Part shown: positions 1 to 33,277 of the stretch, piece by piece
How positions within the stretch are numbered: position 1 is the first letter of the stretch
How the letters are laid out: each line of letters opens with the position of its first letter
DNA from: FCB group bacterium
GTDB taxonomy: Bacteria > Zixibacteria > MSB-5A5 > GN15 > JAAZOE01
DNA length: 33,277 nt
Direction: 5' to 3'
NCBI GenBank assembly: GCA_024231695.1
Contig: JAAEQF010000099.1
Location: 1-33,277 of the forward strand
Program-made: the position numbers and the translations under genes
Notes under the pieces: model-generated
What the model was told of the DNA's origin: nothing
Seen by the model: the letters and a program-made list of their open reading frames with translations, nothing else
Database searches by the model: none

Positions 1-1602
1 AAAATCTATTGCCTGCTTCCAATTTGTGCTCAGCCAAGTTTTAATCTTTTCCATATTCTCGGTGAAATTGAAAACGAAACCGCGAACAACTTCGTAGAAA
101 TCAGCAGCCGCTTTCTTTGCCATGTTCCAAGCATTAGTAAGCCCACCTGGACCCATTAACATAGCAACAACGGCCCCATGAGCGGTAGCAACTGCCGACA
201 TCGCAGTGCCCCATACGGCAACGGCCGCAGCGACGGCAATGATAATACCTAGCGCAGGAAGTCCAATCGAAAAGATTGTCGCGAACGCGGTTACAATCGA
301 GCCGATCATCGAACCCATAACTGCCAATGCCATGAGTGCGGGTCCAGCAGCGGCGGCAATGGCTGCGATTGCAACCACAACGCGTTTAACAGGTGCGGAC
401 AACGCAAGCCATCCCTTGGCCGCCCATTTCAAAAACGACGTCATCCTAGCGACAACAGGCTGGAGAACTTCACCGATGGACACAAAGACCGCAACCGCTG
501 TTTGGCGCAACTGCCCGAGCGAAAACGCCATCGTGTCGGTCATTTTCTGATACGCGGTTTCTGTCGCACCTGCACGATTGCCCATTGCCTCCAAGTCAGC
601 GGCGAGACCTTCCATGTTGCCAAGTGCGGGTAGCACACCACGCATGGCGCGAATATTCGGGAAGAGTTTCGCAATTGCATCTGGCGGTAATTTTGATATA
701 CGTTTGAAGACGTTAAATAGACCCTCCGCCTTCAACGTCGCGGCATTAAGTTCAAAGCCGCCGCCCTCTAAGCTGCTTGCAAATTCTACGGCCTCTTTCG
801 TTGGTGCAAGGAATGTCGAGAGGATCGCAGACAAGCTAGTAATCGCGTCTTCCGTCTTTACACCTGCCCGAGTCATCGTTGCAAGGGACGCTCCCATTTC
901 GTCGATGCTAACTCCAGACTGTGCTGCTAGAGATGCAACTTTTCCAATGTTCGGCGCTAATTCTCCGAACGTGGTTTTACCAGCTTTGACCGTCTTAAAT
1001 AACGCGTCGGATACATCAAGGGCATTGTCAGCAGACATCCCGTATGAGTTGAGGATCGTTGTGATCGCGTCAGCAGCAACCCCGGTGTCTGTCATGCCAG
1101 CCTTAGCTGCCTTTGCCGATACGCCGAGAACGTCAAGTGCTTTTGCCGGGGCAATTGACGCTGAAAGAATGTCGTACAAGCCAGCGGTCAGTGTCTCAGT
1201 GCTCTCGCCGAACTCAATCGACATTTCGCGGACGCTTTCGGTGAACCCGTCCATGTGCATGCCGGTGTCGTCGACCATCGTCGAGACGTTCGCCATTTGT
1301 TGCTCGAAGTCGGCAAATGTCTTAACGCCAACGCCCGCAATTAAAGCAAGTGGGCCTGTCACAAATGCAGTCATGCTTCTCGACGCATTACGGATGTTGG
1401 AAGAAAAACCCTTTATCCTTGCCCCTGTCGCAGACAACGCCGCGCCGATTTTAACCGACGTACCTGTTATCTTTTTCGCTTGCTTTTCAAATCCGCTAAC
1501 AGCCGCTTCCAGGTCAGACTGTGCCTTCTTAACAACGGCAGTATATTTAGTCGCATTTGCAACAAACGTTACAACAATTTTATCGACTTCTTGTCCCGAC
1601 AT
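1..1602 (-). CDS. Tail tape-measure protein, N-terminal ~534 aa; the gene runs off the left edge of the window
   Basis: ATG at 1602 is preceded by a GGTGA RBS and lies 19 nt after the T-segment stop. The minus-strand frame was translated by hand and is open all the way to position 1. It is Ala/Gly/Ser-rich and helical, and the segment '...LAAQSGVSIDEMGASLATMTRAGV...' matches the phage tape-measure core. Its position directly after G/G-T is canonical. The + strand ORFs 206-550 and 578-1624 are its antisense. Confidence 0.75.
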   Translation of the reverse strand, partial: MSGQEVDKIVVTFVANATKYTAVVKKAQSDLEAAVSGFEKQAKKITGTSVKIGAALSATGARIKGFSSNIRNASRSMTAFVTGPLALIAGVGVKTFADFEQQMANVSTMVDDTGMHMDGFTESVREMSIEFGESTETLTAGLYDILSASIAPAKALDVLGVSAKAAKAGMTDTGVAADAITTILNSYGMSADNALDVSDALFKTVKAGKTTFGELAPNIGKVASLAAQSGVSIDEMGASLATMTRAGVKTEDAITSLSAILSTFLAPTKEAVEFASSLEGGGFELNAATLKAEGLFNVFKRISKLPPDAIAKLFPNIRAMRGVLPALGNMEGLAADLEAMGNRAGATETAYQKMTDTMAFSLGQLRQTAVAVFVSIGEVLQPVVARMTSFLKWAAKGWLALSAPVKRVVVAIAAIAAAAGPALMALAVMGSMIGSIVTAFATIFSIGLPALGIIIAVAAAVAVWGTAMSAVATAHGAVVAMLMGPGGLTNAWNMAKKAAADFYEVVRGFVFNFTENMEKIKTWLSTNWKQAIDF

Positions 1603-1620
1603 TTTCGTCACCGTTTGTTA

Positions 1621-1958
1621 CTAAGGTTTTTTGACACCACCTACAATTGCTCCCCACGCGGCTTTTTGTGATTCCACTTCTGCTTTCGTCATTCGCTTTG
1701 GCGGCCCGCCCTTGGTCTCGAATTTTATCAGCAATTGCTCCGTTTTTACCGACAGGGGTTTCTTCGAGTTTCCGCGCCTGACTTCAGCAGCAACCTGCGC
1801 CATGTAGTATCGGTCTGGATTAAACGCGTTGGCTTCCATTTCCCAATACGCGAGCCATTCGATATATTCTTTGTGCGTGTGCCGTCGCTTGCATTCCTGA
1901 ACAGTCATTCCCAACGTTGCGGCCAGCTTGTGCCAGCCGCCGCCGTTGAGATTCAGTC
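1621..1958 (-). CDS. T-segment of the G-T tail assembly chaperone fusion, reached by a -1 programmed frameshift from the G frame
   Basis: The -1 frame relative to G is open from the slippery site (hand-translated ...K-K-R-L-N-L-N-G-G-G-W-H-K...) through the annotated 97-aa ORF to TAG at 1621. The frame arithmetic was checked: G codons start at coordinates congruent to 2 mod 3 and the T frame at 0 mod 3, which is +1 in coordinate and therefore -1 on the minus-strand mRNA. Confidence 0.6.
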
Positions 1959-2330
1959 GTTTTTTGCCTCTTCCTTGGCGTCTTTCGCGTACTCGCCAAG
2001 TCCGCTCATTTCCTGCGCTTTGTCGTAAAGGCTATCTACAACACGGCTAGGCCAGTTGCGGATTTCAGATTCTTCTACCTTCTTGCGGTTGCCGTCGCCC
2101 AGCACTTCCATGACAGCCATTGATAGCAGCCGGGTTTTAATGCCGTCGATATTCGTAGCGCGGACTTTGTCGCCCGTGCCCGTCGTTTTACTGACACAAA
2201 ACGTGCCGTAAGAATCGCTCTCGGCGCCCGTGACTTCGCGCACGACAAAAGACCGGGTCAGGCCTTCCTTGCTTTTGACGTCGAAAGGATACTCTGCCAT
2301 TTCCAGTGAAAAACTTTGTACGTCGGTCAT
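1953..2330 (-). CDS. Tail assembly chaperone (lambda gpG-like)
   Basis: A 125-aa acidic protein between the major tail gene and the tape-measure gene. It ends 2 codons after an A-AAA-AAC slippery heptamer. Confidence 0.65.
   Translation of the reverse strand: MTDVQSFSLEMAEYPFDVKSKEGLTRSFVVREVTGAESDSYGTFCVSKTTGTGDKVRATNIDGIKTRLLSMAVMEVLGDGNRKKVEESEIRNWPSRVVDSLYDKAQEMSGLGEYAKDAKEEAKND
1959..1965 (-). promoter_or_regulatory. -1 ribosomal frameshift slippery heptamer A_AAA_AAC, 2 codons before the G stop
   Basis: The mRNA reads GCA AAA AAC GAC TGA and the heptamer fits X XXY YYZ. A -1 slip lands in the open T frame. This is established for the G/GT genes of siphoviruses. Confidence 0.55.
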
Positions 2331-2356
2331 CGTTGGTGGTCTCCTTTGATGATGAT

Positions 2357-2393
2357 AAAAGTAAAAACCAGCCGCCGGTTTTATGCGGCGACT
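2357..2393 (-). terminator. Candidate intrinsic terminator/attenuator between the major tail gene and G
   Basis: The minus-strand RNA reads AGUCGCCG-CAUAAAAC-CGGCGGCU, an 8-bp stem with one G.U pair, followed by GGUUUUUACUUUU. Confidence 0.4.
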
Positions 2394-2408
2394 GACCTTG
2401 TCGGGTGA

Positions 2409-2840
2409 TTACGTTGCGGCCGTCCAGTCGGGTGCAGTCTCCGCGCCTGTGCTGGAATGCACGTTCGTCGGGATGATTGTGAAATCACCAGTCGGCATTT
2501 CGCCTTCCGTCAATTCGCCCGGCGTGAATTCGTTAAGGAATCCATAAAACGCATACGTCGACGTATCGGGGAATGTGATCGTGATTAGCTGGTTCGTGCC
2601 AATCATTGCAAGCAGGTCATCATACGATTCAGTGTCGTACGCCGACGTGCCAGACGCTTCAGTCGAAGTCTTGAGCGACTTAGGCGCAAACGTGCGGTAG
2701 GTCGTGTTGCTCATTGTCGTGGTGTCAATCGAGCCCTCGCCGGAAAGCCCGGGTGGGGTGATTGATACATGATAGAGCTTAGTTGTCGTGGCCGTCGCAA
2801 ACGTGATTGTTGTCTGGAAGCCATCTTCGAGTTTAGCCAT
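2409..2840 (-). CDS. Major tail (tube) protein
   Basis: A 143-aa Thr/Ser-rich beta-type protein immediately upstream of G/G-T, with the composition typical of siphovirus major tail proteins. A terminator-like hairpin follows it. Confidence 0.7.
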   Translation of the reverse strand: MAKLEDGFQTTITFATATTTKLYHVSITPPGLSGEGSIDTTTMSNTTYRTFAPKSLKTSTEASGTSAYDTESYDDLLAMIGTNQLITITFPDTSTYAFYGFLNEFTPGELTEGEMPTGDFTIIPTNVHSSTGAETAPDWTAAT

Positions 2841-2938
2841 TTTTAACTCTCCTTGTGATTGCCAGCCGCCAATCGACAGTGGCCTTCTCTGTTTTGTCCG
2901 CCTGCATTATTGCAACCGAACGGGAATTTCGCAATACG

Positions 2939-3379
2939 CTAATTTTTTGAAGCGGTCATAACTCCGTTGACGGAATGGAATTTTCGTCCACGGCCTTCTG
3001 GTTCTGCACCGATGTCCAATATCTGCCCGGTTCGTGAAAGGTTCTGTAGTGTGTAGGTCGAGCCGTCGACCGTTACTTCCGTCCTGAATACCGCGTCAAT
3101 GACGTTGGCTATGTCGTTTGCTTTTGCCCTGCCAGCAGACCGATTCCGAGAACGGACCATAATTTGAAACCCTGGATGCTCGATGTGCTCGCCTGTGTCA
3201 ATGACGCGGCCGTCAGTCCGCCCTGCCGTGTCGTAACAGACGATTGCGTCATCGTTGATATCGTCCGAGTCTGGTAAAAACGTCGCGTACACGGGCCATG
3301 CGTTGCCGCCTTGGACGGACGTGCCGAGACCTGCGTCAATCAGGAATTTCTGCACCAGTCTGGATTGTTCAATGTCCAT
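2939..3379 (-). CDS. Putative tail terminator / tail completion protein (lambda U-like position)
   Basis: A 146-aa protein directly preceding the major tail gene, called by synteny only. Confidence 0.4.
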   Translation of the reverse strand: MDIEQSRLVQKFLIDAGLGTSVQGGNAWPVYATFLPDSDDINDDAIVCYDTAGRTDGRVIDTGEHIEHPGFQIMVRSRNRSAGRAKANDIANVIDAVFRTEVTVDGSTYTLQNLSRTGQILDIGAEPEGRGRKFHSVNGVMTASKN

Positions 3380-3888
3380 TATTTCTTTCTCATCTGTTCC
3401 GCGACTTTAGCAATGTATTTCTTTCGGTTCTCGCGAGCTGGCTTTTCAAGGTATTTATATTGCTGGTTTACACCACGCGTTGCCTTGTGAACCTTGCCTT
3501 TGGCTTTAACTGCACCGGCAGAATCCTCGTCTTTCTTTTTTCCCTTCACGGGCTTTTTGCGTTTGCCTTGTGCTGTCTTTTTTTTGCCTTCTTTTAACTG
3601 GCGATTAAATTCTGCACCGTGCGCTGCGTTCGGGTTCTCATGGACGTAAACCGCATATTTTGCGCTGTACTCGACCGATGCCTCTCTATCAAACCCGCGA
3701 CCTTCAAGCACAGTCTTTCCCGATGCCTTTAGCGGCCCAAGATCAACTGGTACGATCTCTTTGCTGTCGCGCTCTAATTCATTCGCCGCACGTCGCAAGC
3801 CAATCTGTGCATTCCTTGCGTGTCGTTTCTCTGCCGACTTCATGGCATTTAATACGCCGCGTAATCCAGTTACGTTTTTCTTTGCCAT
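3379..3888 (-). CDS. HK97 gp10-family neck/tail-completion protein with a Lys-rich C-terminal extension
   Basis: The N-terminal ~100 aa ('...IVPVDLGPLKASGKTVLEG...YAVYVHEN') resembles the HK97 gp10 family. The C-terminal ~60 aa is Lys-rich (KKKTAQGKRKKPVKGKKK...). Confidence 0.55.
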   Translation of the reverse strand: MAKKNVTGLRGVLNAMKSAEKRHARNAQIGLRRAANELERDSKEIVPVDLGPLKASGKTVLEGRGFDREASVEYSAKYAVYVHENPNAAHGAEFNRQLKEGKKKTAQGKRKKPVKGKKKDEDSAGAVKAKGKVHKATRGVNQQYKYLEKPARENRKKYIAKVAEQMRKK

Positions 3889-3901
3889 GTTCCGGCCTCC
3901 G

Positions 3902-4255
3902 CTACAGGATCGCCGTTCTCAAAGTGTTGCCGCTCGTTTTTGTCGTTACCCTTAATTTCGGCAACGTCTGAAACTGCCGAATCGGGTACGCGTCTTTGTC
4001 GTCAATCGGAAACGAAGGTGCATCGGCAAGTTCACCTTCCCATAGCAAGCCGCCGATTTCCAAGTCGCGGTCGACATAAACAATGGCTTGCGATACCTGG
4101 TTCTCGCCCTGGCCATCTATAAAGCGAACTGCGTCGGTTTCCCATCTGCACGGGATTCCGACGCCAGCCGCGAAGGATTGTTCGCCAAGCGAATCATAGC
4201 CATTCGGCGCGTAATAAACGGCCGTCTGCGTTCGCATTGAGGTAATTAAACCCAT
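3902..4255 (-). CDS. Putative head-tail joining protein (gp9/FII-like position)
   Basis: A 117-aa protein upstream of the gp10-like gene, called by synteny and size. Confidence 0.4.
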   Translation of the reverse strand: MGLITSMRTQTAVYYAPNGYDSLGEQSFAAGVGIPCRWETDAVRFIDGQGENQVSQAIVYVDRDLEIGGLLWEGELADAPSFPIDDKDAYPIRQFQTLPKLRVTTKTSGNTLRTAIL

Positions 4256-4266
4256 TGGTTACGATC

Positions 4267-4599
4267 CTACAGGGTGAAAACGCCGATTGTTACCGTGGTC
4301 GTCACTGAACACGTCACGGTTGCGATTCCGCCGGAGACGCCGCCTGTGGAATACGTCCCAACAGGGAACGGGCCAATCAGTCGAGACTCGCCGGCAGGAA
4401 CCGCAACTATCCTGTCGTCTACGTCGAGCCCGTCGACGGTTTTAGGCGTTGCAATTGTCACGTTGATCGAGCCGCCGCTGCCGTTGGCGACCTCGATAAA
4501 TTCACGCCCGGTATTCGCGAACGTGTCCGATGCTGCAACCGCCGACAATACAGGCGAAAGCCCGCTACTTGCGATCTGTTGCGCTGTGAGTGATGCCAT
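4267..4599 (-). CDS. Small virion-associated protein; paralog of the N-terminal domain of the esterase spike
   Basis: 'AASDTFANTGREFIEV...INVTIATPKTVDGLDVDD...VPAGESRLIGPF' aligns with 'AASGDTFSNFGRKFFILF...VVVTIKTEKVFDGDLELEDQEFTVPALGRRLAGPF' at the start of the 6342-8993 protein. Confidence 0.5.
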   Translation of the reverse strand: MASLTAQQIASSGLSPVLSAVAASDTFANTGREFIEVANGSGGSINVTIATPKTVDGLDVDDRIVAVPAGESRLIGPFPVGTYSTGGVSGGIATVTCSVTTTVTIGVFTL

Positions 4600-4603
4600 T
4601 TAA

Positions 4604-4831
4604 TCAGGTCTCCTTTTTGGTTTCTACTTGCGAAATTTCGTTTGATTCTGCCGATACTTCAATCGGCTTGAATTTCGGTTTCTGTCTCGTGATCCGTACC
4701 GCTGTTACGTCGCATGACTCCTGCTCGAAAAGGGTTGCACCTTTGAGCTTGGGAACGATGCCTCGAATCGCATCGGCCACGGCTTTGCGGTTGATTGGTC
4801 TGACGTATAGTGTTTTTTGTGCGTGGCTCAT
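4604..4831 (-). CDS. Hypothetical small protein (75 aa), basic C-terminus
   Basis: Its first 8 codons (MSHAQKTL) and RBS region are near-identical to those of the next gene upstream. Confidence 0.4.
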   Translation of the reverse strand: MSHAQKTLYVRPINRKAVADAIRGIVPKLKGATLFEQESCDVTAVRITRQKPKFKPIEVSAESNEISQVETKKET

Positions 4832-4833
4832 AT

Positions 4834-5019
4834 CTATCTCGCTTCAACTAGCTTTGATGGATTTTCCCAAGTGCCGTCTTCGTCGTTCCAGCCCCATCCG
4901 TTACTTTCAAAATCTTGCGTTTCTTCCTCTGTCAGTTTCTTGCCGTGAAGACACAAGTAAAGAGCGTCGGTAACAATACGCCTGTTTTCTTCGCTCAGTG
5001 TTTTTTGTGAGTGGCTCAT
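4834..5019 (-). CDS. Hypothetical small protein (61 aa), acidic/Trp-rich C-terminus
   Basis: It begins MSHSQKTL, sharing a start region with 4604-4831. Confidence 0.4.
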   Translation of the reverse strand: MSHSQKTLSEENRRIVTDALYLCLHGKKLTEEETQDFESNGWGWNDEDGTWENPSKLVEAR

Positions 5020-6335
5020 TATTTGTACTCCGGTGTGACGTAGGAAGTGGGTGTTCCAGCCCCGTCGTCGCTATGGGTTACCGTGTGCCCTGTGCCTACT
5101 ACTGCGAAACCGCCTGTTGTTTCTGCCTCTGCTGATGTCATTACGATGTTGTACTCTGGCGAATCACCCGGCGTGTCCGCAAGGTAATCACCACCCATGT
5201 AATTCGCTCTGTCAACTGCGTCCATTGCGTATGTTTTGAATATACCGAAGTCTTTGAGTGTGCCGTCGAGATATCCACCGCTATTCCTGTCGAAACCGAG
5301 TATCAACGAGCTAGTGAATGCAATCGCATCAATAATGCCAACCGTCGTCGTTGCGGGTGTCGTGGGGTCGTCAACATAGAGGTTGAAGTCCGCCCCGTCC
5401 CGACTGAGTATTAGTGAATGCCAGTCGGTGTCGTCTACCGAATCCGAGAATAATTGCGTGTCGTGGCCATCGCCGTCCTCTATCCTGACCCTGACTTTAC
5501 CGCCATTGACGCCATCGTCGCTCTCTATGACATAGCAATGTAATGAATGATTTGCCCCCGCTGCCCCAATGCTGAATAAATAACTGTGGTCTGTCCCGTG
5601 ACTGTTCAATTTGAACCGAATCGCCACCGACCAGTCGCCGTCTTGCAACTGCATGTCTGTACTGGCAGTTCCAGTCGTATACGAATTCGTTCCGTCATAC
5701 CCCCACCCCTGAACACAATATTCATCTCGCATCGCGGTCATCGCTTCGGAAACCTGTGCGTCGGAAAGAGCGTAGTCGTAGAAGGCAATGGTAGGGATGT
5801 TGCCGGTGAAGGGGGAAGACGGACCCGAGTCGAGCCCGCCAAAAAAAGTCACAGCAGACACCAAGTCCACATCGTAATTACTCGAATTAAATGTTGCGTC
5901 TTCGTCGGGATTGCTTGCGTTATCTACATATAGGTAAGCACTGCCCCCGGCCCCTTCATTGACGATACAAATGATAAGTTTATTGCCTTCGATATTTGCA
6001 ATGCTTTTGGTGCATTGCCCGATAGTATCTCCATTGGAGTCGTATTGGCGAACGCGAATGTATCCAGAACTGCCCGCCTTACAGTAAATGTCAAACGCCG
6101 AATCATCATTCTTCGCTCGCAGAATATATGGGTACGCCTCTGTCTGCACTCCCCCCTCTACCACCATCATCACCGTACTCGCCTGTTTACCACCCAGTAT
6201 CTTACCCAAATCAGCCGATGCCATGACATCACCGCCGTCAAAAGACATAGCGTCTTTGCGGTTCCATCGCATTGTGGCTTCGAGGATGGTGGGGCATTTA
6301 GCGGAAGTCGATTGCTTGAAATTATAGTCGGACAT
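5019..6335 (-). CDS. Fibre/receptor-binding-like protein with two concanavalin/LamG-like domains
   Basis: Two beta-sandwich regions carry LamG-type signatures ('DGDWSVAIRFKLNS...DWHSLILSRDGADFNLYVDD', 'LKDFGIFKTYAMD'). Confidence 0.6.
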   Translation of the reverse strand: MSDYNFKQSTSAKCPTILEATMRWNRKDAMSFDGGDVMASADLGKILGGKQASTVMMVVEGGVQTEAYPYILRAKNDDSAFDIYCKAGSSGYIRVRQYDSNGDTIGQCTKSIANIEGNKLIICIVNEGAGGSAYLYVDNASNPDEDATFNSSNYDVDLVSAVTFFGGLDSGPSSPFTGNIPTIAFYDYALSDAQVSEAMTAMRDEYCVQGWGYDGTNSYTTGTASTDMQLQDGDWSVAIRFKLNSHGTDHSYLFSIGAAGANHSLHCYVIESDDGVNGGKVRVRIEDGDGHDTQLFSDSVDDTDWHSLILSRDGADFNLYVDDPTTPATTTVGIIDAIAFTSSLILGFDRNSGGYLDGTLKDFGIFKTYAMDAVDRANYMGGDYLADTPGDSPEYNIVMTSAEAETTGGFAVVGTGHTVTHSDDGAGTPTSYVTPEYK

Positions 6336-6341
6336 GATGCT

Positions 6342-8993
6342 TTAAGCTCCCTCGTTTGCCAAGTTAGTAAGTTCTGTGACTCTGGCTCCGTCGTCGCTGC
6401 CTGTTATGTTGGCGTTGGTGACTGTTAAACCGTCGATAGTGTGTGCGCCGTCTGAAGAAGTGGCGTCTGTCATTGGGATGTAAACATCGGGCGAAGCACC
6501 TGAAACGTCGTCGGGCGAACCGTTTGCAACGAGACTGGCAAGTTCTGTGCCGGAAATGGCTCTGTCGTTGAAAATAGCGAAGTCTCGGAGCGAGCCTGCG
6601 AAGTAACGCGACGCTCCATCGCAACGATTGCCAAATGTCACAACACCCTCATTGCCAGCAGACACATCAATCCCGTCCACCGCTGCGTCAGTTGCATTCC
6701 ACCCTGTGCCTGCTATACCGTCTAAGTAGCCTGTAAATGTATTTCCTGACCGGATAACTGCGACATGATGCCAGTCAGTGTCCGAAGCAGGCGATTCAGT
6801 GCAAGCAATTTCGACGTAATCGCCGCCGCCGTCAGAAACCGTAAATTTCAACGTGCCGTCAACTTCAGCCCAAAGGTTAAACGAATTGGCATTTGGTGGT
6901 GCATCGCCCATCGACACGCAATAACGCAACGCCGCGCCAGTATTTCCGTTGAATCTAACCCAGGTAACAATCGACCAATCGCCATCTGGTAAATCCAATG
7001 TCGTATCACCGGGGTCGCTCACCGTCGCCACACTATTCGTCCCATTAAACTCCCAGCTTCCGCCGTCCAGTGTCGCTACTTCCGCCTTCGCATAGTAAGC
7101 GGGGAAAAGGGCTTGTATGGTGTCGCCCGGCTTGCCGAAACGTGATCCGAGGTATTTAAATAACGCGGACAATTCAGCGTCGCTCATCGCTACGCCAGTG
7201 ACTCCAAGGAATGCTAGCCCGCCGCCTTCCATTTCGTAGCCCGATCCGTCCATCGAGAAAATGTAAACGTCCGCTCCACCGAGGTCAACCGTGTCCCCTG
7301 TCTTATTATACCCGGCAACAGTCTCTTTATTGGCAATATCGTTCATCACCAAGTCGGCGGAACCGCCGTCGCCGCCATGATTGCGGTAAACGAGGTATGT
7401 TGTTGGCAGGTCTGGCCCGTCGTTAGGTGCATTACTCGTGACGGTCATTGGGTAGCCGCTTGCGTCGTGGTACTGCCTTGCGCTTATTTGGTGAGTCACC
7501 GGGCCTACGCCAGAGCGGCCATTGCCAAGTCTGAAATCCGAATTGCCGTTGACCGATCGCATGATTGCATTGTATTCGTTGACGTTACCGCCGCCGTCAA
7601 GTGCGAAAACAAAAGTGCATGTTCGGAATGCGCTTAAATAGAAATCAAAGATGTCCGACTTGACGTTCGTGTTCGCTGGGAACGCGGCGAACTGCTCGCC
7701 ACCGAATCGGCTGCCTGTCGTCGCCACCGGTTTGTGGCTGGAGTCGATTATAAGCGAATTTGCCCCGTCTGTGTCAGTCCATGTGGTTATGTCACCATCG
7801 GCACCGAAGCCCGTGTTGTCGTAAACACGAGCCATCGTGGGGCAGTCAAAGTCTTGGTTAATCAGCTTAGCACCCATTGCCAAACCAAGGGCTAGGTAGC
7901 CGGCGGTCGAATAATGAACGCCCGTGTCTTCCATGTCATCTGTGTTGACCCACCAACTGGCCTCAGGGAAGTCGATGCAAACTTGAATTTGTGCGGCCCT
8001 GACTACAGTCTCGTAAGCACGTCCAGAAAGCTCAACATTAGTCAGGCCTACGATAAACGGACTGGTTCCTATTGACCACGTTGAGTGGTTCGTAGTGGAT
8101 CGCATGTTGGCAATGAGTGCTGTCAAGTTGGCGTAATAAGCAGCCGAATCGTCAGCTCGCTCGGCGTCTTCCTCACCCTGCATCCAGAACATGCCGTCGA
8201 TGGTGTACTCAACAGGTATTGCAGCAATAGCCGCATCGGTTTTCTGCACGAAGTCGTAAATCGGGAAGCTTGGAGATGTGTTCGTAGCAATGTGGGCAAT
8301 ATTCCACGTTGCGTTGCCAGCAAGGTCTTGCATTAATCCCGTAGACCCAATGGCATGCTTAATCAGGTAGATGTCTTCTGCTGGGTATTCATTAGTAAGT
8401 GCGTGAGCAATCCCGACTTCCGGGCCAAAGACGGCTGAGTCGTTCGGGTCATAGCTAATCCATGCTGAACCATTCCACATCTTCACACGGCCGAGTGCTT
8501 GATCGTAAGGGGACTCCAGGTCGGCTGTCGTGCCGCTACCGACCATGTTCGACTGCCCTGCAAGCAAAAACACTTTTGCTGGGTATGCTGGGTATGCTGG
8601 TAGTTGCGTCGACAAATCGAGCGCACAAATATTCAACCCCGTTGCGTCGTCGTAAGTAACGTTAATATTCGAGTTGTCGTTATTGTACGGGCTCCGCGAG
8701 AAAGGGCCTGCTAACCTGCGGCCGAGTGCCGGAACGGTAAATTCCTGATCTTCCAATTCGAGATCGCCGTCGAAAACTTTTTCTGTTTTGATCGTGACAA
8801 CAACCTCACCAGCCGTCGACTCAAAAAGAATAAAGAACTTCCGACCGAAATTTGAAAACGTATCACCGCTAGCCGCCGCCGCCGTCATTGTTGGATTGAG
8901 ACCTTCAGCGGTAACAGATTGCTTGTCAACAGTCGTGGCCATTGCGCCATCAAAGCTGTCGTCGAAGCTTTCGTCAAATGATTCGTAATACAT
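6342..8993 (-). CDS. Spike protein: N-terminal anchor domain, SASA/SGNH-type carbohydrate O-acetylesterase domain and C-terminal LamG domain
   Basis: 'KVFLLAGQSNMVGSG' is the catalytic GQSNM motif of the sialate-O-acetylesterase/DUF303 family. The C-terminus has LamG signatures ('GDWSIVTWVRF...WHHVAVIRSGNTFTGYLDG', 'LRDFAIFNDRAISGTEL'). The start was set at the ATG at 8993, which has an AGAGGGAAA RBS just after the upstream stop; the track start at 9017 is TTG. Confidence 0.8.
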   Translation of the reverse strand: MYYESFDESFDDSFDGAMATTVDKQSVTAEGLNPTMTAAAASGDTFSNFGRKFFILFESTAGEVVVTIKTEKVFDGDLELEDQEFTVPALGRRLAGPFSRSPYNNDNSNINVTYDDATGLNICALDLSTQLPAYPAYPAKVFLLAGQSNMVGSGTTADLESPYDQALGRVKMWNGSAWISYDPNDSAVFGPEVGIAHALTNEYPAEDIYLIKHAIGSTGLMQDLAGNATWNIAHIATNTSPSFPIYDFVQKTDAAIAAIPVEYTIDGMFWMQGEEDAERADDSAAYYANLTALIANMRSTTNHSTWSIGTSPFIVGLTNVELSGRAYETVVRAAQIQVCIDFPEASWWVNTDDMEDTGVHYSTAGYLALGLAMGAKLINQDFDCPTMARVYDNTGFGADGDITTWTDTDGANSLIIDSSHKPVATTGSRFGGEQFAAFPANTNVKSDIFDFYLSAFRTCTFVFALDGGGNVNEYNAIMRSVNGNSDFRLGNGRSGVGPVTHQISARQYHDASGYPMTVTSNAPNDGPDLPTTYLVYRNHGGDGGSADLVMNDIANKETVAGYNKTGDTVDLGGADVYIFSMDGSGYEMEGGGLAFLGVTGVAMSDAELSALFKYLGSRFGKPGDTIQALFPAYYAKAEVATLDGGSWEFNGTNSVATVSDPGDTTLDLPDGDWSIVTWVRFNGNTGAALRYCVSMGDAPPNANSFNLWAEVDGTLKFTVSDGGGDYVEIACTESPASDTDWHHVAVIRSGNTFTGYLDGIAGTGWNATDAAVDGIDVSAGNEGVVTFGNRCDGASRYFAGSLRDFAIFNDRAISGTELASLVANGSPDDVSGASPDVYIPMTDATSSDGAHTIDGLTVTNANITGSDDGARVTELTNLANEGA

Positions 8994-9006
8994 TCCGTTT
9001 CCCTCT

Positions 9007-9873
9007 TTAGTCGTCAACTAAAATCAAATCGAAACCGGCGACACAGCTCATCGTGTCGGACGCAGCCACAAGCTTGACTCTTACATCTGTTTTTTCGGGA
9101 ATAGGACCGGCTGGTATTCCATATTCGTACTGCCAATGTGATGAACCAATATTCACTAATCCGACATGACCTTTGACTTGCCATGCACCGTTCGCTCCGT
9201 TATTGGCTCTCATTAACCATTGGAAACTGCCGTCCTCGCCGCCTTTGTTGTCGTTCATCAGGCCGACATATCCCTTGATGAAATATGCGGACTTCCCTGC
9301 TGGCACTGTATAGATCGCCTGTTGCGTCTGGCCCTCGCCGTCTGCAATAAAAATCGCAACAGTGGCCGCACCTTTTATTTCAACCGTGATATCACCCGCG
9401 TTTGTCTTTCCGCTTCCTGCCTCGGAAACAAAAGCTCGAAACATGCGAATGTATTTATTATCAAGATCAACAGCAGTCCCGCCTTTCAGTTCTTTGGTCT
9501 CCGATATTTCTTCCCAGTTTTCATCGAGACCGAAGACGGTAACAGACCTCGCACCTGTCCCCGCTGCGGTATCAGCGGCCTCCGTGGACTGGATGTCCAT
9601 TGACTGCGCGGTTGCCGGATAAAACGCATAGACGCCATCTCCTGCCCATATATCATCGCCAGCGGTTGCCGTTGCGTTATGCCCGAATTTATTCATTGAC
9701 GCATGGCCGGGAATATTTCCTTTGGCAACGTCGAGGTAAAATGCTGGAGAGTTTTTTGCTACTGCTTGATAGTATTTCAGCGAATCCGAATCGCTTTGCC
9801 CGAAGATAAACGGGAGTTGAATCGCTGCCAAAAATGCAATGGCGAAAATTACTAAGTAGTGTTTGGTTTTCAT
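9007..9873 (-). CDS. Secreted protein (N-terminal signal peptide), beta-rich
   Basis: 'MKTKHYLVIFAIAFLAAIQLPFIFGQSDSD' is a typical Sec signal peptide, and the rest is Gly/Val/Ala-rich. Confidence 0.5.
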   Translation of the reverse strand: MKTKHYLVIFAIAFLAAIQLPFIFGQSDSDSLKYYQAVAKNSPAFYLDVAKGNIPGHASMNKFGHNATATAGDDIWAGDGVYAFYPATAQSMDIQSTEAADTAAGTGARSVTVFGLDENWEEISETKELKGGTAVDLDNKYIRMFRAFVSEAGSGKTNAGDITVEIKGAATVAIFIADGEGQTQQAIYTVPAGKSAYFIKGYVGLMNDNKGGEDGSFQWLMRANNGANGAWQVKGHVGLVNIGSSHWQYEYGIPAGPIPEKTDVRVKLVAASDTMSCVAGFDLILVDD

Positions 9874-9891
9874 CGTAAAGCCCTTTCGTTG

Positions 9892-10989
9892 TTATGCTGT
9901 CGGCCAAGAAACTTCTGTTAATTCGATTCTTGCGACCCACCGAACGGTATCGCCGCCAGATGTCGAGTCTTTAACTTGAATCAGGAATGCGTCTAGGTCA
10001 GCCCCGTCGACGGCAACCTGTGCATCAAAATCGGTATCGTCGGTGTCATAGACGGTCGTCACCGTACTTGCGGGAATTGATACCGTACCGCTGTCGTTTT
10101 TGGCGATTCCAGAGATGTTGAAAGCGAATACTTTCCCGACGTTGGCGGTTGTCCCTGTGATGTTGATGTTGAAATTCCAAACGGTATCATTGACAAGCAT
10201 GTTGATTCGCTGCGTTTGCAATAAGAGCAAGTCATGCCAGGATGAATCGCTGTGTGTAATCGACTCGCTTGCAACCAGCACACTTGTCTGTGCGTCGCCT
10301 CTATTTGTAAATGACCTACACGCATGAGCATGCTGGGCATATTTGTCTGCCAGTGAGTTGCGTCCAATTGCAATGCAATAATCACCAGTAGCGGAGCTTC
10401 CGTAGCCGCCAACAACGGCCGAGTAATCACCAGAAATGTCGTTCGACGTACCGCCAATAATGGCCGAAAAATCACCACTTACTTCGTTAAATTCACCACC
10501 AGTAACCCCGGACGAACGGCCCGTGACTGTATTGTCGTTTCCGCCGAGGCAAGAAGATTTCGTGCCAGACACTACGTTGTCGTAACCTCCGAGAACAGTA
10601 GCGTAACTTCCTGACAGCGTCTGCCTAGTGCCAGCCTTAATCACCCCCGTAATCTCTACATTGCCGGAAAAATATCCATCCTTCCACCTGGCCGCATCCG
10701 TGCCGAGGTCGTGAGTGTCCGTCGCAACTGGAGTCAGGTTACCGGTCACTTCTCCCGTTATAATTATGTCGTCAACGTAAAGTGCCGACCATTCATAACT
10801 CGCGGACCCGAGATCATAAGTGTCGTTCATTGTCGGCACATTGTTTGCACCGCCCGTGACAACAACCATCGTTGCAGGATCGAACATTGTGACGATCCAG
10901 TCACGGCATTTCTGCGCGGTAATGCCCTTGCGTGGAAGCTCTGCAAATGCGGTCGTAAGATATGACTGACTGCGAACTGTATCGGCCAT
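9892..10989 (-). CDS. Fibre-like protein with a beta-helix repeat region
   Basis: It carries at least 7 consecutive repeats of approximate form xxGGxxNxVSG(xxS) ('VLGGYDNVVSG', 'CLGGNDNTVTG', 'VTGGEFNEVSG', 'IIGGTSNDISG', 'VVGGYGSSATG'). Confidence 0.5.
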   Translation of the reverse strand: MADTVRSQSYLTTAFAELPRKGITAQKCRDWIVTMFDPATMVVVTGGANNVPTMNDTYDLGSASYEWSALYVDDIIITGEVTGNLTPVATDTHDLGTDAARWKDGYFSGNVEITGVIKAGTRQTLSGSYATVLGGYDNVVSGTKSSCLGGNDNTVTGRSSGVTGGEFNEVSGDFSAIIGGTSNDISGDYSAVVGGYGSSATGDYCIAIGRNSLADKYAQHAHACRSFTNRGDAQTSVLVASESITHSDSSWHDLLLLQTQRINMLVNDTVWNFNINITGTTANVGKVFAFNISGIAKNDSGTVSIPASTVTTVYDTDDTDFDAQVAVDGADLDAFLIQVKDSTSGGDTVRWVARIELTEVSWPTA

Positions 10990-11004
10990 CGGTAAATCCC
11001 TTTC

Positions 11005-11403
11005 TTATAAGTCTTCTGTCGAAGTGCCCAACCACGAGACGCTTGCCGTTTTCGACACTCCGTCAATGATCTTTTTATTGTGGCGAGCAAGTGCGCCTGT
11101 TGTATCGAGGCTCAATGCCATCTGGCCATATCGAGTTTGATTCAGTGCGAGGTCAATTTTATAGTCAAACGATTCAGAAACAGAACCCGCTTTTTCGGCA
11201 GACGCACGAGGTTTGTAAATGGCATAAAAGTGAGCCGCAAGCCATGTTTCGATAACGGCCAATGTCGCTGTTGCCGTTCCTGATTCGCCAAGGATATCCG
11301 TTACCAAAATGTTTGCAGCATCAATAAACGCGTCCAGGTCGTCGCCTGAATCCACGTCAATAATCTTGCCGATTTCGGTTGCGTCTGTTCGTGCCATTTT
11401 CAA
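11005..11403 (-). CDS. Putative head-tail connector / head completion protein
   Basis: A 132-aa protein at the gp6-like position downstream of the capsid genes; the N-terminus resembles connector-family proteins. Confidence 0.4.
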   Translation of the reverse strand: MKMARTDATEIGKIIDVDSGDDLDAFIDAANILVTDILGESGTATATLAVIETWLAAHFYAIYKPRASAEKAGSVSESFDYKIDLALNQTRYGQMALSLDTTGALARHNKKIIDGVSKTASVSWLGTSTEDL

Positions 11404-11412
11404 TACCCTTGT

Positions 11413-11721
11413 TTACTTTTTGCGGGGTCTGCCACGTCTTTTTTTTACGGGAGCTTCCACTTCTGGGATTGCTTCCTGTATTAGTTCTACAACAGGTTCT
11501 TGCGCGTCGTCCTTGACCTCTTCGGCCGATTCGACCGATTCTATTTCTACAATTGGTTCAGATTCTTCGACCACCTCGGCAAAATAACCAGGGAACATTG
11601 AAGTCAGATTGTCCGTTGTGGTGACGACGTCACCTCGCTGGTATACATTGCCAACCCTGTCGCTATAGGACCTGCCCGTCAACTTGAATTGTCTTTCTTT
11701 TTCTGTCATCATGGTCTCCAA
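11413..11721 (-). CDS. Small acidic protein with a C-terminal AT-hook (KKRRGRPRKK)
   Basis: The C-terminus exactly matches the AT-hook core RGRP flanked by basic residues, and the preceding 40 aa are Glu/Val-rich. Confidence 0.55.
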   Translation of the reverse strand: METMMTEKERQFKLTGRSYSDRVGNVYQRGDVVTTTDNLTSMFPGYFAEVVEESEPIVEIESVESAEEVKDDAQEPVVELIQEAIPEVEAPVKKRRGRPRKK

Positions 11722-11735
11722 TTTTGCATATCAAA

Positions 11736-11780
11736 AAGAAGCCGCCGGACGCTGCGAGGCAGGGGAGATCGTCCGGCGGC
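11736..11780 (-). terminator. Intrinsic terminator after the major capsid gene
   Basis: A perfect 11-bp inverted repeat GCCGCCGGACG...CGTCCGGCGGC with an 18-nt loop, followed on the minus-strand RNA by UUCUUUUUGAU. Confidence 0.6.
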
Positions 11781-11789
11781 ATCTGGGGA

Positions 11790-12875
11790 TTATGTGTAAG
11801 TTCCGAGTACGATTCCGGACTTTCCACCAAATTCAGACCGGACGCGTGGAACCTTCAAAGCCATGACCTTGAAGTTCTTTTGCATGCCGCCAAGTGTATC
11901 CCACTGGACGGTCATAAAATCGATGCCGTTGACGACCTGAACAACGTTGGAGGTCGTCTGGACAAGCAACATAGTCTTGGTTGTCATGTGGTCGGCAATA
12001 ATAACATCCTGAACGCTCGAAATCTTTTTAATCCGTTCGAGAAGGGTTCCGTCGCCCTTGGATGTCGAATAATCAGAATCAAGGAACGGCGCCCAACTTG
12101 GTGCGGCGTAAATTACGAACGGGCCGTAATGATTGTCCGCTTGGGCTTTCGTTATCATATCGAGGATTTCAGTAATGGTCGTTTCACCATTCGATCCGGT
12201 TGGCGTCGTCATATTCTTGGTGTTGTTGTCCGTATGGTTTGCCAACCCGTAGACGTTGCCGCCACCGAACTGGTAAGTGCCATAAACACCAAGAACCAAC
12301 TTTTCAACAGTCTCTGCAACTTTGCGACCGGCAAGTTCAATCATGCCGGAATCAATCGGAAGGCCGCCGTTGTTAACCGCGTTGATTTCGCGGATGTTAA
12401 AGTGGAAGTCCTTGTGAGCAATCGGCAGCGGCAGAGTTGTGGTATCGAACTCTTGCCGATCCGCAGCCGTTGATCGTCTGGCATCCATGCTCAGGTCAGC
12501 ATCGCTAATATCCGATGCAGTCTGTGAAATTAACACTGGTGTCCCGAGTGCGTTTTGGATGTTGTAAACCAATCCGCGAGACTCCAGATCGGATACGACC
12601 CTCAGCCTTTCCTGTGCCGCCTGAATGACGATATTGTCAATCGATTTCCAAGCATCGTAAGTCAGTGTCGCGGCATTGTGTGTCGGAACTGTTTCAACGT
12701 TGAAAGTTCCTTCCGTTGAATTGAACGTCGAGATACGGTTAATGTACGACTGACCGCCGGGAATGTCCATGTACGGCCGCAACGAAAGCGGGTCCATGTT
12801 ATTCGCGGCGAGCAAGTCGGCAACCGCACAGTTGCCTTGCGGCTGTCCGTTAATAATGAAGTCTGTTTCCATCAT
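11790..12875 (-). CDS. Major capsid protein (lambda gpE-like family)
   Basis: A 361-aa protein with lambda-like gene order (protease/scaffold, decoration, capsid). The C-terminal segment '...IDFMTVQWDTLGGMQKNFKVMALKVPRV' resembles E-type capsid proteins. A strong terminator lies immediately downstream. Confidence 0.75.
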   Translation of the reverse strand: MMETDFIINGQPQGNCAVADLLAANNMDPLSLRPYMDIPGGQSYINRISTFNSTEGTFNVETVPTHNAATLTYDAWKSIDNIVIQAAQERLRVVSDLESRGLVYNIQNALGTPVLISQTASDISDADLSMDARRSTAADRQEFDTTTLPLPIAHKDFHFNIREINAVNNGGLPIDSGMIELAGRKVAETVEKLVLGVYGTYQFGGGNVYGLANHTDNNTKNMTTPTGSNGETTITEILDMITKAQADNHYGPFVIYAAPSWAPFLDSDYSTSKGDGTLLERIKKISSVQDVIIADHMTTKTMLLVQTTSNVVQVVNGIDFMTVQWDTLGGMQKNFKVMALKVPRVRSEFGGKSGIVLGTYT

Positions 12876-12925
12876 AAAAGTCCTTTGTGTTCGAGAAAAA
12901 TTCTCTTCCCTGTCCTGGGTTTTTG

Positions 12926-13852
12926 TTAAGCGACGATGCCTTCGATGAAGGAAACAGCCGATGTGGTTGTAACTGCCTCGGAAGCTTCCAAGACAACGGT
13001 GGTCGGATCGGTGCGGAGCAACTCGACAGACAGGTCATCAAGTGCGACCTGGTTGTCTGCGTGTGACACGGATGCGGTTGCAGCAACGTCAACAGTAAGG
13101 TCTGCTGTCGTCGTGTCGATCGCGGTGGAAGGAAGTGCAAAGACAACTGCCGTTGCAGTACCGTCAACACCAAATGCGGTAGTACCGCCAGCAACCATCG
13201 TGCCAGAAGCACCAACGGTTCGGATTGTGATCTCGGCCTCGATCAGACCGGTATCATTGTCCGTGATGTTGAGAGCTGCCGTTGCGATAATGGTCGTGCC
13301 ACCGAGTCGCAACGTCAATGCGACGGTGTCCGTGCTGTTCGCTTTAATGACATTCACGCGGGCTTTGATTCGCAGCTTGTCGCCAGCTTTTAGGAATCCT
13401 TTCGGAATGTCATAGTCAACATCAAACGCGGCAATTGTCGTCCAGGTGTGCATGGTCGTCGAAGATGCAACGTTCTGAAAAAGCAACTCAGCCGCCTGGT
13501 CCGCAACGATCAAAGTACCGTCGCCACCGGAAATAAGGTTCGATCCAATAACGGCCGTTTGATTCAGGCCGAGGACCGATTGCACTCGGTTACCTGGCGG
13601 GATGTACGCAAGTGACACAATGTCGTCGGCTGCGTATGCAGTGTCAACATTATCGCCTTGCAGTGAATCTTCACGGGCAAACAAACGCATGTGAGCGCCG
13701 CCTGTGGAGCTATGTGCTTGCACTTTTCCGGCTGAAGTCTTTTCGCAAAGATAGCCGGGCGAGATCGCAGCAACGGCAAGGAGCTCTTCCGTCCTGCTGT
13801 TATTATCGAGGTCAATTGTGTTATAACTACTCATTTTTATGCCTCCGGGCAA
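12926..13852 (-). CDS. Putative head decoration protein (gpD-like N-terminus) with a Thr/Ala/Val-rich beta C-terminal extension
   Basis: It sits between the scaffold and capsid genes. The N-terminal ~110 aa are Ala/Gly-rich like the decoration-protein D family. Confidence 0.45.
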   Translation of the reverse strand: MPGGIKMSSYNTIDLDNNSRTEELLAVAAISPGYLCEKTSAGKVQAHSSTGGAHMRLFAREDSLQGDNVDTAYAADDIVSLAYIPPGNRVQSVLGLNQTAVIGSNLISGGDGTLIVADQAAELLFQNVASSTTMHTWTTIAAFDVDYDIPKGFLKAGDKLRIKARVNVIKANSTDTVALTLRLGGTTIIATAALNITDNDTGLIEAEITIRTVGASGTMVAGGTTAFGVDGTATAVVFALPSTAIDTTTADLTVDVAATASVSHADNQVALDDLSVELLRTDPTTVVLEASEAVTTTSAVSFIEGIVA

Positions 13853-13890
13853 AGTATATTATTGGTTAAAAAAAGTGTCGCGACGTTGGC

Positions 13891-15252
13891 CTACGCCTTC
13901 GGCTTGAGTGTCGTCGGAATCCCGAGCGTTCTCGGTTGCGATCCGGACTGGTTGCCAGTTGGAGCCGTTGCGCTGCCGTAGTAATTCGGCTTGGCTGCCT
14001 TTACTGGTTCTGCGTTGGTGGCAAAGTCAGCCATCGTCTGCAAAACGCCATCTTCAAGAGTTGCAAGGTATTCGGCCGATGCCTTATTGCCTTTGTTCGC
14101 AACAATCGCGTCAATCATCGACTGCCGATTTGCCTCATTTGCGGCAATGCCGTTGCGAATAACAGCTTGCATTTTCGGATCCGCTTTTGCAAGCAATTCC
14201 TCGAATGTCGGCTGCGATTCATTTGATACCGGCAGCTCTTCTTTTTGCACTGGCGGTACTGCTGGTGGCGTCTCTTTGTTGGAAACGACCTCTGTTGCGA
14301 CGGGTGTGAATTTCTTCAGTTGACCGTCTTCCATGTTCGTGAGGAAATCTCGATCTTCCTCTGTCCAGGCAGTCGCTTCATTGGCGATTAAGGCCGAGAC
14401 AATTTCGGTTTTTTCGGTTGCTTTTCCCATTTGTTCTTGTTCCTTTTCTTGGGTAACATTATCGACCATATCGCCGAGAGGCCGGTATTCAACGACCTTT
14501 TCAACTTCAGTTGATTCGCCTTTTAGTGTGGCATCATTTTCGCCGATGGTATAATTCATCTTGAAATAATCGCCGTCCACTTCGTAAATTAAGTAGTCGT
14601 CGAAAACCTCACTGATCCAAGCACGTTCGCCGTAACGATCAAAAACGGATTGCCTCAACTTGTCGCGGATGCCGTCATGTGAAAGCTGGTTTGCCTGCAT
14701 GAGGCCAGCACCATCTGCAATCGAGCAACTGCCTTTTTGATCCGGCAAGATTGCCAAGTGATCCGGGCGGAAGTTCGTTGCGACGTGGCTGTATTTCTTG
14801 CCGTTCCATGTTCCGGGGGATTGTAGTGCGTCCGTAAAAAGACCAGTTGATACCTCCATGAGCTTATTGCTGTTGACCGCAAGTAAGACGCGATCATCGA
14901 CTGCTTCAAGCTTTTCAGGATCGAGCCAAGCCTCTGCGCGAAGCTTGCCCGCTTTCTTGTCGTACTTGGTGTTTAGAATGACGCCGACCTGCTGCGTCTC
15001 GATTATTTCTTTCGAGCAAGCAGACACACCTAATCCGTTTTTCGTTGGGTGATAAACGACAATTGGCTTGGCATCCCATGACTGTGGCGTCTTCTTTAAT
15101 TCAGACGGAGAGTAGTACAAAGGACCGTTCGATCCATTGTGTACACCCTCGGTAATCATAACCATAGGCACTACTAAATACGGCTTGCCGTCAAGCGTAT
15201 CGTGTCGCACTTTTTGCGTACTTGCGTTGAGCGAAATTCTGCAAAATAACAT
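13891..15252 (-). CDS. Putative prohead protease/scaffold fusion (DUF2213-like N-domain, Ala/Glu-rich C-terminal half)
   Basis: The N-terminal ~200 aa ('GKPYLVVPMVMITEGVHNGSNGPLYYSPSEL...WDAKPIVVYHP') resemble a phage head-gene family. The C-terminal ~200 aa are charged, low-complexity and scaffold-like. Its position between MuF and the decoration/capsid genes fits. Confidence 0.45.
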   Translation of the reverse strand: MLFCRISLNASTQKVRHDTLDGKPYLVVPMVMITEGVHNGSNGPLYYSPSELKKTPQSWDAKPIVVYHPTKNGLGVSACSKEIIETQQVGVILNTKYDKKAGKLRAEAWLDPEKLEAVDDRVLLAVNSNKLMEVSTGLFTDALQSPGTWNGKKYSHVATNFRPDHLAILPDQKGSCSIADGAGLMQANQLSHDGIRDKLRQSVFDRYGERAWISEVFDDYLIYEVDGDYFKMNYTIGENDATLKGESTEVEKVVEYRPLGDMVDNVTQEKEQEQMGKATEKTEIVSALIANEATAWTEEDRDFLTNMEDGQLKKFTPVATEVVSNKETPPAVPPVQKEELPVSNESQPTFEELLAKADPKMQAVIRNGIAANEANRQSMIDAIVANKGNKASAEYLATLEDGVLQTMADFATNAEPVKAAKPNYYGSATAPTGNQSGSQPRTLGIPTTLKPKA

Positions 15253-15314
15253 AAAGCCTCTTCTCCGTATTTGTCAAATTACGTTTTTTTCAGGTTTTTG
15301 TAAATACGCGCGGG

Positions 15315-15512
15315 TTATTTTCTCAATAATAAACGGTTACGCTGCCACCTTCGCAATATGCGTCGCCCGGAGTAATGCCTTGCGATCTTTGCCAATGCGC
15401 CTTTCTCAAATCGCATTCCGACCGCGAGCTTGCCCGCCTTTTGCTTCGACTCGATCAACATTGCAACCTTCGCGCCGCCAATCGTTAACTCGAGTCTTTC
15501 ACTAAATCGCAT
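15315..15512 (-). CDS. Small basic hypothetical protein (65 aa)
   Basis: ATG with an AAGGA RBS at 6-nt spacing; preceded by a 9-bp inverted-repeat hairpin. Confidence 0.4.
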   Translation of the reverse strand: MRFSERLELTIGGAKVAMLIESKQKAGKLAVGMRFEKGALAKIARHYSGRRILRRWQRNRLLLRK

Positions 15513-15797
15513 ATCCGTCCTTGTGTATTAAAAGCCGCCGACTTTCACTTTCACTGTCGCAACATGACGGACCAGAGCGTGTCGGCGGCTGCCGTGATGG
15601 TAAACCTATCCACGGATTCATTTATGCCGCTCGTCGCCATCAAGTTGTATTGTCATGTCAACCATTCCCAAACCACGATTGACATAGCTCCCGTTGCAAC
15701 GGCAATAACAATTACAATTCCCATTGCAACTGTGATTAAACAGCCTTTTATTACTTCGTCAAGTGGTCGCATGTCTGGCATGTCCCTAACCTCCATG

Positions 15798-15965
15798 TCA
15801 CCTTCTTGTTTTCCACTGACCGATGAATACCCACCAAATGGCGTTGAATGTTACCAGTGCGACCAACCCTACGCCAGCACCGCAACTTTGCAAGAAGTCT
15901 ATCCACCAATCCAATCCCTTTTTCTCTGGAGGGTCAATCCAATTCCCTTCTTTGTCGTAAGGCAT
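15798..15965 (-). CDS. Small membrane protein (C-terminal transmembrane helix); holin-like candidate
   Basis: Internal ATG at 15965 with a GGGAGGG RBS, 1 nt after the upstream TAA. The protein begins 'MPYDKEGNWIDPPEKKGLDWWIDFLQSCGAGVGLVALVTFNAIWWVFIGQWKTRR'. Confidence 0.45.
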   Translation of the reverse strand: MPYDKEGNWIDPPEKKGLDWWIDFLQSCGAGVGLVALVTFNAIWWVFIGQWKTRR

Positions 15966-15966
15966 G

Positions 15967-16188
15967 TTACCCTCCCGCCGCGTTGTTAAAAGTAAACCAC
16001 GCCCATGCAGCCGCGGCGCCAATAGCAGCCATAATGCCATACTTTCCAAAGTTCAACGCAAATAAAATAACTCTACCTGCTTCCGGGCCGAAAATTTCAG
16101 CCTTGTCTTTCTTTTGGACCTGCGTTGATTCCGTTTCATGGTCCGACCTATAAGGATCGAACGTTGCACGGTATTCAGGTTCAATCAT
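15967..16188 (-). CDS. Small membrane protein (C-terminal transmembrane helix)
   Basis: ATG at 16188 overlaps the upstream stop (ATGA). The protein contains '...GRVILFALNFGKYGIMAAIGAAAAWAWFTF'. Confidence 0.45.
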   Translation of the reverse strand: MIEPEYRATFDPYRSDHETESTQVQKKDKAEIFGPEAGRVILFALNFGKYGIMAAIGAAAAWAWFTFNNAAGG

Positions 16189-16586
16189 GTCTTCACCCTT
16201 TGGATTGCTGTTTGTAACCCCTGTATACCGACTTGAGTTGCATCGTGTTTGCGGTCGCACTTGTCGGCAATGTTCGTTGTTATCGTGTCAATCACCGCTA
16301 TAAAATCTTTTCGGTCTTGCTCGCGAGCCGTTGCATTTTCGGCCCTCTCTATCCTTGCCACTTCACGATCTTCTTTTGCCGATTTATTAAGCTGGGGAAT
16401 ATGATAAAAGAAAGCGTAAAGCGTCAACGCAGCAAAACAACCGAAAGAGCCGTATTGAATTATCGGCCCGAAAGCAGCGGAATCAATCGCTTGCAACGGA
16501 GCGGCAACCGGCTGCGACTGCGCTACCATGTACGAAACAATGCCCGATGCCGACCAGCTAATTCCTAAAATTGATTCTTTCAACAC
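16185..16586 (-). CDS. Membrane protein with one transmembrane helix and a charged coiled-coil C-terminus (holin/antiholin/spanin-like candidate)
   Basis: GTG start with an AGGAG RBS. The transmembrane segment is 'GPIIQYGSFGCFAALTLYAFFY', followed by 'KEDREVARIERAENATAREQDRKD'. Confidence 0.45.
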   Translation of the reverse strand: MLKESILGISWSASGIVSYMVAQSQPVAAPLQAIDSAAFGPIIQYGSFGCFAALTLYAFFYHIPQLNKSAKEDREVARIERAENATAREQDRKDFIAVIDTITTNIADKCDRKHDATQVGIQGLQTAIQRVKT

Positions 16587-16623
16587 GATTCCATTCTCCT
16601 GTCCCTCAAGGGGCTGTTATCAC

Positions 16624-17454
16624 CTAAAAAATAGGCTTTGGGGGTTCCATCCAAGTTGGTGTAATTACCGTTCTTTGCGCCCACGCCCCGAAACTTCTAA
16701 TGCCGGACGAACAGAAACTTTCGGAATCATGTCCGTATCCGTTATCACCCCAATCACCCCACGAATTAAGATACTTGACGTACCACTTGCGATTTTCGTA
16801 AACGAGTTTCATGCCGACAATAGCGTGCATAGATCGGGCATACGAAACAACGAACCCGCGAAGTAATGCAACTGCCAACCCGTCGAAAGATTGCACGTCG
16901 AACCATTCATCGGCCCGCAAAAATCCGGCGGTTTCCTGCCAGTCTTTCGGGAATCCGTCTCGCCATGCGTTGGCTTCCATGAAGTGCTTTAGGTTCGGGT
17001 TCGCTTTATTCTCTTTCGTCGGCGTCGGTAATGCTCCAACTTCTTTAAGCTGGTTGATGTTGTCGTACATATTCGAGCCGTTATCGCGTGAAACGATTTG
17101 CTCGTAGACTGAATTTGGAGAAAGCTGGATTGCTTTTTTCATGCCGAACGCTTTGTTCCAAGTGATCTCCTGGCATGTCGTCGAACTATTTGACGCGCAC
17201 GAATTATAACCGTTTTGGCTTTTCACCGGCCCCGCGAATTGCTCAAGGCCGACGTGTTCGCCGATGTGGTCGCCCCATTCAGAACGGGGTATCCATGTCT
17301 CGGCTGCTGGTTTGAAAACGTCTTCAAAGACAGGTAGAATCCCGCCAACCCTGCGACGCCCTTTGTCGTCGTATCCAGTTCCTTGATTCAAGCATCCTGT
17401 TTTGCGACCAGGAGGTGGCGTGGTTACGTTTAGAAATGAAATAGGCACGATCAC
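16624..17454 (-). CDS. Papain-like (C1 family-like) cysteine peptidase
   Basis: 'QNGYNSC' has Gln and the catalytic Cys 6 residues apart, as in papain Q19/C25. 'HAIVGM' matches the His box and 'LNSWGDWGDNGYG' matches the Asn-Ser-Trp-Gly...Trp-Gly..Gly-Tyr box. There is no signal peptide. The start overlaps the upstream stop (ATGA). Confidence 0.6.
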   Translation of the reverse strand: MIVPISFLNVTTPPPGRKTGCLNQGTGYDDKGRRRVGGILPVFEDVFKPAAETWIPRSEWGDHIGEHVGLEQFAGPVKSQNGYNSCASNSSTTCQEITWNKAFGMKKAIQLSPNSVYEQIVSRDNGSNMYDNINQLKEVGALPTPTKENKANPNLKHFMEANAWRDGFPKDWQETAGFLRADEWFDVQSFDGLAVALLRGFVVSYARSMHAIVGMKLVYENRKWYVKYLNSWGDWGDNGYGHDSESFCSSGIRSFGAWAQRTVITPTWMEPPKPIF

Positions 17455-18152
17455 CCTCCCTTTCTTTTGATAAGCGACAATGTAGCCTCTGCCGTCAGGG
17501 GAAGTTCTCCCTTGAACAAGAGCTTGTTTGTCTTGAAATCCGTTAATATCAACGCGGGAAGTTTAACGTTGTCGTCGTCGCGTGAAGGGTCGCCATCGAG
17601 TATTTCTGTAAACGGATCGCACGATTTTTGCGACGGGTCCATTATCCATAATTCGTGATCCTCTATTGCATTCGCCGAGCGAATCGCCGCTATCTGCTGG
17701 GCAAGTGCCGGAGTCTGATCCTCTGTTTCTCGAATCAAAACTATATTGCGCTTGCCCGGTTGCGGCAAAGGGTCAGGGGTCGGTGTCGGGTCTGGATTTG
17801 GATAAGGCGTCGGAATTGGCGGGACAGGACCGTCTTCTGCATTGTCGAAATCAAAGACAAACGTCTTTACGCCGTCAGACGTCTTTGATAAGAGGATGAT
17901 CCAGACGCGGCATGTCTCGCGGCTTGCAAAGATTATTTCGTTCCCGCACCGATGAAAGCAGTTGCGAGATGCAACAGGAAAATAAACCACATCATGCTCG
18001 GCCGGTGCATTGACGATTTGGAAGACGGCTAAATTGCCGGATCGCGTGACGTTCGGCCCTGTGACAGAAGCATCGGCCCCCGACGCACTGGCAACCATCG
18101 TTACCAGTGCAATAAGTGCTATCGGGAATAGCTTTTTAGGCCATGCCATCAT
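17451..18152 (-). CDS. Secreted protein with a Pro/Thr-rich linker (PIPTPYPNPDPTPTPDPLPQP) separating two domains
   Basis: The start was set at the ATG at 18152, which overlaps the upstream TGA (ATGA). The signal peptide reads 'MMAWPKKLFPIALIALVTMVASASGADA'. Confidence 0.5.
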   Translation of the reverse strand: MMAWPKKLFPIALIALVTMVASASGADASVTGPNVTRSGNLAVFQIVNAPAEHDVVYFPVASRNCFHRCGNEIIFASRETCRVWIILLSKTSDGVKTFVFDFDNAEDGPVPPIPTPYPNPDPTPTPDPLPQPGKRNIVLIRETEDQTPALAQQIAAIRSANAIEDHELWIMDPSQKSCDPFTEILDGDPSRDDDNVKLPALILTDFKTNKLLFKGELPLTAEATLSLIKRKGG

Positions 18153-18664
18153 GCACCGCCTCTCGCTTGCCGCCGCTGTCGCCATGACTTGATAAGCGAG
18201 ATCACTTCGCGAACGGCGCCGATGATTGCAAAGATCGTGACAGGATCAATACCGACAACCAGTGCAGTGTCGCCATCAATTGCACCGACAACCGGCTTGT
18301 AATCATCGCCACTATTCGAGAAGTCCGCTATGTCGAACAAGCGATCGTAAACGTCGTCGCTTTCGACCATCGCGGTCAAAAGAGCGGCCGCCTTGTCGTC
18401 GATTTCGGTAGGCGTGAACGCAGCCAACTGTCCACCGCCCGCAGCAAGCGTTGCCAGCCATTCTCGCACGGCGGCTTTGTCGTCGAGATCGGGCAGGTCC
18501 ATCAATGACCAAAGATCAGTGAAATCAACCTCCTTGATAACTGCCCATAGATCGGGCAGGTCGAAAAGCGATTGAAGATTAAGCGACTTCACTTCTTTCA
18601 ACATTCGCAAGACTTGTAGCGGCTTCCAATCCCTGATACCGCTCACATTTAATTCTTCTGACAT
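18149..18664 (-). CDS. Acidic hypothetical protein with an internal (L/M)DLPDL repeat
   Basis: 'SLFDLPDLWAVIKEVDFTDLWSLMDLPDLDD'. It is the first gene after MuF. Confidence 0.4.
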   Translation of the reverse strand: MSEELNVSGIRDWKPLQVLRMLKEVKSLNLQSLFDLPDLWAVIKEVDFTDLWSLMDLPDLDDKAAVREWLATLAAGGGQLAAFTPTEIDDKAAALLTAMVESDDVYDRLFDIADFSNSGDDYKPVVGAIDGDTALVVGIDPVTIFAIIGAVREVISLIKSWRQRRQARGGA

Positions 18665-18762
18665 TTTTTATACTCCCAAAATTACGACGATCAAAAGCCG
18701 GATCGCCTTCGGCCTTCTATTCGATATTTTGCCAACTTGCTAAAAAAACGCAATACGCGCCT

Positions 18763-20058
18763 TTACTTTTTTGGCTGTAATGTCACTACATCAAATGAAC
18801 CAGAGAGAATTTGACGCAAGCATTTTGCTTTTAATTTACGCTCGCCACCGCTGTAAACCTGCCCGTTTACTGTGATTTTTGGATTCTCCCTGTATAAGTA
18901 ATCAACCATTTTTTTCATCGAGCTATTGGTAGTAATCACGCCATGCCGAAATTCTATCTCTTCGGTCGATCCTCCCATTTGCACAGTTAGGATATAGCTG
19001 CGATCATCAACATTTGCGTTTTCCGTTGGCCGTTTTTTTGCGACTTTTACATCGGCGCCAACCCATTGTGTATCCGCAATCGCTTCCTTTTTGGATTTCC
19101 CGGGCCGCTCGGCTCGTATTGATTTGGATATTGCCGAGTCGATTTCTTTCTTCGTTGTCTTCTGCCCTTTTCGCTTGTCGTCCGGGTAAGTTGGCAAAAA
19201 ATTGCATCGGCAATTTGGATGTCTTGGTATCAGCCCCCTTGCCTCTTTTACCGTCATTACAACGCCTTCAAGAGGCTGGCAAAGAGGACACACACGATCA
19301 TCCTGAGCATTAGAAATTTCCGCGAGCACCTCAATGTCGTCGATATCCTGCGCCTCAAATGAATCAAGCTGTCCTTCGGCGTGCGCGTGAATAATTTCCG
19401 TTCTGGCCATCGCTAAAGCCCGCTTGCGTTCAATGGATTCAATCTGACTAGTGATCCTTTTCGCAACTTCTCGCGGCCCGTCGCCATGTGCAATTGCGGC
19501 TGATAGTTCGCGGGAGATTGTCTGCGACATTGCGTCCGTTATGCCTTGCAGTTGATCGAAAGCCCGGGTTGAAATCAGCTTTATTTTCGACACGGGAACA
19601 CGGGCATTGAATGCACCTGAAAGAAATTCTTCTGCCGTGCCATCGTAGAAAGACAGGTTGCCGAGACCTGCCCTCTTTGCCGCCAGATACGAATTGACAG
19701 CACCTTTGCGATATGCGGATTCAATATAACCAGAAGTCCAGAAGTCAGGAGCCGATACTGGCAGGCCACCAGGGCGGACGCTAAGAATTTCATCGTTCAT
19801 TGCCTCTCGCATCCATGCCTTGAAGTTCGCAACCTTTGCTTCGTCCGTCTCGAATCGCCAGCGGCTATTACCTGTCAAGCCTTCTGTGTTTAACCCAAAT
19901 GATACAGGGTCTTTTAATCCGAAAACATCATCCCGGACGATCAGATCATTGACACGCTTGCGAAGTTTACGAAACCGCCGCTTGACTTCAGCAACAAAAT
20001 TCCGCCGCAGTGTCAACGTTCGAGTTGGATCGACTTTGAATGGGTTAACCATCTTCAC
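18763..20058 (-). CDS. Head morphogenesis protein (Mu F / SPP1 gp7 family) with a ~150-aa C-terminal extension
   Basis: '...ARTEIIHAHAEGQLDSF...DRVCPLCQPLEGVVMTVKEARGLIPRHPNCRCNF' carries the HPNCRC hallmark of the Phage_Mu_F domain. It sits immediately after the portal gene. Confidence 0.75.
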   Translation of the reverse strand: MKMVNPFKVDPTRTLTLRRNFVAEVKRRFRKLRKRVNDLIVRDDVFGLKDPVSFGLNTEGLTGNSRWRFETDEAKVANFKAWMREAMNDEILSVRPGGLPVSAPDFWTSGYIESAYRKGAVNSYLAAKRAGLGNLSFYDGTAEEFLSGAFNARVPVSKIKLISTRAFDQLQGITDAMSQTISRELSAAIAHGDGPREVAKRITSQIESIERKRALAMARTEIIHAHAEGQLDSFEAQDIDDIEVLAEISNAQDDRVCPLCQPLEGVVMTVKEARGLIPRHPNCRCNFLPTYPDDKRKGQKTTKKEIDSAISKSIRAERPGKSKKEAIADTQWVGADVKVAKKRPTENANVDDRSYILTVQMGGSTEEIEFRHGVITTNSSMKKMVDYLYRENPKITVNGQVYSGGERKLKAKCLRQILSGSFDVVTLQPKK

Positions 20059-21475
20059 CCTCGGCTATGCCGTAATCATCGCCCTCGGTATCTTCGATGA
20101 TCGCATTGTCAACCTTTTCGATGATTGCCTCCGCTTCTTCAGAACTGTAGCCCATAACCTTAGTCAAGAAGTCCATGCGGTCCATAATGTTCTCGGCACC
20201 GCCCTTGACGTATTCGACCATCATTTTAACAAGCTTAACTCCTCGCTCTGCGATTGCGTCGGGCGTGTCTTCGTTCATGTCCGGCCACGTTACCACATAC
20301 TTTTCCGGTTCGGGCAATATGCCAAATGCAATGAAGCGATCAATCACTGGACGAATTACCATCGGCGCGAGATATTTATTTTGACGATAGGCAAGTGTGC
20401 CGTTGAAATTCTTTTCATCTTGGCTCGACGCGAGCTCGCCCGCCTCGTTACCCGCAAATATCCGCAATGGAATGCCGCAGGTAATCGCAAGTGCTTTCAA
20501 CTGCGTCTCGAATTGATCTTTAGGTGATACCACTTGCGGAGAGATCGAACTTGCTTTGACGTTGCGAAGTGCGAGCGTCCTTTGCAGGTCGTTCGTGTAG
20601 TTGAGAATTTCCTCTTTGAGTGCTTCTTTTTCAGCAGTCGTTAATTCGTCGGTGTCATTCATTTCAAGGAACACACCCGGGAAAGCCCCCTTCCAATACA
20701 TCTCGGCCGATCCGCCTAGCGTCTTGCGAAGGTCCAGCAGGCGATTAAAGCCGGATTCCATTCTCGGCGTTCCAAATGTCTCACTTGTGTGTCGATTGTC
20801 GGCAATGTGAATACAACGCGACCAATGCACCTTGAGCACCTTTACCTTTGGGTTAGCATTAACGCTAGCCGATGATTGACCTGGCTTGAAAAATTCTATT
20901 TCATAAAGCGTCGGCTGTCCAAATCTCGGGCTAGTTGCATCGTCGTTATATTCAAGAATCTTCGCTTGAGTCTGGTCGAACGTGCGGAGGTAAAGAAGAT
21001 TGTGTTCTGCATCCCCCTCTTTCATGCCATCTTCGTTGATCCCATCGACCGGCTGGCCTATGTCTTTGCCGTCGTCAATGCCAAGTAGCAATACGCCATA
21101 ATTCGCGATACCTGAAAGCCCGTCGATCCTTGCGAGATAATGCCAGATGTTTTTTTCGTTCACCAAGTCAAGAACAGCAGTCTCAAATTCCGTCGCGTCA
21201 CCTTCCGCATTTTCCTCAACTGAAGGATCAACCTGCCAGCACTTTTCGGGAAAGATATTTACAACACGGGCGCCGATACCTTCGCGTTTGTACATCTCGC
21301 GATACATCGTATCCGTAATCTCTTCGGGATAATGACAAGACGTGTTTAAGTTGCGATTGTCATCGTAGACGCTGTTCATTAGTCTAGCAAGCGACGCTCT
21401 GGATGCTATGTATTCATTGAGCACAAGCGGGTCGACATTGGTCGTTGGTTTCGGTGCTACCTTTTTTTTAGCCAC
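20045..21475 (-). CDS. Portal protein (DUF1073-like) with an acidic C-terminal tail
   Basis: A 476-aa protein with no P-loop, located immediately before MuF. GTG start with an AGGAG RBS. The C-terminus reads 'EDTEGDDYGIAEGEDG'. Confidence 0.6.
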   Translation of the reverse strand: MAKKKVAPKPTTNVDPLVLNEYIASRASLARLMNSVYDDNRNLNTSCHYPEEITDTMYREMYKREGIGARVVNIFPEKCWQVDPSVEENAEGDATEFETAVLDLVNEKNIWHYLARIDGLSGIANYGVLLLGIDDGKDIGQPVDGINEDGMKEGDAEHNLLYLRTFDQTQAKILEYNDDATSPRFGQPTLYEIEFFKPGQSSASVNANPKVKVLKVHWSRCIHIADNRHTSETFGTPRMESGFNRLLDLRKTLGGSAEMYWKGAFPGVFLEMNDTDELTTAEKEALKEEILNYTNDLQRTLALRNVKASSISPQVVSPKDQFETQLKALAITCGIPLRIFAGNEAGELASSQDEKNFNGTLAYRQNKYLAPMVIRPVIDRFIAFGILPEPEKYVVTWPDMNEDTPDAIAERGVKLVKMMVEYVKGGAENIMDRMDFLTKVMGYSSEEAEAIIEKVDNAIIEDTEGDDYGIAEGEDG

Positions 21476-21524
21476 GGCAGGGCTCCTAGAAACGGCTGTC
21501 CGTCGATGTTAACGGATACCCGCG

Positions 21525-21553
21525 ATTTTACGCATGGATTGCTTTTTTGTCCA
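21525..21553 (-). promoter_or_regulatory. Candidate sigma70-type promoter upstream of the portal gene (TGGACA-17 nt-TAAAAT on the minus strand)
   Basis: Read directly from the sequence: -35 at 21553-21548 and -10 at 21530-21525, about 45 nt before the portal RBS. Confidence 0.3.
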
Positions 21554-21573
21554 TACGCGCCGAATAGAGAGGC

Positions 21574-21795
21574 TTATTTTCGGTTAGATTTGCAGTAGAT
21601 TTCGCCGTCGTGCTTTAGAAATTCAAGAACCTCGTACCGTTTGAGGGTTACGTTGTAAGCAAAATAAGTCATGCCGTCGAACGTTGAATCAAGAGCGTAT
21701 GTGCAATGTCTTTGCGTTTCAATATCCATCATCTTAACGCTTGGCTGCGACGGATCGAGCTTGTAATCACTGACGGCCATTTTCCGATCTTCCAT
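21574..21795 (-). CDS. Hypothetical protein (73 aa)
   Basis: ORF in the unidirectional minus-strand array. Confidence 0.35.
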   Translation of the reverse strand: MEDRKMAVSDYKLDPSQPSVKMMDIETQRHCTYALDSTFDGMTYFAYNVTLKRYEVLEFLKHDGEIYCKSNRK

Positions 21796-21901
21796 GTTTA
21801 CTTGATCCGTCCTGTCTAATCAAAAAGGGTTAATTGCCTTGGCTTGTCACGTTCTTTTTCAATCCGCTTTTTGGCGATGTTCACTGCGTAGGACTCCGCG
21901 T

Positions 21902-22228
21902 TCACCTGGTTTCATTGCTTTTGATTTTCTGAAGTATTGCATCAAGTGCTTCAGTTCCCATTTCTACACTGGCTACGGCTGCTTCAAACACGCCGCAACA
22001 CATTACTATACCGGCCGAATCTTCGGATGTCATGTCTTCCTGTGTCATTTCCTGGTAAATGCCGTGCGATATGGCGTGAAGGTGCTTACTAATGGTAGTT
22101 AACGCTTCGATCTGTAATTGCCGTCTATCATTCATTTTGGCTTCTCCTTTCTTAATTATACGTCGCCTTTCGGCCTTCCTTTGACAATAGATGCTATTTC
22201 CTGACAGTTTTCCTCTGGCAATTGGCAC
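21902..22228 (-). CDS. Hypothetical protein (a likely shorter product starts at the internal MNDRRQ...)
   Basis: ORF in the array. Confidence 0.35.
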   Translation of the reverse strand: MPIARGKLSGNSIYCQRKAERRRIIKKGEAKMNDRRQLQIEALTTISKHLHAISHGIYQEMTQEDMTSEDSAGIVMCCGVFEAAVASVEMGTEALDAILQKIKSNETR

Positions 22229-22554
22229 TGAACCAGGGTCGGCCCGTCCTTGGTGTCGACCACCGCTGGCCGCATCAATTCCTTTAGTCGATCAAAGCAT
22301 TTTGCCTTTTCGATGGTCAATAAACCCTGTTTCAGCGCCTGTGCTGATTCCGTCATGTTGACGTCACCTTCGAGCATGTATTCCTCTTTGAGAAAAATAA
22401 AATGCTGTCGTAGCATCGCATAATCTTCGAGCATTGAAATAGCCTCGCGATACATGGCAATGTCGGACTTCTCTTCTTGCAATCCAACGCTTTCTCGCAA
22501 TGAATCAAGGAGGTTCGTCTTTGCCCTGAGTTGCTCAATCAGCACGTTAACCAT
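22156..22554 (-). CDS. Small coiled-coil protein, paralog C of a tandem triplicated family
   Basis: ATG at 22554 is preceded by AAGGAAGCGAGGACAAAG and the protein contains 'CFDRLKEL'. Confidence 0.5.
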   Translation of the reverse strand: MVNVLIEQLRAKTNLLDSLRESVGLQEEKSDIAMYREAISMLEDYAMLRQHFIFLKEEYMLEGDVNMTESAQALKQGLLTIEKAKCFDRLKELMRPAVVDTKDGPTLVQCQLPEENCQEIASIVKGRPKGDV

Positions 22555-22786
22555 CTTTGTCCTCGCTTCCTTTACAAAGATCAATCATTTCAACCCATTT
22601 TTTTAGCGGGACGGTAGGGGGCCGCTTCCCCAAAGAAACAATCAGTTCCTTCAGCCGCTCGAACTTCGTTTCCATTAGAGCAATTTCCATGTCCTTCAAT
22701 GACAACTGCATCTTGACATTGCTTTTCATCTGGTCGGACAGGCTGCGCATTTCCTGTAGTGCCTCTAATGCTTGTTCAGGTGTCAT
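22547..22786 (-). CDS. Small coiled-coil protein, paralog B
   Basis: ATG at 22786 is preceded by the same ~25-nt RBS/start block. The protein contains 'KFERLKEL...CKGSEDKDG'. Confidence 0.5.
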   Translation of the reverse strand: MTPEQALEALQEMRSLSDQMKSNVKMQLSLKDMEIALMETKFERLKELIVSLGKRPPTVPLKKWVEMIDLCKGSEDKDG

Positions 22787-23090
22787 CTTTGTCCTCGCTT
22801 TCTTTACAGATTCTATCCGCCTCAAACTTGCCAGCAAGCGTGAGCCGCCCCTTGCCATGAAGTCTCCATAGTTCCTTTAGCCGCTCGAAGTCGGCTAATT
22901 CATCAAGTAGGTCGCGATTCATATCTCGCGCTGATTCGGCATCTTCCAACGCTTTTTGAACGATATTAGCCGGGCACATCTTGTTATCCTCCGCCCAATC
23001 ACAAGGGCAACCTCCGCCATTAATGTCACACTCACCGGGCGGGGTAACTTGGCCAATAAGCACCTCGTATGCTTCCCATTCAGGTGTCAT
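22776..23090 (-). CDS. Small coiled-coil protein, paralog A, with an N-terminal Cys-rich segment
   Basis: The protein contains 'DFERLKEL...CKESEDKDDT', and a GGGAGG RBS precedes the start. Confidence 0.5.
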   Translation of the reverse strand: MTPEWEAYEVLIGQVTPPGECDINGGGCPCDWAEDNKMCPANIVQKALEDAESARDMNRDLLDELADFERLKELWRLHGKGRLTLAGKFEADRICKESEDKDDT

Positions 23091-23575
23091 AATCCAGCCT
23101 CCCTTAGCGACTTTTTCCAGTCGCAGGTTTCAGTTATTGTTATTTTGCAGTTAAGAAGTCGCTCCATGTCTTTTGGCCTCATTATCACCCCAGTGCATGT
23201 CTCCCAGTAAACTGGGGCTCGGGGGGAATGCTTGTCTTGCTTATAGGGCCGGTCTGTGCAAAAAATAATATGAGTGGTAGCAGGGAGGCTTTGATTCCTC
23301 GCTATAAAACGAAACGTCTTGTTCGTCCTTTGGCACACTTCGTTGATGACCTCCTGGTAAGTTCCAGTAATATCGCCCGTGCGGGCTTCGAGTATGTGCG
23401 CCGCAACGCTTACACTGTCGTGCGCCTCGTTCAACTGGCTGACGCTCCACTTGTAGCCACCGCCTTCCAAAACGGCCTCTCTATGTATGTCGTACAGGAC
23501 TCCCTCGGCCACTCCGAGATCGTAGATTAACTTTCGTTGCTCAGCGTCGTTCATATCTTCACCCTCACTTTCCAT
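23087..23575 (-). CDS. Hypothetical protein (162 aa)
   Basis: ORF in the array. Confidence 0.4.
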   Translation of the reverse strand: MESEGEDMNDAEQRKLIYDLGVAEGVLYDIHREAVLEGGGYKWSVSQLNEAHDSVSVAAHILEARTGDITGTYQEVINEVCQRTNKTFRFIARNQSLPATTHIIFCTDRPYKQDKHSPRAPVYWETCTGVIMRPKDMERLLNCKITITETCDWKKSLREAGL

Positions 23576-24195
23576 GTTTCGTCCATATCGGGGGACCAGT
23601 ACATTTCTATAGTTCCAGTTGGGCTGACGTAGCCAAGGAATGCCTCGTAATTAATGGCGTTGGAAGCGATTTGCACGAATTCGACTGGGTCTTTGAAGTA
23701 GTATCGCCCAAAGCTCACGTAGATATCCAAGTCCCTGTACGCAGGCTCAGATGATTCGACAGGTCCTTGCGGTTCGCCGAGACGAACAACCACGGTATCG
23801 TTGCTTGCCATGCTTGGGCCACTACATGGAAACCACTCGTAAGTCTCCCTCACGAAGCACCGCTCCGGCTCGGTGTCGAGGATGTGGTTGAAGTAATTCT
23901 GAGATGCTTCACTGAACCTGTTGAACGGCTTACTGTTATTAATGAACGCCTTATCAATAATCCTTCTCAGTTCAGGGGTAATATAATCAGGGTTCTCTAC
24001 GCGGACTTTATCGGCCATCTGGTAGCCACCGTTTTCATTCATGATGTACCACTGATACGGCTTCCCGTCGTCTCTTCTTCCACATAAAGTGCCAAGCATC
24101 CAATTGACGTCATCGCCGTCAATCCATTCAATAGGCTTGTTCCAGTGCTCGCCCATGTTCGGTACGATATGCTCGTCGGTAATGTTAATTTTCAT
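23551..24195 (-). CDS. Hypothetical protein (214 aa)
   Basis: ORF in the array. Confidence 0.4.
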   Translation of the reverse strand: MKINITDEHIVPNMGEHWNKPIEWIDGDDVNWMLGTLCGRRDDGKPYQWYIMNENGGYQMADKVRVENPDYITPELRRIIDKAFINNSKPFNRFSEASQNYFNHILDTEPERCFVRETYEWFPCSGPSMASNDTVVVRLGEPQGPVESSEPAYRDLDIYVSFGRYYFKDPVEFVQIASNAINYEAFLGYVSPTGTIEMYWSPDMDETWKVRVKI

Positions 24196-24207
24196 TTTTC
24201 GATCTCC

Positions 24208-24450
24208 TTAAAAAAGCATTAACTGTTTGTCTTTTTCTGGTTCATCTACTACCGGCTCCCACGGGTCACCCGGCTTGCGTAGAATCATTTTAACCGCACC
24301 TGGAAAGCAGTCATATACACACGACATATCGCTCGCGAGTTCACAAGGTCCGCAACCGCTACCACTGCCGGTTGGGCCTTCTTGTGCGATTAGCTTTTGA
24401 CCTTTGTGGATTATTGTGTCACCGGGTTTCATTGGTTCGTTCATTATCAC
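24208..24450 (-). CDS. Small Cys-rich hypothetical protein (80 aa)
   Basis: ORF in the array. Confidence 0.35.
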   Translation of the reverse strand: MIMNEPMKPGDTIIHKGQKLIAQEGPTGSGSGCGPCELASDMSCVYDCFPGAVKMILRKPGDPWEPVVDEPEKDKQLMLF

Positions 24451-24493
24451 ATCCCCTTTGGTGGTTCAACTTTCGGCATTGGACAATTGACTT

Positions 24494-24637
24494 CTATGTA
24501 CGGCAGGTTGCCTCCGTCGCTTGGATGCCGCAGCGAGGCCAGTTGAATGATTCGGGCAGCCCGTGTGTCTTTAATGCGCCACCGACAAAATCAACGAGCA
24601 CACCATCCATGTCGAGTAAAATTTGATTTATTGTCAT
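24494..24637 (-). pseudogene. Truncated remnant of a HAD-superfamily 5'(3')-deoxyribonucleotidase-like gene (47 codons)
   Basis: Hand translation gives MTINQILLDMDGVLVDFVGGALKTHGLPESFNWPRCGIQATEATCRT*. The 'LLDMDGVLVDF' segment matches HAD motif I (DxDGV) at the nucleotidase N-terminus. The ORF stops after 47 aa where a full enzyme has ~170-200 aa. Its start overlaps the upstream stop (ATGA). Confidence 0.4.
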
Positions 24638-25242
24638 TTAGTCACCCTCACCTTTTTTGAATAATCAATCTCGTGCAATTCACAACCAATGCTGGCATTC
24701 ACCTTCTCGCAAGCGGCGACGAGTTCCGCATATCCGTCGACTTCATTTACATCTGGAGGGTCAAGGTCTTCGCAGTTCCAGTTGTTTGCGAATTCACATT
24801 CGATGATGTCCTGCGCGTCAATGGAAAGCGTTCGGTATGGCTTTGTGCCGAAAAGGTACTCGGCAGGCGTAACCGGAACACCACACTCGCAACCATATTC
24901 GCACCACTCAAGATATTCGCAGACCGACCCAAAGTATTTATTGTATTCTTCATCATAAACCATTACGCCAGCGTCCGACTCCGCCACGGTTTCGGCTGCG
25001 TTGTATCGCCGCAGAATCCTTTCTACTGCTTTTTTTTCTTTGCATGATTCACAAACGGGATTGTCATACTTTGACTCAACCAACTCGCCGCACTTACACC
25101 GCGCATGTGTCGAGCAACATCCGTTTGCCGCATATCTGGTAAAGTGCGAATTCCCGCAGCTTTCGCATTTAAAACCACCGATCGTCATAGATTTTACTCC
25201 GGTTTCGCCCCAAATTTTCTTGGTCTGTTTTTTGTCTGTCAT
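24634..25242 (-). CDS. Cys-rich hypothetical protein (24 Cys in 202 aa; multiple CxxC pairs)
   Basis: 'CESCGNSH...CKCGELVESKYDNPVCESCKEK...' indicates Zn-ribbon-type motifs. Confidence 0.45.
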   Translation of the reverse strand: MTDKKQTKKIWGETGVKSMTIGGFKCESCGNSHFTRYAANGCCSTHARCKCGELVESKYDNPVCESCKEKKAVERILRRYNAAETVAESDAGVMVYDEEYNKYFGSVCEYLEWCEYGCECGVPVTPAEYLFGTKPYRTLSIDAQDIIECEFANNWNCEDLDPPDVNEVDGYAELVAACEKVNASIGCELHEIDYSKKVRVTK

Positions 25243-25433
25243 TATTCGGTCTCCGTAAGAAGTAGTTTAGCGGACGCCAAGCAGCCAGCCGCAAGTTCGA
25301 TATCTTCGAGTGCGTGGTACATGTCGTGCGGGTCAATCCTAGTGGGTGATTCCTCAAGGATGCAGGCAACCTCCGTCGCGATGTCTGTAATGGTTTCAAC
25401 CTGCCTGATTATAGATTCTTTTGTGATACTCAT
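25242..25433 (-). CDS. Small acidic hypothetical protein (63 aa)
   Basis: ORF in the array. Confidence 0.35.
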   Translation of the reverse strand: MSITKESIIRQVETITDIATEVACILEESPTRIDPHDMYHALEDIELAAGCLASAKLLLTETE

Positions 25434-26632
25434 TTGACTTGTTCATCCCATGTTTGGCCGTCGAGAATACGCCCTGCTTTTTTCTTGCCGACGCGGTACA
25501 GCTGCTTGCTACTGCCGTCGCCCATCATGGCCCATGCCGTTGGTTTGCCGTGGTCGCGGCCGCCAATCTCAATGCCGGTTAGAATGGTCCCCGGCTCGCC
25601 GTGTTGCGGCAACGGGCCGCCTGTGGACCATTGGACACCTGCCTTTTCTCTGTCTGCCGACCACTCGCCCCACTGCTTGAAGAAAAAGGGGACGCCAGCG
25701 GCTACACATTGATCGCGGATTGAGCGGACCCAATCGGGGTGCATCGGACGGGCGTTCGGACCGCTTTCACCGCCGACAATGATTTGATCGATGCAAGGGA
25801 GCTCTGACGATTTCATAAAGCTGCCACACTCTGGGCATCTGTAACAAAAGCAATGATCGTCGTAGGTGCTTTCTGGCGGCATTCCCGACCAGCCACAGCC
25901 CTTTGCTGGCATTTTTACGCACGTCCACCTCTCTTGGTGATATTCAGCACCACTGAAATCAATCGGCCCAAGCAAAGGTTCGGCACTAATAAACCGAACG
26001 GCGGCTGGACACTCCAGTAAAAGAGGTATGCGTTCGTCCGCTGTCGCTTGGTCCTCGACACTGACGCCGATGTGGACGTTGGGAAGTGGCCAGTGTCTCC
26101 TAAAACACTCACCAGTCTTTTTCCTGAAGTCTCCTATAGTCAGTCGCTCGTGACGCGGCAGTTCTATCATTCCTTGATCCAATGCTGGCGACAGTCTTTT
26201 GTAGTATTCGAGCATCCGCCCTGGTCGCTTGGTCAAAACCTTAATGGTGTGTTGCGGACACTGCGCCATTATCGTAAAGACCCGGTCTATCAACTCGAAC
26301 GGCACAGACTCGTGGAACAAATCTCCCATTGGGCAGACAAAGATGATTCGCGGCTTTTTCCAGTGAAGAGGTTTTTCCATGTTCGCCGAAACGATAGCTG
26401 TCTTGCCGTTCCAGCCAAGTGCTTTCGCTTCTGGTTCATCGCCCCCCCAATTGAGAACCGAAGAATATTCAGCCCATGTGCCGCCGCTTTGATCGCCTTG
26501 CGTGACCGAGAGACAGTGGCATACCCTCACCGCCTGCTTTTCTGCGTAGCAATTGTCGCAACCAGCCGAGACTTTCGAGCAACCAATAATCGGCGACCAG
26601 GTTTCGTCACACCATTCAATTTTTGTCGGCAT
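25430..26632 (-). CDS. DUF5131 (phage Gp37/Gp68 family)-like protein with a Cys-rich ~50-aa insertion
   Basis: The N-terminus 'MPTKIEWCDETWSPIIGCSKVSAGCDNCYAEK' and the later segments 'FISAEPLLGPIDF' and 'IIVGGESGPNARPMHPDWVRSIRDQCVAAGVPFFFKQWG' match family hallmarks. The start was set at the ATG at 26632, which has an AAGGGG RBS. Upstream in-frame Met codons encode a hydrophobic leader and are considered less likely starts. Confidence 0.6.
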   Translation of the reverse strand: MPTKIEWCDETWSPIIGCSKVSAGCDNCYAEKQAVRVCHCLSVTQGDQSGGTWAEYSSVLNWGGDEPEAKALGWNGKTAIVSANMEKPLHWKKPRIIFVCPMGDLFHESVPFELIDRVFTIMAQCPQHTIKVLTKRPGRMLEYYKRLSPALDQGMIELPRHERLTIGDFRKKTGECFRRHWPLPNVHIGVSVEDQATADERIPLLLECPAAVRFISAEPLLGPIDFSGAEYHQERWTCVKMPAKGCGWSGMPPESTYDDHCFCYRCPECGSFMKSSELPCIDQIIVGGESGPNARPMHPDWVRSIRDQCVAAGVPFFFKQWGEWSADREKAGVQWSTGGPLPQHGEPGTILTGIEIGGRDHGKPTAWAMMGDGSSKQLYRVGKKKAGRILDGQTWDEQVK

Positions 26633-26786
26633 CGTCATCCCCTTGTGCTTTTTCACGGAAAATGTCAGCGTAAGCATCATGCCTTGATCGGTAAAAAGCA
26701 CCCACGCCAATCCATATTGCAAAGTGAATAAAAGCCAGTGTAGCAAGTATCACAGCTATAATCTTTACAAGCAAAACCAATGTCAT
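26628..26786 (-). CDS. Putative 52-aa single-pass membrane protein translationally coupled between RusA and the DUF5131 gene
   Basis: Hand translation gives MTLVLLVKIIAVILATLAFIHFAIWIGVGAFYRSRHDAYADIFREKAQGDDDADKN*. Its ATG overlaps the RusA TGA (ATGA) and its stop lies inside the DUF5131 start region. It is too short to appear in the ORF track. Confidence 0.35.
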
Positions 26787-27274
26787 TTATTCTCCAGTGC
26801 CGTAATTATAATTTCAGTTCGCGGGTTTTCCGACCATGCTTTCCACGTTGGCCCACCTGCAATCTGCCGATCGTCTTTCCAGTAGAGCCCGTTGATTGCA
26901 TCGCAAACGAACTTAATTAGGTTGTCGTAATCGGGCGTCACTTGATGATACGTCGGCGCGTCGTCTCTGAGTCTGTTATTTCTGTTTTTATTTACAAAAT
27001 GATTCTTTGGCCGCTCGAAATAAAACCGGAGATCGACCATTACCGGGCCTTCCATCGGCTCGTTTGGCCAGTGGTCATTGCGTCTGTCCGCACATAAAAA
27101 CCGGAACGTCTTTTTTGATTCTGAAGATGGATCGTAAGTAGCCCGCTTGCCGCCTCGTTTTGTCGGTGCGTATCGCTTTTGAGGAATCGGATTGCCAGGG
27201 ACGACGATTCGCCATTGTTTCAGGCCGGTTAAGTCAGTCGGCTGTCCCGCTTCATTTCTTGGTTCTGTGGCCAT
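26783..27274 (-). CDS. rusA: RusA-family Holliday junction resolvase
   Basis: 'IVVPGNPIPQKRY' and 'PDYDNLIKFVCDAINGLYWKDDRQI' match the RusA family (D-x-D-N...K...D catalytic region). The start was set at the ATG at 27274, which has a GGAG RBS 1 nt after the upstream TAA. Confidence 0.7.
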   Translation of the reverse strand: MATEPRNEAGQPTDLTGLKQWRIVVPGNPIPQKRYAPTKRGGKRATYDPSSESKKTFRFLCADRRNDHWPNEPMEGPVMVDLRFYFERPKNHFVNKNRNNRLRDDAPTYHQVTPDYDNLIKFVCDAINGLYWKDDRQIAGGPTWKAWSENPRTEIIITALENK

Positions 27275-27275
27275 G

Positions 27276-27629
27276 TTACTCCACTCCGTCCAGCCATGTT
27301 TTGAATGCATCTACACAGCCCCTGCTTGACATAAATAGCATCATTTCGATTTCCCCTATTAATCGGGCGTCACCATTTCGCCACAGACTCCGCAACATAC
27401 ATGCCGCTATCTTCAGCTTTTTAATGTCGCCGCTTCCTGTCTCGATGGCATCCCGCAACCCTTCCTCTATATACAACCCCGGGAGCGAAAATTCGCTCAC
27501 TTGGTAAAATTCCCTATACGAATCACCAAGGCCTGCACCTTGACTTGGTAATCTAAAAACGTGGGGGCGATCACCCTCTACGTCATAAAGCATTTCGTCA
27601 AGGTTATTCGCAATAAGCTTTATACGCAC
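27276..27629 (-). CDS. Hypothetical protein (117 aa), GTG start with AAGGAG RBS
   Basis: A strong RBS sits 8 nt upstream of GTG. Confidence 0.45.
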   Translation of the reverse strand: MRIKLIANNLDEMLYDVEGDRPHVFRLPSQGAGLGDSYREFYQVSEFSLPGLYIEEGLRDAIETGSGDIKKLKIAACMLRSLWRNGDARLIGEIEMMLFMSSRGCVDAFKTWLDGVE

Positions 27630-27712
27630 GATTCTTTCTCCTTTTAAATTCAGCGACGACGCCGGATAAACTCAACTAAACCCGACGCCGCCGCTTCTCA
27701 CGGTTTTTTTCT

Positions 27713-28180
27713 TCAGCCGCCCAAGTCTTCCAGTGCTTTACGCAAGATTACTATGGGGCAACCGTCTGCGTGGGCGCGGACCCCGGTTTCTTGCGGATGG
27801 TGAAACTTCGGCCCTCTTGTCTCACATGCTTCGCAAAAATATGTATCATGCCCATGAGAAAGGCTCACTCGCAGTGTTGACGATGCTATTTCTACGTTTT
27901 CCAATGCCTCTGGGATTGTCATTGGCTTGTCATTGCATTCGCTTGCTGTTGCATCGCCGACATCCCTTAGCTTCACACCCTCGGGTAATTTCATACCGGG
28001 GTAGAACTCTGTTTTTTTTCGCGGGCGTTCATCTGTTGGCAAGTAGTGTCTACAGTTGCCGTCTTTGTCTGGTCGAAAGCCTGCATAGCTTTGGTTGTAC
28101 AAATCAGGTGGAGCGTTTAACCTCCAACATGAATCTTGCATCGGGCAATCGTTAAAGTCGCACATTGTTATGTCTGTCAT
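27713..28180 (-). CDS. Cys/His-rich hypothetical protein
   Basis: 'MTDITMCDFNDCPMQDSCW...CRHY...HGHDTYFCEACETRGPKFHHPQ...HADGCP'. The start was set at the ATG at 28180; the track start at 28249 would overlap the small membrane-protein ORF. Confidence 0.4.
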   Translation of the reverse strand: MTDITMCDFNDCPMQDSCWRLNAPPDLYNQSYAGFRPDKDGNCRHYLPTDERPRKKTEFYPGMKLPEGVKLRDVGDATASECNDKPMTIPEALENVEIASSTLRVSLSHGHDTYFCEACETRGPKFHHPQETGVRAHADGCPIVILRKALEDLGG

Positions 28181-28220
28181 TGTTTTATATCCAGTCTTAA
28201 AATTACCGTCATCTTCCTTC

Positions 28221-28355
28221 TTAAAATAGCAACGCGAGTAACACACCAATCAAGACGACAGGAACTCCTATCGCTGGCTCGATAGGCCCGTCGATCATTC
28301 TCATGCCGACGTAAACAAAAGACGTCGCAACCAATAGTTTTATTGCCGTGTACAT
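28221..28355 (-). CDS. Putative 44-aa hydrophobic membrane peptide
   Basis: Hand translation gives MYTAIKLLVATSFVYVGMRMIDGPIEPAIGVPVVLIGVLLALLF*, two hydrophobic segments. It is below the track's 60-aa cutoff. Confidence 0.3.
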   Translation of the reverse strand: MYTAIKLLVATSFVYVGMRMIDGPIEPAIGVPVVLIGVLLALLF

Positions 28356-28381
28356 TGATTTTTCCTTCTGGTTGAATGGTT

Positions 28382-28591
28382 CTATTCTTCCTCGGTAAAA
28401 ACTAAATATTTCATTCCGTTCTCGGCTGTCTCTGTGCCCTCATATGTAAATGTCGCCGTGTGTGTGTCGCCATCATCGCAATCTGCAATCATTGATCGAA
28501 CGACACCAAAAGACGCTTTTTCTGGGATACACTCGCAAGGGTATTCTCCGAAATAAACAGCCCCGTTCTTTAACCGGAAAACCGCCTTCAT
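28382..28591 (-). CDS. Hypothetical protein (69 aa)
   Basis: ORF in the array. Confidence 0.35.
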   Translation of the reverse strand: MKAVFRLKNGAVYFGEYPCECIPEKASFGVVRSMIADCDDGDTHTATFTYEGTETAENGMKYLVFTEEE

Positions 28592-28626
28592 GTCTTCACC
28601 CTTTGCGAAATTTGAACCATTAAGAA

Positions 28627-28809
28627 TTACTTAACACTTGGATTCGCCAGCCAACTGTTGACATAATCCATTGTGTAAAAAACCCTGTCCCCACCTTCTC
28701 GCCAGTACACCGCCAACGCAAACGACCCTCCCTTTGCGGGTTTAATGTCGATCTTTTTTGCGAGTGGGTAAAGTTTTTTCATGGCGACTTTGATTTCTTG
28801 GCTGGTCAT
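28627..28809 (-). CDS. Hypothetical protein (60 aa)
   Basis: ORF in the array. Confidence 0.35.
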   Translation of the reverse strand: MTSQEIKVAMKKLYPLAKKIDIKPAKGGSFALAVYWREGGDRVFYTMDYVNSWLANPSVK

Positions 28810-28884
28810 CCTGTTTTTCCTTCCTGCTTGATTATACGTTTATTTTCGGCAACGGGTCGTGGAAAAATTGTTTTCGTGGTGGTA

Positions 28885-29589
28885 TCATATAAACAATCGA
28901 TTCTGTCGTTGCGAAATCCTCTTTTGCGCTATCTTGAAATACTTTTCGTCGAGTTCGATGCCGATAAAGTTCCGCCCGAGTTCGAGTGCGGCAACGCCTG
29001 TGGTACCAGACCCCATGAACGGATCGCAGATCGTCATTCCTGGCTGCGTGTGAATATGAACCAGCCGCTCCATTAGCCTCTGTGGCTTCACGGTCGGGTG
29101 GTCGCCGTTCTGTGGTATCTCTTGGTTGATCCCTTCGATGACGTTACTACATTTTTTTGTTTCATCAAAGAAGTTATAGTCGTTTTTATCTTTGCACAGG
29201 ACTACGATATTCTCATACGACGGCCGGTACCTCCAGCCGAGCCCGATAAACTTACGCCAGACAAGCGTTTGGATTAAATTGAAATGTTTAATGGCTTCTA
29301 TTGTAAACAACGCAGTAACTGGCGTCTTGCCGCCGCCGCCGCCGCCGCCGCAGCAGCAGCAGCAGCAGCCCTGTGGTGTTAGAACCCTCCGCATCTCTGC
29401 AAGCCACAAGGGGAGCAGTTCAAGCCATTCATCGAAACCGTCATTTGCAATTTTTGCTTGGTGTGTCGTCCAGTTGCTTAGGAATCCGATTCCATAGGGC
29501 GGATCGGTGAGAATCATATCCACCGACCCACTCGCTATCGTTGGTAAAACATCCAGGCAGTCCCCGAGGTGAAGTTTGTATTCTTCCAT
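28885..29589 (-). CDS. DNA amino-methyltransferase (beta-class; N6-adenine or N4-cytosine) with an internal Cys6-Gly7 homopolymer insertion
   Basis: Motif IV 'ILTDPPYG' lies near the N-terminus and motif I 'ICDPFMGSGTTGVAA' near the C-terminus, which is beta-class order. 'HPTVKP' is also present. A 'CCCCCCGGGGGGG' tract is encoded by (GCC)7(GCA)6. Confidence 0.8.
   Translation of the reverse strand: MEEYKLHLGDCLDVLPTIASGSVDMILTDPPYGIGFLSNWTTHQAKIANDGFDEWLELLPLWLAEMRRVLTPQGCCCCCCGGGGGGGKTPVTALFTIEAIKHFNLIQTLVWRKFIGLGWRYRPSYENIVVLCKDKNDYNFFDETKKCSNVIEGINQEIPQNGDHPTVKPQRLMERLVHIHTQPGMTICDPFMGSGTTGVAALELGRNFIGIELDEKYFKIAQKRISQRQNRLFI
29339..29380. repeat. Perfect trinucleotide microsatellite (GCC)7(GCA)6GCC inside the methyltransferase gene
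   Basis: Read directly from the sequence. It is in frame and encodes a Gly7-Cys6 run on the minus strand. Confidence 0.9.
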
Positions 29590-29615
29590 GTCACGTTCTT
29601 TTTCCTTTCGTTAAA

Positions 29616-29870
29616 TTAACCCATTCGTTCAAGTGCTTCCAACACACATCGGTCGACGGTAATAAACCCTCTTTTCACAACAGACCCTTGCTCGAATCCG
29701 GACAACGCCCAGTATTCCGCATCTGCCAATTCGTCCATAGCATCGCCGTAGGTCTCCACAAGTTCCTCATGGCGGCTCTTTGCCTTGTCGGCGTTCGCGT
29801 GATCCTGTCGGGATTGTTCACGTCGTTCGATGCGTTCTGTTTCTGCGCTGGTTTTTTTTGATGCGTTCAT
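29616..29870 (-). CDS. Hypothetical charged protein (84 aa)
   Basis: ORF between the PAPS-reductase-like and methyltransferase genes. Confidence 0.4.
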   Translation of the reverse strand: MNASKKTSAETERIERREQSRQDHANADKAKSRHEELVETYGDAMDELADAEYWALSGFEQGSVVKRGFITVDRCVLEALERMG

Positions 29871-29919
29871 TGCTTCACCTTTTAATTATACGCTTCTTGA
29901 TTCGCATTAACCGCTGTTT

Positions 29920-30846
29920 TTATTTTTCCCAAAAGTATTTTCTCGGTTCGGGGTCCACCCCGATGAATTTCAGCACTTCTCGCAGCCCCAAAACGTCCAT
30001 GCAGTACTTCCACTGCTTTGGGTGTGTCTCTTTCATTCGCTGGAATCGGTTGGGCGATCCTTCGAGGTGACAGCCGAACATGCAAAACATGCAGCCAGTT
30101 CGTTTGTAGCCCATGTCGTAGACCTTGGCCCACGGGATAACTTTTTCTTTGAAGTAGTCATTGATGTCTTTATCAAGCCAGAACGCAAGAGGGGTTGAAC
30201 GGGGCTCATTCAGGCCGAACGCATTACATCCGTAAGTGCAATATGTTTGCTGCCGCCTTTCCCCTTCTTCTGCTCGCACACCGTTTATGGGATATCGCCC
30301 AGACTCTTTGACAAAACGGCCAAAGGGCTCTTTTTTCATCACATCACAGCACTTGTCGGACGTGTCAAATGGTGCTTTAATGAGCCCTAGCCATTTCTGG
30401 GATATTCTGCTGGAGGGGGACATTTTACGCCCGCCGTCGCGGTACCCCGTCAGCCTCAGCACGACCGTTGCTGTTACGCTTTTTGAATGCCGAACCTCAT
30501 GGACATACTGGGCGATTCTCTTGCTCACCACTGGATACCCATACTTCTCGATCACTGCCTTAAAATTCATCTTTGGCTTCAGCCATGTCACGTTATCGAA
30601 CGTCTTCACGAAATCCCTGATCTCAGGATATTCCAGCCCTGTATCAACAAAGACCGCTGGAACGTCGGGGTAAAGCTCTCTGACGAGGTGCAGCAGGACG
30701 GTTGAATCTTTCCCGCCGCTGAAGCTGACGTAGACCTGGCCGCACCAGTAGTTGTACCATTCGCGGATTTTCTGCTGCGACATCGTGATTTTCATGTCGA
30801 GATCGTACGCTTGTCTTATTTTCAGTTGTGCATAAGAGATTGTCAT
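29920..30846 (-). CDS. PAPS-reductase-family (PP-loop ATP-pyrophosphatase) protein with a Cys-rich C-terminal domain
   Basis: 'VYVSFSGGKDSTVLLHL' is the PP-loop SGGxDS motif of the CysH/PAPS-reductase family. The C-terminal half has Cys clusters ('KCCDVM', 'CTYGCNAFG', 'GCMFCMFGCH'). The start was set at the ATG at 30846, which overlaps the loader stop (ATGA). Confidence 0.7.
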   Translation of the reverse strand: MTISYAQLKIRQAYDLDMKITMSQQKIREWYNYWCGQVYVSFSGGKDSTVLLHLVRELYPDVPAVFVDTGLEYPEIRDFVKTFDNVTWLKPKMNFKAVIEKYGYPVVSKRIAQYVHEVRHSKSVTATVVLRLTGYRDGGRKMSPSSRISQKWLGLIKAPFDTSDKCCDVMKKEPFGRFVKESGRYPINGVRAEEGERRQQTYCTYGCNAFGLNEPRSTPLAFWLDKDINDYFKEKVIPWAKVYDMGYKRTGCMFCMFGCHLEGSPNRFQRMKETHPKQWKYCMDVLGLREVLKFIGVDPEPRKYFWEK

Positions 30847-31538
30847 TTTTCTTTCCTTCCTTCTCTTCGATAATCGCCCCAGTTGCAACCAATCTTGATA
30901 GCTCCCTCTATTAGCCGTGACCACGCTTGCACCCCGAGTAATTCAGCCGCGTTATCACCGTCCTTGGCATTGAGTGTTACCACGGTAGCGCGGCAGGCAC
31001 GATACCTCTCATCGATAAGCCGGTACAGGAACTTCACGTTGGCATCACTTAGACCGCCTGGCAGTGAAGGATCCGAGATACAAAGAACTCTTGGCACCGA
31101 ATACTCTTTGTGGATTGCAAGGTCCGATCCTCCCTCACGTCGCCATGCGTCCGCTACATCCGCGAAAAGCTGAGGGCCACTGACATAGCCGCATCCGATC
31201 AATCGCCGCGTGAACCGCCGTAGCAAGCCTACCGCGAGGTGATCCTTGCCGGTTCCCGTCGGCCCTAGAAAAATCACATTCCTTGTCGGCTCACCTGCCG
31301 CATATTCCTTGAGTAATTTAATTGCATCTGTTTGCCGTTTGTCCGTACATTCGTAATTTTCAAACTCGCAGTCCTTGTAGCGAAATCCAGCGGCTCGTAT
31401 CCACTTGTCGGAATATTTTTTATTAAACTCCGCCCTTGCTGTATCTTTTTCAGCGTCGATAATCGCAAGCTGCTCTTTTTTGTCTGCAACCTTGAATGTG
31501 CGGCTGGAGAGGATTTCGGCTAAACTCCGTTCTGGCAT
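30843..31538 (-). CDS. DnaC/IstB-like AAA+ helicase-loader protein with deviant Walker motifs
   Basis: The Walker A-like segment is 'NVIFLGPTGTGKDHLAVGLL' and the sensor-like segment is 'ATVVTLNA'. The Walker B region 'VLCISDPS' is atypical. The start was set at the ATG at 31538, which has a GGAAGGAA RBS 11 nt after the initiator stop. The upstream in-frame extension in the track is Arg/Pro-rich and overlaps the initiator gene. Confidence 0.6.
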   Translation of the reverse strand: MPERSLAEILSSRTFKVADKKEQLAIIDAEKDTARAEFNKKYSDKWIRAAGFRYKDCEFENYECTDKRQTDAIKLLKEYAAGEPTRNVIFLGPTGTGKDHLAVGLLRRFTRRLIGCGYVSGPQLFADVADAWRREGGSDLAIHKEYSVPRVLCISDPSLPGGLSDANVKFLYRLIDERYRACRATVVTLNAKDGDNAAELLGVQAWSRLIEGAIKIGCNWGDYRREGRKEK

Positions 31539-31552
31539 CTTGATTCCTTCCG

Positions 31553-32620
31553 TTAAAATGTGATGACGTGATTCGGATCGTAGGTAGTGGCCGGATCGTG
31601 GATGTCTTGTTTGTTGCGGTTCTGGTCTCGCTGGTTTGTCTGGTCCTGCCACGTTTCGGGGTCGTCGTTGTAGTTCTTCGCCTTCAGCCATCGGTGGGCT
31701 GCCTTGATAAATCCATTCTTCACACGATCACATGTGGCGTACACGGCGACGACCTCTGCCGCTTTTTCCTGATCTTCAGCGGGGAGCTTTTGCCACTCGC
31801 GGAACGCGTCGACCTTTCCTTCGTTTTTTGGATAGATTTTCCAGAACCGCTCGAAAGCATCGGTGTATTCGTTCCTGGTTCGATCTTCTGCCGGTTTTTG
31901 CAGTTTCGATGAATTACCGGCGATGGAATAATCAACCGCTGCCCGCATGTCCTCGACGGAAGGAAACCTCCTTAGAATCGCCCGTATGCGTTGCTTAGGC
32001 GATTTCAGCGGATTGTTGGTTCGTTCTAGGTATTCACACCAATCGGTCAACACGGGCGAAACCTGTGCCTTGTCCATTGACGAAGGAAAAACGATTTCTT
32101 CGAGTATCGATTCCCAACATTCCCCCTTGGGGGTTAGGGGGGTATTATTATTCTTTCCTTCTTTTAGTTCTTTCTTTCTTTCCTTCTTTACTTCTTCTTT
32201 AATAAGGGTTGTTCCGTTGATGTTCCGTTGTTGTTCTATTGATGTTCCGTGGTTGTTCCGTGGTTGTTCCGTTGATGTTCCGTCACCATCTCCGCCAGAT
32301 TGGTAAGTCCCCCAATTGCAGATAGTTACGACGGTTCTTTTATTGTTCCCTTTTACCGTTATTGCGCCAAACTTCACGAGCCGGTTCAAAACAGTTTGAA
32401 CTTTTTTTCGACTTTTGAATTCCCATTTTTTTCGTAGTTCTTCTTGTGTTACTATAAGCTGTCCTGGTTCTAATTCGACGCCGTATTCATTCCACTTCTT
32501 CCACTTTGCGAGTGCAAGTAGAGTGGCGAAAGCATATTGAGTATCTTTTCCGCTCCCCCCGATCTTGCTATTGCCAGTAAAAAGGGTTCTGTACATTTTA
32601 AACCATCCGCTATCGTCCAT
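31553..32620 (-). CDS. Replication initiator (lambda O-like organisation): N-terminal winged-helix domain, iteron-encoded linker and C-terminal domain
   Basis: Seven 11-bp iterons and a homopurine/AT-rich tract lie inside the gene, encoding the repetitive 'TEQPRNNHGTSIEQQRNINGTT...KEEVKKERKKELKEGK' linker. It sits upstream of the helicase loader. The C-terminal domain contains 'FERFWKIYPKNEGKVDAFREWQKL'. Confidence 0.65.
   Translation of the reverse strand: MDDSGWFKMYRTLFTGNSKIGGSGKDTQYAFATLLALAKWKKWNEYGVELEPGQLIVTQEELRKKWEFKSRKKVQTVLNRLVKFGAITVKGNNKRTVVTICNWGTYQSGGDGDGTSTEQPRNNHGTSIEQQRNINGTTLIKEEVKKERKKELKEGKNNNTPLTPKGECWESILEEIVFPSSMDKAQVSPVLTDWCEYLERTNNPLKSPKQRIRAILRRFPSVEDMRAAVDYSIAGNSSKLQKPAEDRTRNEYTDAFERFWKIYPKNEGKVDAFREWQKLPAEDQEKAAEVVAVYATCDRVKNGFIKAAHRWLKAKNYNDDPETWQDQTNQRDQNRNKQDIHDPATTYDPNHVITF
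32202..32278. repeat. Seven tandem 11-bp iterons (consensus GTTCCGTKGWT) with exact 11-bp periodicity; candidate replication origin
   Basis: The units start at 32202, 32213, 32224, 32235, 32246, 32257 and 32268 and were read directly. A 60-bp pyrimidine/AT-rich tract (32141-32200) flanks them. Confidence 0.7.
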
Positions 32621-32623
32621 TGT

Positions 32624-32971
32624 TTACGCCTCTTTTTGTTGGTAATCAGACCAGTTGCAGATAGTTACGACCGAATACTTGTTTGTGCTCTCGATCTCAA
32701 TTGCCCCACATTTCACCAGCTTCTTTAATATTGTGCGAGTAGACTGATCTGTCTCGCCAAACAGGCTTCCAATCTTAGCTCCTGATGTAGCTATTTGTCC
32801 GGGGCTGAGTTGCCTTCCCATGTGGTATTCCTTGCCTTCTCCCGCTTTTATTAGTAAACAAATGTACGCACCGAATACCTTGCAACCATAACTGAGGACG
32901 ACAGGGAATCCGTCAGAAGATTTAATAAACAATTCAAAATCGGCAGTGTCAACAGAACATTGAAATCGCAT
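32624..32971 (-). CDS. Stand-alone winged-helix DNA-binding protein paralogous to the initiator N-terminal domain
   Basis: 'LSPGQIATSGAKIGSLFGETDQSTRTILKKLVKCGAIEIESTNKYSVVTICNWSDYQ' aligns with 'LEPGQLIVTQEELRKKWEFKSRKKVQTVLNRLVKFGAITVKGNNKRTVVTICNWGTYQ' in the initiator. The start was set at the ATG at 32971, which has a GGAG RBS; the track start is TTG. Confidence 0.5.
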   Translation of the reverse strand: MRFQCSVDTADFELFIKSSDGFPVVLSYGCKVFGAYICLLIKAGEGKEYHMGRQLSPGQIATSGAKIGSLFGETDQSTRTILKKLVKCGAIEIESTNKYSVVTICNWSDYQQKEA

Positions 32972-32991
32972 AATTAGAAGCTCCAAATAAA

Positions 32992-33084
32992 CGAGCCCCG
33001 TAACTCACTATCCGCTTGAATCGGTAAGCGTGGCGGGCTTGAATAGCTAAGCTAGACTTGCGGACGCCAATAAGCTACGGGGCT
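32992..33084. repeat. Long-range inverted repeat GAGCCCCGTAACT / AGCTACGGGGCTC (13 bp, 1 mismatch) enclosing ~67 nt with internal palindromes
   Basis: Read directly from the sequence. It lies in the non-coding leader upstream of the replication-module genes. Confidence 0.5.
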
Positions 33085-33277
33085 CAGTCCAAATTTGAAT
33101 TGATTGGTAGAGCCGATTCTTTTGATACCCCCATCCTACACACAATTATACGTTTGTCAATACTTTTCTTCAGGATTTTCCTCACTCCTTTTCAGCCAAC
33201 CATTCGGCATGCTCTTTTCTCGTGCGATACCGAACAAACGGCGTTGTCGTCGCACTGGGTTCGCCCCTAATTGTACG

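What the first reader, a model, noticed from the sequence alone, without database searches (positions are those of the whole stretch)
4267..10989. Fibre/esterase gene cluster inserted between head-completion and neck genes: candidate neck or head appendages
The connector-like gene (11005-11403) is followed by a beta-helix-repeat fibre protein, a secreted protein, an SASA-esterase/LamG spike, a tandem-LamG fibre, two tiny genes and a small anchor-domain paralog. Only then do the gp9-like, gp10-like and terminator-like neck genes and the major tail gene appear. Tail fibres of siphoviruses are normally encoded after the tape-measure gene. A fibre cluster at the head-neck junction recalls the neck-passage/collar-whisker genes of some lactococcal phages, or head fibres. 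The distal-tail genes lie outside the window, so these may be additional adhesins mounted on the neck or capsid.
Basis: inference. Interest (0 to 1): 0.6.

Follow-up and report, generated by a model that had tools for sequence, protein, structure and literature searches.

The report
Sugar-binding appendage genes in phage neck
An uncultivated long-tailed phage carries, among its head-to-tail joining genes, seven genes for a fibre, a sugar-deacetylating enzyme and sugar-binding proteins, most likely extra appendages at the neck or top of the tail; similar appendages are known in dairy phages, so this is a new version of a known idea.

Summary
Seven tightly packed minus-strand genes (4267-10989) lie between a probable head-tail adaptor (11005-11403) and the conserved 117-aa, Neck1-like, terminator and major tail genes.

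- **Content:** a YadA/UspA1-like beta-roll fibre, a two-jelly-roll protein with a hydrophobic N-terminus, a SASA esterase with two LamG domains, a LamG-LamG protein, two tiny paralogues and a 110-aa beta-sandwich.
- **Paralogy:** the 110-aa protein is a paralogue of the esterase's N-terminal domain.
- **Distant relatives** (capsid about 43% identical): adaptor and 117-aa gene are adjacent. Multi-kb cassettes with LamG or sialidase-like genes sit at other neck junctions. Twice a sugar-binding domain is fused to the tail terminator.
- **Closer relatives** (about 70%): a smaller cassette at the same junction, fibre plus two small beta-sandwich genes.
- **Another phage:** the fibre module is fused to a head-completion protein.
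- **One relative** has a full lambda-like tail tip after the tape-measure gene.

Best reading: accessory glycan-binding and deacetylating appendages on the neck or proximal tail, analogous to lactococcal neck-passage structures but with an unrelated docking domain. Location is inferred, not shown. Tail-tube decoration is the main rival. I rate it a new variant of a known kind, of moderate interest.

The parts
11005..11403 (-). Probable head-tail adaptor (132 aa); upstream boundary of the cassette
   Evidence: Weak matches only: DUF4054, E 0.0075 (below cut-off), phrog_37884, E 1.2e-6, and phrog_302, E 5.5e-5. Conserved in the relatives whose contigs cover this region, where the 117-aa gene homologue follows directly. 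A family profile finds nothing in the PDB.
9892..10989 (-). 365-aa fibre protein: lineage-specific N-terminal ~115 aa, YadA/UspA1-like beta-roll (~116-230), conserved C-terminal ~135-aa domain
   Evidence: PF21300, E 3.2e-8, and UspA1 3pr7, E 3.2e-8. There are 218 homologues, all sharing the beta-roll plus C-terminal domain; none of the 119 listed matches the N-terminus. P0088 fuses this module to a Phage_HCP domain. The L037 orthologue is 63% identical.
9007..9873 (-). 288-aa protein: hydrophobic N-terminal helix plus two beta jelly-roll domains; widely mobile, highly conserved family (phrog_8198)
   Evidence: phrog_8198, E 7e-47. At least 283 homologues at 50-66% identity. The AF2 model has pLDDT 88 and only weak fold matches. 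Genomic contexts: after the terminator in a siphophage, among tail genes in podo- and myophages, and next to the neck and terminase genes in T4-like cyanophages, where S-SCSM1 labels it 'virion protein'. It is absent from the close relative L037.
6342..9017 (-). Esterase-lectin protein (891 aa from TTG 9017; 883 aa from ATG 8993): N-terminal 110-aa-family beta-sandwich (~24-140), SASA carbohydrate esterase (147-386, GQSN motif), two LamG-like domains (~461-826), short C-terminal tail
   Evidence: PF03629, E 2.9e-22, PF13385, E 1.1e-16, and phrog_16194 on residues 26-136. The A1 profile hits residues 26-135 at E 1.8e-35. In L037 the N-domain is a stand-alone 133-aa gene, 53% identical over residues 11-139.
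5019..6335 (-). 438-aa tandem LamG protein, paralogue of the C-terminal half of the esterase protein
   Evidence: Laminin_G_3, E 2.4e-15, in two stretches. BLASTP against esterase residues 461-878 gives 27% identity, E 9e-21.
4834..5019 (-). 61-aa ORF, paralogue of the next ORF; function unknown
   Evidence: Shares a 23-nt 5' end with 4809-4831 at 96% identity. BLASTP E 3e-6. No family match.
4604..4831 (-). 75-aa ORF, paralogue of the 61-aa ORF; function unknown
   Evidence: No family match.
4267..4599 (-). 110-aa stand-alone beta-sandwich protein (phrog_16194 family); putative docking or collar subunit
   Evidence: phrog_16194, E 2.7e-17. AF2 pLDDT 94.6. The fold is generic. The family has 6262 clusters, nearly all stand-alone; where fused, the domain is N-terminal. 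Neighbours are mostly tail-tube, terminator and chaperone genes. Orthologues lie next to the 117-aa gene in L033, L034, L037 and L038.
3902..4255 (-). 117-aa conserved neck-module gene (position of a head-closure protein); downstream boundary of the cassette
   Evidence: Conserved next to the adaptor in every distant relative that covers the region. No Pfam, PHROG or PDB match, and hhalign against Phage_HCP is negative.
3379..3888 (-). 169-aa Neck1 / HK97 gp10-like tail-completion protein
   Evidence: phrog_5, E 3e-6; conserved synteny.
2939..3379 (-). 146-aa tail terminator
   Evidence: PF12691, E 9.8e-10. Homologues in L008 and L021 carry LamG or CBM96 fusions.
2409..2840 (-). 143-aa major tail protein (by position and conservation), followed by a strong hairpin at 2399-2364
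   Evidence: Conserved in relatives directly upstream of the chaperone and tape-measure genes. Hairpin. No Pfam hit.

Best explanation
The block 4267-10989 is an accessory virion-appendage cassette, co-transcribed with the head-tail joining genes of an uncultivated siphophage.

**Proposed parts.**
- A fibre with a beta-roll shaft and a conserved distal domain (365 aa); a trimer is expected by analogy with UspA1/YadA heads.
- A small beta-sandwich docking subunit present twice: once alone (110 aa) and once as the N-terminus of a large protein that carries a SASA-type O-acetyl esterase and two LamG lectin domains.
- A second LamG-LamG protein, a two-jelly-roll protein and two tiny proteins of unknown role.

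**Proposed location and function.** The docking subunits and the fibre's lineage-specific N-terminus attach to the ring proteins at the neck or uppermost tail (head-completion protein, terminator, first tube ring). This would form a collar with protruding glycan-binding and deacetylating modules. These give weak, multivalent, reversible binding to capsule, LPS or exopolysaccharide, and remove O-acetyl groups. That would help first contact or passage through the glycan layer before the tail tip engages its receptor.

**Shown.** Gene content, domain identities, paralogies, insertion relative to distant relatives, a conserved smaller core in close relatives, and fusions of the same domain types to neck proteins elsewhere.

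**Inferred.** Virion incorporation, the mounting site, oligomeric state, enzyme activity and the role in adsorption.
For: 1. **Part of the late structural operon.** Packing is tight, there are no own promoter or terminator signals, and composition matches the flanks.
2. **Fibre module fused to a neck protein.** The beta-roll plus C-terminal module of the 365-aa protein (residues 117-361) occurs fused to a Phage_HCP head-completion domain (PF05521, E 8e-20). That gene sits between the adaptor and the gp10-like and terminator genes of another phage.
3. **Sugar-binding domains fused to the terminator.** In relatives of this phage, LamG_3 is fused C-terminally (L008, 530 aa) and CBM96 N-terminally (L021, 323 aa) to the PF12691 tail terminator.
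4. **A lineage-wide habit.** Eight relatives carry 2-7 kb cassettes inside the neck module, or what remains of one on a truncated contig. They lie at Neck1|terminator or terminator|major tail gene, and those annotated include LamG or BNR-sialidase-like genes.
5. **A conserved core.** Close relatives keep a smaller cassette at the same junction: fibre, a stand-alone orthologue of the esterase N-domain, and the 110-aa orthologue. The N-domain is therefore an independent unit that gained a payload in the window.
6. **Behaviour of the 110-aa family.** It has 6262 clusters. It is N-terminal whenever fused. It lies within two genes of recognised tail-tube, terminator or chaperone genes: 27 of the 33 Pfam family matches among 122 neighbour proteins were to such families. 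In phiSASD1, REQ1 and Shagrat it lies between the adaptor and the major tail gene.
7. **The tip is already equipped in a relative.** L023 has a tailspike, a gpL-like and a gpJ-like protein after the tape-measure gene, so neck cassettes are additional there.
8. **Precedent.** The 936-group nps gene lies upstream of mtp, its product was immunolocalised to the neck, and NPS proteins have CBM, beta-helix or esterase-like C-termini (PMC4759559, PMC6669499).
Against: - There is no physical evidence of location or of virion incorporation.
- Its most frequent neighbours are tail-tube genes, and in several phages it follows the major tail gene, once as three tandem copies. That fits tube decoration as well as a collar.
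- The fusions come from other phages or from distant relatives whose cassettes lack the 110-aa domain.
- The 288-aa protein has a signal-like hydrophobic N-terminus, as do 39 of the 120 listed family members (the window's own copy included). That is odd for a cytoplasmically assembled virion part.
- That family also occurs in distal-tail gene clusters.
- The window's own distal tail is not on the contig.
Confidence: 0.5

Rival explanations
1. Tail-tube decoration. The 110-aa beta-sandwich binds the major tail protein rings along the tail. The long esterase-LamG version is incorporated at some of these sites. The result would resemble the MTP extensions (TpeX) of 936 phages or the Ig-like domains on lambda gpV and SPP1 gp17.1*.
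For: In 34 non-redundant IMG/VR loci, 15 neighbour proteins within two genes of the family gene matched recognised tail-tube families, 7 matched terminators and 5 matched chaperones. The family gene directly follows the major tail gene in L014, L018/L019 (three tandem copies) and MW202777. A short and a long paralogue side by side recall the short and extended MTP pairs (PMC4759559, PMC6669499).
Against: In the window and its close relatives the family genes lie four genes upstream of the major tail gene, next to the adaptor side of the neck module. In phiSASD1, REQ1 and Shagrat they also precede the major tail gene. The fusions found involve single-ring proteins (head-completion, terminator), not tube proteins.
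Confidence: 0.2
2. Displaced distal tail fibres. The proteins are ordinary side fibres or spikes attached to the tail tip, and are merely encoded away from the other tip genes.
For: The 288-aa family lies among tail-fibre genes in a SU10-like podophage and at the end of a myophage tail module. A further 110-aa family copy follows distal tail genes in L016 and L018. The window's own tip genes are unknown.
Against: A relative has a full tip set with a pectate-lyase tailspike and a gpJ-like central fibre. Cassette domain types are fused to neck proteins, not to Dit-, Tal- or J-type proteins. The cassettes stay within the neck module across the whole lineage.
Confidence: 0.13
3. Not virion parts, or only partly so. 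The cassette would be a moron-like set of exported enzymes and lectins that modify or mask host surface glycans. Possible roles are receptor destruction at release and superinfection exclusion. The 288-aa protein is the clearest candidate.
For: The 288-aa protein has a hydrophobic signal-like N-terminus, as do 39 of the 120 listed family members (the window's own copy included), often followed by a Cys. Its 50-66% identity across unrelated phages is far above the backbone's 43%, which suggests a function independent of any particular virion. An esterase could act as a soluble receptor-destroying enzyme.
Against: Only the 288-aa protein has such an N-terminus. Many family members lack it, and the cyanophage S-SCSM1 record labels its member 'virion protein'. 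The other proteins have typical fibre architecture: a lineage-specific N-terminus and a shared distal module. They sit inside the structural operon without their own signals. The fusions to neck proteins also argue against this reading.
Confidence: 0.1
4. Head fibres or capsid-mounted adhesins. The proteins would attach to the capsid shell, as phi29 gp8.5, T4 Hoc or the RcGTA head spikes do.
For: The cassette follows the capsid and adaptor genes.
Against: No cassette protein matches decoration or capsid-binding families. The family contexts and fusions all involve terminator, tube or head-completion genes. The window has a separate decoration-like gene at 12926-13852 with its own C-terminal extension. 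That gene is the better candidate for capsid display.
Confidence: 0.05

Closest known systems
Neck passage structure (collar-whisker) of lactococcal 936-group (Skunavirus) and P335 phages such as TP901-1
   Same: An accessory, variably present gene in the structural module. In 936 phages it lies upstream of the major tail gene, in a rearrangement hot spot. The product has an N-terminal beta-sandwich proposed to form a ring at the connector and C-terminal carbohydrate-binding, beta-helix or carbohydrate-esterase-like modules. It is an ancillary, low-affinity adhesin, not the primary receptor-binding protein (PMC4759559, PMC6669499).
   Different: - The N-terminal domain here is not BppU-like by fold search.
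- There is no room for a coiled-coil stalk between the N-domain (ends ~140) and the esterase (starts 147).
- The payload is a true SASA esterase domain plus LamG lectins.
- The cassette has seven genes, including a separate beta-roll fibre and a stand-alone copy of the docking domain.
- The source is a marine/FCB-group metagenome bin, not a Gram-positive dairy phage.
- Location is unproven.
Carbohydrate-binding decorations of siphophage tail tubes (936 MTP extension TpeX; Ig-like or FN3 domains on lambda gpV and SPP1 gp17.1*)
   Same: Small beta-sandwich or CBM modules that add weak glycan binding along the virion. A short form and a payload-bearing form coexist (PMC6669499, PMC4759559).
   Different: Those are covalent extensions of the major tail protein made by frameshifting. 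Here the module is a separate gene family, and in the window it is not adjacent to the major tail gene.
Deacetylating tailspikes and fibres (e.g. SGNH-type O-antigen deacetylase gp63.1 of phage G7C; from my own knowledge, not checked here)
   Same: A virion-borne carbohydrate esterase that modifies rather than cleaves the surface glycan during adsorption.
   Different: Those sit at the distal tail as primary receptor-recognising proteins. Here the esterase is of the SASA type, carries LamG domains, and is encoded in the neck module.
Trimeric autotransporter adhesin heads (YadA/UspA1 beta-roll)
   Same: The repeat region of the 365-aa protein matches the UspA1 head (3pr7, E 3.2e-8) and PF21300.
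   Different: There is no membrane anchor or translocator domain. This is a phage protein with a phage-specific C-terminal domain shared by 218 homologues.

Membership tests
Lactococcal-type neck passage structure (NPS) | Accessory gene located in the head-tail joining / major-tail-proximal part of the structural module, variably present among relatives | tested here: met
   The window has 6.7 kb between the adaptor and the 117-aa gene, which are adjacent in the distant relatives that cover both genes. Relatives have cassettes at other neck junctions. Compare the 936 nps gene upstream of mtp (PMC4759559).
Lactococcal-type neck passage structure (NPS) | N-terminal BppU-like beta-sandwich domain that forms the collar ring | tested here: not met
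Lactococcal-type neck passage structure (NPS) | Trimeric coiled-coil stalk between ring domain and distal module | tested here: not met
   From the domain map, the N-domain ends at about residue 140 and SASA starts at 147, so there is no room for a stalk. No coiled-coil predictor was run.
Lactococcal-type neck passage structure (NPS) | C-terminal carbohydrate-binding or carbohydrate-esterase-like modules | tested here: met
   SASA, E 2.9e-22; Laminin_G_3, E 1.1e-16 and 2.4e-15.
Lactococcal-type neck passage structure (NPS) | Physical location between capsid and tail (immunogold EM or cryo-EM) | not testable with these tools
   Only indirect evidence: fusions of the same domain types to head-completion and terminator proteins.
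SASA carbohydrate esterase (PF03629) | Profile match above the curated cut-off over the whole domain | tested here: met
   79.8 bits against a cut-off of 24.8; residues 147-386 cover profile positions 2-225 of 226.
SASA carbohydrate esterase (PF03629) | Nucleophile motif GQSN and a C-terminal catalytic His/Asp pair | tested here: inconclusive
   The sequence shows LLAGQSNMVGSG near residue 153 and ...EDTGVHYS... near residue 365. The Ser motif is intact. The Asp/His spacing was not checked against a structure. Activity is not testable here.
Laminin_G_3 / concanavalin-like lectin (PF13385) | Profile match above the curated cut-off | tested here: met
   61.7 bits (891-aa protein) and 57.4 bits (438-aa protein, two stretches) against a cut-off of 27.6.
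phrog_16194 small beta-sandwich family ('tail protein', no Pfam) | Full-length profile match and shared fold | tested here: met
   110-aa protein: E 2.7e-17. Esterase residues 26-136: E 5.5e-5 against the PHROG and 1.8e-35 against the family profile A1. 6262 clusters in the representative library.
phrog_16194 small beta-sandwich family ('tail protein', no Pfam) | Function as a virion docking or anchor subunit | not testable with these tools
   Supported only by N-terminal placement in fusions, the stand-alone orthologue in L037 and its gene neighbourhood.
Trimeric autotransporter adhesin | YadA-like head repeats plus C-terminal membrane anchor | tested here: not met
   Head-like repeats are present. 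The C-terminal 135 aa is a phage-specific domain shared with 85 of 119 phage or metagenome homologues and is not an anchor.
Tail terminator PF12691 (for 2939-3379) | Profile match above cut-off and position directly upstream of the major tail gene | tested here: met
   39.0 bits against a cut-off of 23.8; synteny.
Head completion protein PF05521 (for 3902-4255) | Profile or profile-profile similarity to Phage_HCP | tested here: not met
   No Pfam hit at E 0.05. hhalign probability 0.2%. No PDB hit with the family profile. Only the gene position agrees.

The most novel reading that the evidence does not exclude
The neck module of this siphophage lineage acts as a plug-in site for adhesins. Glycan-binding or glycan-modifying payloads would be swapped in at shifting junctions. 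They would attach either by direct fusion to ring proteins (terminator, head-completion protein) or through a dedicated docking subunit. The very abundant but unnamed 110-aa beta-sandwich family (over 6000 clusters, no Pfam entry) would be that docking subunit. If so, collar or proximal-tail appendages are a widespread and largely overlooked host-range layer in environmental siphophages, not a lactococcal speciality.
Probability: 0.3. Interest if true: 0.6.

Novelty: new variant of a known kind. Interest (0 to 1): 0.42.

Why it matters
Accessory adhesins away from the tail tip affect how phages find hosts in glycan-rich settings such as capsules, biofilms and marine particles. Host-range prediction usually looks only downstream of the tape-measure gene and so ignores them.

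If this reading is right, it gives three things:
- Sequence markers for such appendages in metagenomic phages: the 110-aa family, and terminator or head-completion proteins fused to lectin domains.
- An example of a carbohydrate esterase delivered on a small docking domain.
- A candidate function for a large, unnamed phage protein family.

It is not a new principle. Lactococcal neck passage structures and tail-tube carbohydrate-binding decorations already establish the concept.

Tried and rejected
- **Nucleotide search.** Megablast of 20 kb against 50,697 phage records found nothing.
- **Prophage relatives.** A scan of GTDB genomes with the capsid protein found none.
- **Circularity.** No terminal repeat, so the missing tail-tip genes cannot be recovered from the contig.
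- **Longer close relatives.** A metagenome scan with the major tail protein gave only short contigs.
- **The 117-aa gene as a head-completion protein.** No Pfam, PHROG or NCBIfam hit, hhalign probability 0.2%, and no PDB profile hit.
- **The adaptor.** A profile search of the PDB gave nothing meaningful.
- **N-terminus of the fibre (1-116) against head-completion proteins.** No similarity. It also matched none of 119 family members.
- **The 288-aa fold.** Foldseek hits had TM about 0.2 (birnavirus VP2, CBM22, parts of gpJ), which is too weak to use.
- **The 110-aa domain in distant relatives' cassettes.** Absent.
- **The tiny 61/75-aa genes.** Tested as homologues of the ~71-aa membrane-like ORF that sits between adaptor and 117-aa gene in relatives. 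They are not.
- **C-terminal extension of the decoration-like protein.** No PDB sequence match.
- **Literature on phiSASD1 gp31.** Nothing usable.
- **A wide family alignment for locus retrieval.** A narrower alignment worked.

Full report
**Where the window comes from.** The window is an entire 33,277-bp contig deposited at NCBI as part of an 'FCB group bacterium' metagenome bin (locus tags GY841_027xx). It has no terminal repeat and no nucleotide-level relative among 50,697 phage records. Nearly all genes are on the minus strand.

The late region, in order of transcription, is:
- portal (20045-21475)
- a Mu-F/SPP1 gp7-like head protein
- protease/scaffold (13891-15252)
- a decoration-like protein (12926-13852)
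- major capsid protein (11790-12875)
- a 102-aa protein
- a probable adaptor (11005-11403)
- the seven genes of the finding
- a conserved 117-aa gene (3902-4255)
- a Neck1/gp10-like gene (3379-3888)
- a PF12691 tail terminator (2939-3379)
- the major tail protein (2409-2840), two chaperone-like genes, and a tape-measure gene that runs off the contig end

**Check of the observation.**
- **365-aa protein.** It has a repeat region that matches the grass antifreeze beta-roll family (PF21300, E 3.2e-8) and the head domain of the adhesin UspA1 (3pr7, E 3.2e-8).
- **288-aa protein.** It belongs to phrog_8198 (E 7e-47) and begins with a strongly hydrophobic helix.
- **891-aa ORF.** The public gene call starts at ATG 8993 and gives 883 aa. 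It has a SASA carbohydrate esterase domain (E 2.9e-22, residues 147-386, with the GQSN nucleophile motif visible in the sequence) and a Laminin_G_3 domain (E 1.1e-16).
- **438-aa protein.** It has two LamG stretches.
- **110-aa protein.** Its family profile matches residues 26-135 of the esterase protein (E 1.8e-35), and the alignment is full-length at 38% identity.

Two further internal duplications emerged. The C-terminal half of the esterase protein (461-878) is paralogous to the whole 438-aa protein (27% identity, E 9e-21). The 61-aa and 75-aa ORFs are weak paralogues with a nearly identical 23-nt start.

Genes are separated by 0-18 nt or overlap. No promoter-like or terminator-like signal brackets the block, and GC content matches the surroundings. 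The block is therefore part of the structural operon.

**Is it an insertion?** I retrieved relatives through the capsid and major tail proteins.

In every distant relative that has both genes on its contig (capsid about 43% identical; nine loci among L005-L022), the adaptor homologue is followed within 0.03-0.3 kb by the 117-aa homologue and then usually the Neck1 homologue. L020 shows the same spacing but holds only the adaptor's end. In several of them a ~71-83-aa ORF fills that gap. The window's 6.7 kb at this junction is therefore extra.

These relatives are not plain, however. Most carry 2-7 kb of variable genes at other junctions of the same module:
- between Neck1 and the terminator in L006, L020 and L022, and after Neck1 in the truncated contigs L005 and L007
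- between the terminator and the major tail gene in L008 and L021, and a single shared 219-aa gene there in L009

Their content includes LamG_3 proteins (L006, L007, L022), a BNR sialidase-like 881-aa protein (L021) and several shared unknown families.

Two of them fuse a sugar-binding domain directly to the tail terminator:
- L008 encodes a 530-aa protein with PF12691 at residues 41-144, repeats, and LamG_3 at 365-518.
- L021 encodes a 323-aa protein with CBM96 at 31-203 and PF12691 at 209-319.

Closer relatives (neck and tail proteins 65-73% identical; L033, L034, L037, L038) show the window's arrangement in smaller form. In L037 the order is:
- an orthologue of the fibre (63% identity over residues 180-365)
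- a stand-alone 133-aa orthologue of the esterase N-domain (53% identity over residues 11-139, including the acidic YESFDESFDDSFD start), which stops after the domain
- the orthologue of the 110-aa gene (61%)
- the 117-aa gene and the rest of the neck module

So the core of the cassette is a fibre plus two small beta-sandwich genes. The window has added the 288-aa gene, an esterase-LamG-LamG payload fused onto one beta-sandwich gene, the LamG-LamG gene and the two tiny genes.

**The distal tail in a relative.** The window's own tip genes are missing. In relative L008/L023 the tape-measure gene is followed by three small genes, a 1055-aa pectate-lyase-type tailspike, a gpL-like protein and a 1061-aa gpJ-like central fibre (phrog_31, E 5e-73). 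In that relative the neck-module lectin is clearly additional to a complete tip.

**The 110-aa family.**
- **Size and architecture.** A profile search of 1.84 billion representative proteins finds 6262 clusters (3371 at E <= 1e-10). Nearly all are stand-alone proteins of 103-123 aa. The few long members have the domain at the N-terminus: 443 aa, 577 aa with PMP-type beta-helix repeats, and the window's own protein.
- **Context in cultured phages.** In Streptomyces phage phiSASD1 the gene lies between the adaptor and Neck1. In Rhodococcus phages REQ1 and Shagrat it lies between the genes annotated as terminator and major tail protein.
- **Context in metagenomic phages.** It directly follows the major tail gene in L014, L018/L019 (three tandem paralogues) and MW202777.
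- **Neighbour census.** I took 34 non-redundant IMG/VR loci and scanned the 122 proteins encoded within two genes of the family gene against Pfam. Matches were 15 to tail-tube families, 7 to Tail_completion_gp17 terminators and 5 to tail chaperones, against 2 to small terminases and 4 to HNH families. A tape-measure-sized ORF lies 2-7 genes downstream in 25 of the 34 loci.

The family therefore belongs to the terminator/tube end of the neck. That fits a docking role at the proximal tail, but it fits decoration of the tube rings equally well.

**The fibre.** The 365-aa family has 218 members. They share the beta-roll and a C-terminal ~135-aa domain that is always at the C-terminus (85 of 119 listed members, 36-56% identity). 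None shares the window's N-terminal 115 residues. This is the usual fibre logic: a lineage-specific attachment end and a horizontally shared distal end.

One member, P0088 (588 aa), has a Phage_HCP head-completion domain (PF05521, E 8e-20, residues 2-102) in place of the N-terminus. Its gene sits between a gp6-like adaptor and the gp10-like and terminator genes of its phage. This is a direct covalent link between the fibre module and a neck ring protein.

**The 288-aa protein.** This family is far more conserved (50-66% identity over at least 283 members) than the phage backbone. It occurs in unrelated virion modules:
- right after the terminator in siphophage L031
- among tail genes of a SU10-like podophage
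- as the last tail gene of a myophage
- next to the portal in two podophages
- between g16 and g17, beside the neck genes, in the T4-like cyanophage S-RSM4
- just upstream of terL, after tail-fibre genes, in S-SCSM1, whose record labels it 'virion protein'

Of the 120 listed family members (the window's own copy included), 39 have a hydrophobic N-terminal segment, often followed by a Cys. Others start at the conserved core or carry long N-terminal extensions. The model shows an N-terminal helix and two jelly-roll domains, with no informative fold match. Its role is unresolved. It is absent from the close relative L037 and is thus an add-on.

**Interpretation.** The best-supported reading is an accessory appendage cassette whose products are mounted at the neck or uppermost tail. 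The components would be a fibre, a docking subunit with and without an esterase-lectin payload, and further lectin proteins. Their function would be weak multivalent glycan binding and O-deacetylation during early adsorption.

Support comes from operon membership, three independent fusions to neck ring proteins, the lineage-wide habit of keeping lectin or enzyme cassettes inside the neck module, the conserved core in close relatives, and a complete tip in a relative.

The lactococcal precedent is close. The 936-group nps gene lies upstream of mtp in a hot spot of rearrangement, and its product was immunolocalised between head and tail (PMC4759559). NPS proteins combine an N-terminal beta-sandwich ring domain with CBM, beta-helix or esterase-like ends and bind host cells weakly (PMC6669499).

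The differences are real. The docking domain here is not BppU-like. There is no coiled-coil stalk. The payload is a true SASA esterase with LamG lectins. The cassette is multigenic.

Location, incorporation, oligomeric state and activity are all inferred.

**Rivals.**
- **Tube decoration** is the strongest rival, because of the family's neighbourhood statistics.
- **Displaced distal fibres** cannot be excluded without the rest of the genome.
- **A non-virion, exported role** is credible mainly for the 288-aa protein.
- **Capsid mounting** has no support. The window's separate decoration-like gene has a C-terminal extension of about 160 aa that is absent in eight relatives. It is the better candidate for head display.

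**Verdict.** This is a new variant of a known kind of system (neck or proximal-tail carbohydrate-binding appendages), found in an environmental siphophage lineage. Its by-products are a large unnamed docking-domain family and terminator-lectin and head-completion-fibre fusions that can serve as markers. Interest is moderate.

Noticed in passing
window 12926-13852 (-): The decoration-like protein (N-terminus matches phrog_766 'head decoration', E 3e-10) is 308 aa here but 141-161 aa in eight relatives. The window's copy therefore carries a C-terminal extension of about 160 aa of unknown fold. It is a candidate capsid-surface display domain, separate from the neck cassette.
   Followed up: partly
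L005-L008, L011 and L013, between the capsid and adaptor genes (e.g. L006:11641-12282); a truncated copy at the start of L022: Relatives carry a conserved ~205-213-aa protein with a weak MptE-like/DUF115-type match (PF01973, E 2.7e-4) between the capsid and adaptor genes. The window lacks it. Relative L023 also has sialyltransferase-like and GT2 glycosyltransferase genes right after its gpJ-like gene. This hints at glycan-modifying enzymes inside structural modules of this lineage.
   Followed up: no
L006:13468-13686, L007:12423-12638, L008:12387-12602, L022:1513-1749: In four distant relatives the short gap between the adaptor and the 117-aa gene holds a ~71-78-aa ORF with a Gly-rich hydrophobic C-terminus, so it looks membrane-like. 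L005 has an unrelated 83-aa ORF there. It is unrelated to the window's 61/75-aa genes. A small membrane-type protein in a neck module is unexplained.
   Followed up: partly
window 4809-4831 and 4997-5019: A 23-nt direct repeat at 96% identity forms the first eight codons (MSH[A/S]QKTL) of both tiny genes. This suggests a recent local duplication or a recombination joint inside the cassette.
   Followed up: partly
window 2364-2399 (-): A strong terminator-like hairpin (14 pairs, T-rich tail) lies directly after the major tail gene. This is the usual place for an attenuator that sets the ratio of tube to later tail proteins.
   Followed up: no
L013:3884-4360 and 4401-4847: One relative has two tandem major-tail-protein paralogues, 41% and 54% identical to the window's copy.
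   Followed up: no
window 9007-9873 (-) and its family (P0291-P0409): The 288-aa family is 50-66% identical across sipho-, podo- and myophage contigs, which is much more conserved than the structural backbone. Its N-termini vary: signal-like, absent, or long extensions. Whether it is exported or a virion part is unresolved.
   Followed up: partly
L018:4369-5389 (also L019:1144-2164): Three tandem 111-aa paralogues of the 110-aa family lie directly after the tail-tube gene, and a fourth copy lies after the distal tail genes. This suggests hetero-oligomeric use of the domain in that phage.
   Followed up: no

Follow-up and report, generated by a model that had tools for sequence, protein, structure and literature searches.

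Papain-fold domains are found in modular endolysins, as CHAP, NlpC/P60 and Amidase_5 domains. In a different setting, Jamet et al. reportedly described in 2017 polymorphic toxins of temperate phages that are fused to MuF, the toxin being the C-terminal domain of the MuF protein. The phage lysin PlyC is the product of two genes, one for the catalytic subunit PlyCA and one for the wall-binding subunit PlyCB (PMC10318531), and the same source cites PeiW and PeiP, the pseudomurein endoisopeptidases of methanogen viruses, which are cysteine peptidases used as lysins. Here we analyze a gene block in a 33,277-nucleotide stretch of DNA from an FCB group bacterium (contig JAAEQF010000099.1; the window, by which we mean the whole stretch analyzed), in which a predicted papain-family peptidase is encoded beside an exported partner that is predicted to have a thioredoxin fold. 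We tentatively read the block as a mobile, late-expressed and envelope-directed cassette whose likeliest role is lysis or egress of an unconventional kind, with a protease at its core and not a muralytic endolysin.

The block consists of seven closely spaced minus-strand open reading frames (ORFs), with a MuF gene on one side and a DUF2213 protease/scaffold gene on the other:

18763..20058, minus strand: MuF-like head morphogenesis gene (431 aa), the upstream boundary, outside the cassette
18149..18664, minus strand: acidic ORF (171 aa; pI 4.3); DLPDL/DLW repeat, hydrophobic helix near the C-terminus
17451..18185, minus strand: ORF of the exported partner (244 aa) with an N-terminal signal peptide, likely start at 18152
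16624..17454, minus strand: peptidase ORF (276 aa), likely start a GTG at 17448
16185..16586, minus strand: ORF of a 133-aa membrane protein, a hydrophobic segment plus a coiled-coil tail
15967..16188, minus strand: 73-aa ORF (from its likely start) with a C-terminal hydrophobic segment, the frame being open back to 16260
15798..15965, minus strand: 55-aa ORF (from its likely start) with a C-terminal transmembrane (TM) segment, the frame being open back to 16049
15653..15796, minus strand: 47-aa TM ORF, just beyond the block as the preliminary description had drawn it
13891..15252, minus strand: DUF2213 prohead protease/scaffold-like gene, the downstream boundary

The block at the MuF-scaffold junction is real, in that all of the ORFs previously described are present and supported by codon usage: every block ORF scores positive as called, whereas the two alternative frames score negative, as do plus-strand shadow ORFs across the block. 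Neighboring ORFs overlap at start and stop (ATGA/GTGA) or are spaced by 1 nt, consistent with the translational coupling first proposed for six genes, although the genes number seven and a 37-nt gap follows the peptidase gene. The partner start at 18152 forms an ATGA overlap with the stop of the acidic ORF, the peptidase GTG at 17448 is preceded by the Shine-Dalgarno sequence AAGGGAGGG, and the ATG of the 73-aa ORF at 16188 overlaps the stop of the 133-aa ORF. GC content across the block (0.47-0.535) is the same as in the remainder of the window, and we saw neither a GC shift nor any sign of a promoter or terminator belonging to the module. Within the window, membrane and exported proteins are clustered at the block and nowhere else.

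Profile matches, an AF2 fold and conserved residues together show the 276-aa protein to be a predicted divergent papain-family (C1A-like) cysteine peptidase with its catalytic set intact, and thereby bear out the C1-like call made at the outset. The family profile matches cathepsin K (1.4e-5) and xylellain (1.8e-5) in the PDB; the oxyanion-hole Gln78 and Cys84 (Q-x5-C) align to Gln19 and Cys25 of cathepsin K, and a second stretch, 'HAI...NSWGDWGDNGY', aligns to cathepsin K 'HAV...NSWGESWGNKGY'. When the AF2 model (pLDDT 76, pTM 0.80) was compared with the PDB by Foldseek, all among the matches listed were C1 peptidases (best E 2.8e-9, TM 0.5-0.6). Across 22 homologues, there is no variation at Cys84 or His208 and hardly any at Gln78, Asn228 or Trp230. 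Since the nucleophile Cys84 is the sole invariant cysteine of the family, the enzyme would lack the disulfides of papain-family proteins. Searches with less information returned little: the single sequence found only Blo t 1 in the PDB (E 0.42), Pfam gave no match at E<=0.1, PF00112 included, and PHROGs gave nothing. The N-terminus is not hydrophobic, as a signal peptide would be, and has no I29 propeptide match in Pfam; the protein does carry a conserved N-terminal extension of ~55 aa, and its N-terminal segment holds conserved phi-x-D-V-D-F and G-C-x-P-R motifs.

The peptidase is 85% identical to its orthologue in locus L001, as against 66% for the portal, and at 85% it tops regional conservation between the window and its relative, in which the remaining proteins range from 60 to 77%. 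Inteins, which tend toward genes under strong constraint, have repeatedly been inserted at the catalytic Cys. Conservation and inteins are both signs, at the level of sequence, of the importance of the peptidase to the phage, the recurrent inteins serving as a natural marker of it. A HMMER search against 1.84 billion representatives recovered 218 clusters (50% identity) at E<=1e-30 and the peptidase was found in 53 unique loci, while a probe of 50,697 deposited phage genomes with three family members detected no match; the cassette is, as far as its sequences indicate, widespread in uncultured phages.

The partner begins with a signal peptide (a signal-like segment at residues 19-37, in agreement with the preliminary description), followed by an Ig-like beta domain, a Pro-rich linker and a thioredoxin-fold domain of ~100 aa without CXXC, hereafter spC. 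The AF2 model of spC (pLDDT about 80) has a beta-alpha-beta-alpha-beta-beta-alpha topology by DSSP, thioredoxins match it in Foldseek at a target-normalized TM of about 0.6 (E 6e-3 to 3e-2), and a nearly invariant Pro in 'LPAL' fits the thioredoxin Pro before strand 3; the sequence profile of spC gave no significant match in the PDB. The CXXC redox motif and any conserved Cys are absent from spC, and an invariant Glu (R-E-S/T) stands at the corresponding position. The modeled domain is thus shown to be a putative thioredoxin fold without CXXC, predicted to be redox-dead.

Peptidase and partner are tightly linked. Of the 53 loci, 39 extend far enough for the linkage to be assessed, and in 37 of these the spC coding sequence immediately precedes the peptidase gene or is fused to it. 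The two genes are translationally coupled, and at least seven single polypeptides run from a signal peptide or lipobox through a Pro-rich linker and spC into the protease (members P0006, P0021, P0025, P0029, P0030, P0034, P0042 and P0147). All full-length partners inspected have a signal peptide or TM anchor, and their N-terminal Ig-like domain differs among loci. Because the fusions carry a signal peptide or lipobox, fused peptidases would sit outside the cytoplasm. We infer that peptidase and partner bind one another, and a C1 peptidase so obligately paired with a redox-dead thioredoxin fold would constitute a testable protein-protein module.

The acidic 171-aa protein is an accessory component that is present in a subset of loci. 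Its homologues precede the module in L001-5, L020, L023, L077 and L078, whereas in L046 the homologue lies downstream of the peptidase. The sequence features a conserved T-x-(I/L)-DDK motif and, beyond a hydrophobic peak at residues 133-151, a basic tail; it matches no Pfam, PHROG or PDB family. As for the small membrane proteins, three had been described and there are four, including the 47-aa ORF at 15653-15796, of which only the 133-aa protein has detectable homologues. This protein, which matches no known family, has a hydrophobic segment, then a charged coiled-coil tail of ~70 aa with a Cys near its end, and could be called holin- or spanin-like in its architecture alone; homologues are encoded downstream of the peptidase, mostly as the next gene, in eight other loci (7 distinct sequences; L001-5, L008, L009, L020, L023, L024/L058 and L025). 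The 73-aa ORF (hydropathy peak 1.58, residues 40-58; codon-usage score +0.26 bits/codon in frame) has no homologue in the 85%-related phage, the 55-aa ORF (hydropathy 1.98, residues 30-48; coding score positive in the called frame only) has no counterpart in L002, and the 47-aa ORF has a hydropathy of 2.63 and a coding score of +0.20. The small downstream genes are swapped even between phages with 85% identical peptidases, and beside the protease-partner pair lies either the single-pass 133-aa family or small membrane proteins unrelated to it. Read by eye, the small-ORF translations contain no lipobox; the membrane proteins gave only sub-threshold hits to holin and spanin families, and no block component belongs to a recognized holin, spanin or endolysin family. 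By crude ORF calls and a hydropathy threshold, TM-like segments are enriched beside the module in the 53 loci: among small ORFs on the module strand, 79 of 213 that lie no farther than 1.5 kb away have one, compared with 41 of 304 that lie at least 3 kb away (odds ratio 3.8, p = 8e-10).

Both flanking genes are recognizable. MuF matches PF04233 (1.5e-14, residues 179-287) and phrog_758 (1.2e-32, residues 7-308), and its C-terminal extension, first put at ~150 aa, is ~120 aa long (past residue 308 of 431) and has no domain match, toxin domains included, in Pfam, PHROGs or the PDB. The DUF2213 gene matches PF09979 (1.3e-7), phrog_760 (7.2e-35) and phrog_530 'head maturation protease' (1.5e-8). 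That the block was inserted at this junction is supported by L021, where head genes homologous to those of the window (MuF 39%, DUF2213 44%, MCP 35% identity) include a MuF that directly adjoins DUF2213, with the protease pair 3 kb past the capsid gene. The broader claim that such junctions are normally tight fits L021 but not the Brevundimonas phage MaInes, the closest cultured relative, in which a reverse-strand endonuclease VII gene splits a TerL-adjacent 500-aa head gene, suggested by its position to be the portal, from the next head gene.

The module occupies at least four different genomic positions: between portal/MuF genes and the scaffold/protease gene (window, L001-5, L013), upstream of TerL or portal (L007, L009, L023, L051), downstream of RusA with no recognized structural gene adjoining (L006, L008, L058), and between head-tail connectors and tail genes (L010, L014, L020, L021). 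It does not adjoin MuF in L006-L010, L014, L020, L021, L023, L051 or L058. The protease-partner pair is mobile between genomes, and the module is retained in all three related head-module lineages examined. Most loci have it within the structural operon or bordering it, in the orientation of the head and tail genes and closely packed with them, and comparison of relatives revealed no ordinary structural role of the block genes in the head module. The positions include sites where lambda/P22, Mu and P2 keep their lysis genes; for the MuF-scaffold junction we know of no lysis-gene precedent.

The preliminary description had offered, as one of two possibilities, an unconventional lysis cassette misplaced among head genes. 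We favor this possibility on indirect grounds, given the clustering of TM and exported proteins, the enrichment of TM ORFs, the lysis-like positions and the lack of a muralytic enzyme nearby, although no known holin, spanin or endolysin was matched. Four TM ORFs follow the peptidase, so that small membrane proteins adjoin a hydrolase gene as in lysis cassettes, and the hydrolase, with its C1-like fold, belongs to no muralytic or lysin family in Pfam or PHROGs. Muralytic enzymes were absent from 140 neighboring ORFs of 18 loci, from 36 ORFs of a 52-kb composite of an L021-type genome (incomplete), from those ORFs of L052, L054 and L055 that qualified for a scan against the PDB, and from the window, itself an incomplete genome in which terminase, tape measure and distal tail genes are missing. 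These counts are to be read with the coverage in mind: all genomes examined are incomplete (for the best-covered relative, about 54 kb is available from a contig that measures 70 kb or more), ORFs of <100 aa and fast-evolving lysins could slip past Pfam, and a conventional lysis cassette could sit off-contig because the window genome is incomplete. A narrow literature search found no C1-family enzyme shown as a phage lysin. In BFVD, some proteins of uncultured phages combine a papain-like fold that matches our peptidase model with 'Peptidoglycan binding-like' or 'N-acetylmuramidase' annotations, which offers an architectural precedent.

If the block serves lysis, the partner would be exported late in infection and retained in the envelope through its Ig-like domain or through a signal or lipid anchor, with a Pro-rich spacer. 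Unfused protease would build up in the cytoplasm and, because it is without an export signal, would reach the envelope only after membrane damage, passing through lesions made by the small membrane proteins; fused versions would be exported by Sec. The protease may then dock on the thioredoxin-fold domain through its N-terminal segment, using the two conserved motifs, and cut envelope proteins or wall peptide links, upon which progeny would exit. Lysis of this type might fit hosts that depend for envelope integrity on layers of protein, S-layers, sheaths and protein tethers being examples. A bacterial host is indicated by the DnaC/DnaD-like loaders and RusA among the replication/late genes of the window and by sigma-70 in related loci; MAG bin labels of module loci are Chloroflexota, Pirellulaceae (Planctomycetota), Thermotogae and FCB group. 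The larger proposal, that a papain-family protease on or fused to a Sec-exported thioredoxin-fold subunit, freed by unrelated small membrane proteins, replaces the muralytic endolysin and so defines a new class of phage lysis system, is a possibility that we judge less likely than not.

Another explanation, which we consider unlikely, is that the envelope is remodeled without lysis. The tethered protease would trim or destroy a host surface protein (phage receptor, S-layer protein or adhesin), thereby blocking superinfection or keeping progeny from being trapped on debris, and the module would be moron-like, analogous to receptor-blocking lipoproteins. Export of the partner, the lipid- or membrane-tethered fused forms, mobility of the module and replacement of the small downstream genes are all consistent with this, and variation of the Ig-like domain by locus suggests diversifying target binding. 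Yet the unfused protease would again gain access to the envelope only after membrane damage, conservation above that of portal and scaffold together with active-site inteins is atypical for dispensable morons, and a module with no sign of its own promoter, terminator or GC shift is kept in all three head-module lineages.

Packing within or beside the structural operon could also point to a morphogenetic protease, in which case the C1-like enzyme would cleave a protein of the virion or of its assembly and its neighbors would be assembly accessories. This is improbable: a dedicated prohead protease is already there (DUF2213 here; S49, ClpP or S78 elsewhere), the module follows RusA with no recognized structural gene beside it in L006, L008 and L058, and tailed phages assemble in the cytoplasm, whereas here the obligate partner is exported by Sec and its fusions to the protease are likewise exported or are lipoproteins. 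The other possibility raised originally, that the block encodes MuF-associated cargo packaged in the capsid and injected into the next host as effectors, draws on the portal/MuF-to-scaffold position in the window, L001-5 and L013 (where some phages, such as T4, encode prohead core proteins) and on the unexplained MuF tail, but is very improbable, since MuF adjacency is not conserved (most marker-bearing loci are elsewhere, and L021 has MuF and DUF2213 adjacent), MuF is without a toxin domain, the block includes several membrane proteins, the signal peptide of the partner is of the cleavable type, and the signal peptide or lipobox of the fused forms makes them incompatible with packaging in a cytoplasmic prohead.

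Were the protease the lytic enzyme, as our lysis reading has it, tailed-phage lysis would not be confined to peptidoglycan hydrolases, and there would be a handle on cell exit by phages of poorly studied phyla (the Chloroflexota, Planctomycetota, Thermotogae and FCB group bins). Annotation pipelines would leave such phages without a recognized lysis gene, as the family is unmatched in deposited phage genomes and PHROGs.

Among known systems, MuF-toxin loci resemble the window in that its MuF adjoins genes whose accessory function is unassigned; unlike those toxins, the window MuF carries no such domain, its neighbors are exported or membrane proteins with genes of their own, and other loci do not conserve the adjacency. 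The peptidase is, judging from its sequence, an uncharacterized relative of a known kind of enzyme, the papain family (MEROPS C1A: cathepsins K, L and B; xylellain, PDB 3ois). It is predicted to share the two-lobe fold (Foldseek E 2.8e-9 to 1e-7) and, with cathepsin K, the Q-x5-C and H...N-S-W-G-x-W-G-x-x-G-Y motifs, which align in both halves; it has a short N-terminal extension and not a mature start, and its best structural matches are zymogens and xylellain. In contrast to the papain family, from which it differs at about 17% identity with no PF00112 match even at E 0.1, it has no signal peptide, I29 propeptide or disulfides, and is phage-encoded beside an obligate exported thioredoxin-fold partner. 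Like PlyC, the cassette would combine a catalytic subunit of the papain-like clan with a separately encoded partner, predicted to be for targeting, sometimes in one chain, and like PlyC and modular endolysins it has small membrane proteins as neighbors. Its catalytic domain, however, is C1-like and not CHAP or NlpC/P60, and its partner is a Sec-exported thioredoxin-fold protein and not a known wall-binding domain, with binding between the two inferred and the lytic role predicted. PeiW and PeiP form a separate, transglutaminase-like family of cysteine peptidases (MEROPS C71). Their hosts are archaea, whereas the genes of the window indicate a bacterial one, and the likeness that we draw is one of role: a viral thiol peptidase, and not a glycosidase or amidase, opens the wall, as we propose for the protease of this cassette.

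The seven-ORF block between the MuF and DUF2213 genes contains a gene pair, encoding a papain-family peptidase and an exported thioredoxin-fold partner, that is established as a conserved and mobile module co-oriented with late structural genes. The window is an entire 33,277-bp contig, filed at NCBI under an 'FCB group bacterium' MAG, and all of its likely genes are on the minus strand save two ORFs close to the left end. From high to low coordinates, these are replication and recombination genes (DnaD/DnaC-like loaders, a methyltransferase, RusA and DUF5131), small unknown ORFs, portal (PF06381) and MuF (PF04233), the block, and finally the DUF2213 protease/scaffold, decoration protein, major capsid protein, connector and tail genes. 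No terminase, tape measure or recognisable lysis gene was found in the 33,277 bp; therefore, the genome is incomplete. The block consists of the following ORFs.

18149-18664, minus strand: acidic protein of 171 aa (pI 4.3) with a C-terminal hydrophobic helix
17451-18185, minus strand: protein of 244 aa with a signal peptide, the partner
16624-17454, minus strand: peptidase of 276 aa
16185-16586, minus strand: membrane protein of 133 aa
Three smallest ORFs, minus strand: likely products of 73, 55 and 47 aa, all containing a hydrophobic segment

Neighbouring ORFs overlap at start and stop or lie 1 nt apart, the exception being a 37-nt gap behind the 276-aa gene, and codon usage favours the called frame for all seven ORFs and speaks against plus-strand shadow ORFs. 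Spacing and codon usage thus bear out the gene block proposed in the preliminary description, which was also right that small membrane ORFs are present but counted three where we found four. The GC content of the block is unremarkable. In a scan of positions 13800-21600, terminator-like sites were no commoner than shuffled expectation, promoter-like sites were in modest excess (14 versus 8.2 +/- 2.6 in shuffled sequence), and no site of either kind convincingly marked either island boundary; between the MuF and acidic genes, the scan picked up a weak hairpin. Just upstream of DUF2213, outside the variable small-gene stretch, a small basic ORF (15315-15512, minus strand; 65 aa) resembles a 61-aa counterpart at 5771-5956 of L005, one of the loci representing the closest relative (L001-5); it looks conserved, as judged by eye, and may be a member of the head module. 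Amid the structural genes, a 288-aa protein (9007-9873, minus strand; phrog_8198, unknown function) has a strong N-terminal signal-peptide-like segment and is a second candidate exported protein of the late operon. An acidic protein of 365 aa encoded downstream of the capsid gene (9892-10989, minus strand) contains a beta-roll repeat that matches Pfam LbR_Ice_bind (3.2e-8); it may be a fibre or decoration protein. The DUF5131 protein (25430-26746, minus strand) is 438 aa long and matches its 243-position profile end to end, and therefore contains ~150-190 aa of insertions; these include a Cys-rich zinc-ribbon-like stretch, and no intein junctions were seen in it.

The 276-aa protein has no match in Pfam or PHROGs, and as a single-sequence query against the PDB it barely reaches the mite C1 allergen Blo t 1 (E 0.42). 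A profile of seven homologues finds two C1 enzymes, cathepsin K (1.4e-5) and the bacterial xylellain (1.8e-5), with both catalytic halves aligning. The top PDB structural matches of its AlphaFold model (pLDDT 76, pTM 0.80) are exclusively C1 peptidases, including procathepsin K (2.8e-9) and xylellain (TM 0.59/0.60), and across 22 homologues Cys84 and His208 never vary, while Gln78, Asn228 and Trp230 are almost invariant. Profile match, predicted fold and conserved catalytic residues back the original call of a C1-like peptidase; both fold and family are very well known, and the enzyme is a divergent representative of them. Unlike classical C1A enzymes, it lacks a signal peptide, an I29 propeptide and the conserved disulfide cysteines. 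Its N-terminal extension of ~55 aa is conserved and carries phi-x-D-V-D-F and G-C-x-P-R motifs. A HMMER search of 1.84 billion representatives returned 218 clusters at E<=1e-30, or 677 at the looser cutoff of E<=1e-10, and loci were gathered from IMG/VR (17), GTDB genomes (7) and JGI metagenomes (47). With three family members as queries, no match was found in deposited phage genomes; in BFVD, some uncultured-phage proteins already bear automatic 'Peptidase C1A' labels.

Some family members are interrupted by inteins exactly at the catalytic cysteine (L018:6031-7059, L023:1933-2958, and proteins P0015 and P0055). Two are of LAGLIDADG type (342-343 aa, 45% identical to each other), and cutting them out in silico restores the family motif G-S-C; two others are mini-inteins with canonical C...HN|C junctions. 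Split matches occur in ~8 of the 150 top family representatives, each ~390-650 aa. These calls are based on junction motifs, restoration of the family alignment on excision and a weak LAGLIDADG match, and a PDB search with the peptidase intein gave no sequence match. The MuF protein of the closest relative (L001:2365-5001, the same in L002-L005) reaches 879 aa owing to two inteins that interrupt the MuF domain at its CxxC...CxC motif (Pfam Intein_splicing, 3.6e-10; PT-HINT, 2e-5), whereas the window MuF has none.

In nearly all loci, the ORF that directly precedes the peptidase matches an HMM built on the last ~100 residues of the 244-aa partner (spC). Among the 39 of 53 unique loci that could be judged, having enough upstream sequence or being fusions, spC was directly upstream or fused in 37. 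All partners are built alike: a signal peptide or membrane anchor comes first, in many cases followed by a variable beta-rich domain, and a Pro-rich linker leads to the spC domain. The model of the window partner comprises an Ig-like sandwich, at low confidence, and a beta-alpha-beta-alpha-beta-beta-alpha domain (pLDDT ~80) for which thioredoxins were the top structural hits (target-normalised TM ~0.6, E 6e-3 to 3e-2). The spC domain lacks CXXC; an invariant Glu occupies the equivalent position, and the Pro preceding strand 3 is kept. In at least eight family members, a signal peptide or canonical lipobox, a Pro-rich linker, spC and the full peptidase with its N-terminal motif are naturally fused. 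By their architecture, these fusions show an enzyme and a thioredoxin-fold domain that would act jointly and, in the fused forms, outside the cytoplasm.

About half of the partners end in Gly-Gly, including those of the window (17454-17462) and of L001, L007, L014, L015, L019, L021, L023 and L025. In the window the two codons serve as Shine-Dalgarno sequence AAGGGAGGG for the peptidase gene, an explanation that is only partial because the codons at other loci (GGC GGG, GGC GGT, GGT GGA) are not Shine-Dalgarno-like. We rejected a ubiquitin-like role for this terminus, given that the fold is thioredoxin-like rather than beta-grasp and the protein is exported. Also rejected, by eye, were a programmed frameshift joining the window partner and peptidase, for which no slippery site was seen, and Tat hitch-hiking export of the peptidase, since the listed partner signal peptides have no consistent twin-arginine motif. 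In the window, the peptidase is read in the -1 frame with respect to the partner, and a prfB-like +1 option leads to the wrong frame. In L027, a gene just downstream of that for the peptidase (3233-4066) encodes a membrane-anchored true thioredoxin with a G-C-P-G-C motif; thioredoxin-family Pfam matches among module neighbours number two or three overall.

Eight other loci encode homologues of the 133-aa protein (seven distinct sequences) downstream of their peptidase, mostly as the next gene. All share a single conserved hydrophobic segment and then a charged coiled coil of 60-80 residues, in which a Cys usually stands close to the end. They resemble holins and i-spanins in outline only. The acidic protein recurs in L001-5, L020, L023, L046 and L077/78. 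Searches of Pfam, PHROGs and PDB with both proteins gave sub-threshold matches and no family, and the three smallest ORFs have no detectable relatives. In small same-strand ORFs, TM-like segments are enriched beside the pair (79 of 213 within 1.5 kb, against 41 of 304 at >=3 kb; odds ratio 3.8, p = 8e-10), although the ORF calls are crude. The closest relative is 85% identical to the window in the peptidase, 77% in MuF, 69% in the partner and 66% in both portal and DUF2213. DNA similarity to it is ~69% from portal through the end of the peptidase gene, is lost across the small-ORF stretch and returns before DUF2213. The block thus consists of a core that is conserved and a tail of small membrane genes that can be exchanged.

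The position of the pair varies between genomes.

Positions of the partner-peptidase pair
Between portal/MuF and head protease: window, L001-5 and the Mu-like L013
2-3 kb past the capsid gene, connectors before and tail genes after: L010, L014, L020 and L021
Directly upstream of TerL or portal: L007, L009, L023 and L051
After RusA: L006, L008 and L058

In L021, whose head genes are homologous to those of the window, MuF and DUF2213 are adjacent; thus, the proposed insertion at the MuF-scaffold junction is real relative to that lineage. The idea of a MuF-linked accessory island did not hold, as the pair's position differs between genomes and its MuF neighbourhood is incidental. By capsid protein, the nearest cultured relatives are the Brevundimonas phages MaInes and StAshley (35% identity), and no deposited relative was found for window region 11000-22000. 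MAG bin labels of module-bearing loci are inconsistent as a host indicator. In L025 (CAZAQY010000013.1, a Pirellulaceae MAG), partner, peptidase and a 133-aa-family protein with the C-terminus R-P-C-L-L-E form a full core at 9218-11916. It lies at the end of its contig (67.5 kb), flanked by tail genes and by an ORF resembling a protease-capsid fusion (roles assigned by eye); if the other 48 kb are chromosomal, this would be a prophage of a planctomycete host. tRNA scans gave a single tRNA-like call, within the putative tape-measure ORF of L025. Near the module in L054, an ORF (452-946) matches the anti-Thoeris/anti-CRISPR Tad2/AcrIIA7 family (PDB, 1.2e-13).

Pfam assigned 26 families among 140 neighbouring ORFs of 18 loci, none of them muralytic; they include RusA, sigma-70, two or three thioredoxins, and families of capsid, protease and terminase proteins. 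No lysin was found either in the 36 ORFs of >=100 aa, searched as concatenated pseudo-proteins, of a 52-kb L021-type composite stitched from overlapping loci (L021, L032, L036, L037 and L039), or in a PDB scan of further module neighbours. Matches in the composite were to DNA polymerase A, UvrD helicase, UDG, thymidine-hypermodification enzymes, glycosyl- and methyltransferases and a tail terminator. At ~24000-27800 and 46500-49400 it encodes hypermodification enzymes (5-hmdU DNA kinase, amino acid:DNA transferase) and large glycosyltransferase/methyltransferase proteins, the latter directly behind tail genes. A walk along the relative's contig in search of a canonical endolysin covered ~54 kb of >=70 kb, stopping short of the terminase-proximal part. 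Because all genomes examined are incomplete, this evidence is suggestive only. Two BFVD matches pair a papain-like fold fitting our peptidase model with 'Peptidoglycan binding-like' or 'N-acetylmuramidase' annotations, and offer a precedent, by architecture, for papain-like domains in lysins. Narrow literature searches found no phage C1 lysins, and the phage lysins listed in a review of papain-like enzymes are of CHAP, NlpC/P60 and amidase type only.

What is established, from predicted features, is that the module's proteins other than the protease are membrane-bound or exported, and that the protease works outside the cytoplasm at least in fused forms. We tentatively favour, at slightly under even chances, a role in breaking down the host envelope at the end of infection, in which the small membrane proteins would give the leaderless protease access to the envelope and the thioredoxin-fold partner would be the subunit that docks or targets it. 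Action on the envelope without lysis, for instance to destroy receptors or exclude superinfection, would fit the tethering and mobility of the module but sits less well with a leaderless enzyme, high conservation and inteins, and we consider it rather unlikely. A morphogenetic role is at odds with export and improbable. Virion-delivered MuF cargo is more doubtful still, given export, the lack of a toxin domain in MuF and a MuF adjacency that is not conserved.

We found no earlier description of such a module, in which a C1 peptidase has an obligate, often fused, exported thioredoxin-fold partner without CXXC, nor of its recurrent membrane-protein neighbours and lysis-cassette-like positions. 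Returning to envelope breakdown, lysis cassettes lie between the nin region and terminase in lambda and P22, before the head genes in Mu, and between head-completion and tail genes in P2, and it is to these sites that we take the alternative positions of the pair to correspond.

Follow-up and report, generated by a model that had tools for sequence, protein, structure and literature searches.

A divergent papain-family peptidase of uncultured phages and its exported partner: a candidate envelope-acting, possibly lysis-associated module

What would a papain-like cysteine peptidase do for a phage? The question is raised by the window (the whole stretch of 33,277 nucleotides that was analysed), in which a gene for such an enzyme lies among phage structural genes. 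A sequence-only reading had placed this gene at 16624-17454, had assigned its product to the papain (C1) family rather than to CHAP or NlpC/P60, and had offered an endolysin, an injected effector or a processing protease as its role. The coordinates are correct; the gene itself runs on the minus strand, and reading the interval on the plus strand yields a translation riddled with stops. The second GTG of the ORF (17448) is the likelier start; it yields a product of 274 amino acids, as in the NCBI MAG protein GY841_02810, which the peptidase matches at 100%. The features of the locus are collected in Table 1.

Table 1. Features of the peptidase locus in the window (domain boundaries of ORF244 upstream of the linker, and of the linker itself, are approximate)
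Feature	Position	Strand	Remarks
ORF171	18149..18664	(-)	acidic; DLPDLW-type repeats; hydrophobic/basic C-terminus
Partner gene ORF244 (NCBI GY841_02815, 233 aa)	17451..18185	(-)	directly upstream of the peptidase
ORF244, signal-like N-terminus	about 18075-18149	(-)	
ORF244, predicted beta-sandwich	about 17844-18062	(-)	low confidence
ORF244, Pro/Thr-rich linker	about 17757-17831	(-)	
ORF244, predicted C-terminal thioredoxin-fold domain	17454-17756	(-)	without CxxC
Peptidase CDS	16624..17454	(-)	276-codon ORF from GTG 17454; predicted divergent xylellain-type C1A cysteine peptidase
N-terminal extension, residues 1-54	17293..17454	(-)	precedes the papain-like 'IPRSEW' start of the catalytic domain
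QNGYNSC, residues 80-86	17197..17217	(-)	predicted oxyanion-hole Gln80 and catalytic Cys86; Cys86 opens helix 86-103 (AF2)
MHAIVGM, residues 209-215	16810..16830	(-)	predicted catalytic His210 box; aligns with the catalytic His of C1A structures
LNSWGDWGDNGYG, residues 229-241	16732..16770	(-)	Asn230-Ser231-Trp232 box, equivalent of papain Asn175-Ser-Trp
ORF133	16185..16586	(-)	one TM helix; charged coiled-coil-like C-terminal region; single Cys; recurs downstream of the peptidase
ORF73	15967..16188	(-)	small; C-terminal TM helix; ATG after the ORF133 stop, SD-like AAGGGTGA before it
ORF55	15798..15965	(-)	small single-TM protein; strong SD (GGGAGG); start overlaps the ORF73 stop
ORF47	15653..15796	(-)	small single-TM protein; begins right behind the ORF55 stop
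Prohead protease/scaffold gene	13891-15252		separate from the peptidase

The family of the protein was resolved solely by family profiles and the predicted fold. In single-sequence searches the peptidase matched no Pfam family (PF00112 included) and no PHROG at E<=1, and its matches to PDB sequences were weak, with nothing usable among them. A profile of 7 sequences, by contrast, found only C1A peptidases in the PDB (cathepsin K, 1.5e-5; xylellain, 1.6e-5), and a profile of 100 sequences again found only C1A, over nearly the full length (cathepsin B1, 8.8e-10; xylellain, 1.7e-9). PF00112 was matched in Pfam searches by 23 of the 100 members (best 5.3e-8) and no other peptidase family was; phrog_16701, annotated 'peptidase', was likewise matched by 23 of the 100, though not by the window protein itself. 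The AF2 model (pLDDT 81, pTM 0.84) has the two-lobe papain fold, and every one of its best 50 Foldseek matches in the PDB belongs to C1A (E 4.6e-10 to 8e-8, with a target-normalised TM of at most 0.65). Its best matches in BFVD are named 'Peptidase C1A [uncultured Caudovirales phage]' (E 1.4e-11, TM 0.67-0.70). CHAP (PF05257) and NlpC/P60 (PF00877) were matched by none of the 100 members at E<=0.01 and were absent from the PDB profile matches listed and from the best 50 fold matches; a lysin of either kind, with support from neither profile nor fold, was rejected, and on this point the sequence-only reading was right. BFVD also holds a 484-aa uncultured-phage protein with a C1-like fold under the name 'Peptidoglycan binding-like'.

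The three motifs cited for the C1 assignment are all present. The spacing in QNGYNSC had been given as six residues between Gln and Cys, but five residues separate Gln80 from Cys86, which is the i/i+6 register of papain Q19/C25, and in the profile comparison with the PDB both align with the Q19/C25 equivalents of cathepsin K, cathepsin B1 and xylellain. The box LNSWGDWGDNGYG aligns with the NSWG(x)WG(x)xGY of cathepsins and xylellain. Cys, His and Asn follow one another as in C1A, with His and Asn(-Ser-Trp) on the beta-barrel lobe. Across 100 diverse homologues with a mean column identity of 27%, C86 and H210 are invariant (100/100 each), while Q80 is kept in 99, N230 in 97, S231 in 99 and W232 in 95; W235 (95), G236 (94), R207 (98) and I212 (96) are also strongly conserved, and C86 is the only universally conserved Cys. 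Such a motif pattern is far beyond chance, and the conservation analysis shows the predicted Gln-Cys-His-Asn(-Ser-Trp) catalytic set to be complete and conserved.

These data bear on the simplest alternative, namely that the protein is not a functional peptidase at all: the motifs could match by chance, the product could be a pseudo-enzyme, or the ORF could have been called wrongly. The failure of the single-sequence searches would fit such a reading, which we nevertheless regard as extremely improbable in view of the 95-100% conservation of the catalytic residues, of profile and fold searches specific for C1A, and of the inteins in this family. An intein sits exactly at the catalytic Cys in eight representatives, each from its own cluster. 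This is consistent with the usual placement of inteins at conserved functional sites and therefore counts against a pseudo-enzyme; it is independent evidence that the Cys and the protein matter to the carrier phages. A DUF5131 gene was also examined for an intein, and none was found.

Within C1A, the protein lacks the signal peptide (there is no hydrophobic segment at its N-terminus, as the sequence-only reading had held for this phage-borne gene), the I29 propeptide and the conserved disulfides of the classical enzymes. The classical 'long' C1A type is thus out, and the short prokaryotic xylellain type fits (PMC10380794). Taken together, the profiles and the predicted fold show the ORF to be a divergent papain-family C1A member of this short type. 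An N-terminal segment of some 80 residues had been suggested as a propeptide; an extension does exist, but it is about 54 residues long and not an I29 propeptide. Since Inhibitor_I29 had no match in any of the 100 members, a zymogen of the I29 type was rejected. The extension carries family-wide motifs (hydrophobic-x-(V)-D/N..., G20(-C21) and FED), with G20 present in 94%, C21 in 51% and F43 in 58% of the 100 homologues, and I55/P56/W60 in 66-87%. In the AF2 model residues 1-18 are disordered and residues 20-64 have a pLDDT of about 78-84.

Xylellain of Xylella fastidiosa (PDB 3OIS) is the best near-full-length profile match, positions 71-256 of the profile aligning with its residues 68-288. 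The likeness extends to the active-site motif 'DQGxxGSC(T/A)(S/A)NA', which has neither the C22 disulfide Cys nor a Trp after the catalytic Cys, to the short N-terminal extension in place of an I29 propeptide and to the missing signal peptide. However, identity is about 20% or less, the window protein falls below any Pfam threshold, and the phage family has conserved residues of its own (Y117, G126, G140, R207, E183 and D243). Papain and cathepsins K, L and B share the order and register of Gln/Cys/His/Asn-Ser-Trp and the two-lobe fold, but the phage peptidase lacks their secretion signal, I29/ERFNIN propeptide and conserved disulfides and has an insertion of about 20 residues between 'IPxxxW' and Gln. 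The C1A proteins already annotated in uncultured Caudoviricetes (for example UniProt A0A6J5QDM8, A0A6J5TCZ4 and A0A6J7XQB9) have the same fold, a length of 250-280 aa and a phage origin, although in structural alignments they are only 15-20% identical to the window protein.

C1 peptidases had been called rare in phages, which is overstated. The family comprises at least 220 clusters at 50% identity, UniProt lists entries named 'Peptidase C1A [uncultured Caudovirales phage]', and phrog_16701 exists. Xylellain-type C1A peptidases have been noted in Myo-/Siphoviridae, where the phage genes derive from the short prokaryotic type (PMC10380794), and accessions of phage C1A proteins were given by Kordis and Turk 2023. 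The common ancestor of all cathepsins is believed to have been similar to the short prokaryotic enzymes, about whose roles next to nothing is known (PMC10380794). Neither the peptidase nor the family consensus had a tblastn match among the 50,697 phage records of INPHARED, which leaves no cultured phage or host as a reference. In GTDB, a scan yielded nothing but MAG contigs whose phyla do not agree (Chloroflexota, Pirellulaceae, Thermotogae) and three ordinary bacterial C1 genes. The family is large and comes from uncultured phages. Literature searches on phage C1 peptidase function, on inteins in cysteine proteases and on xylellain found no functional study of the family, and the papers retrieved gave no function, partner or context for the annotated Caudoviricetes proteins. 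Phage C1A peptidases of the xylellain type are thus already on record; what looks undescribed is the module in which this one is partnered.

The partner is the product of the gene directly upstream. A co-translated, secreted protein with a Pro/Thr linker had been described there, and ORF244 indeed has a signal-like N-terminus and such a linker, its stop overlapping the start of the peptidase gene (GGGAGGGTGATCGTG). The Shine-Dalgarno sequence of the peptidase (GGGAGG) lies within the 3' end of ORF244, and from this arrangement the peptidase gene appears to be translationally coupled to that of the exported protein. A programmed frameshift or read-through joining the two in the window was rejected; the conserved peptidase N-terminus and its Shine-Dalgarno sequence indicate separate, coupled genes. 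In the window and at all 21 of the 21 related loci, an HMM of the partner domain matched the ORF that immediately precedes the peptidase gene, whereas it had no match at the three ordinary bacterial C1 loci. The obligate exported partner with a predicted thioredoxin fold, which those three bacterial loci lack, is a further difference from xylellain.

Partners are predicted to begin with a signal or anchor, which is followed in some by a beta-sandwich and then by a Pro-rich linker; a domain with a thioredoxin fold completes the layout. For the C-terminal domain the AF2 model gives a b-a-b-a-b-b-a topology at pLDDT 66-84. The k-mer homologue search found only 3-4 relatives, and the whole model accordingly stayed at low confidence (pLDDT 58); its best Foldseek matches are almost all thioredoxins, but weak ones (E 5e-3 to 4e-2). 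Matches of the partner sequence profile to the PDB were non-significant (CheY, 0.015; thioredoxins, 0.3-0.9). Where strand 3 begins, next to the position of the cis-Pro loop in thioredoxins, the partners share a conserved 'LPAL'. At the N-terminus of helix 1, the site of CxxC in thioredoxins, stands a conserved 'E-(S/T)-x-x-x-T-P', and none of the 23 partners has a Cys there; if the domain does have a thioredoxin fold, it would therefore be redox-inactive, in the manner of the PDI b' domain. Genuine CxxC thioredoxins with signal-like N-termini adjoin the module at three loci (L003, L011 and L021).

In 8 of 156 representatives (P0006, P0015, P0019, P0023, P0024, P0028, P0037 and P0140) partner and peptidase are fused, with the partner domain N-terminal to the peptidase and a hydrophobic or lipobox-like segment in front; one fusion was verified on its contig, where two small TM genes come after it. 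Since the fused forms place the peptidase outside the cytoplasm, the split forms most likely act there too. Export of the peptidase by Tat 'hitch-hiking' alongside the partner was rejected, as the twin-arginine is not conserved among partner signals. Of the 136 stand-alone peptidases, 135 have no export signal of any kind. The peptidase might accordingly be a cytoplasmic protease acting on host or phage proteins in host takeover, anti-defence or processing, and the exported upstream protein would then be merely a co-transcribed neighbour, a substrate or a regulator. Besides the missing signals, which the window protein shares, the preference of cysteine peptidases for reducing conditions argues for this, as does the view that prokaryotic C1A enzymes without signal peptides are intracellular (PMC10380794). 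We consider it improbable all the same: in eight independent clusters a signal or anchor and a partner domain precede the peptidase on one chain, the exported partner co-occurs at every locus with stop/start coupling, and exported CxxC thioredoxins and membrane proteins are close by.

Directly downstream of the peptidase the window has a tight run of four single-TM ORFs, and across the family small single-TM proteins usually come after it. Homologues of ORF133 are found 3' of the peptidase at L002, L018, L014, L017, L019 and L011, with weaker ones at L008, L003 and L005, and at least 10 loci have a TM-plus-coiled-coil protein of this kind, with a single Cys, on the downstream side. The small TM proteins, ORF133 included, matched no known holin or spanin family in PHROG or Pfam. 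On the other side, ORF171 has no Pfam match and a weak match to a holin PHROG (E 0.095), and at L017 its homologue lies two genes upstream of the peptidase.

The site of the module differs from phage to phage. In the window it is an insert, with ORF171 as its first gene, between a Mu F-like head-morphogenesis gene and the prohead protease. It lies immediately upstream of terminase and portal at L001, L017 and L005 and after RusA at L026 and L027, both being lambda-like lysis positions; just upstream of the tape measure gene at L004 and L008; between head-tail genes and tail fibre at L015 and L016; and among replication or regulatory genes in other phages. The sites in the window and at L004, L008, L015 and L016 could suit a virion-associated protein, whether an internal or ejected effector, a tail-associated entry lysin or an accessory head-maturation protease. 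Such roles seem highly improbable, because the obligate partner and the fusions carry a Sec-type signal or lipobox, which is at odds with assembly into cytoplasmic virions, replication and regulatory genes surround the module elsewhere, virion-protein PHROGs are unmatched, and the prohead protease/scaffold gene is distinct. On the last ground, identity of the peptidase with the prohead protease was rejected. Overall, the genomic context speaks for a role in the envelope or in lysis rather than for an injected effector or a processing protease.

An envelope role need not mean lysis. Partner and peptidase could form an accessory device (a 'moron') that remodels or destroys surface or periplasmic proteins of the host, and the outcome could be superinfection exclusion, the destruction of receptors that would otherwise trap progeny on debris, or host modulation. 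The evidence on localisation, i.e. the exported partner and the fusions, serves this explanation as well as it serves lysis. The varied genomic sites, among structural genes too, also suit it, with the module in the window splitting Mu F and prohead protease genes that are otherwise adjacent, as do flanks without recognisable holin or spanin families. On the other hand, stand-alone peptidases without an export signal would need membrane permeabilisation to meet the partner, which points to the lysis stage. The module is moreover co-oriented and tightly packed with late genes, and a promoter and terminator scan of 15000-19000 gave nothing above shuffled expectation. We therefore rate the accessory explanation as unlikely, though a serious contender.

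Our preferred explanation, held tentatively and at a little under an even chance, is that peptidase and partner constitute an envelope-acting, probably lysis-associated two-component module. The partner would leave the cytoplasm early, and its Pro-rich stalk would keep it at or close to the membrane, while the signal-less peptidase would build up in the reducing cytoplasm. Small holin- or spanin-like membrane proteins would then permeabilise the inner membrane and let the peptidase reach the envelope, where the predicted thioredoxin-fold domain may bind, position or activate it, possibly via the conserved N-terminal extension. The target of the peptidase would be some peptide or protein of the envelope, be it peptidoglycan (stem or cross-link), a lipoprotein that serves as a tether or a proteinaceous layer, and its cleavage would contribute to host lysis. 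Against lysis, no C1A peptidase is known to be a peptidoglycan hydrolase, the peptidase has no cell-wall-binding domain, and the small TM proteins match no known holin or spanin family. In favour of lysis count the single-TM ORFs behind the peptidase, the recurrent ORF133-like protein, the lambda-like positions, the 484-aa 'Peptidoglycan binding-like' protein with its C1-like fold, and the negative search for other lysins. Canonical endolysins (lysozyme, amidase, transglycosylase, M15/M23) were absent from the window, an incomplete genome, and neither the 131 neighbouring proteins nor the Pfam annotation of +/-10 kb around L026-L028 contained one, these flanks being incomplete genomes as well. 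The tape measure gene of the window is truncated at the left end and the large terminase is missing, so a conventional lysis cassette could lie off-contig.

A more specific proposal, which we regard as rather doubtful, is a two-component lysin, which would be a phage lysis machinery of a kind not recognised before. Its catalytic part would be a C1A peptidase in place of a muramidase, amidase or CHAP enzyme. Once released from the cytoplasm, the peptidase would be captured or activated by a receptor exported beforehand, namely the redox-inactive thioredoxin-fold protein on its stalk, and would cleave an envelope protein or peptide; if the host has a protein-rich wall, the target could be a layer other than peptidoglycan. 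The fused, signal-bearing forms would be the single-chain equivalent.

Several known systems resemble parts of this arrangement. CHAP and NlpC/P60 lysins (clan CA) offer a possible functional analogy as Cys-His wall peptidases of phages that act outside the cytoplasm, but they belong to a different family from the phage peptidase. Lyz of phage P1, which Xu and co-workers reportedly described in 2005, is said to be a thiol-regulated, membrane-tethered SAR endolysin. The fused forms recall it in that a Gly/Ala-rich hydrophobic N-terminal segment ending in Cys precedes the catalytic domain, and in both cases an active-site Cys must be kept or made free in an oxidising periplasm. Lyz, however, is a lysozyme rather than a peptidase and the partner domain here has no CxxC, so the likeness to SAR and disulfide caging is conceptual only. 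Baculovirus V-CATH is a C1A peptidase that dissolves host barriers late in infection and depends on a co-encoded chitinase partner. It thus resembles the phage enzyme as a virus-encoded C1A peptidase with a co-encoded partner protein, yet it has a propeptide and an ER secretion route, and its partner and host biology are unrelated; it is a cathepsin-F-derived enzyme of eukaryotic origin (PMC10380794). The lysis genes of P1 are reviewed in PMC9025707. The C10 proteases that Bacteroides fragilis carries on mobile elements include two whose genes are co-transcribed with neighbouring staphostatin-like inhibitor genes (PMC2873492). They too are papain-clan cysteine proteases on mobile or prophage-like elements that can be co-transcribed with a small dedicated partner, but they belong to family C10. 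Their partner is an inhibitor of lipocalin-like type, and in that system it is the protease that is secreted, whereas here the thioredoxin-fold partner is exported and the protease has no signal.

Phage lysins are being mined as antibacterials. If the module does prove to be a device for lysis or envelope attack, it would bring a new enzyme family (C1A) and a new two-protein logic among them, and it would for the first time open the 'short prokaryotic' C1A peptidases to functional study. That the peptidase is strictly paired with a predicted thioredoxin-fold protein devoid of CxxC also provides a testable idea of how a thiol protease may be deployed in an oxidising compartment.

The metagenomic contig, 33,277 bp in full and deposited as 'MAG: FCB group bacterium', is a fragment of a tailed-phage genome whose gene order is read along the minus strand. 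The sequence-only reading had placed a papain-family cysteine peptidase gene at 16624-17454; the position holds, but the strand is minus, the plus-strand translation being riddled with stops. The ORF encodes 276 aa, and its presence and quoted motifs are confirmed: QNGYNSC (Q80, C86), MHAIVGM (H210) and LNSWGDWGDNGYG (N230-S231-W232). Its start and the stop of the preceding gene overlap at …AAGGGAGGGTGATCGTG…, and a second GTG at 17448 has better Shine-Dalgarno spacing and yields 274 aa, the length of the NCBI record. An N-terminal extension had been put at ~80 aa; it is indeed present, conserved and partly structured in the AlphaFold2 model, but spans ~54 residues before the papain-like 'IPxSxW' start.

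Searched as a single sequence, the peptidase had no match at E≤1 in Pfam and PHROGs, and in the PDB sequences a faint one to the mite C1 allergen Blo t 1 (E 0.42). A profile of seven close homologues retrieved from the PDB C1 peptidases only (cathepsin K, 1.5e-5; xylellain 3OIS, 1.6e-5), with the residues around Gln/Cys and those around His/Asn-Ser-Trp aligned in each case. When 1.84 billion cluster representatives were searched exhaustively with an HMM, 2,566 proteins reached E≤1e-3, of which 675 reached E≤1e-10 and 220 reached E≤1e-30; lengths are mostly 250-290 aa. When 100 stand-alone members were aligned (27% mean column identity), C86 and H210 were invariant, while Q80 and S231 were each conserved in 99, N230 in 97 and W232 in 95. 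The resulting profile matched 68 distinct PDB sequences at E≤1e-3, C1A enzymes throughout among the matches listed, the best being Schistosoma cathepsin B1 (8.8e-10) and xylellain (1.7e-9, in a single near-full-length alignment). Scanned singly, 23 of the 100 members matched PF00112 Peptidase_C1 (best 5.3e-8) and none matched any other peptidase family. In the AlphaFold2 model (pLDDT 81, pTM 0.84) C86 opens a long helix, and the 50 PDB structures ranked highest by Foldseek are C1A without exception, with procathepsin K first (4.6e-10). Since profile and fold searches alike give C1A, the proposal of a C1 peptidase stands, the peptidase fold is present, and neither kind of search supports a CHAP or NlpC/P60 identity.

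The papain-family (C1A) assignment is therefore made with very high confidence. Within C1A it falls in the 'short prokaryotic', xylellain type and, judged by its residues, appears catalytically complete. Its sequence, a Pfam scan and the conservation among the 100 members revealed neither a signal peptide, as had been read, nor an I29 propeptide or conserved disulfide cysteines; the active-site motif of the family is DQGxEGSC(T/V/A)SNA, as against CGSCW.

In eight family representatives (P0009, P0017, P0049, P0050, P0123, P0135, P0144 and P0150) and two IMG/VR loci (L011:4753-6561; L017:1624-3510), an intein lies directly before the catalytic Cys, running 'CFPAGT...VHN' between '...EGS' and 'C(A/T/V)SNA...', so the protease nucleophile doubles as the +1 splicing residue. 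Two intein types share this one site, a Hint/Intein_splicing-positive type and a Pfam-negative type ending in 'GN', and in some of them the splicing blocks are separated by a large insert in the middle. That the peptidase is a non-functional relic is scarcely credible, given the conserved catalytic residues and the inteins at the catalytic Cys.

The gene directly upstream, ORF244, encodes a protein that begins with a signal-like stretch of Sec type, continues through a beta-sandwich that modelled poorly and a linker rich in Pro and Thr, and ends in a C-terminal domain of ~100 aa; with the stop/start overlap, this bears out the secreted, co-translated protein with a Pro/Thr linker proposed from the sequence. 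The C-terminal domain is modelled in the β-α-β-α-β-β-α order of the thioredoxin fold (pLDDT 66-84 there, 58 overall). Its Foldseek matches are nearly all thioredoxins or redox-inactive PDI-type domains, at weak E values (5e-3 to 4e-2), and the partner sequence profile had no significant match in the PDB. A 'LPAL' cis-Pro loop motif is conserved, and E-(S/T)-x-x-x-T-P replaces the CxxC site in all 23 partners aligned.

We compared 17 IMG/VR and four MAG loci carrying family members with three distant, ordinary bacterial C1 genes. In the window and in every one of the 21 family loci, where the stop/start overlap is usually 4 nt, the partner-domain HMM matched the ORF that immediately precedes the peptidase on the same strand; it matched none of the three bacterial loci. 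Among 156 family proteins (the seven close homologues and the best 150 listed of the exhaustive search, one being shared), 135 are stand-alone peptidases, only one of which has an N-terminal hydrophobic segment, eight contain inteins and five are fragments. In the remaining eight the partner domain is fused to the N-terminal side of the peptidase and is itself preceded by a Pro-rich linker and a segment of signal, lipobox-like or anchor type; one of these fusions (P0006) was confirmed on a 15-kb contig, where two small membrane-protein genes then follow. By Rosetta-stone logic, such fusions indicate that partner and peptidase cooperate and that their site of action is extracytoplasmic. Taken together, the partner is obligate, exported, apparently co-translated and of putative thioredoxin fold, and the family shows natural fusions behind export signals as well as clustered small membrane proteins. 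A protease working in the cytoplasm is quite improbable in view of the fusions and the strict pairing with an exported protein.

In three unrelated phage loci, genuine thioredoxin-family proteins with a CxxC motif and a signal-like N-terminus are encoded no more than three genes away from the peptidase (L003:1831-2211, L011:3684-4118 and L021:3233-4066; motifs CVYC, CPNC and CPGC; Thioredoxin_2 match 2.5e-9 in L003), which hints at a redox requirement in the periplasm. The genomic position of the module differs between phages: in L001, L017 and L005 it immediately precedes the large terminase and portal; in L004 and L008 it lies upstream of the tape measure gene; in L015 and L016 it separates head-tail genes from a tail fibre; and in L002, L026 and L027 it follows ERF, helicase, RusA and GNAT genes and precedes a sigma factor. 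No canonical lysin domain was found in 131 neighbouring proteins of these loci.

Features of the phage fragment and of its peptidase-containing insert
Feature	Position	Strand	Remarks
DUF5131 protein	25430-26746	-	phage Gp37/Gp68-type
Replication genes	upstream of portal	-	
Portal	21475-20045	-	
Mu F-like head morphogenesis	20058-18763	-	
Insert with peptidase module	18664-15653	-	
ORF171	18664-18149	-	acidic; hydrophobic/basic C-terminus
ORF244	18185-17451	-	exported partner
Peptidase	17454-16624	-	C1A
ORF133	16586-16185	-	one TM and charged coiled-coil region
ORF73	16188-15967	-	single TM
ORF55	15965-15798	-	single TM
ORF47	15796-15653	-	single TM
Prohead protease/scaffold	15252-13891	-	
Decoration protein	after prohead protease/scaffold, before capsid	-	
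HK97-type capsid	12875-11790	-	
Tail fibres with SASA esterase and LamG domains	after capsid; 6342-9017 and 5019-6335	-	
Tail genes	after tail fibres	-	
Tape measure gene	1624 to 1	-	truncated at left contig end

Between peptidase and prohead protease, four consecutive single-TM ORFs (133, 73, 55 and 47 aa) are tightly packed over 15653-16586; the last three start at or adjoining the preceding stop, with a Shine-Dalgarno sequence visible for ORF73 and ORF55. None of the four could be matched to holin, antiholin or spanin families already known. At least 10 loci encode, downstream of the peptidase, ORF133-like proteins (a TM, then a charged, coiled-coil-like region with one C-terminal Cys), which are reminiscent of i-spanins; searches of known holin and spanin families gave no match for them. 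ORF171 has repeated 'DLPDLW/DFTDLW' motifs, a basic amphipathic C-terminus, a weak holin match in PHROGs (E 0.095) and a homologue two genes upstream of another peptidase (L017:405-848).

No canonical lysin domain (lysozyme, amidase, transglycosylase or other) was found in the window, whose genome is incomplete: no large terminase gene was detected upstream of the portal (21475-25430) or anywhere in the contig and the tape measure gene is cut, so the packaging genes lie elsewhere. The tail-fibre-like proteins, with sialate O-acetylesterase-type carbohydrate esterase (SASA) and LamG/concanavalin-like domains, suggest a putative deacetylating, receptor-modifying fibre. The DUF5131 protein extends ~150 aa beyond the Pfam model length and has Cys-rich, zinc-ribbon-like insertions; the protein showed no intein signature. 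A virion-associated or injected peptidase is very unlikely, as the partner and the fusions carry Sec signals and the window encodes a separate prohead protease.

From this arrangement we infer a function for the module. The partner would be exported, with its Pro-rich stalk as a tether, and the signal-less peptidase would be held back in the reducing cytoplasm. Permeabilisation of the inner membrane late in infection would give the peptidase access to the envelope, where the partner could bind, position or activate it, perhaps via the conserved N-terminal extension. By cleaving some peptide or protein constituent of the envelope, the peptidase would then contribute to lysis. We hold this composite of tethered partner, late-released peptidase, envelope cleavage and part in lysis tentatively, at a little short of an even chance. 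An envelope-acting moron, serving exclusion or receptor destruction, is unlikely though by no means negligible; the stand-alone peptidases without any export signal point instead to the lysis stage. A structural match to the peptidase model, the 484-aa uncultured-Caudovirales protein A0A6J5MXS7 in BFVD (named 'Peptidoglycan binding-like'; E 3.6e-6, 214 columns), may combine a C1-like domain with one that binds the wall; as a lead only, its fold would suit wall targeting by phage C1 enzymes.

Several systems would be analogous to the peptidase in function without belonging to its family: phage lysins of the CHAP and NlpC/P60 kinds, P1's SAR endolysin, which is thiol-regulated, and baculovirus V-CATH, which works with a chitinase partner. 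The P1 lysis genes are treated in PMC9025707. The C10 proteases of Bacteroides fragilis, likewise analogous only in function, are found on mobile elements, two being co-transcribed with inhibitor genes (PMC2873492).

The nearest characterised relative is xylellain, and xylellain-type C1A peptidases have been acquired by Myoviridae and Siphoviridae (Kordis and Turk, PMC10380794). Several UniProt/BFVD entries with this fold are named 'Peptidase C1A [uncultured Caudovirales phage]', and 23 of the 100 family members match phrog_16701 'peptidase'; a phage C1A peptidase is therefore not new per se, and the supposed rarity of C1 peptidases in phages is overstated. The family is absent from all cultured phages in INPHARED, and the literature searched held no description of the inteins, the fusions, the neighbouring membrane proteins or the exported thioredoxin-fold protein that strictly accompanies the peptidase. 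Altogether, both the observation and the assignment to its family stand. Phages were already known to carry enzymes of this kind, of which the peptidase is a new and divergent example, and the conserved two-gene, at times one-gene, module makes it worth experimental work.

Follow-up and report, generated by a model that had tools for sequence, protein, structure and literature searches.

The window, that is, the whole 33,277-bp stretch of DNA that we analyzed, is a phage contig, as it carries portal, head morphogenesis, HK97-like capsid and RusA genes. No terminal repeat or circular overlap was found in the contig, which may be incomplete. Because nearly all of the genes lie on one strand, GC skew provides no independent origin signal. 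Scans of the window against Rfam and for tRNAs gave no matches. The locus considered here comprises three genes:

30843 to 31538, minus strand: gene for a DnaC/IstB-like AAA+ helicase loader (Pfam IstB_IS21, 3e-11; PHROG DnaC-like helicase loader, 6.5e-26)
31553 to 32620, minus strand: gene for the initiator, or replisome organizer, of 355 aa (assigned from PHROG, an AlphaFold2 model and profile homology to G38P)
32624 to 32986, minus strand: N-domain-only paralog of 120 aa, upstream of the initiator gene

The initiator matches PHROG families of DnaD-like helicase loaders, replication initiation proteins and primosomal proteins. In the AlphaFold2 model, an N-terminal winged-helix domain (residues about 20-110, pLDDT above 90) is followed by a linker with pLDDT below 50 (residues 111-165), which lies between well-folded domains. 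Beyond the linker are a middle helical domain (residues 168-233) and a C-terminal helical domain (residues 250-330), the latter carrying the motif FW..YP...WL. The linker is rich in T/N/Q/E, then in K/E. No Pfam family matches the initiator, and scanning the middle and C-terminal segments at E<=5 gave none either.

Homologs of the initiator number 4965 at E<=1e-3, and the best relative in the phage, viral-contig and protein collections is 37% identical. At the nucleotide level, the region matched none of 50,697 phage records, while the protein search against phage records retrieved only distant matches to the N-domains of S. aureus phages. A word-indexed protein search returned the initiator itself and only one distant match, and no relatives were found when viral contigs were scanned with the single initiator protein.

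The loader gene likely starts at the ATG at 31538, which lies 14 nt past the initiator stop codon and is preceded by GGAAGGAA; its mechanically called open reading frame reaches further, to 31691. The same order of initiator and loader genes is found in three homolog loci (L001, L086 and L092). In the subset of window open reading frames that was checked, there is no gene for a replicative (DnaB-type) helicase.

The paralog shares 37% identity over 78 aa with the N-domain of the initiator (BLASTP, E 4e-14) and matches the DnaD-like N-domain in PHROG (5.9e-14). It stops at an ...ICNWSDYQ motif, which is the point where the iterons start in the full-length gene. A scan with the family HMM found no second copy of the N-domain in any other of the 84 loci. 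The paralog might regulate the firing of the origin in trans.

Iterons and an A+T-rich tract within the initiator gene

The initiator gene contains the following features:

32211 to 32287, minus strand: array of seven 11-bp direct repeats (iterons), arranged head to tail
32211-32221: iteron unit 1, GTTCCGTTGAT
32222-32232: iteron unit 2, GTTCCGTTGTT
32233-32243: iteron unit 3, GTTCTATTGAT
32244-32254 and 32255-32265: iteron units 4 and 5, GTTCCGTGGTT each
32266-32276: iteron unit 6, GTTCCGTTGAT again
32277-32287: iteron unit 7, GTTCCGTCACC
32143 to 32204, minus strand: A+T-rich tract of ~60 bp, purine-rich on the coding strand (AAAGAAGAAGTAAAGAAGGAAAGAAAGAAAGAA...)
32120 to 32146, minus strand: C-run/G-run element, AATACCCCCCTAACCCCCAAGGGGGAA, at the edge of the A+T-rich tract distal to the array

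All seven repeats quoted in a first-pass annotation of this DNA were recovered, in phase. The end coordinate given there (32278) truncates the last unit, the array ending at 32283-32287. On the coding (minus) strand, each unit consists of the core ACGGAAC and a 4-nt spacer (ATCA, AACC or AACA). The core is exact in six of the seven units and reads ATAGAAC in the other. Tandem Repeats Finder reported a period of 11 with 6.7 copies, 84% matches and a score of 99 at 32210-32283. The ACGGAAC heptamer occurs eight times on the minus strand of the 33,277-bp window, and six of these occurrences fall inside one 73-bp stretch of the array, sharing orientation and 11-bp phase. The array begins 17 nt past the last codon of the NW..YQ motif. 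We searched the window for a second (oriR-like) iteron cluster and found none.

The iteron array and the A+T-rich tract encode initiator residues about 112-160, inside the low-confidence linker, and the tract codes for its K/E-rich portion. The earlier proposal that both lie inside the initiator gene, between the N-domain and the later domains, is confirmed by the open reading frame (31553-32620) and by the AlphaFold2 pLDDT values.

The tract (32143 to ~32204) is 77% A+T. At segment lengths of 40, 60 and 80 bp, no other part of the 33-kb window is as unstable by nearest-neighbor energy (z = 3.5-4.0), and we propose the tract as a candidate DNA unwinding element. A flanking AT-rich tract had been noted in the first pass and is indeed present; it had also been called homopyrimidine, which is not strictly so, as 87% of the tract is pyrimidine on the plus strand.

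At the far edge of the tract, a hairpin was flagged at 32122-32142, within the C-run/G-run element, where CCCCC/GGGGG pairing is possible. The element encodes N-T-P-L-T-P-K-G-E, with codons biased to CCC and GGG. In L001, 26 of its 27 nt are identical, although the L001 protein is only 37% identical; the element is near-identical in L085 and similar in L057. It may be an origin-boundary marker or a peptide motif. As DNA, it could form a hairpin or GC clamp that sets the boundary of the bubble, or serve as an entry point for the helicase or loader; alternatively, it simply codes for the TPLTPKGE peptide. That the element and the N-domain-only paralog are extra parts of the origin is a possibility that we regard as doubtful.

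The 11-bp period across the family

Of 74 distinct homologous genes taken from viral contigs, 73 have an array with an 11-bp period after the N-domain, and each of eight further diverse metagenomic homologs has one at the equivalent position. Pooled, this gives 81 of 82 distinct homologous genes, with about 3-8 copies that come right after the NW..YQ motif. The 80 viral loci came from a tighter subfamily alignment and are thus biased to one subfamily, a bias that was offset by 10 homolog loci fetched singly (L001, L003 and L085-L092). No comparable arrays were found in 356 kb of flanking DNA.

The repeat units themselves vary between genes (for instance, CAAACGACCGA, GGGACACGAGC, TAACAAACCAT, AACCAGCAACT and GGAACGATAGC). 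The first-pass annotation had raised the possibility that the repeats of homologs reflect only a repetitive protein linker. What we found instead is that copy number and unit sequence vary and the 11-bp period is kept. The 11-bp unit does not divide into whole codons, so the core is read in each of the three frames. For 63 homolog arrays, the repeat autocorrelation at shifts of 11, 22 and 33 bp was 0.76, 0.73 and 0.72, respectively, with no codon-level excess at 33 bp. Since repeat identity is equal at the three shifts, the unit is a DNA unit and not an 11-residue peptide.

Directly after the array, the homologs carry an A-rich purine tract of the AAGAATGAA / AAGAAGGG type, and the 60 nt downstream of homolog arrays average 74% A+T, compared with 65% gene-wide. 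Across 74 genes, iteron similarity tracks the identity of the N-domain (Spearman 0.57; partial 0.57 given the C-part) and not that of the C-terminal part (partial 0.04), although the correlation with the N-domain could partly reflect physical linkage because the array adjoins the region that encodes this domain.

The homology of the N-domain extends to G38P of phage SPP1. Using hhalign with a 50-sequence family profile (the window protein as first row), we obtained a probability of 98.5% and an E-value of 2.2e-15 over 108 columns, which cover the whole N-domain. In pairwise comparison, the window protein and G38P are about 23% identical, and the BLASTP match is marginal (E 0.018). SPP1 gene 38 contains a 4.6-copy 11-bp array of the GAAACGACAC type (L084, positions 2938-2988), and after it an A+T-rich tract with a 9-bp period. 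Both fall within a StyI-HindIII interval of exactly 356 bp. The experimentally defined oriL lies in this gene, and the interval matches its published minimal fragment (356 bp, StyI-HindIII), which served as template for in vitro theta replication reconstituted with G38P, G39P and G40P (PMC5737612; PMC6316719). In SPP1, G38P binds the repeats (AB boxes), and the DNA unwinding element is the A+T-rich region beside them (PMC6316719; PMC5737612).

A predicted origin and its alternatives

We predict, with a probability of roughly 85%, that the element is a theta-type replication origin of an uncultured tailed phage, placed inside the phage's own initiator gene in the manner of SPP1 oriL and gene 38. 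The winged-helix N-domain of the initiator, as monomers or dimers, would bind the seven ACGGAAC iterons, and their 11-bp spacing would set the initiators on nearly one face of the helix to give a continuous nucleoprotein array. Together with negative supercoiling, this array would melt the adjoining A+T-rich purine tract. Through its middle and C-terminal domains, the initiator would then recruit the DnaC/IstB-type loader encoded immediately downstream, which would load a DnaB-type helicase of the host onto the separated strands. Each of these steps, from iteron binding and unwinding to loader recruitment and the part of a host helicase, we infer from SPP1 and lambda.

Plasmid iterons commonly act in copy control too, and the array might instead bind the initiator as a control site (through autoregulation, titration, handcuffing or a transcription roadblock on the initiator-loader operon), with unwinding taking place elsewhere, perhaps off the contig. 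The possible incompleteness of the contig fits such a role, in which the upstream N-domain-only paralog could share, and G38P of SPP1 has two separate binding regions, oriL and oriR (PMC6316719; PMC5737612). A purely regulatory array is nonetheless improbable. The homolog arrays are always joined directly to an A-rich tract of low stability, which is the signature of an origin and not of an operator, and the tract of the window is the least stable DNA of the contig. Moreover, the window has no second array, and the equivalent intragenic region of SPP1 sits on oriL plasmids that replicate in vitro (PMC5737612).

An origin of the oriL type that has decayed or fallen silent, in a defective prophage or a mis-binned fragment, seems very improbable. 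It would agree with the source of the contig, a metagenome-assembled genome bin labelled FCB group bacterium, with the failure to find a terminal repeat and with the lack of close relatives in the phage, viral-contig and protein collections (at best 37% identity). However, six of the seven cores are identical and the phase is perfect, the open reading frames for the initiator, the loader and the structural proteins are intact, and the AlphaFold2 domains are confident. Least probable of all is that the repeats are a by-product of a low-complexity flexible linker, expanded by slippage and devoid of function as DNA. The encoded segment is indeed predicted to be disordered, its richness in T/N/Q/E and then K/E is seen in many linkers, and the linkers of homologs look repetitive at the protein level too. 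Yet gaining a single 11-bp unit shifts the frame, and still the repeats are as periodic at 11 bp as at 33 bp. Sequence and encoded peptide change among the distinct homologs while the period persists in 81 of 82, the 356 kb of control DNA contained no arrays, and in SPP1 the homologous repeats have been proven to bind the initiator (PMC6316719; PMC5737612). The shift autocorrelation, the control DNA and the diverse homologs thus largely refute this explanation.

Taken as a phage origin, the element shows with good confidence where an uncultured phage without close relatives has its origin and its initiator-loader pair, which helps in annotating such phages, in host-vector design and in studies of replication. 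It is a further example of an already known intragenic origin design and leaves the understanding of such origins unchanged. For G38P-like organizers it points to a rule, namely that a three-frame 11-bp array followed by an A-rich purine tract marks an intragenic origin. This rule held in 81 of 82 homologs, in SPP1 and in phiNM3, and would allow origins and their cognate iteron motifs to be called in metagenomic phages from sequence only.

Comparison with known systems

In plasmids of the RepA_N type, the origin with its iterons lies within rep, between the parts of the gene that encode the N- and C-terminal domains. RepA_N initiators (pSK41/pTZ2162 RepA; PDB 4PT7, 4PQL and 5KBJ) were also the top Foldseek match to the winged-helix N-domain of our model, with a weak score (E about 0.02, TM 0.5 on target) that is typical of any winged helix. 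Searches of solved structures by sequence and by fold gave generic winged-helix matches only, among which plasmid RepA N-domains came first, weakly. The window protein has no match to Pfam RepA_N, and RepA_N initiators belong to plasmids of Gram-positive bacteria, whereas the window system is that of a phage.

The first-pass annotation had likened the locus to the origin of phage lambda. Intragenic iterons with an AT-rich tract are borne out by our analysis, but lambda O is not the nearest system, as SPP1 oriL and G38P are nearer by hhalign. The lambda origin lies in the middle of gene O, between the DNA-binding N-part and the loader-recruiting C-part; the A+T-rich region on one side of its iterons unwinds, and the loader gene is the next one downstream (PMC7466680). 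The two loci are alike in design and not in descent. Lambda has four 18-bp iterons (annotated at 39034-39118, with start-to-start distances of 20, 24 and 23 bp) and the window seven contiguous 11-bp units, and the lambda P loader has no relation to DnaC/IstB. We rejected membership of Phage_rep_O for the window protein, which has no Pfam match, and the family profile gave no significant hhalign match to lambda O (probability 0.6%, E 0.098). A weak match to Phage_rep_O (0.003) was seen in one of the 50 family members.

The likeness to SPP1 is closer. In both phages, the initiator gene encodes an N-domain ending in ...NY/W..W/YQ, continues with an 11-bp array and then an A+T-rich tract, and is directly followed by the loader gene. 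The window has seven repeats with the core ACGGAAC, and SPP1 has 4-5. After the linker, G38P carries Phg_2220_C (Pfam, 2e-20), whereas the window protein has middle and C-terminal domains with no Pfam match. A resemblance of the middle domain to the Phg_2220_C region, hinted at by a BLASTP global alignment, was not confirmed. The SPP1 loader is G39P, which matches Inhibitor_G39P, and that of the window is a DnaC/IstB AAA+ protein. SPP1 also encodes its own DnaB helicase, G40P, and has oriR, while we found neither a phage DnaB among the window open reading frames checked nor a second iteron site in the contig. The host of SPP1 is Bacillus subtilis, whereas the window contig is binned as FCB group. 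As the later domains of G38P, the loader type and the helicase are unmatched, the common part is a cassette of N-domain, iterons and DNA unwinding element and not the whole module, and the steps downstream may differ from those of SPP1.

Temperate phages of S. aureus, such as phiNM3, are also comparable. In phiNM3, gp23, annotated as a DnaD-like helicase loader, has a homologous N-domain (about 33% identity over residues 4-135, tblastn), and at the equivalent position the gene carries 6.7 copies of the 11-bp unit ACAACAAATCA, followed by a tract of the AAGAATGTA type. The C-terminal part of this protein is, by the annotation of the record, a DnaD/DnaB_2 domain. Our survey of the homologs suggests, tentatively and with the odds against it, that the N-domain, the 11-bp iterons and the A-rich tract form a portable cassette that has been joined to at least three different helicase-recruiting C-terminal domains in thousands of phage initiators. 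In that case, sequence by itself could reveal the origins of uncultured phages and the specificities of their initiators.

Array and A+T-rich tract in the initiator gene

The repeats lie in the gene of a 355-aa initiator (ORF 31553-32620, minus strand) whose database record reads hypothetical protein. The relevant elements and protein regions are as follows.

32211-32287 (coding strand, minus): iteron array, seven 11-bp units head to tail
32143-32204: A+T tract directly adjoining the array; A+T content 77%, purine content of the coding strand 87%
32120-32146 (coding strand, minus): C-run/G-run element AATACCCCCCTAACCCCCAAGGGGGAA, bordering the A+T tract on the side away from the array
Residues 20-110: winged-helix N-terminal domain (N-domain), AlphaFold2 pLDDT above 90
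Residues 111-165: linker, low confidence, pLDDT below 50
Residues 168-233: middle domain, helical
Residues 250-330: C-terminal domain, helical, confident

All seven units match exactly the direct repeats listed in the first-pass annotation, and Tandem Repeats Finder (TRF) reports the array with period 11, 6.7 copies and a score of 99. On the coding strand each unit consists of the core ACGGAAC and a 4-nt spacer; the core is exact in six units and reads ATAGAAC in one. Outside the array, ACGGAAC has only two more copies in the whole contig. An 11-bp unit is not a whole number of codons, so over the array the core is read in each of the three frames, giving T-E, N-G-T and R-N. At lengths of 40, 60 and 80 bp alike, the A+T tract has the lowest stability anywhere on the contig (nearest-neighbour energy, z 3.5-4.0).

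The AlphaFold2 model of the initiator was built with 50 homologs as input. The iterons encode residues of about 112-138 and the A+T tract those of about 139-160, all inside the low-pLDDT linker, so the DNA elements sit exactly in the least structurally constrained part of the protein. Array and tract thus fall between the N-domain and the C-terminal domain, where the first-pass annotation had placed them. The initiator had no match in Pfam. In PHROG, its N-terminal 160 residues matched "DnaD-like helicase loader" families and its C-terminal part "replication initiation protein" and "primosomal protein" families. The solved structures best matching the N-domain are plasmid RepA N-domains, and these matches are weak.

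The C-run/G-run element is identical at 26 of 27 nt to positions 925-951 of the closest homolog's locus (L001), though that protein is just 37% identical. It is near-identical in a second homolog locus (L085) and has a counterpart in a third (L057). Its translation is N-T-P-L-T-P-K/Q-G-E; every Pro codon is CCC and every Gly codon GGG, and the element is able to form a CCCCC/GGGGG hairpin. This nucleotide-level conservation may concern the DNA itself or the peptide motif it encodes. Protein motifs of this kind occur in 11 of 149 family representatives.

Conservation of the array among homologs

An exhaustive HMMER search retrieved 4965 initiator homologs at E<=1e-3, every one at or below about 40% identity. 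We analyzed three sets of homolog DNA: the closest homolog on two contigs plus one other (set 1), 80 viral contigs retrieved by means of a subfamily alignment (set 2) and 8 further, diverse metagenomic homologs (set 3). In 73 of the 74 distinct genes in sets 1 and 2 (window gene included), three or more copies form an array with an 11-bp period, which begins between a few and some tens of nt past the N-domain end. All eight additional homologs carry such an array at the same place, one of them as two consecutive short arrays. Over all sets the arrays have between 3.3 and 7.6 copies (median close to 5). The units vary widely between genes (for instance, CAAACGACCGA, GGGACACGAGC, TAACAAACCAT, ACCGACAAGCA, AACCAGCAACT and GGAACGATAGC), and most genes have a purine-rich A-rich tract of AAGAATGAA or AAGAAGGG type directly after the array. 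With the same TRF settings, neither the remainder of the window nor 356 kb of DNA flanking the homolog genes yielded an 11-bp array.

Between genes, iteron similarity tracks the identity of the N-domains (Spearman 0.57, and a partial value of 0.57 once the C-terminal part is controlled for) and does not track C-terminal identity (partial 0.04), a pattern that fits a cognate pair of binding domain and site and that is confounded by their physical adjacency.

Gene neighbourhood of the initiator

The window spans an entire contig of 33,277 bp from an NCBI metagenome-assembled genome that carries the label "FCB group bacterium". Judged by its predicted proteins, its gene content is phage-like: it encodes portal and head-morphogenesis proteins, an HK97/linocin-like capsid protein, tail-fibre-like proteins with esterase and lectin domains, a RusA resolvase, a DNA methylase and a PAPS-reductase-like protein. 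The minus strand carries nearly all of the genes. The N6/N4 DNA methylase gene (28885-29589, minus strand) contains perfect (GCC)x7.7 and (GCA)x6.7 runs at 29329-29369. These put CCCCCCGGGGGGG into the protein, an unusual insert of six Cys and then seven Gly that is possibly an in-frame length-variable tract.

Two genes adjoin the initiator.

30843-31691 (minus, mechanical ORF): DnaC/IstB-like AAA+ helicase loader, next gene downstream
32624-32986 (minus): N-domain-only paralog of 120 aa, directly upstream, 37% identical to the N-domain

The mechanical loader ORF and the initiator gene overlap by 139 nt. The loader likely starts at the in-frame ATG at 31538, 14 nt past the initiator stop codon and preceded by GGAAGGAA; the resulting 231 aa agree with the 227-240 aa loaders of homolog loci.

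The paralog stops at an ICNWSDYQ motif, the point where the iterons start in the full-length gene, and its putative recognition helix has other residues than the initiator's. A family HMM scan of 84 loci found no second N-domain copy at other loci. The paralog may act at the origin, as regulator or competitor, or may bind another site. Upstream of it, 32990-33100 (minus strand) with 33133-33160 gives a long, very stable RNA fold (-50 kcal/mol, z = -4.8 vs shuffles) with closing arms GAGCCCCGTAACT / AGCTACGGGGCTC. The region also contains two 16-nt direct repeats (GCTTGAATCGGTAAGC / GCTTGAATAGCTAAGC), has a sigma-70-like TTGACA-16-TAGGAT just upstream and no match in Rfam. For the replication operon, it may serve as a structured leader or as an operator region.

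Origin interpretation and related phage systems

The best-supported reading, to which we give a probability of roughly 0.85, is that array and tract form an origin of the type of oriL, which lies inside gene 38 of Bacillus phage SPP1. The origin interpretation of the first-pass annotation is supported, on the evidence of anatomy, homolog periodicity, N-domain homology to the SPP1 replisome organiser G38P and gene context. By analogy with SPP1 and lambda, N-domains would occupy the seven iterons along nearly one helix face, the adjoining low-stability tract would then melt, and the downstream domains of the initiator would recruit the DnaC/IstB-type loader. This would load a DnaB-type helicase, probably the host's because no phage replicative helicase was found among the window ORFs checked.

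Homolog linkers have a repetitive look followed by K/E-rich stretches, as they might if the repeats were a mere protein linker. This is less likely: mean self-identity of 63 arrays is 0.76, 0.73 and 0.72 at 11-, 22- and 33-bp shifts, and since the 33-bp (11-codon) shift has no advantage, the repetition is one of DNA and not of peptide. The 11-bp period is kept in all but one of the genes compared while copy number varies. The array could instead be a binding site for control only, or the element a decayed origin; we consider both less likely than an oriL-type origin.

In an hhalign comparison, the family profile and SPP1 G38P align along the full N-domain with a probability of 98.5% (E 2.2e-15). 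The N-domain coding part of gene 38 ends in ...IVNYEKWQ and is followed by an 11-bp array (4.6 copies, GAAACGACAC type) and then an A+T-rich tract with a 9-bp period (array and tract at 2938-3027 of the SPP1 locus). StyI and HindIII sites flank this region exactly 356 bp apart. This interval matches the published 356-bp StyI-HindIII oriL fragment, in which the AB boxes bound by G38P adjoin the A+T-rich DNA unwinding element. The fragment was cloned as a test of the region's necessity and sufficiency, and served as a template for in vitro theta replication with G38P, the loader G39P, the helicase G40P and host proteins (PMC5737612; PMC6316719). Unlike SPP1, the window has other post-linker domains in its initiator (Phg_2220_C in SPP1), a DnaC/IstB-type loader, no helicase among the ORFs checked and no second binding region on the contig.

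In S. aureus phage phiNM3, gp23 is an N-domain homolog with a DnaD/DnaB_2 C-terminus, and its gene has 6.7 copies of ACAACAAATCA followed by a AAGAATGTA tract (array and tract at 1844-1960 of the phiNM3 locus). The tracts of these two cultured phages are of AAGAATGTA or AACAATGAT type. Because the window family, SPP1 and phiNM3 share this cassette, N-domain, 11-bp iterons and A-rich tract behave as one module, which is found fused to three or more different C-terminal domains. These differing domains (DnaD/DnaB_2, Phg_2220_C) suggest a portable origin-recognition module. A useful by-product is a rule by which origins within G38P-like initiator genes can be located from sequence only.

Lambda has the same design, with its origin in the middle of gene O, iterons adjoining an A+T-rich tract and the loader gene next (PMC7466680; annotation). 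Its iterons differ, being 18 bp long at 20-24-bp spacing whereas those of the window are contiguous 11-bp units. Membership in the lambda O family was rejected, with no Phage_rep_O match and no significant hhalign result against lambda O. Of the ori-lambda architecture initially proposed, the common design therefore stands, but the nearest relative is SPP1 oriL/G38P: by analogy, the element would be ori-lambda-like in its working and related to the SPP1 system.
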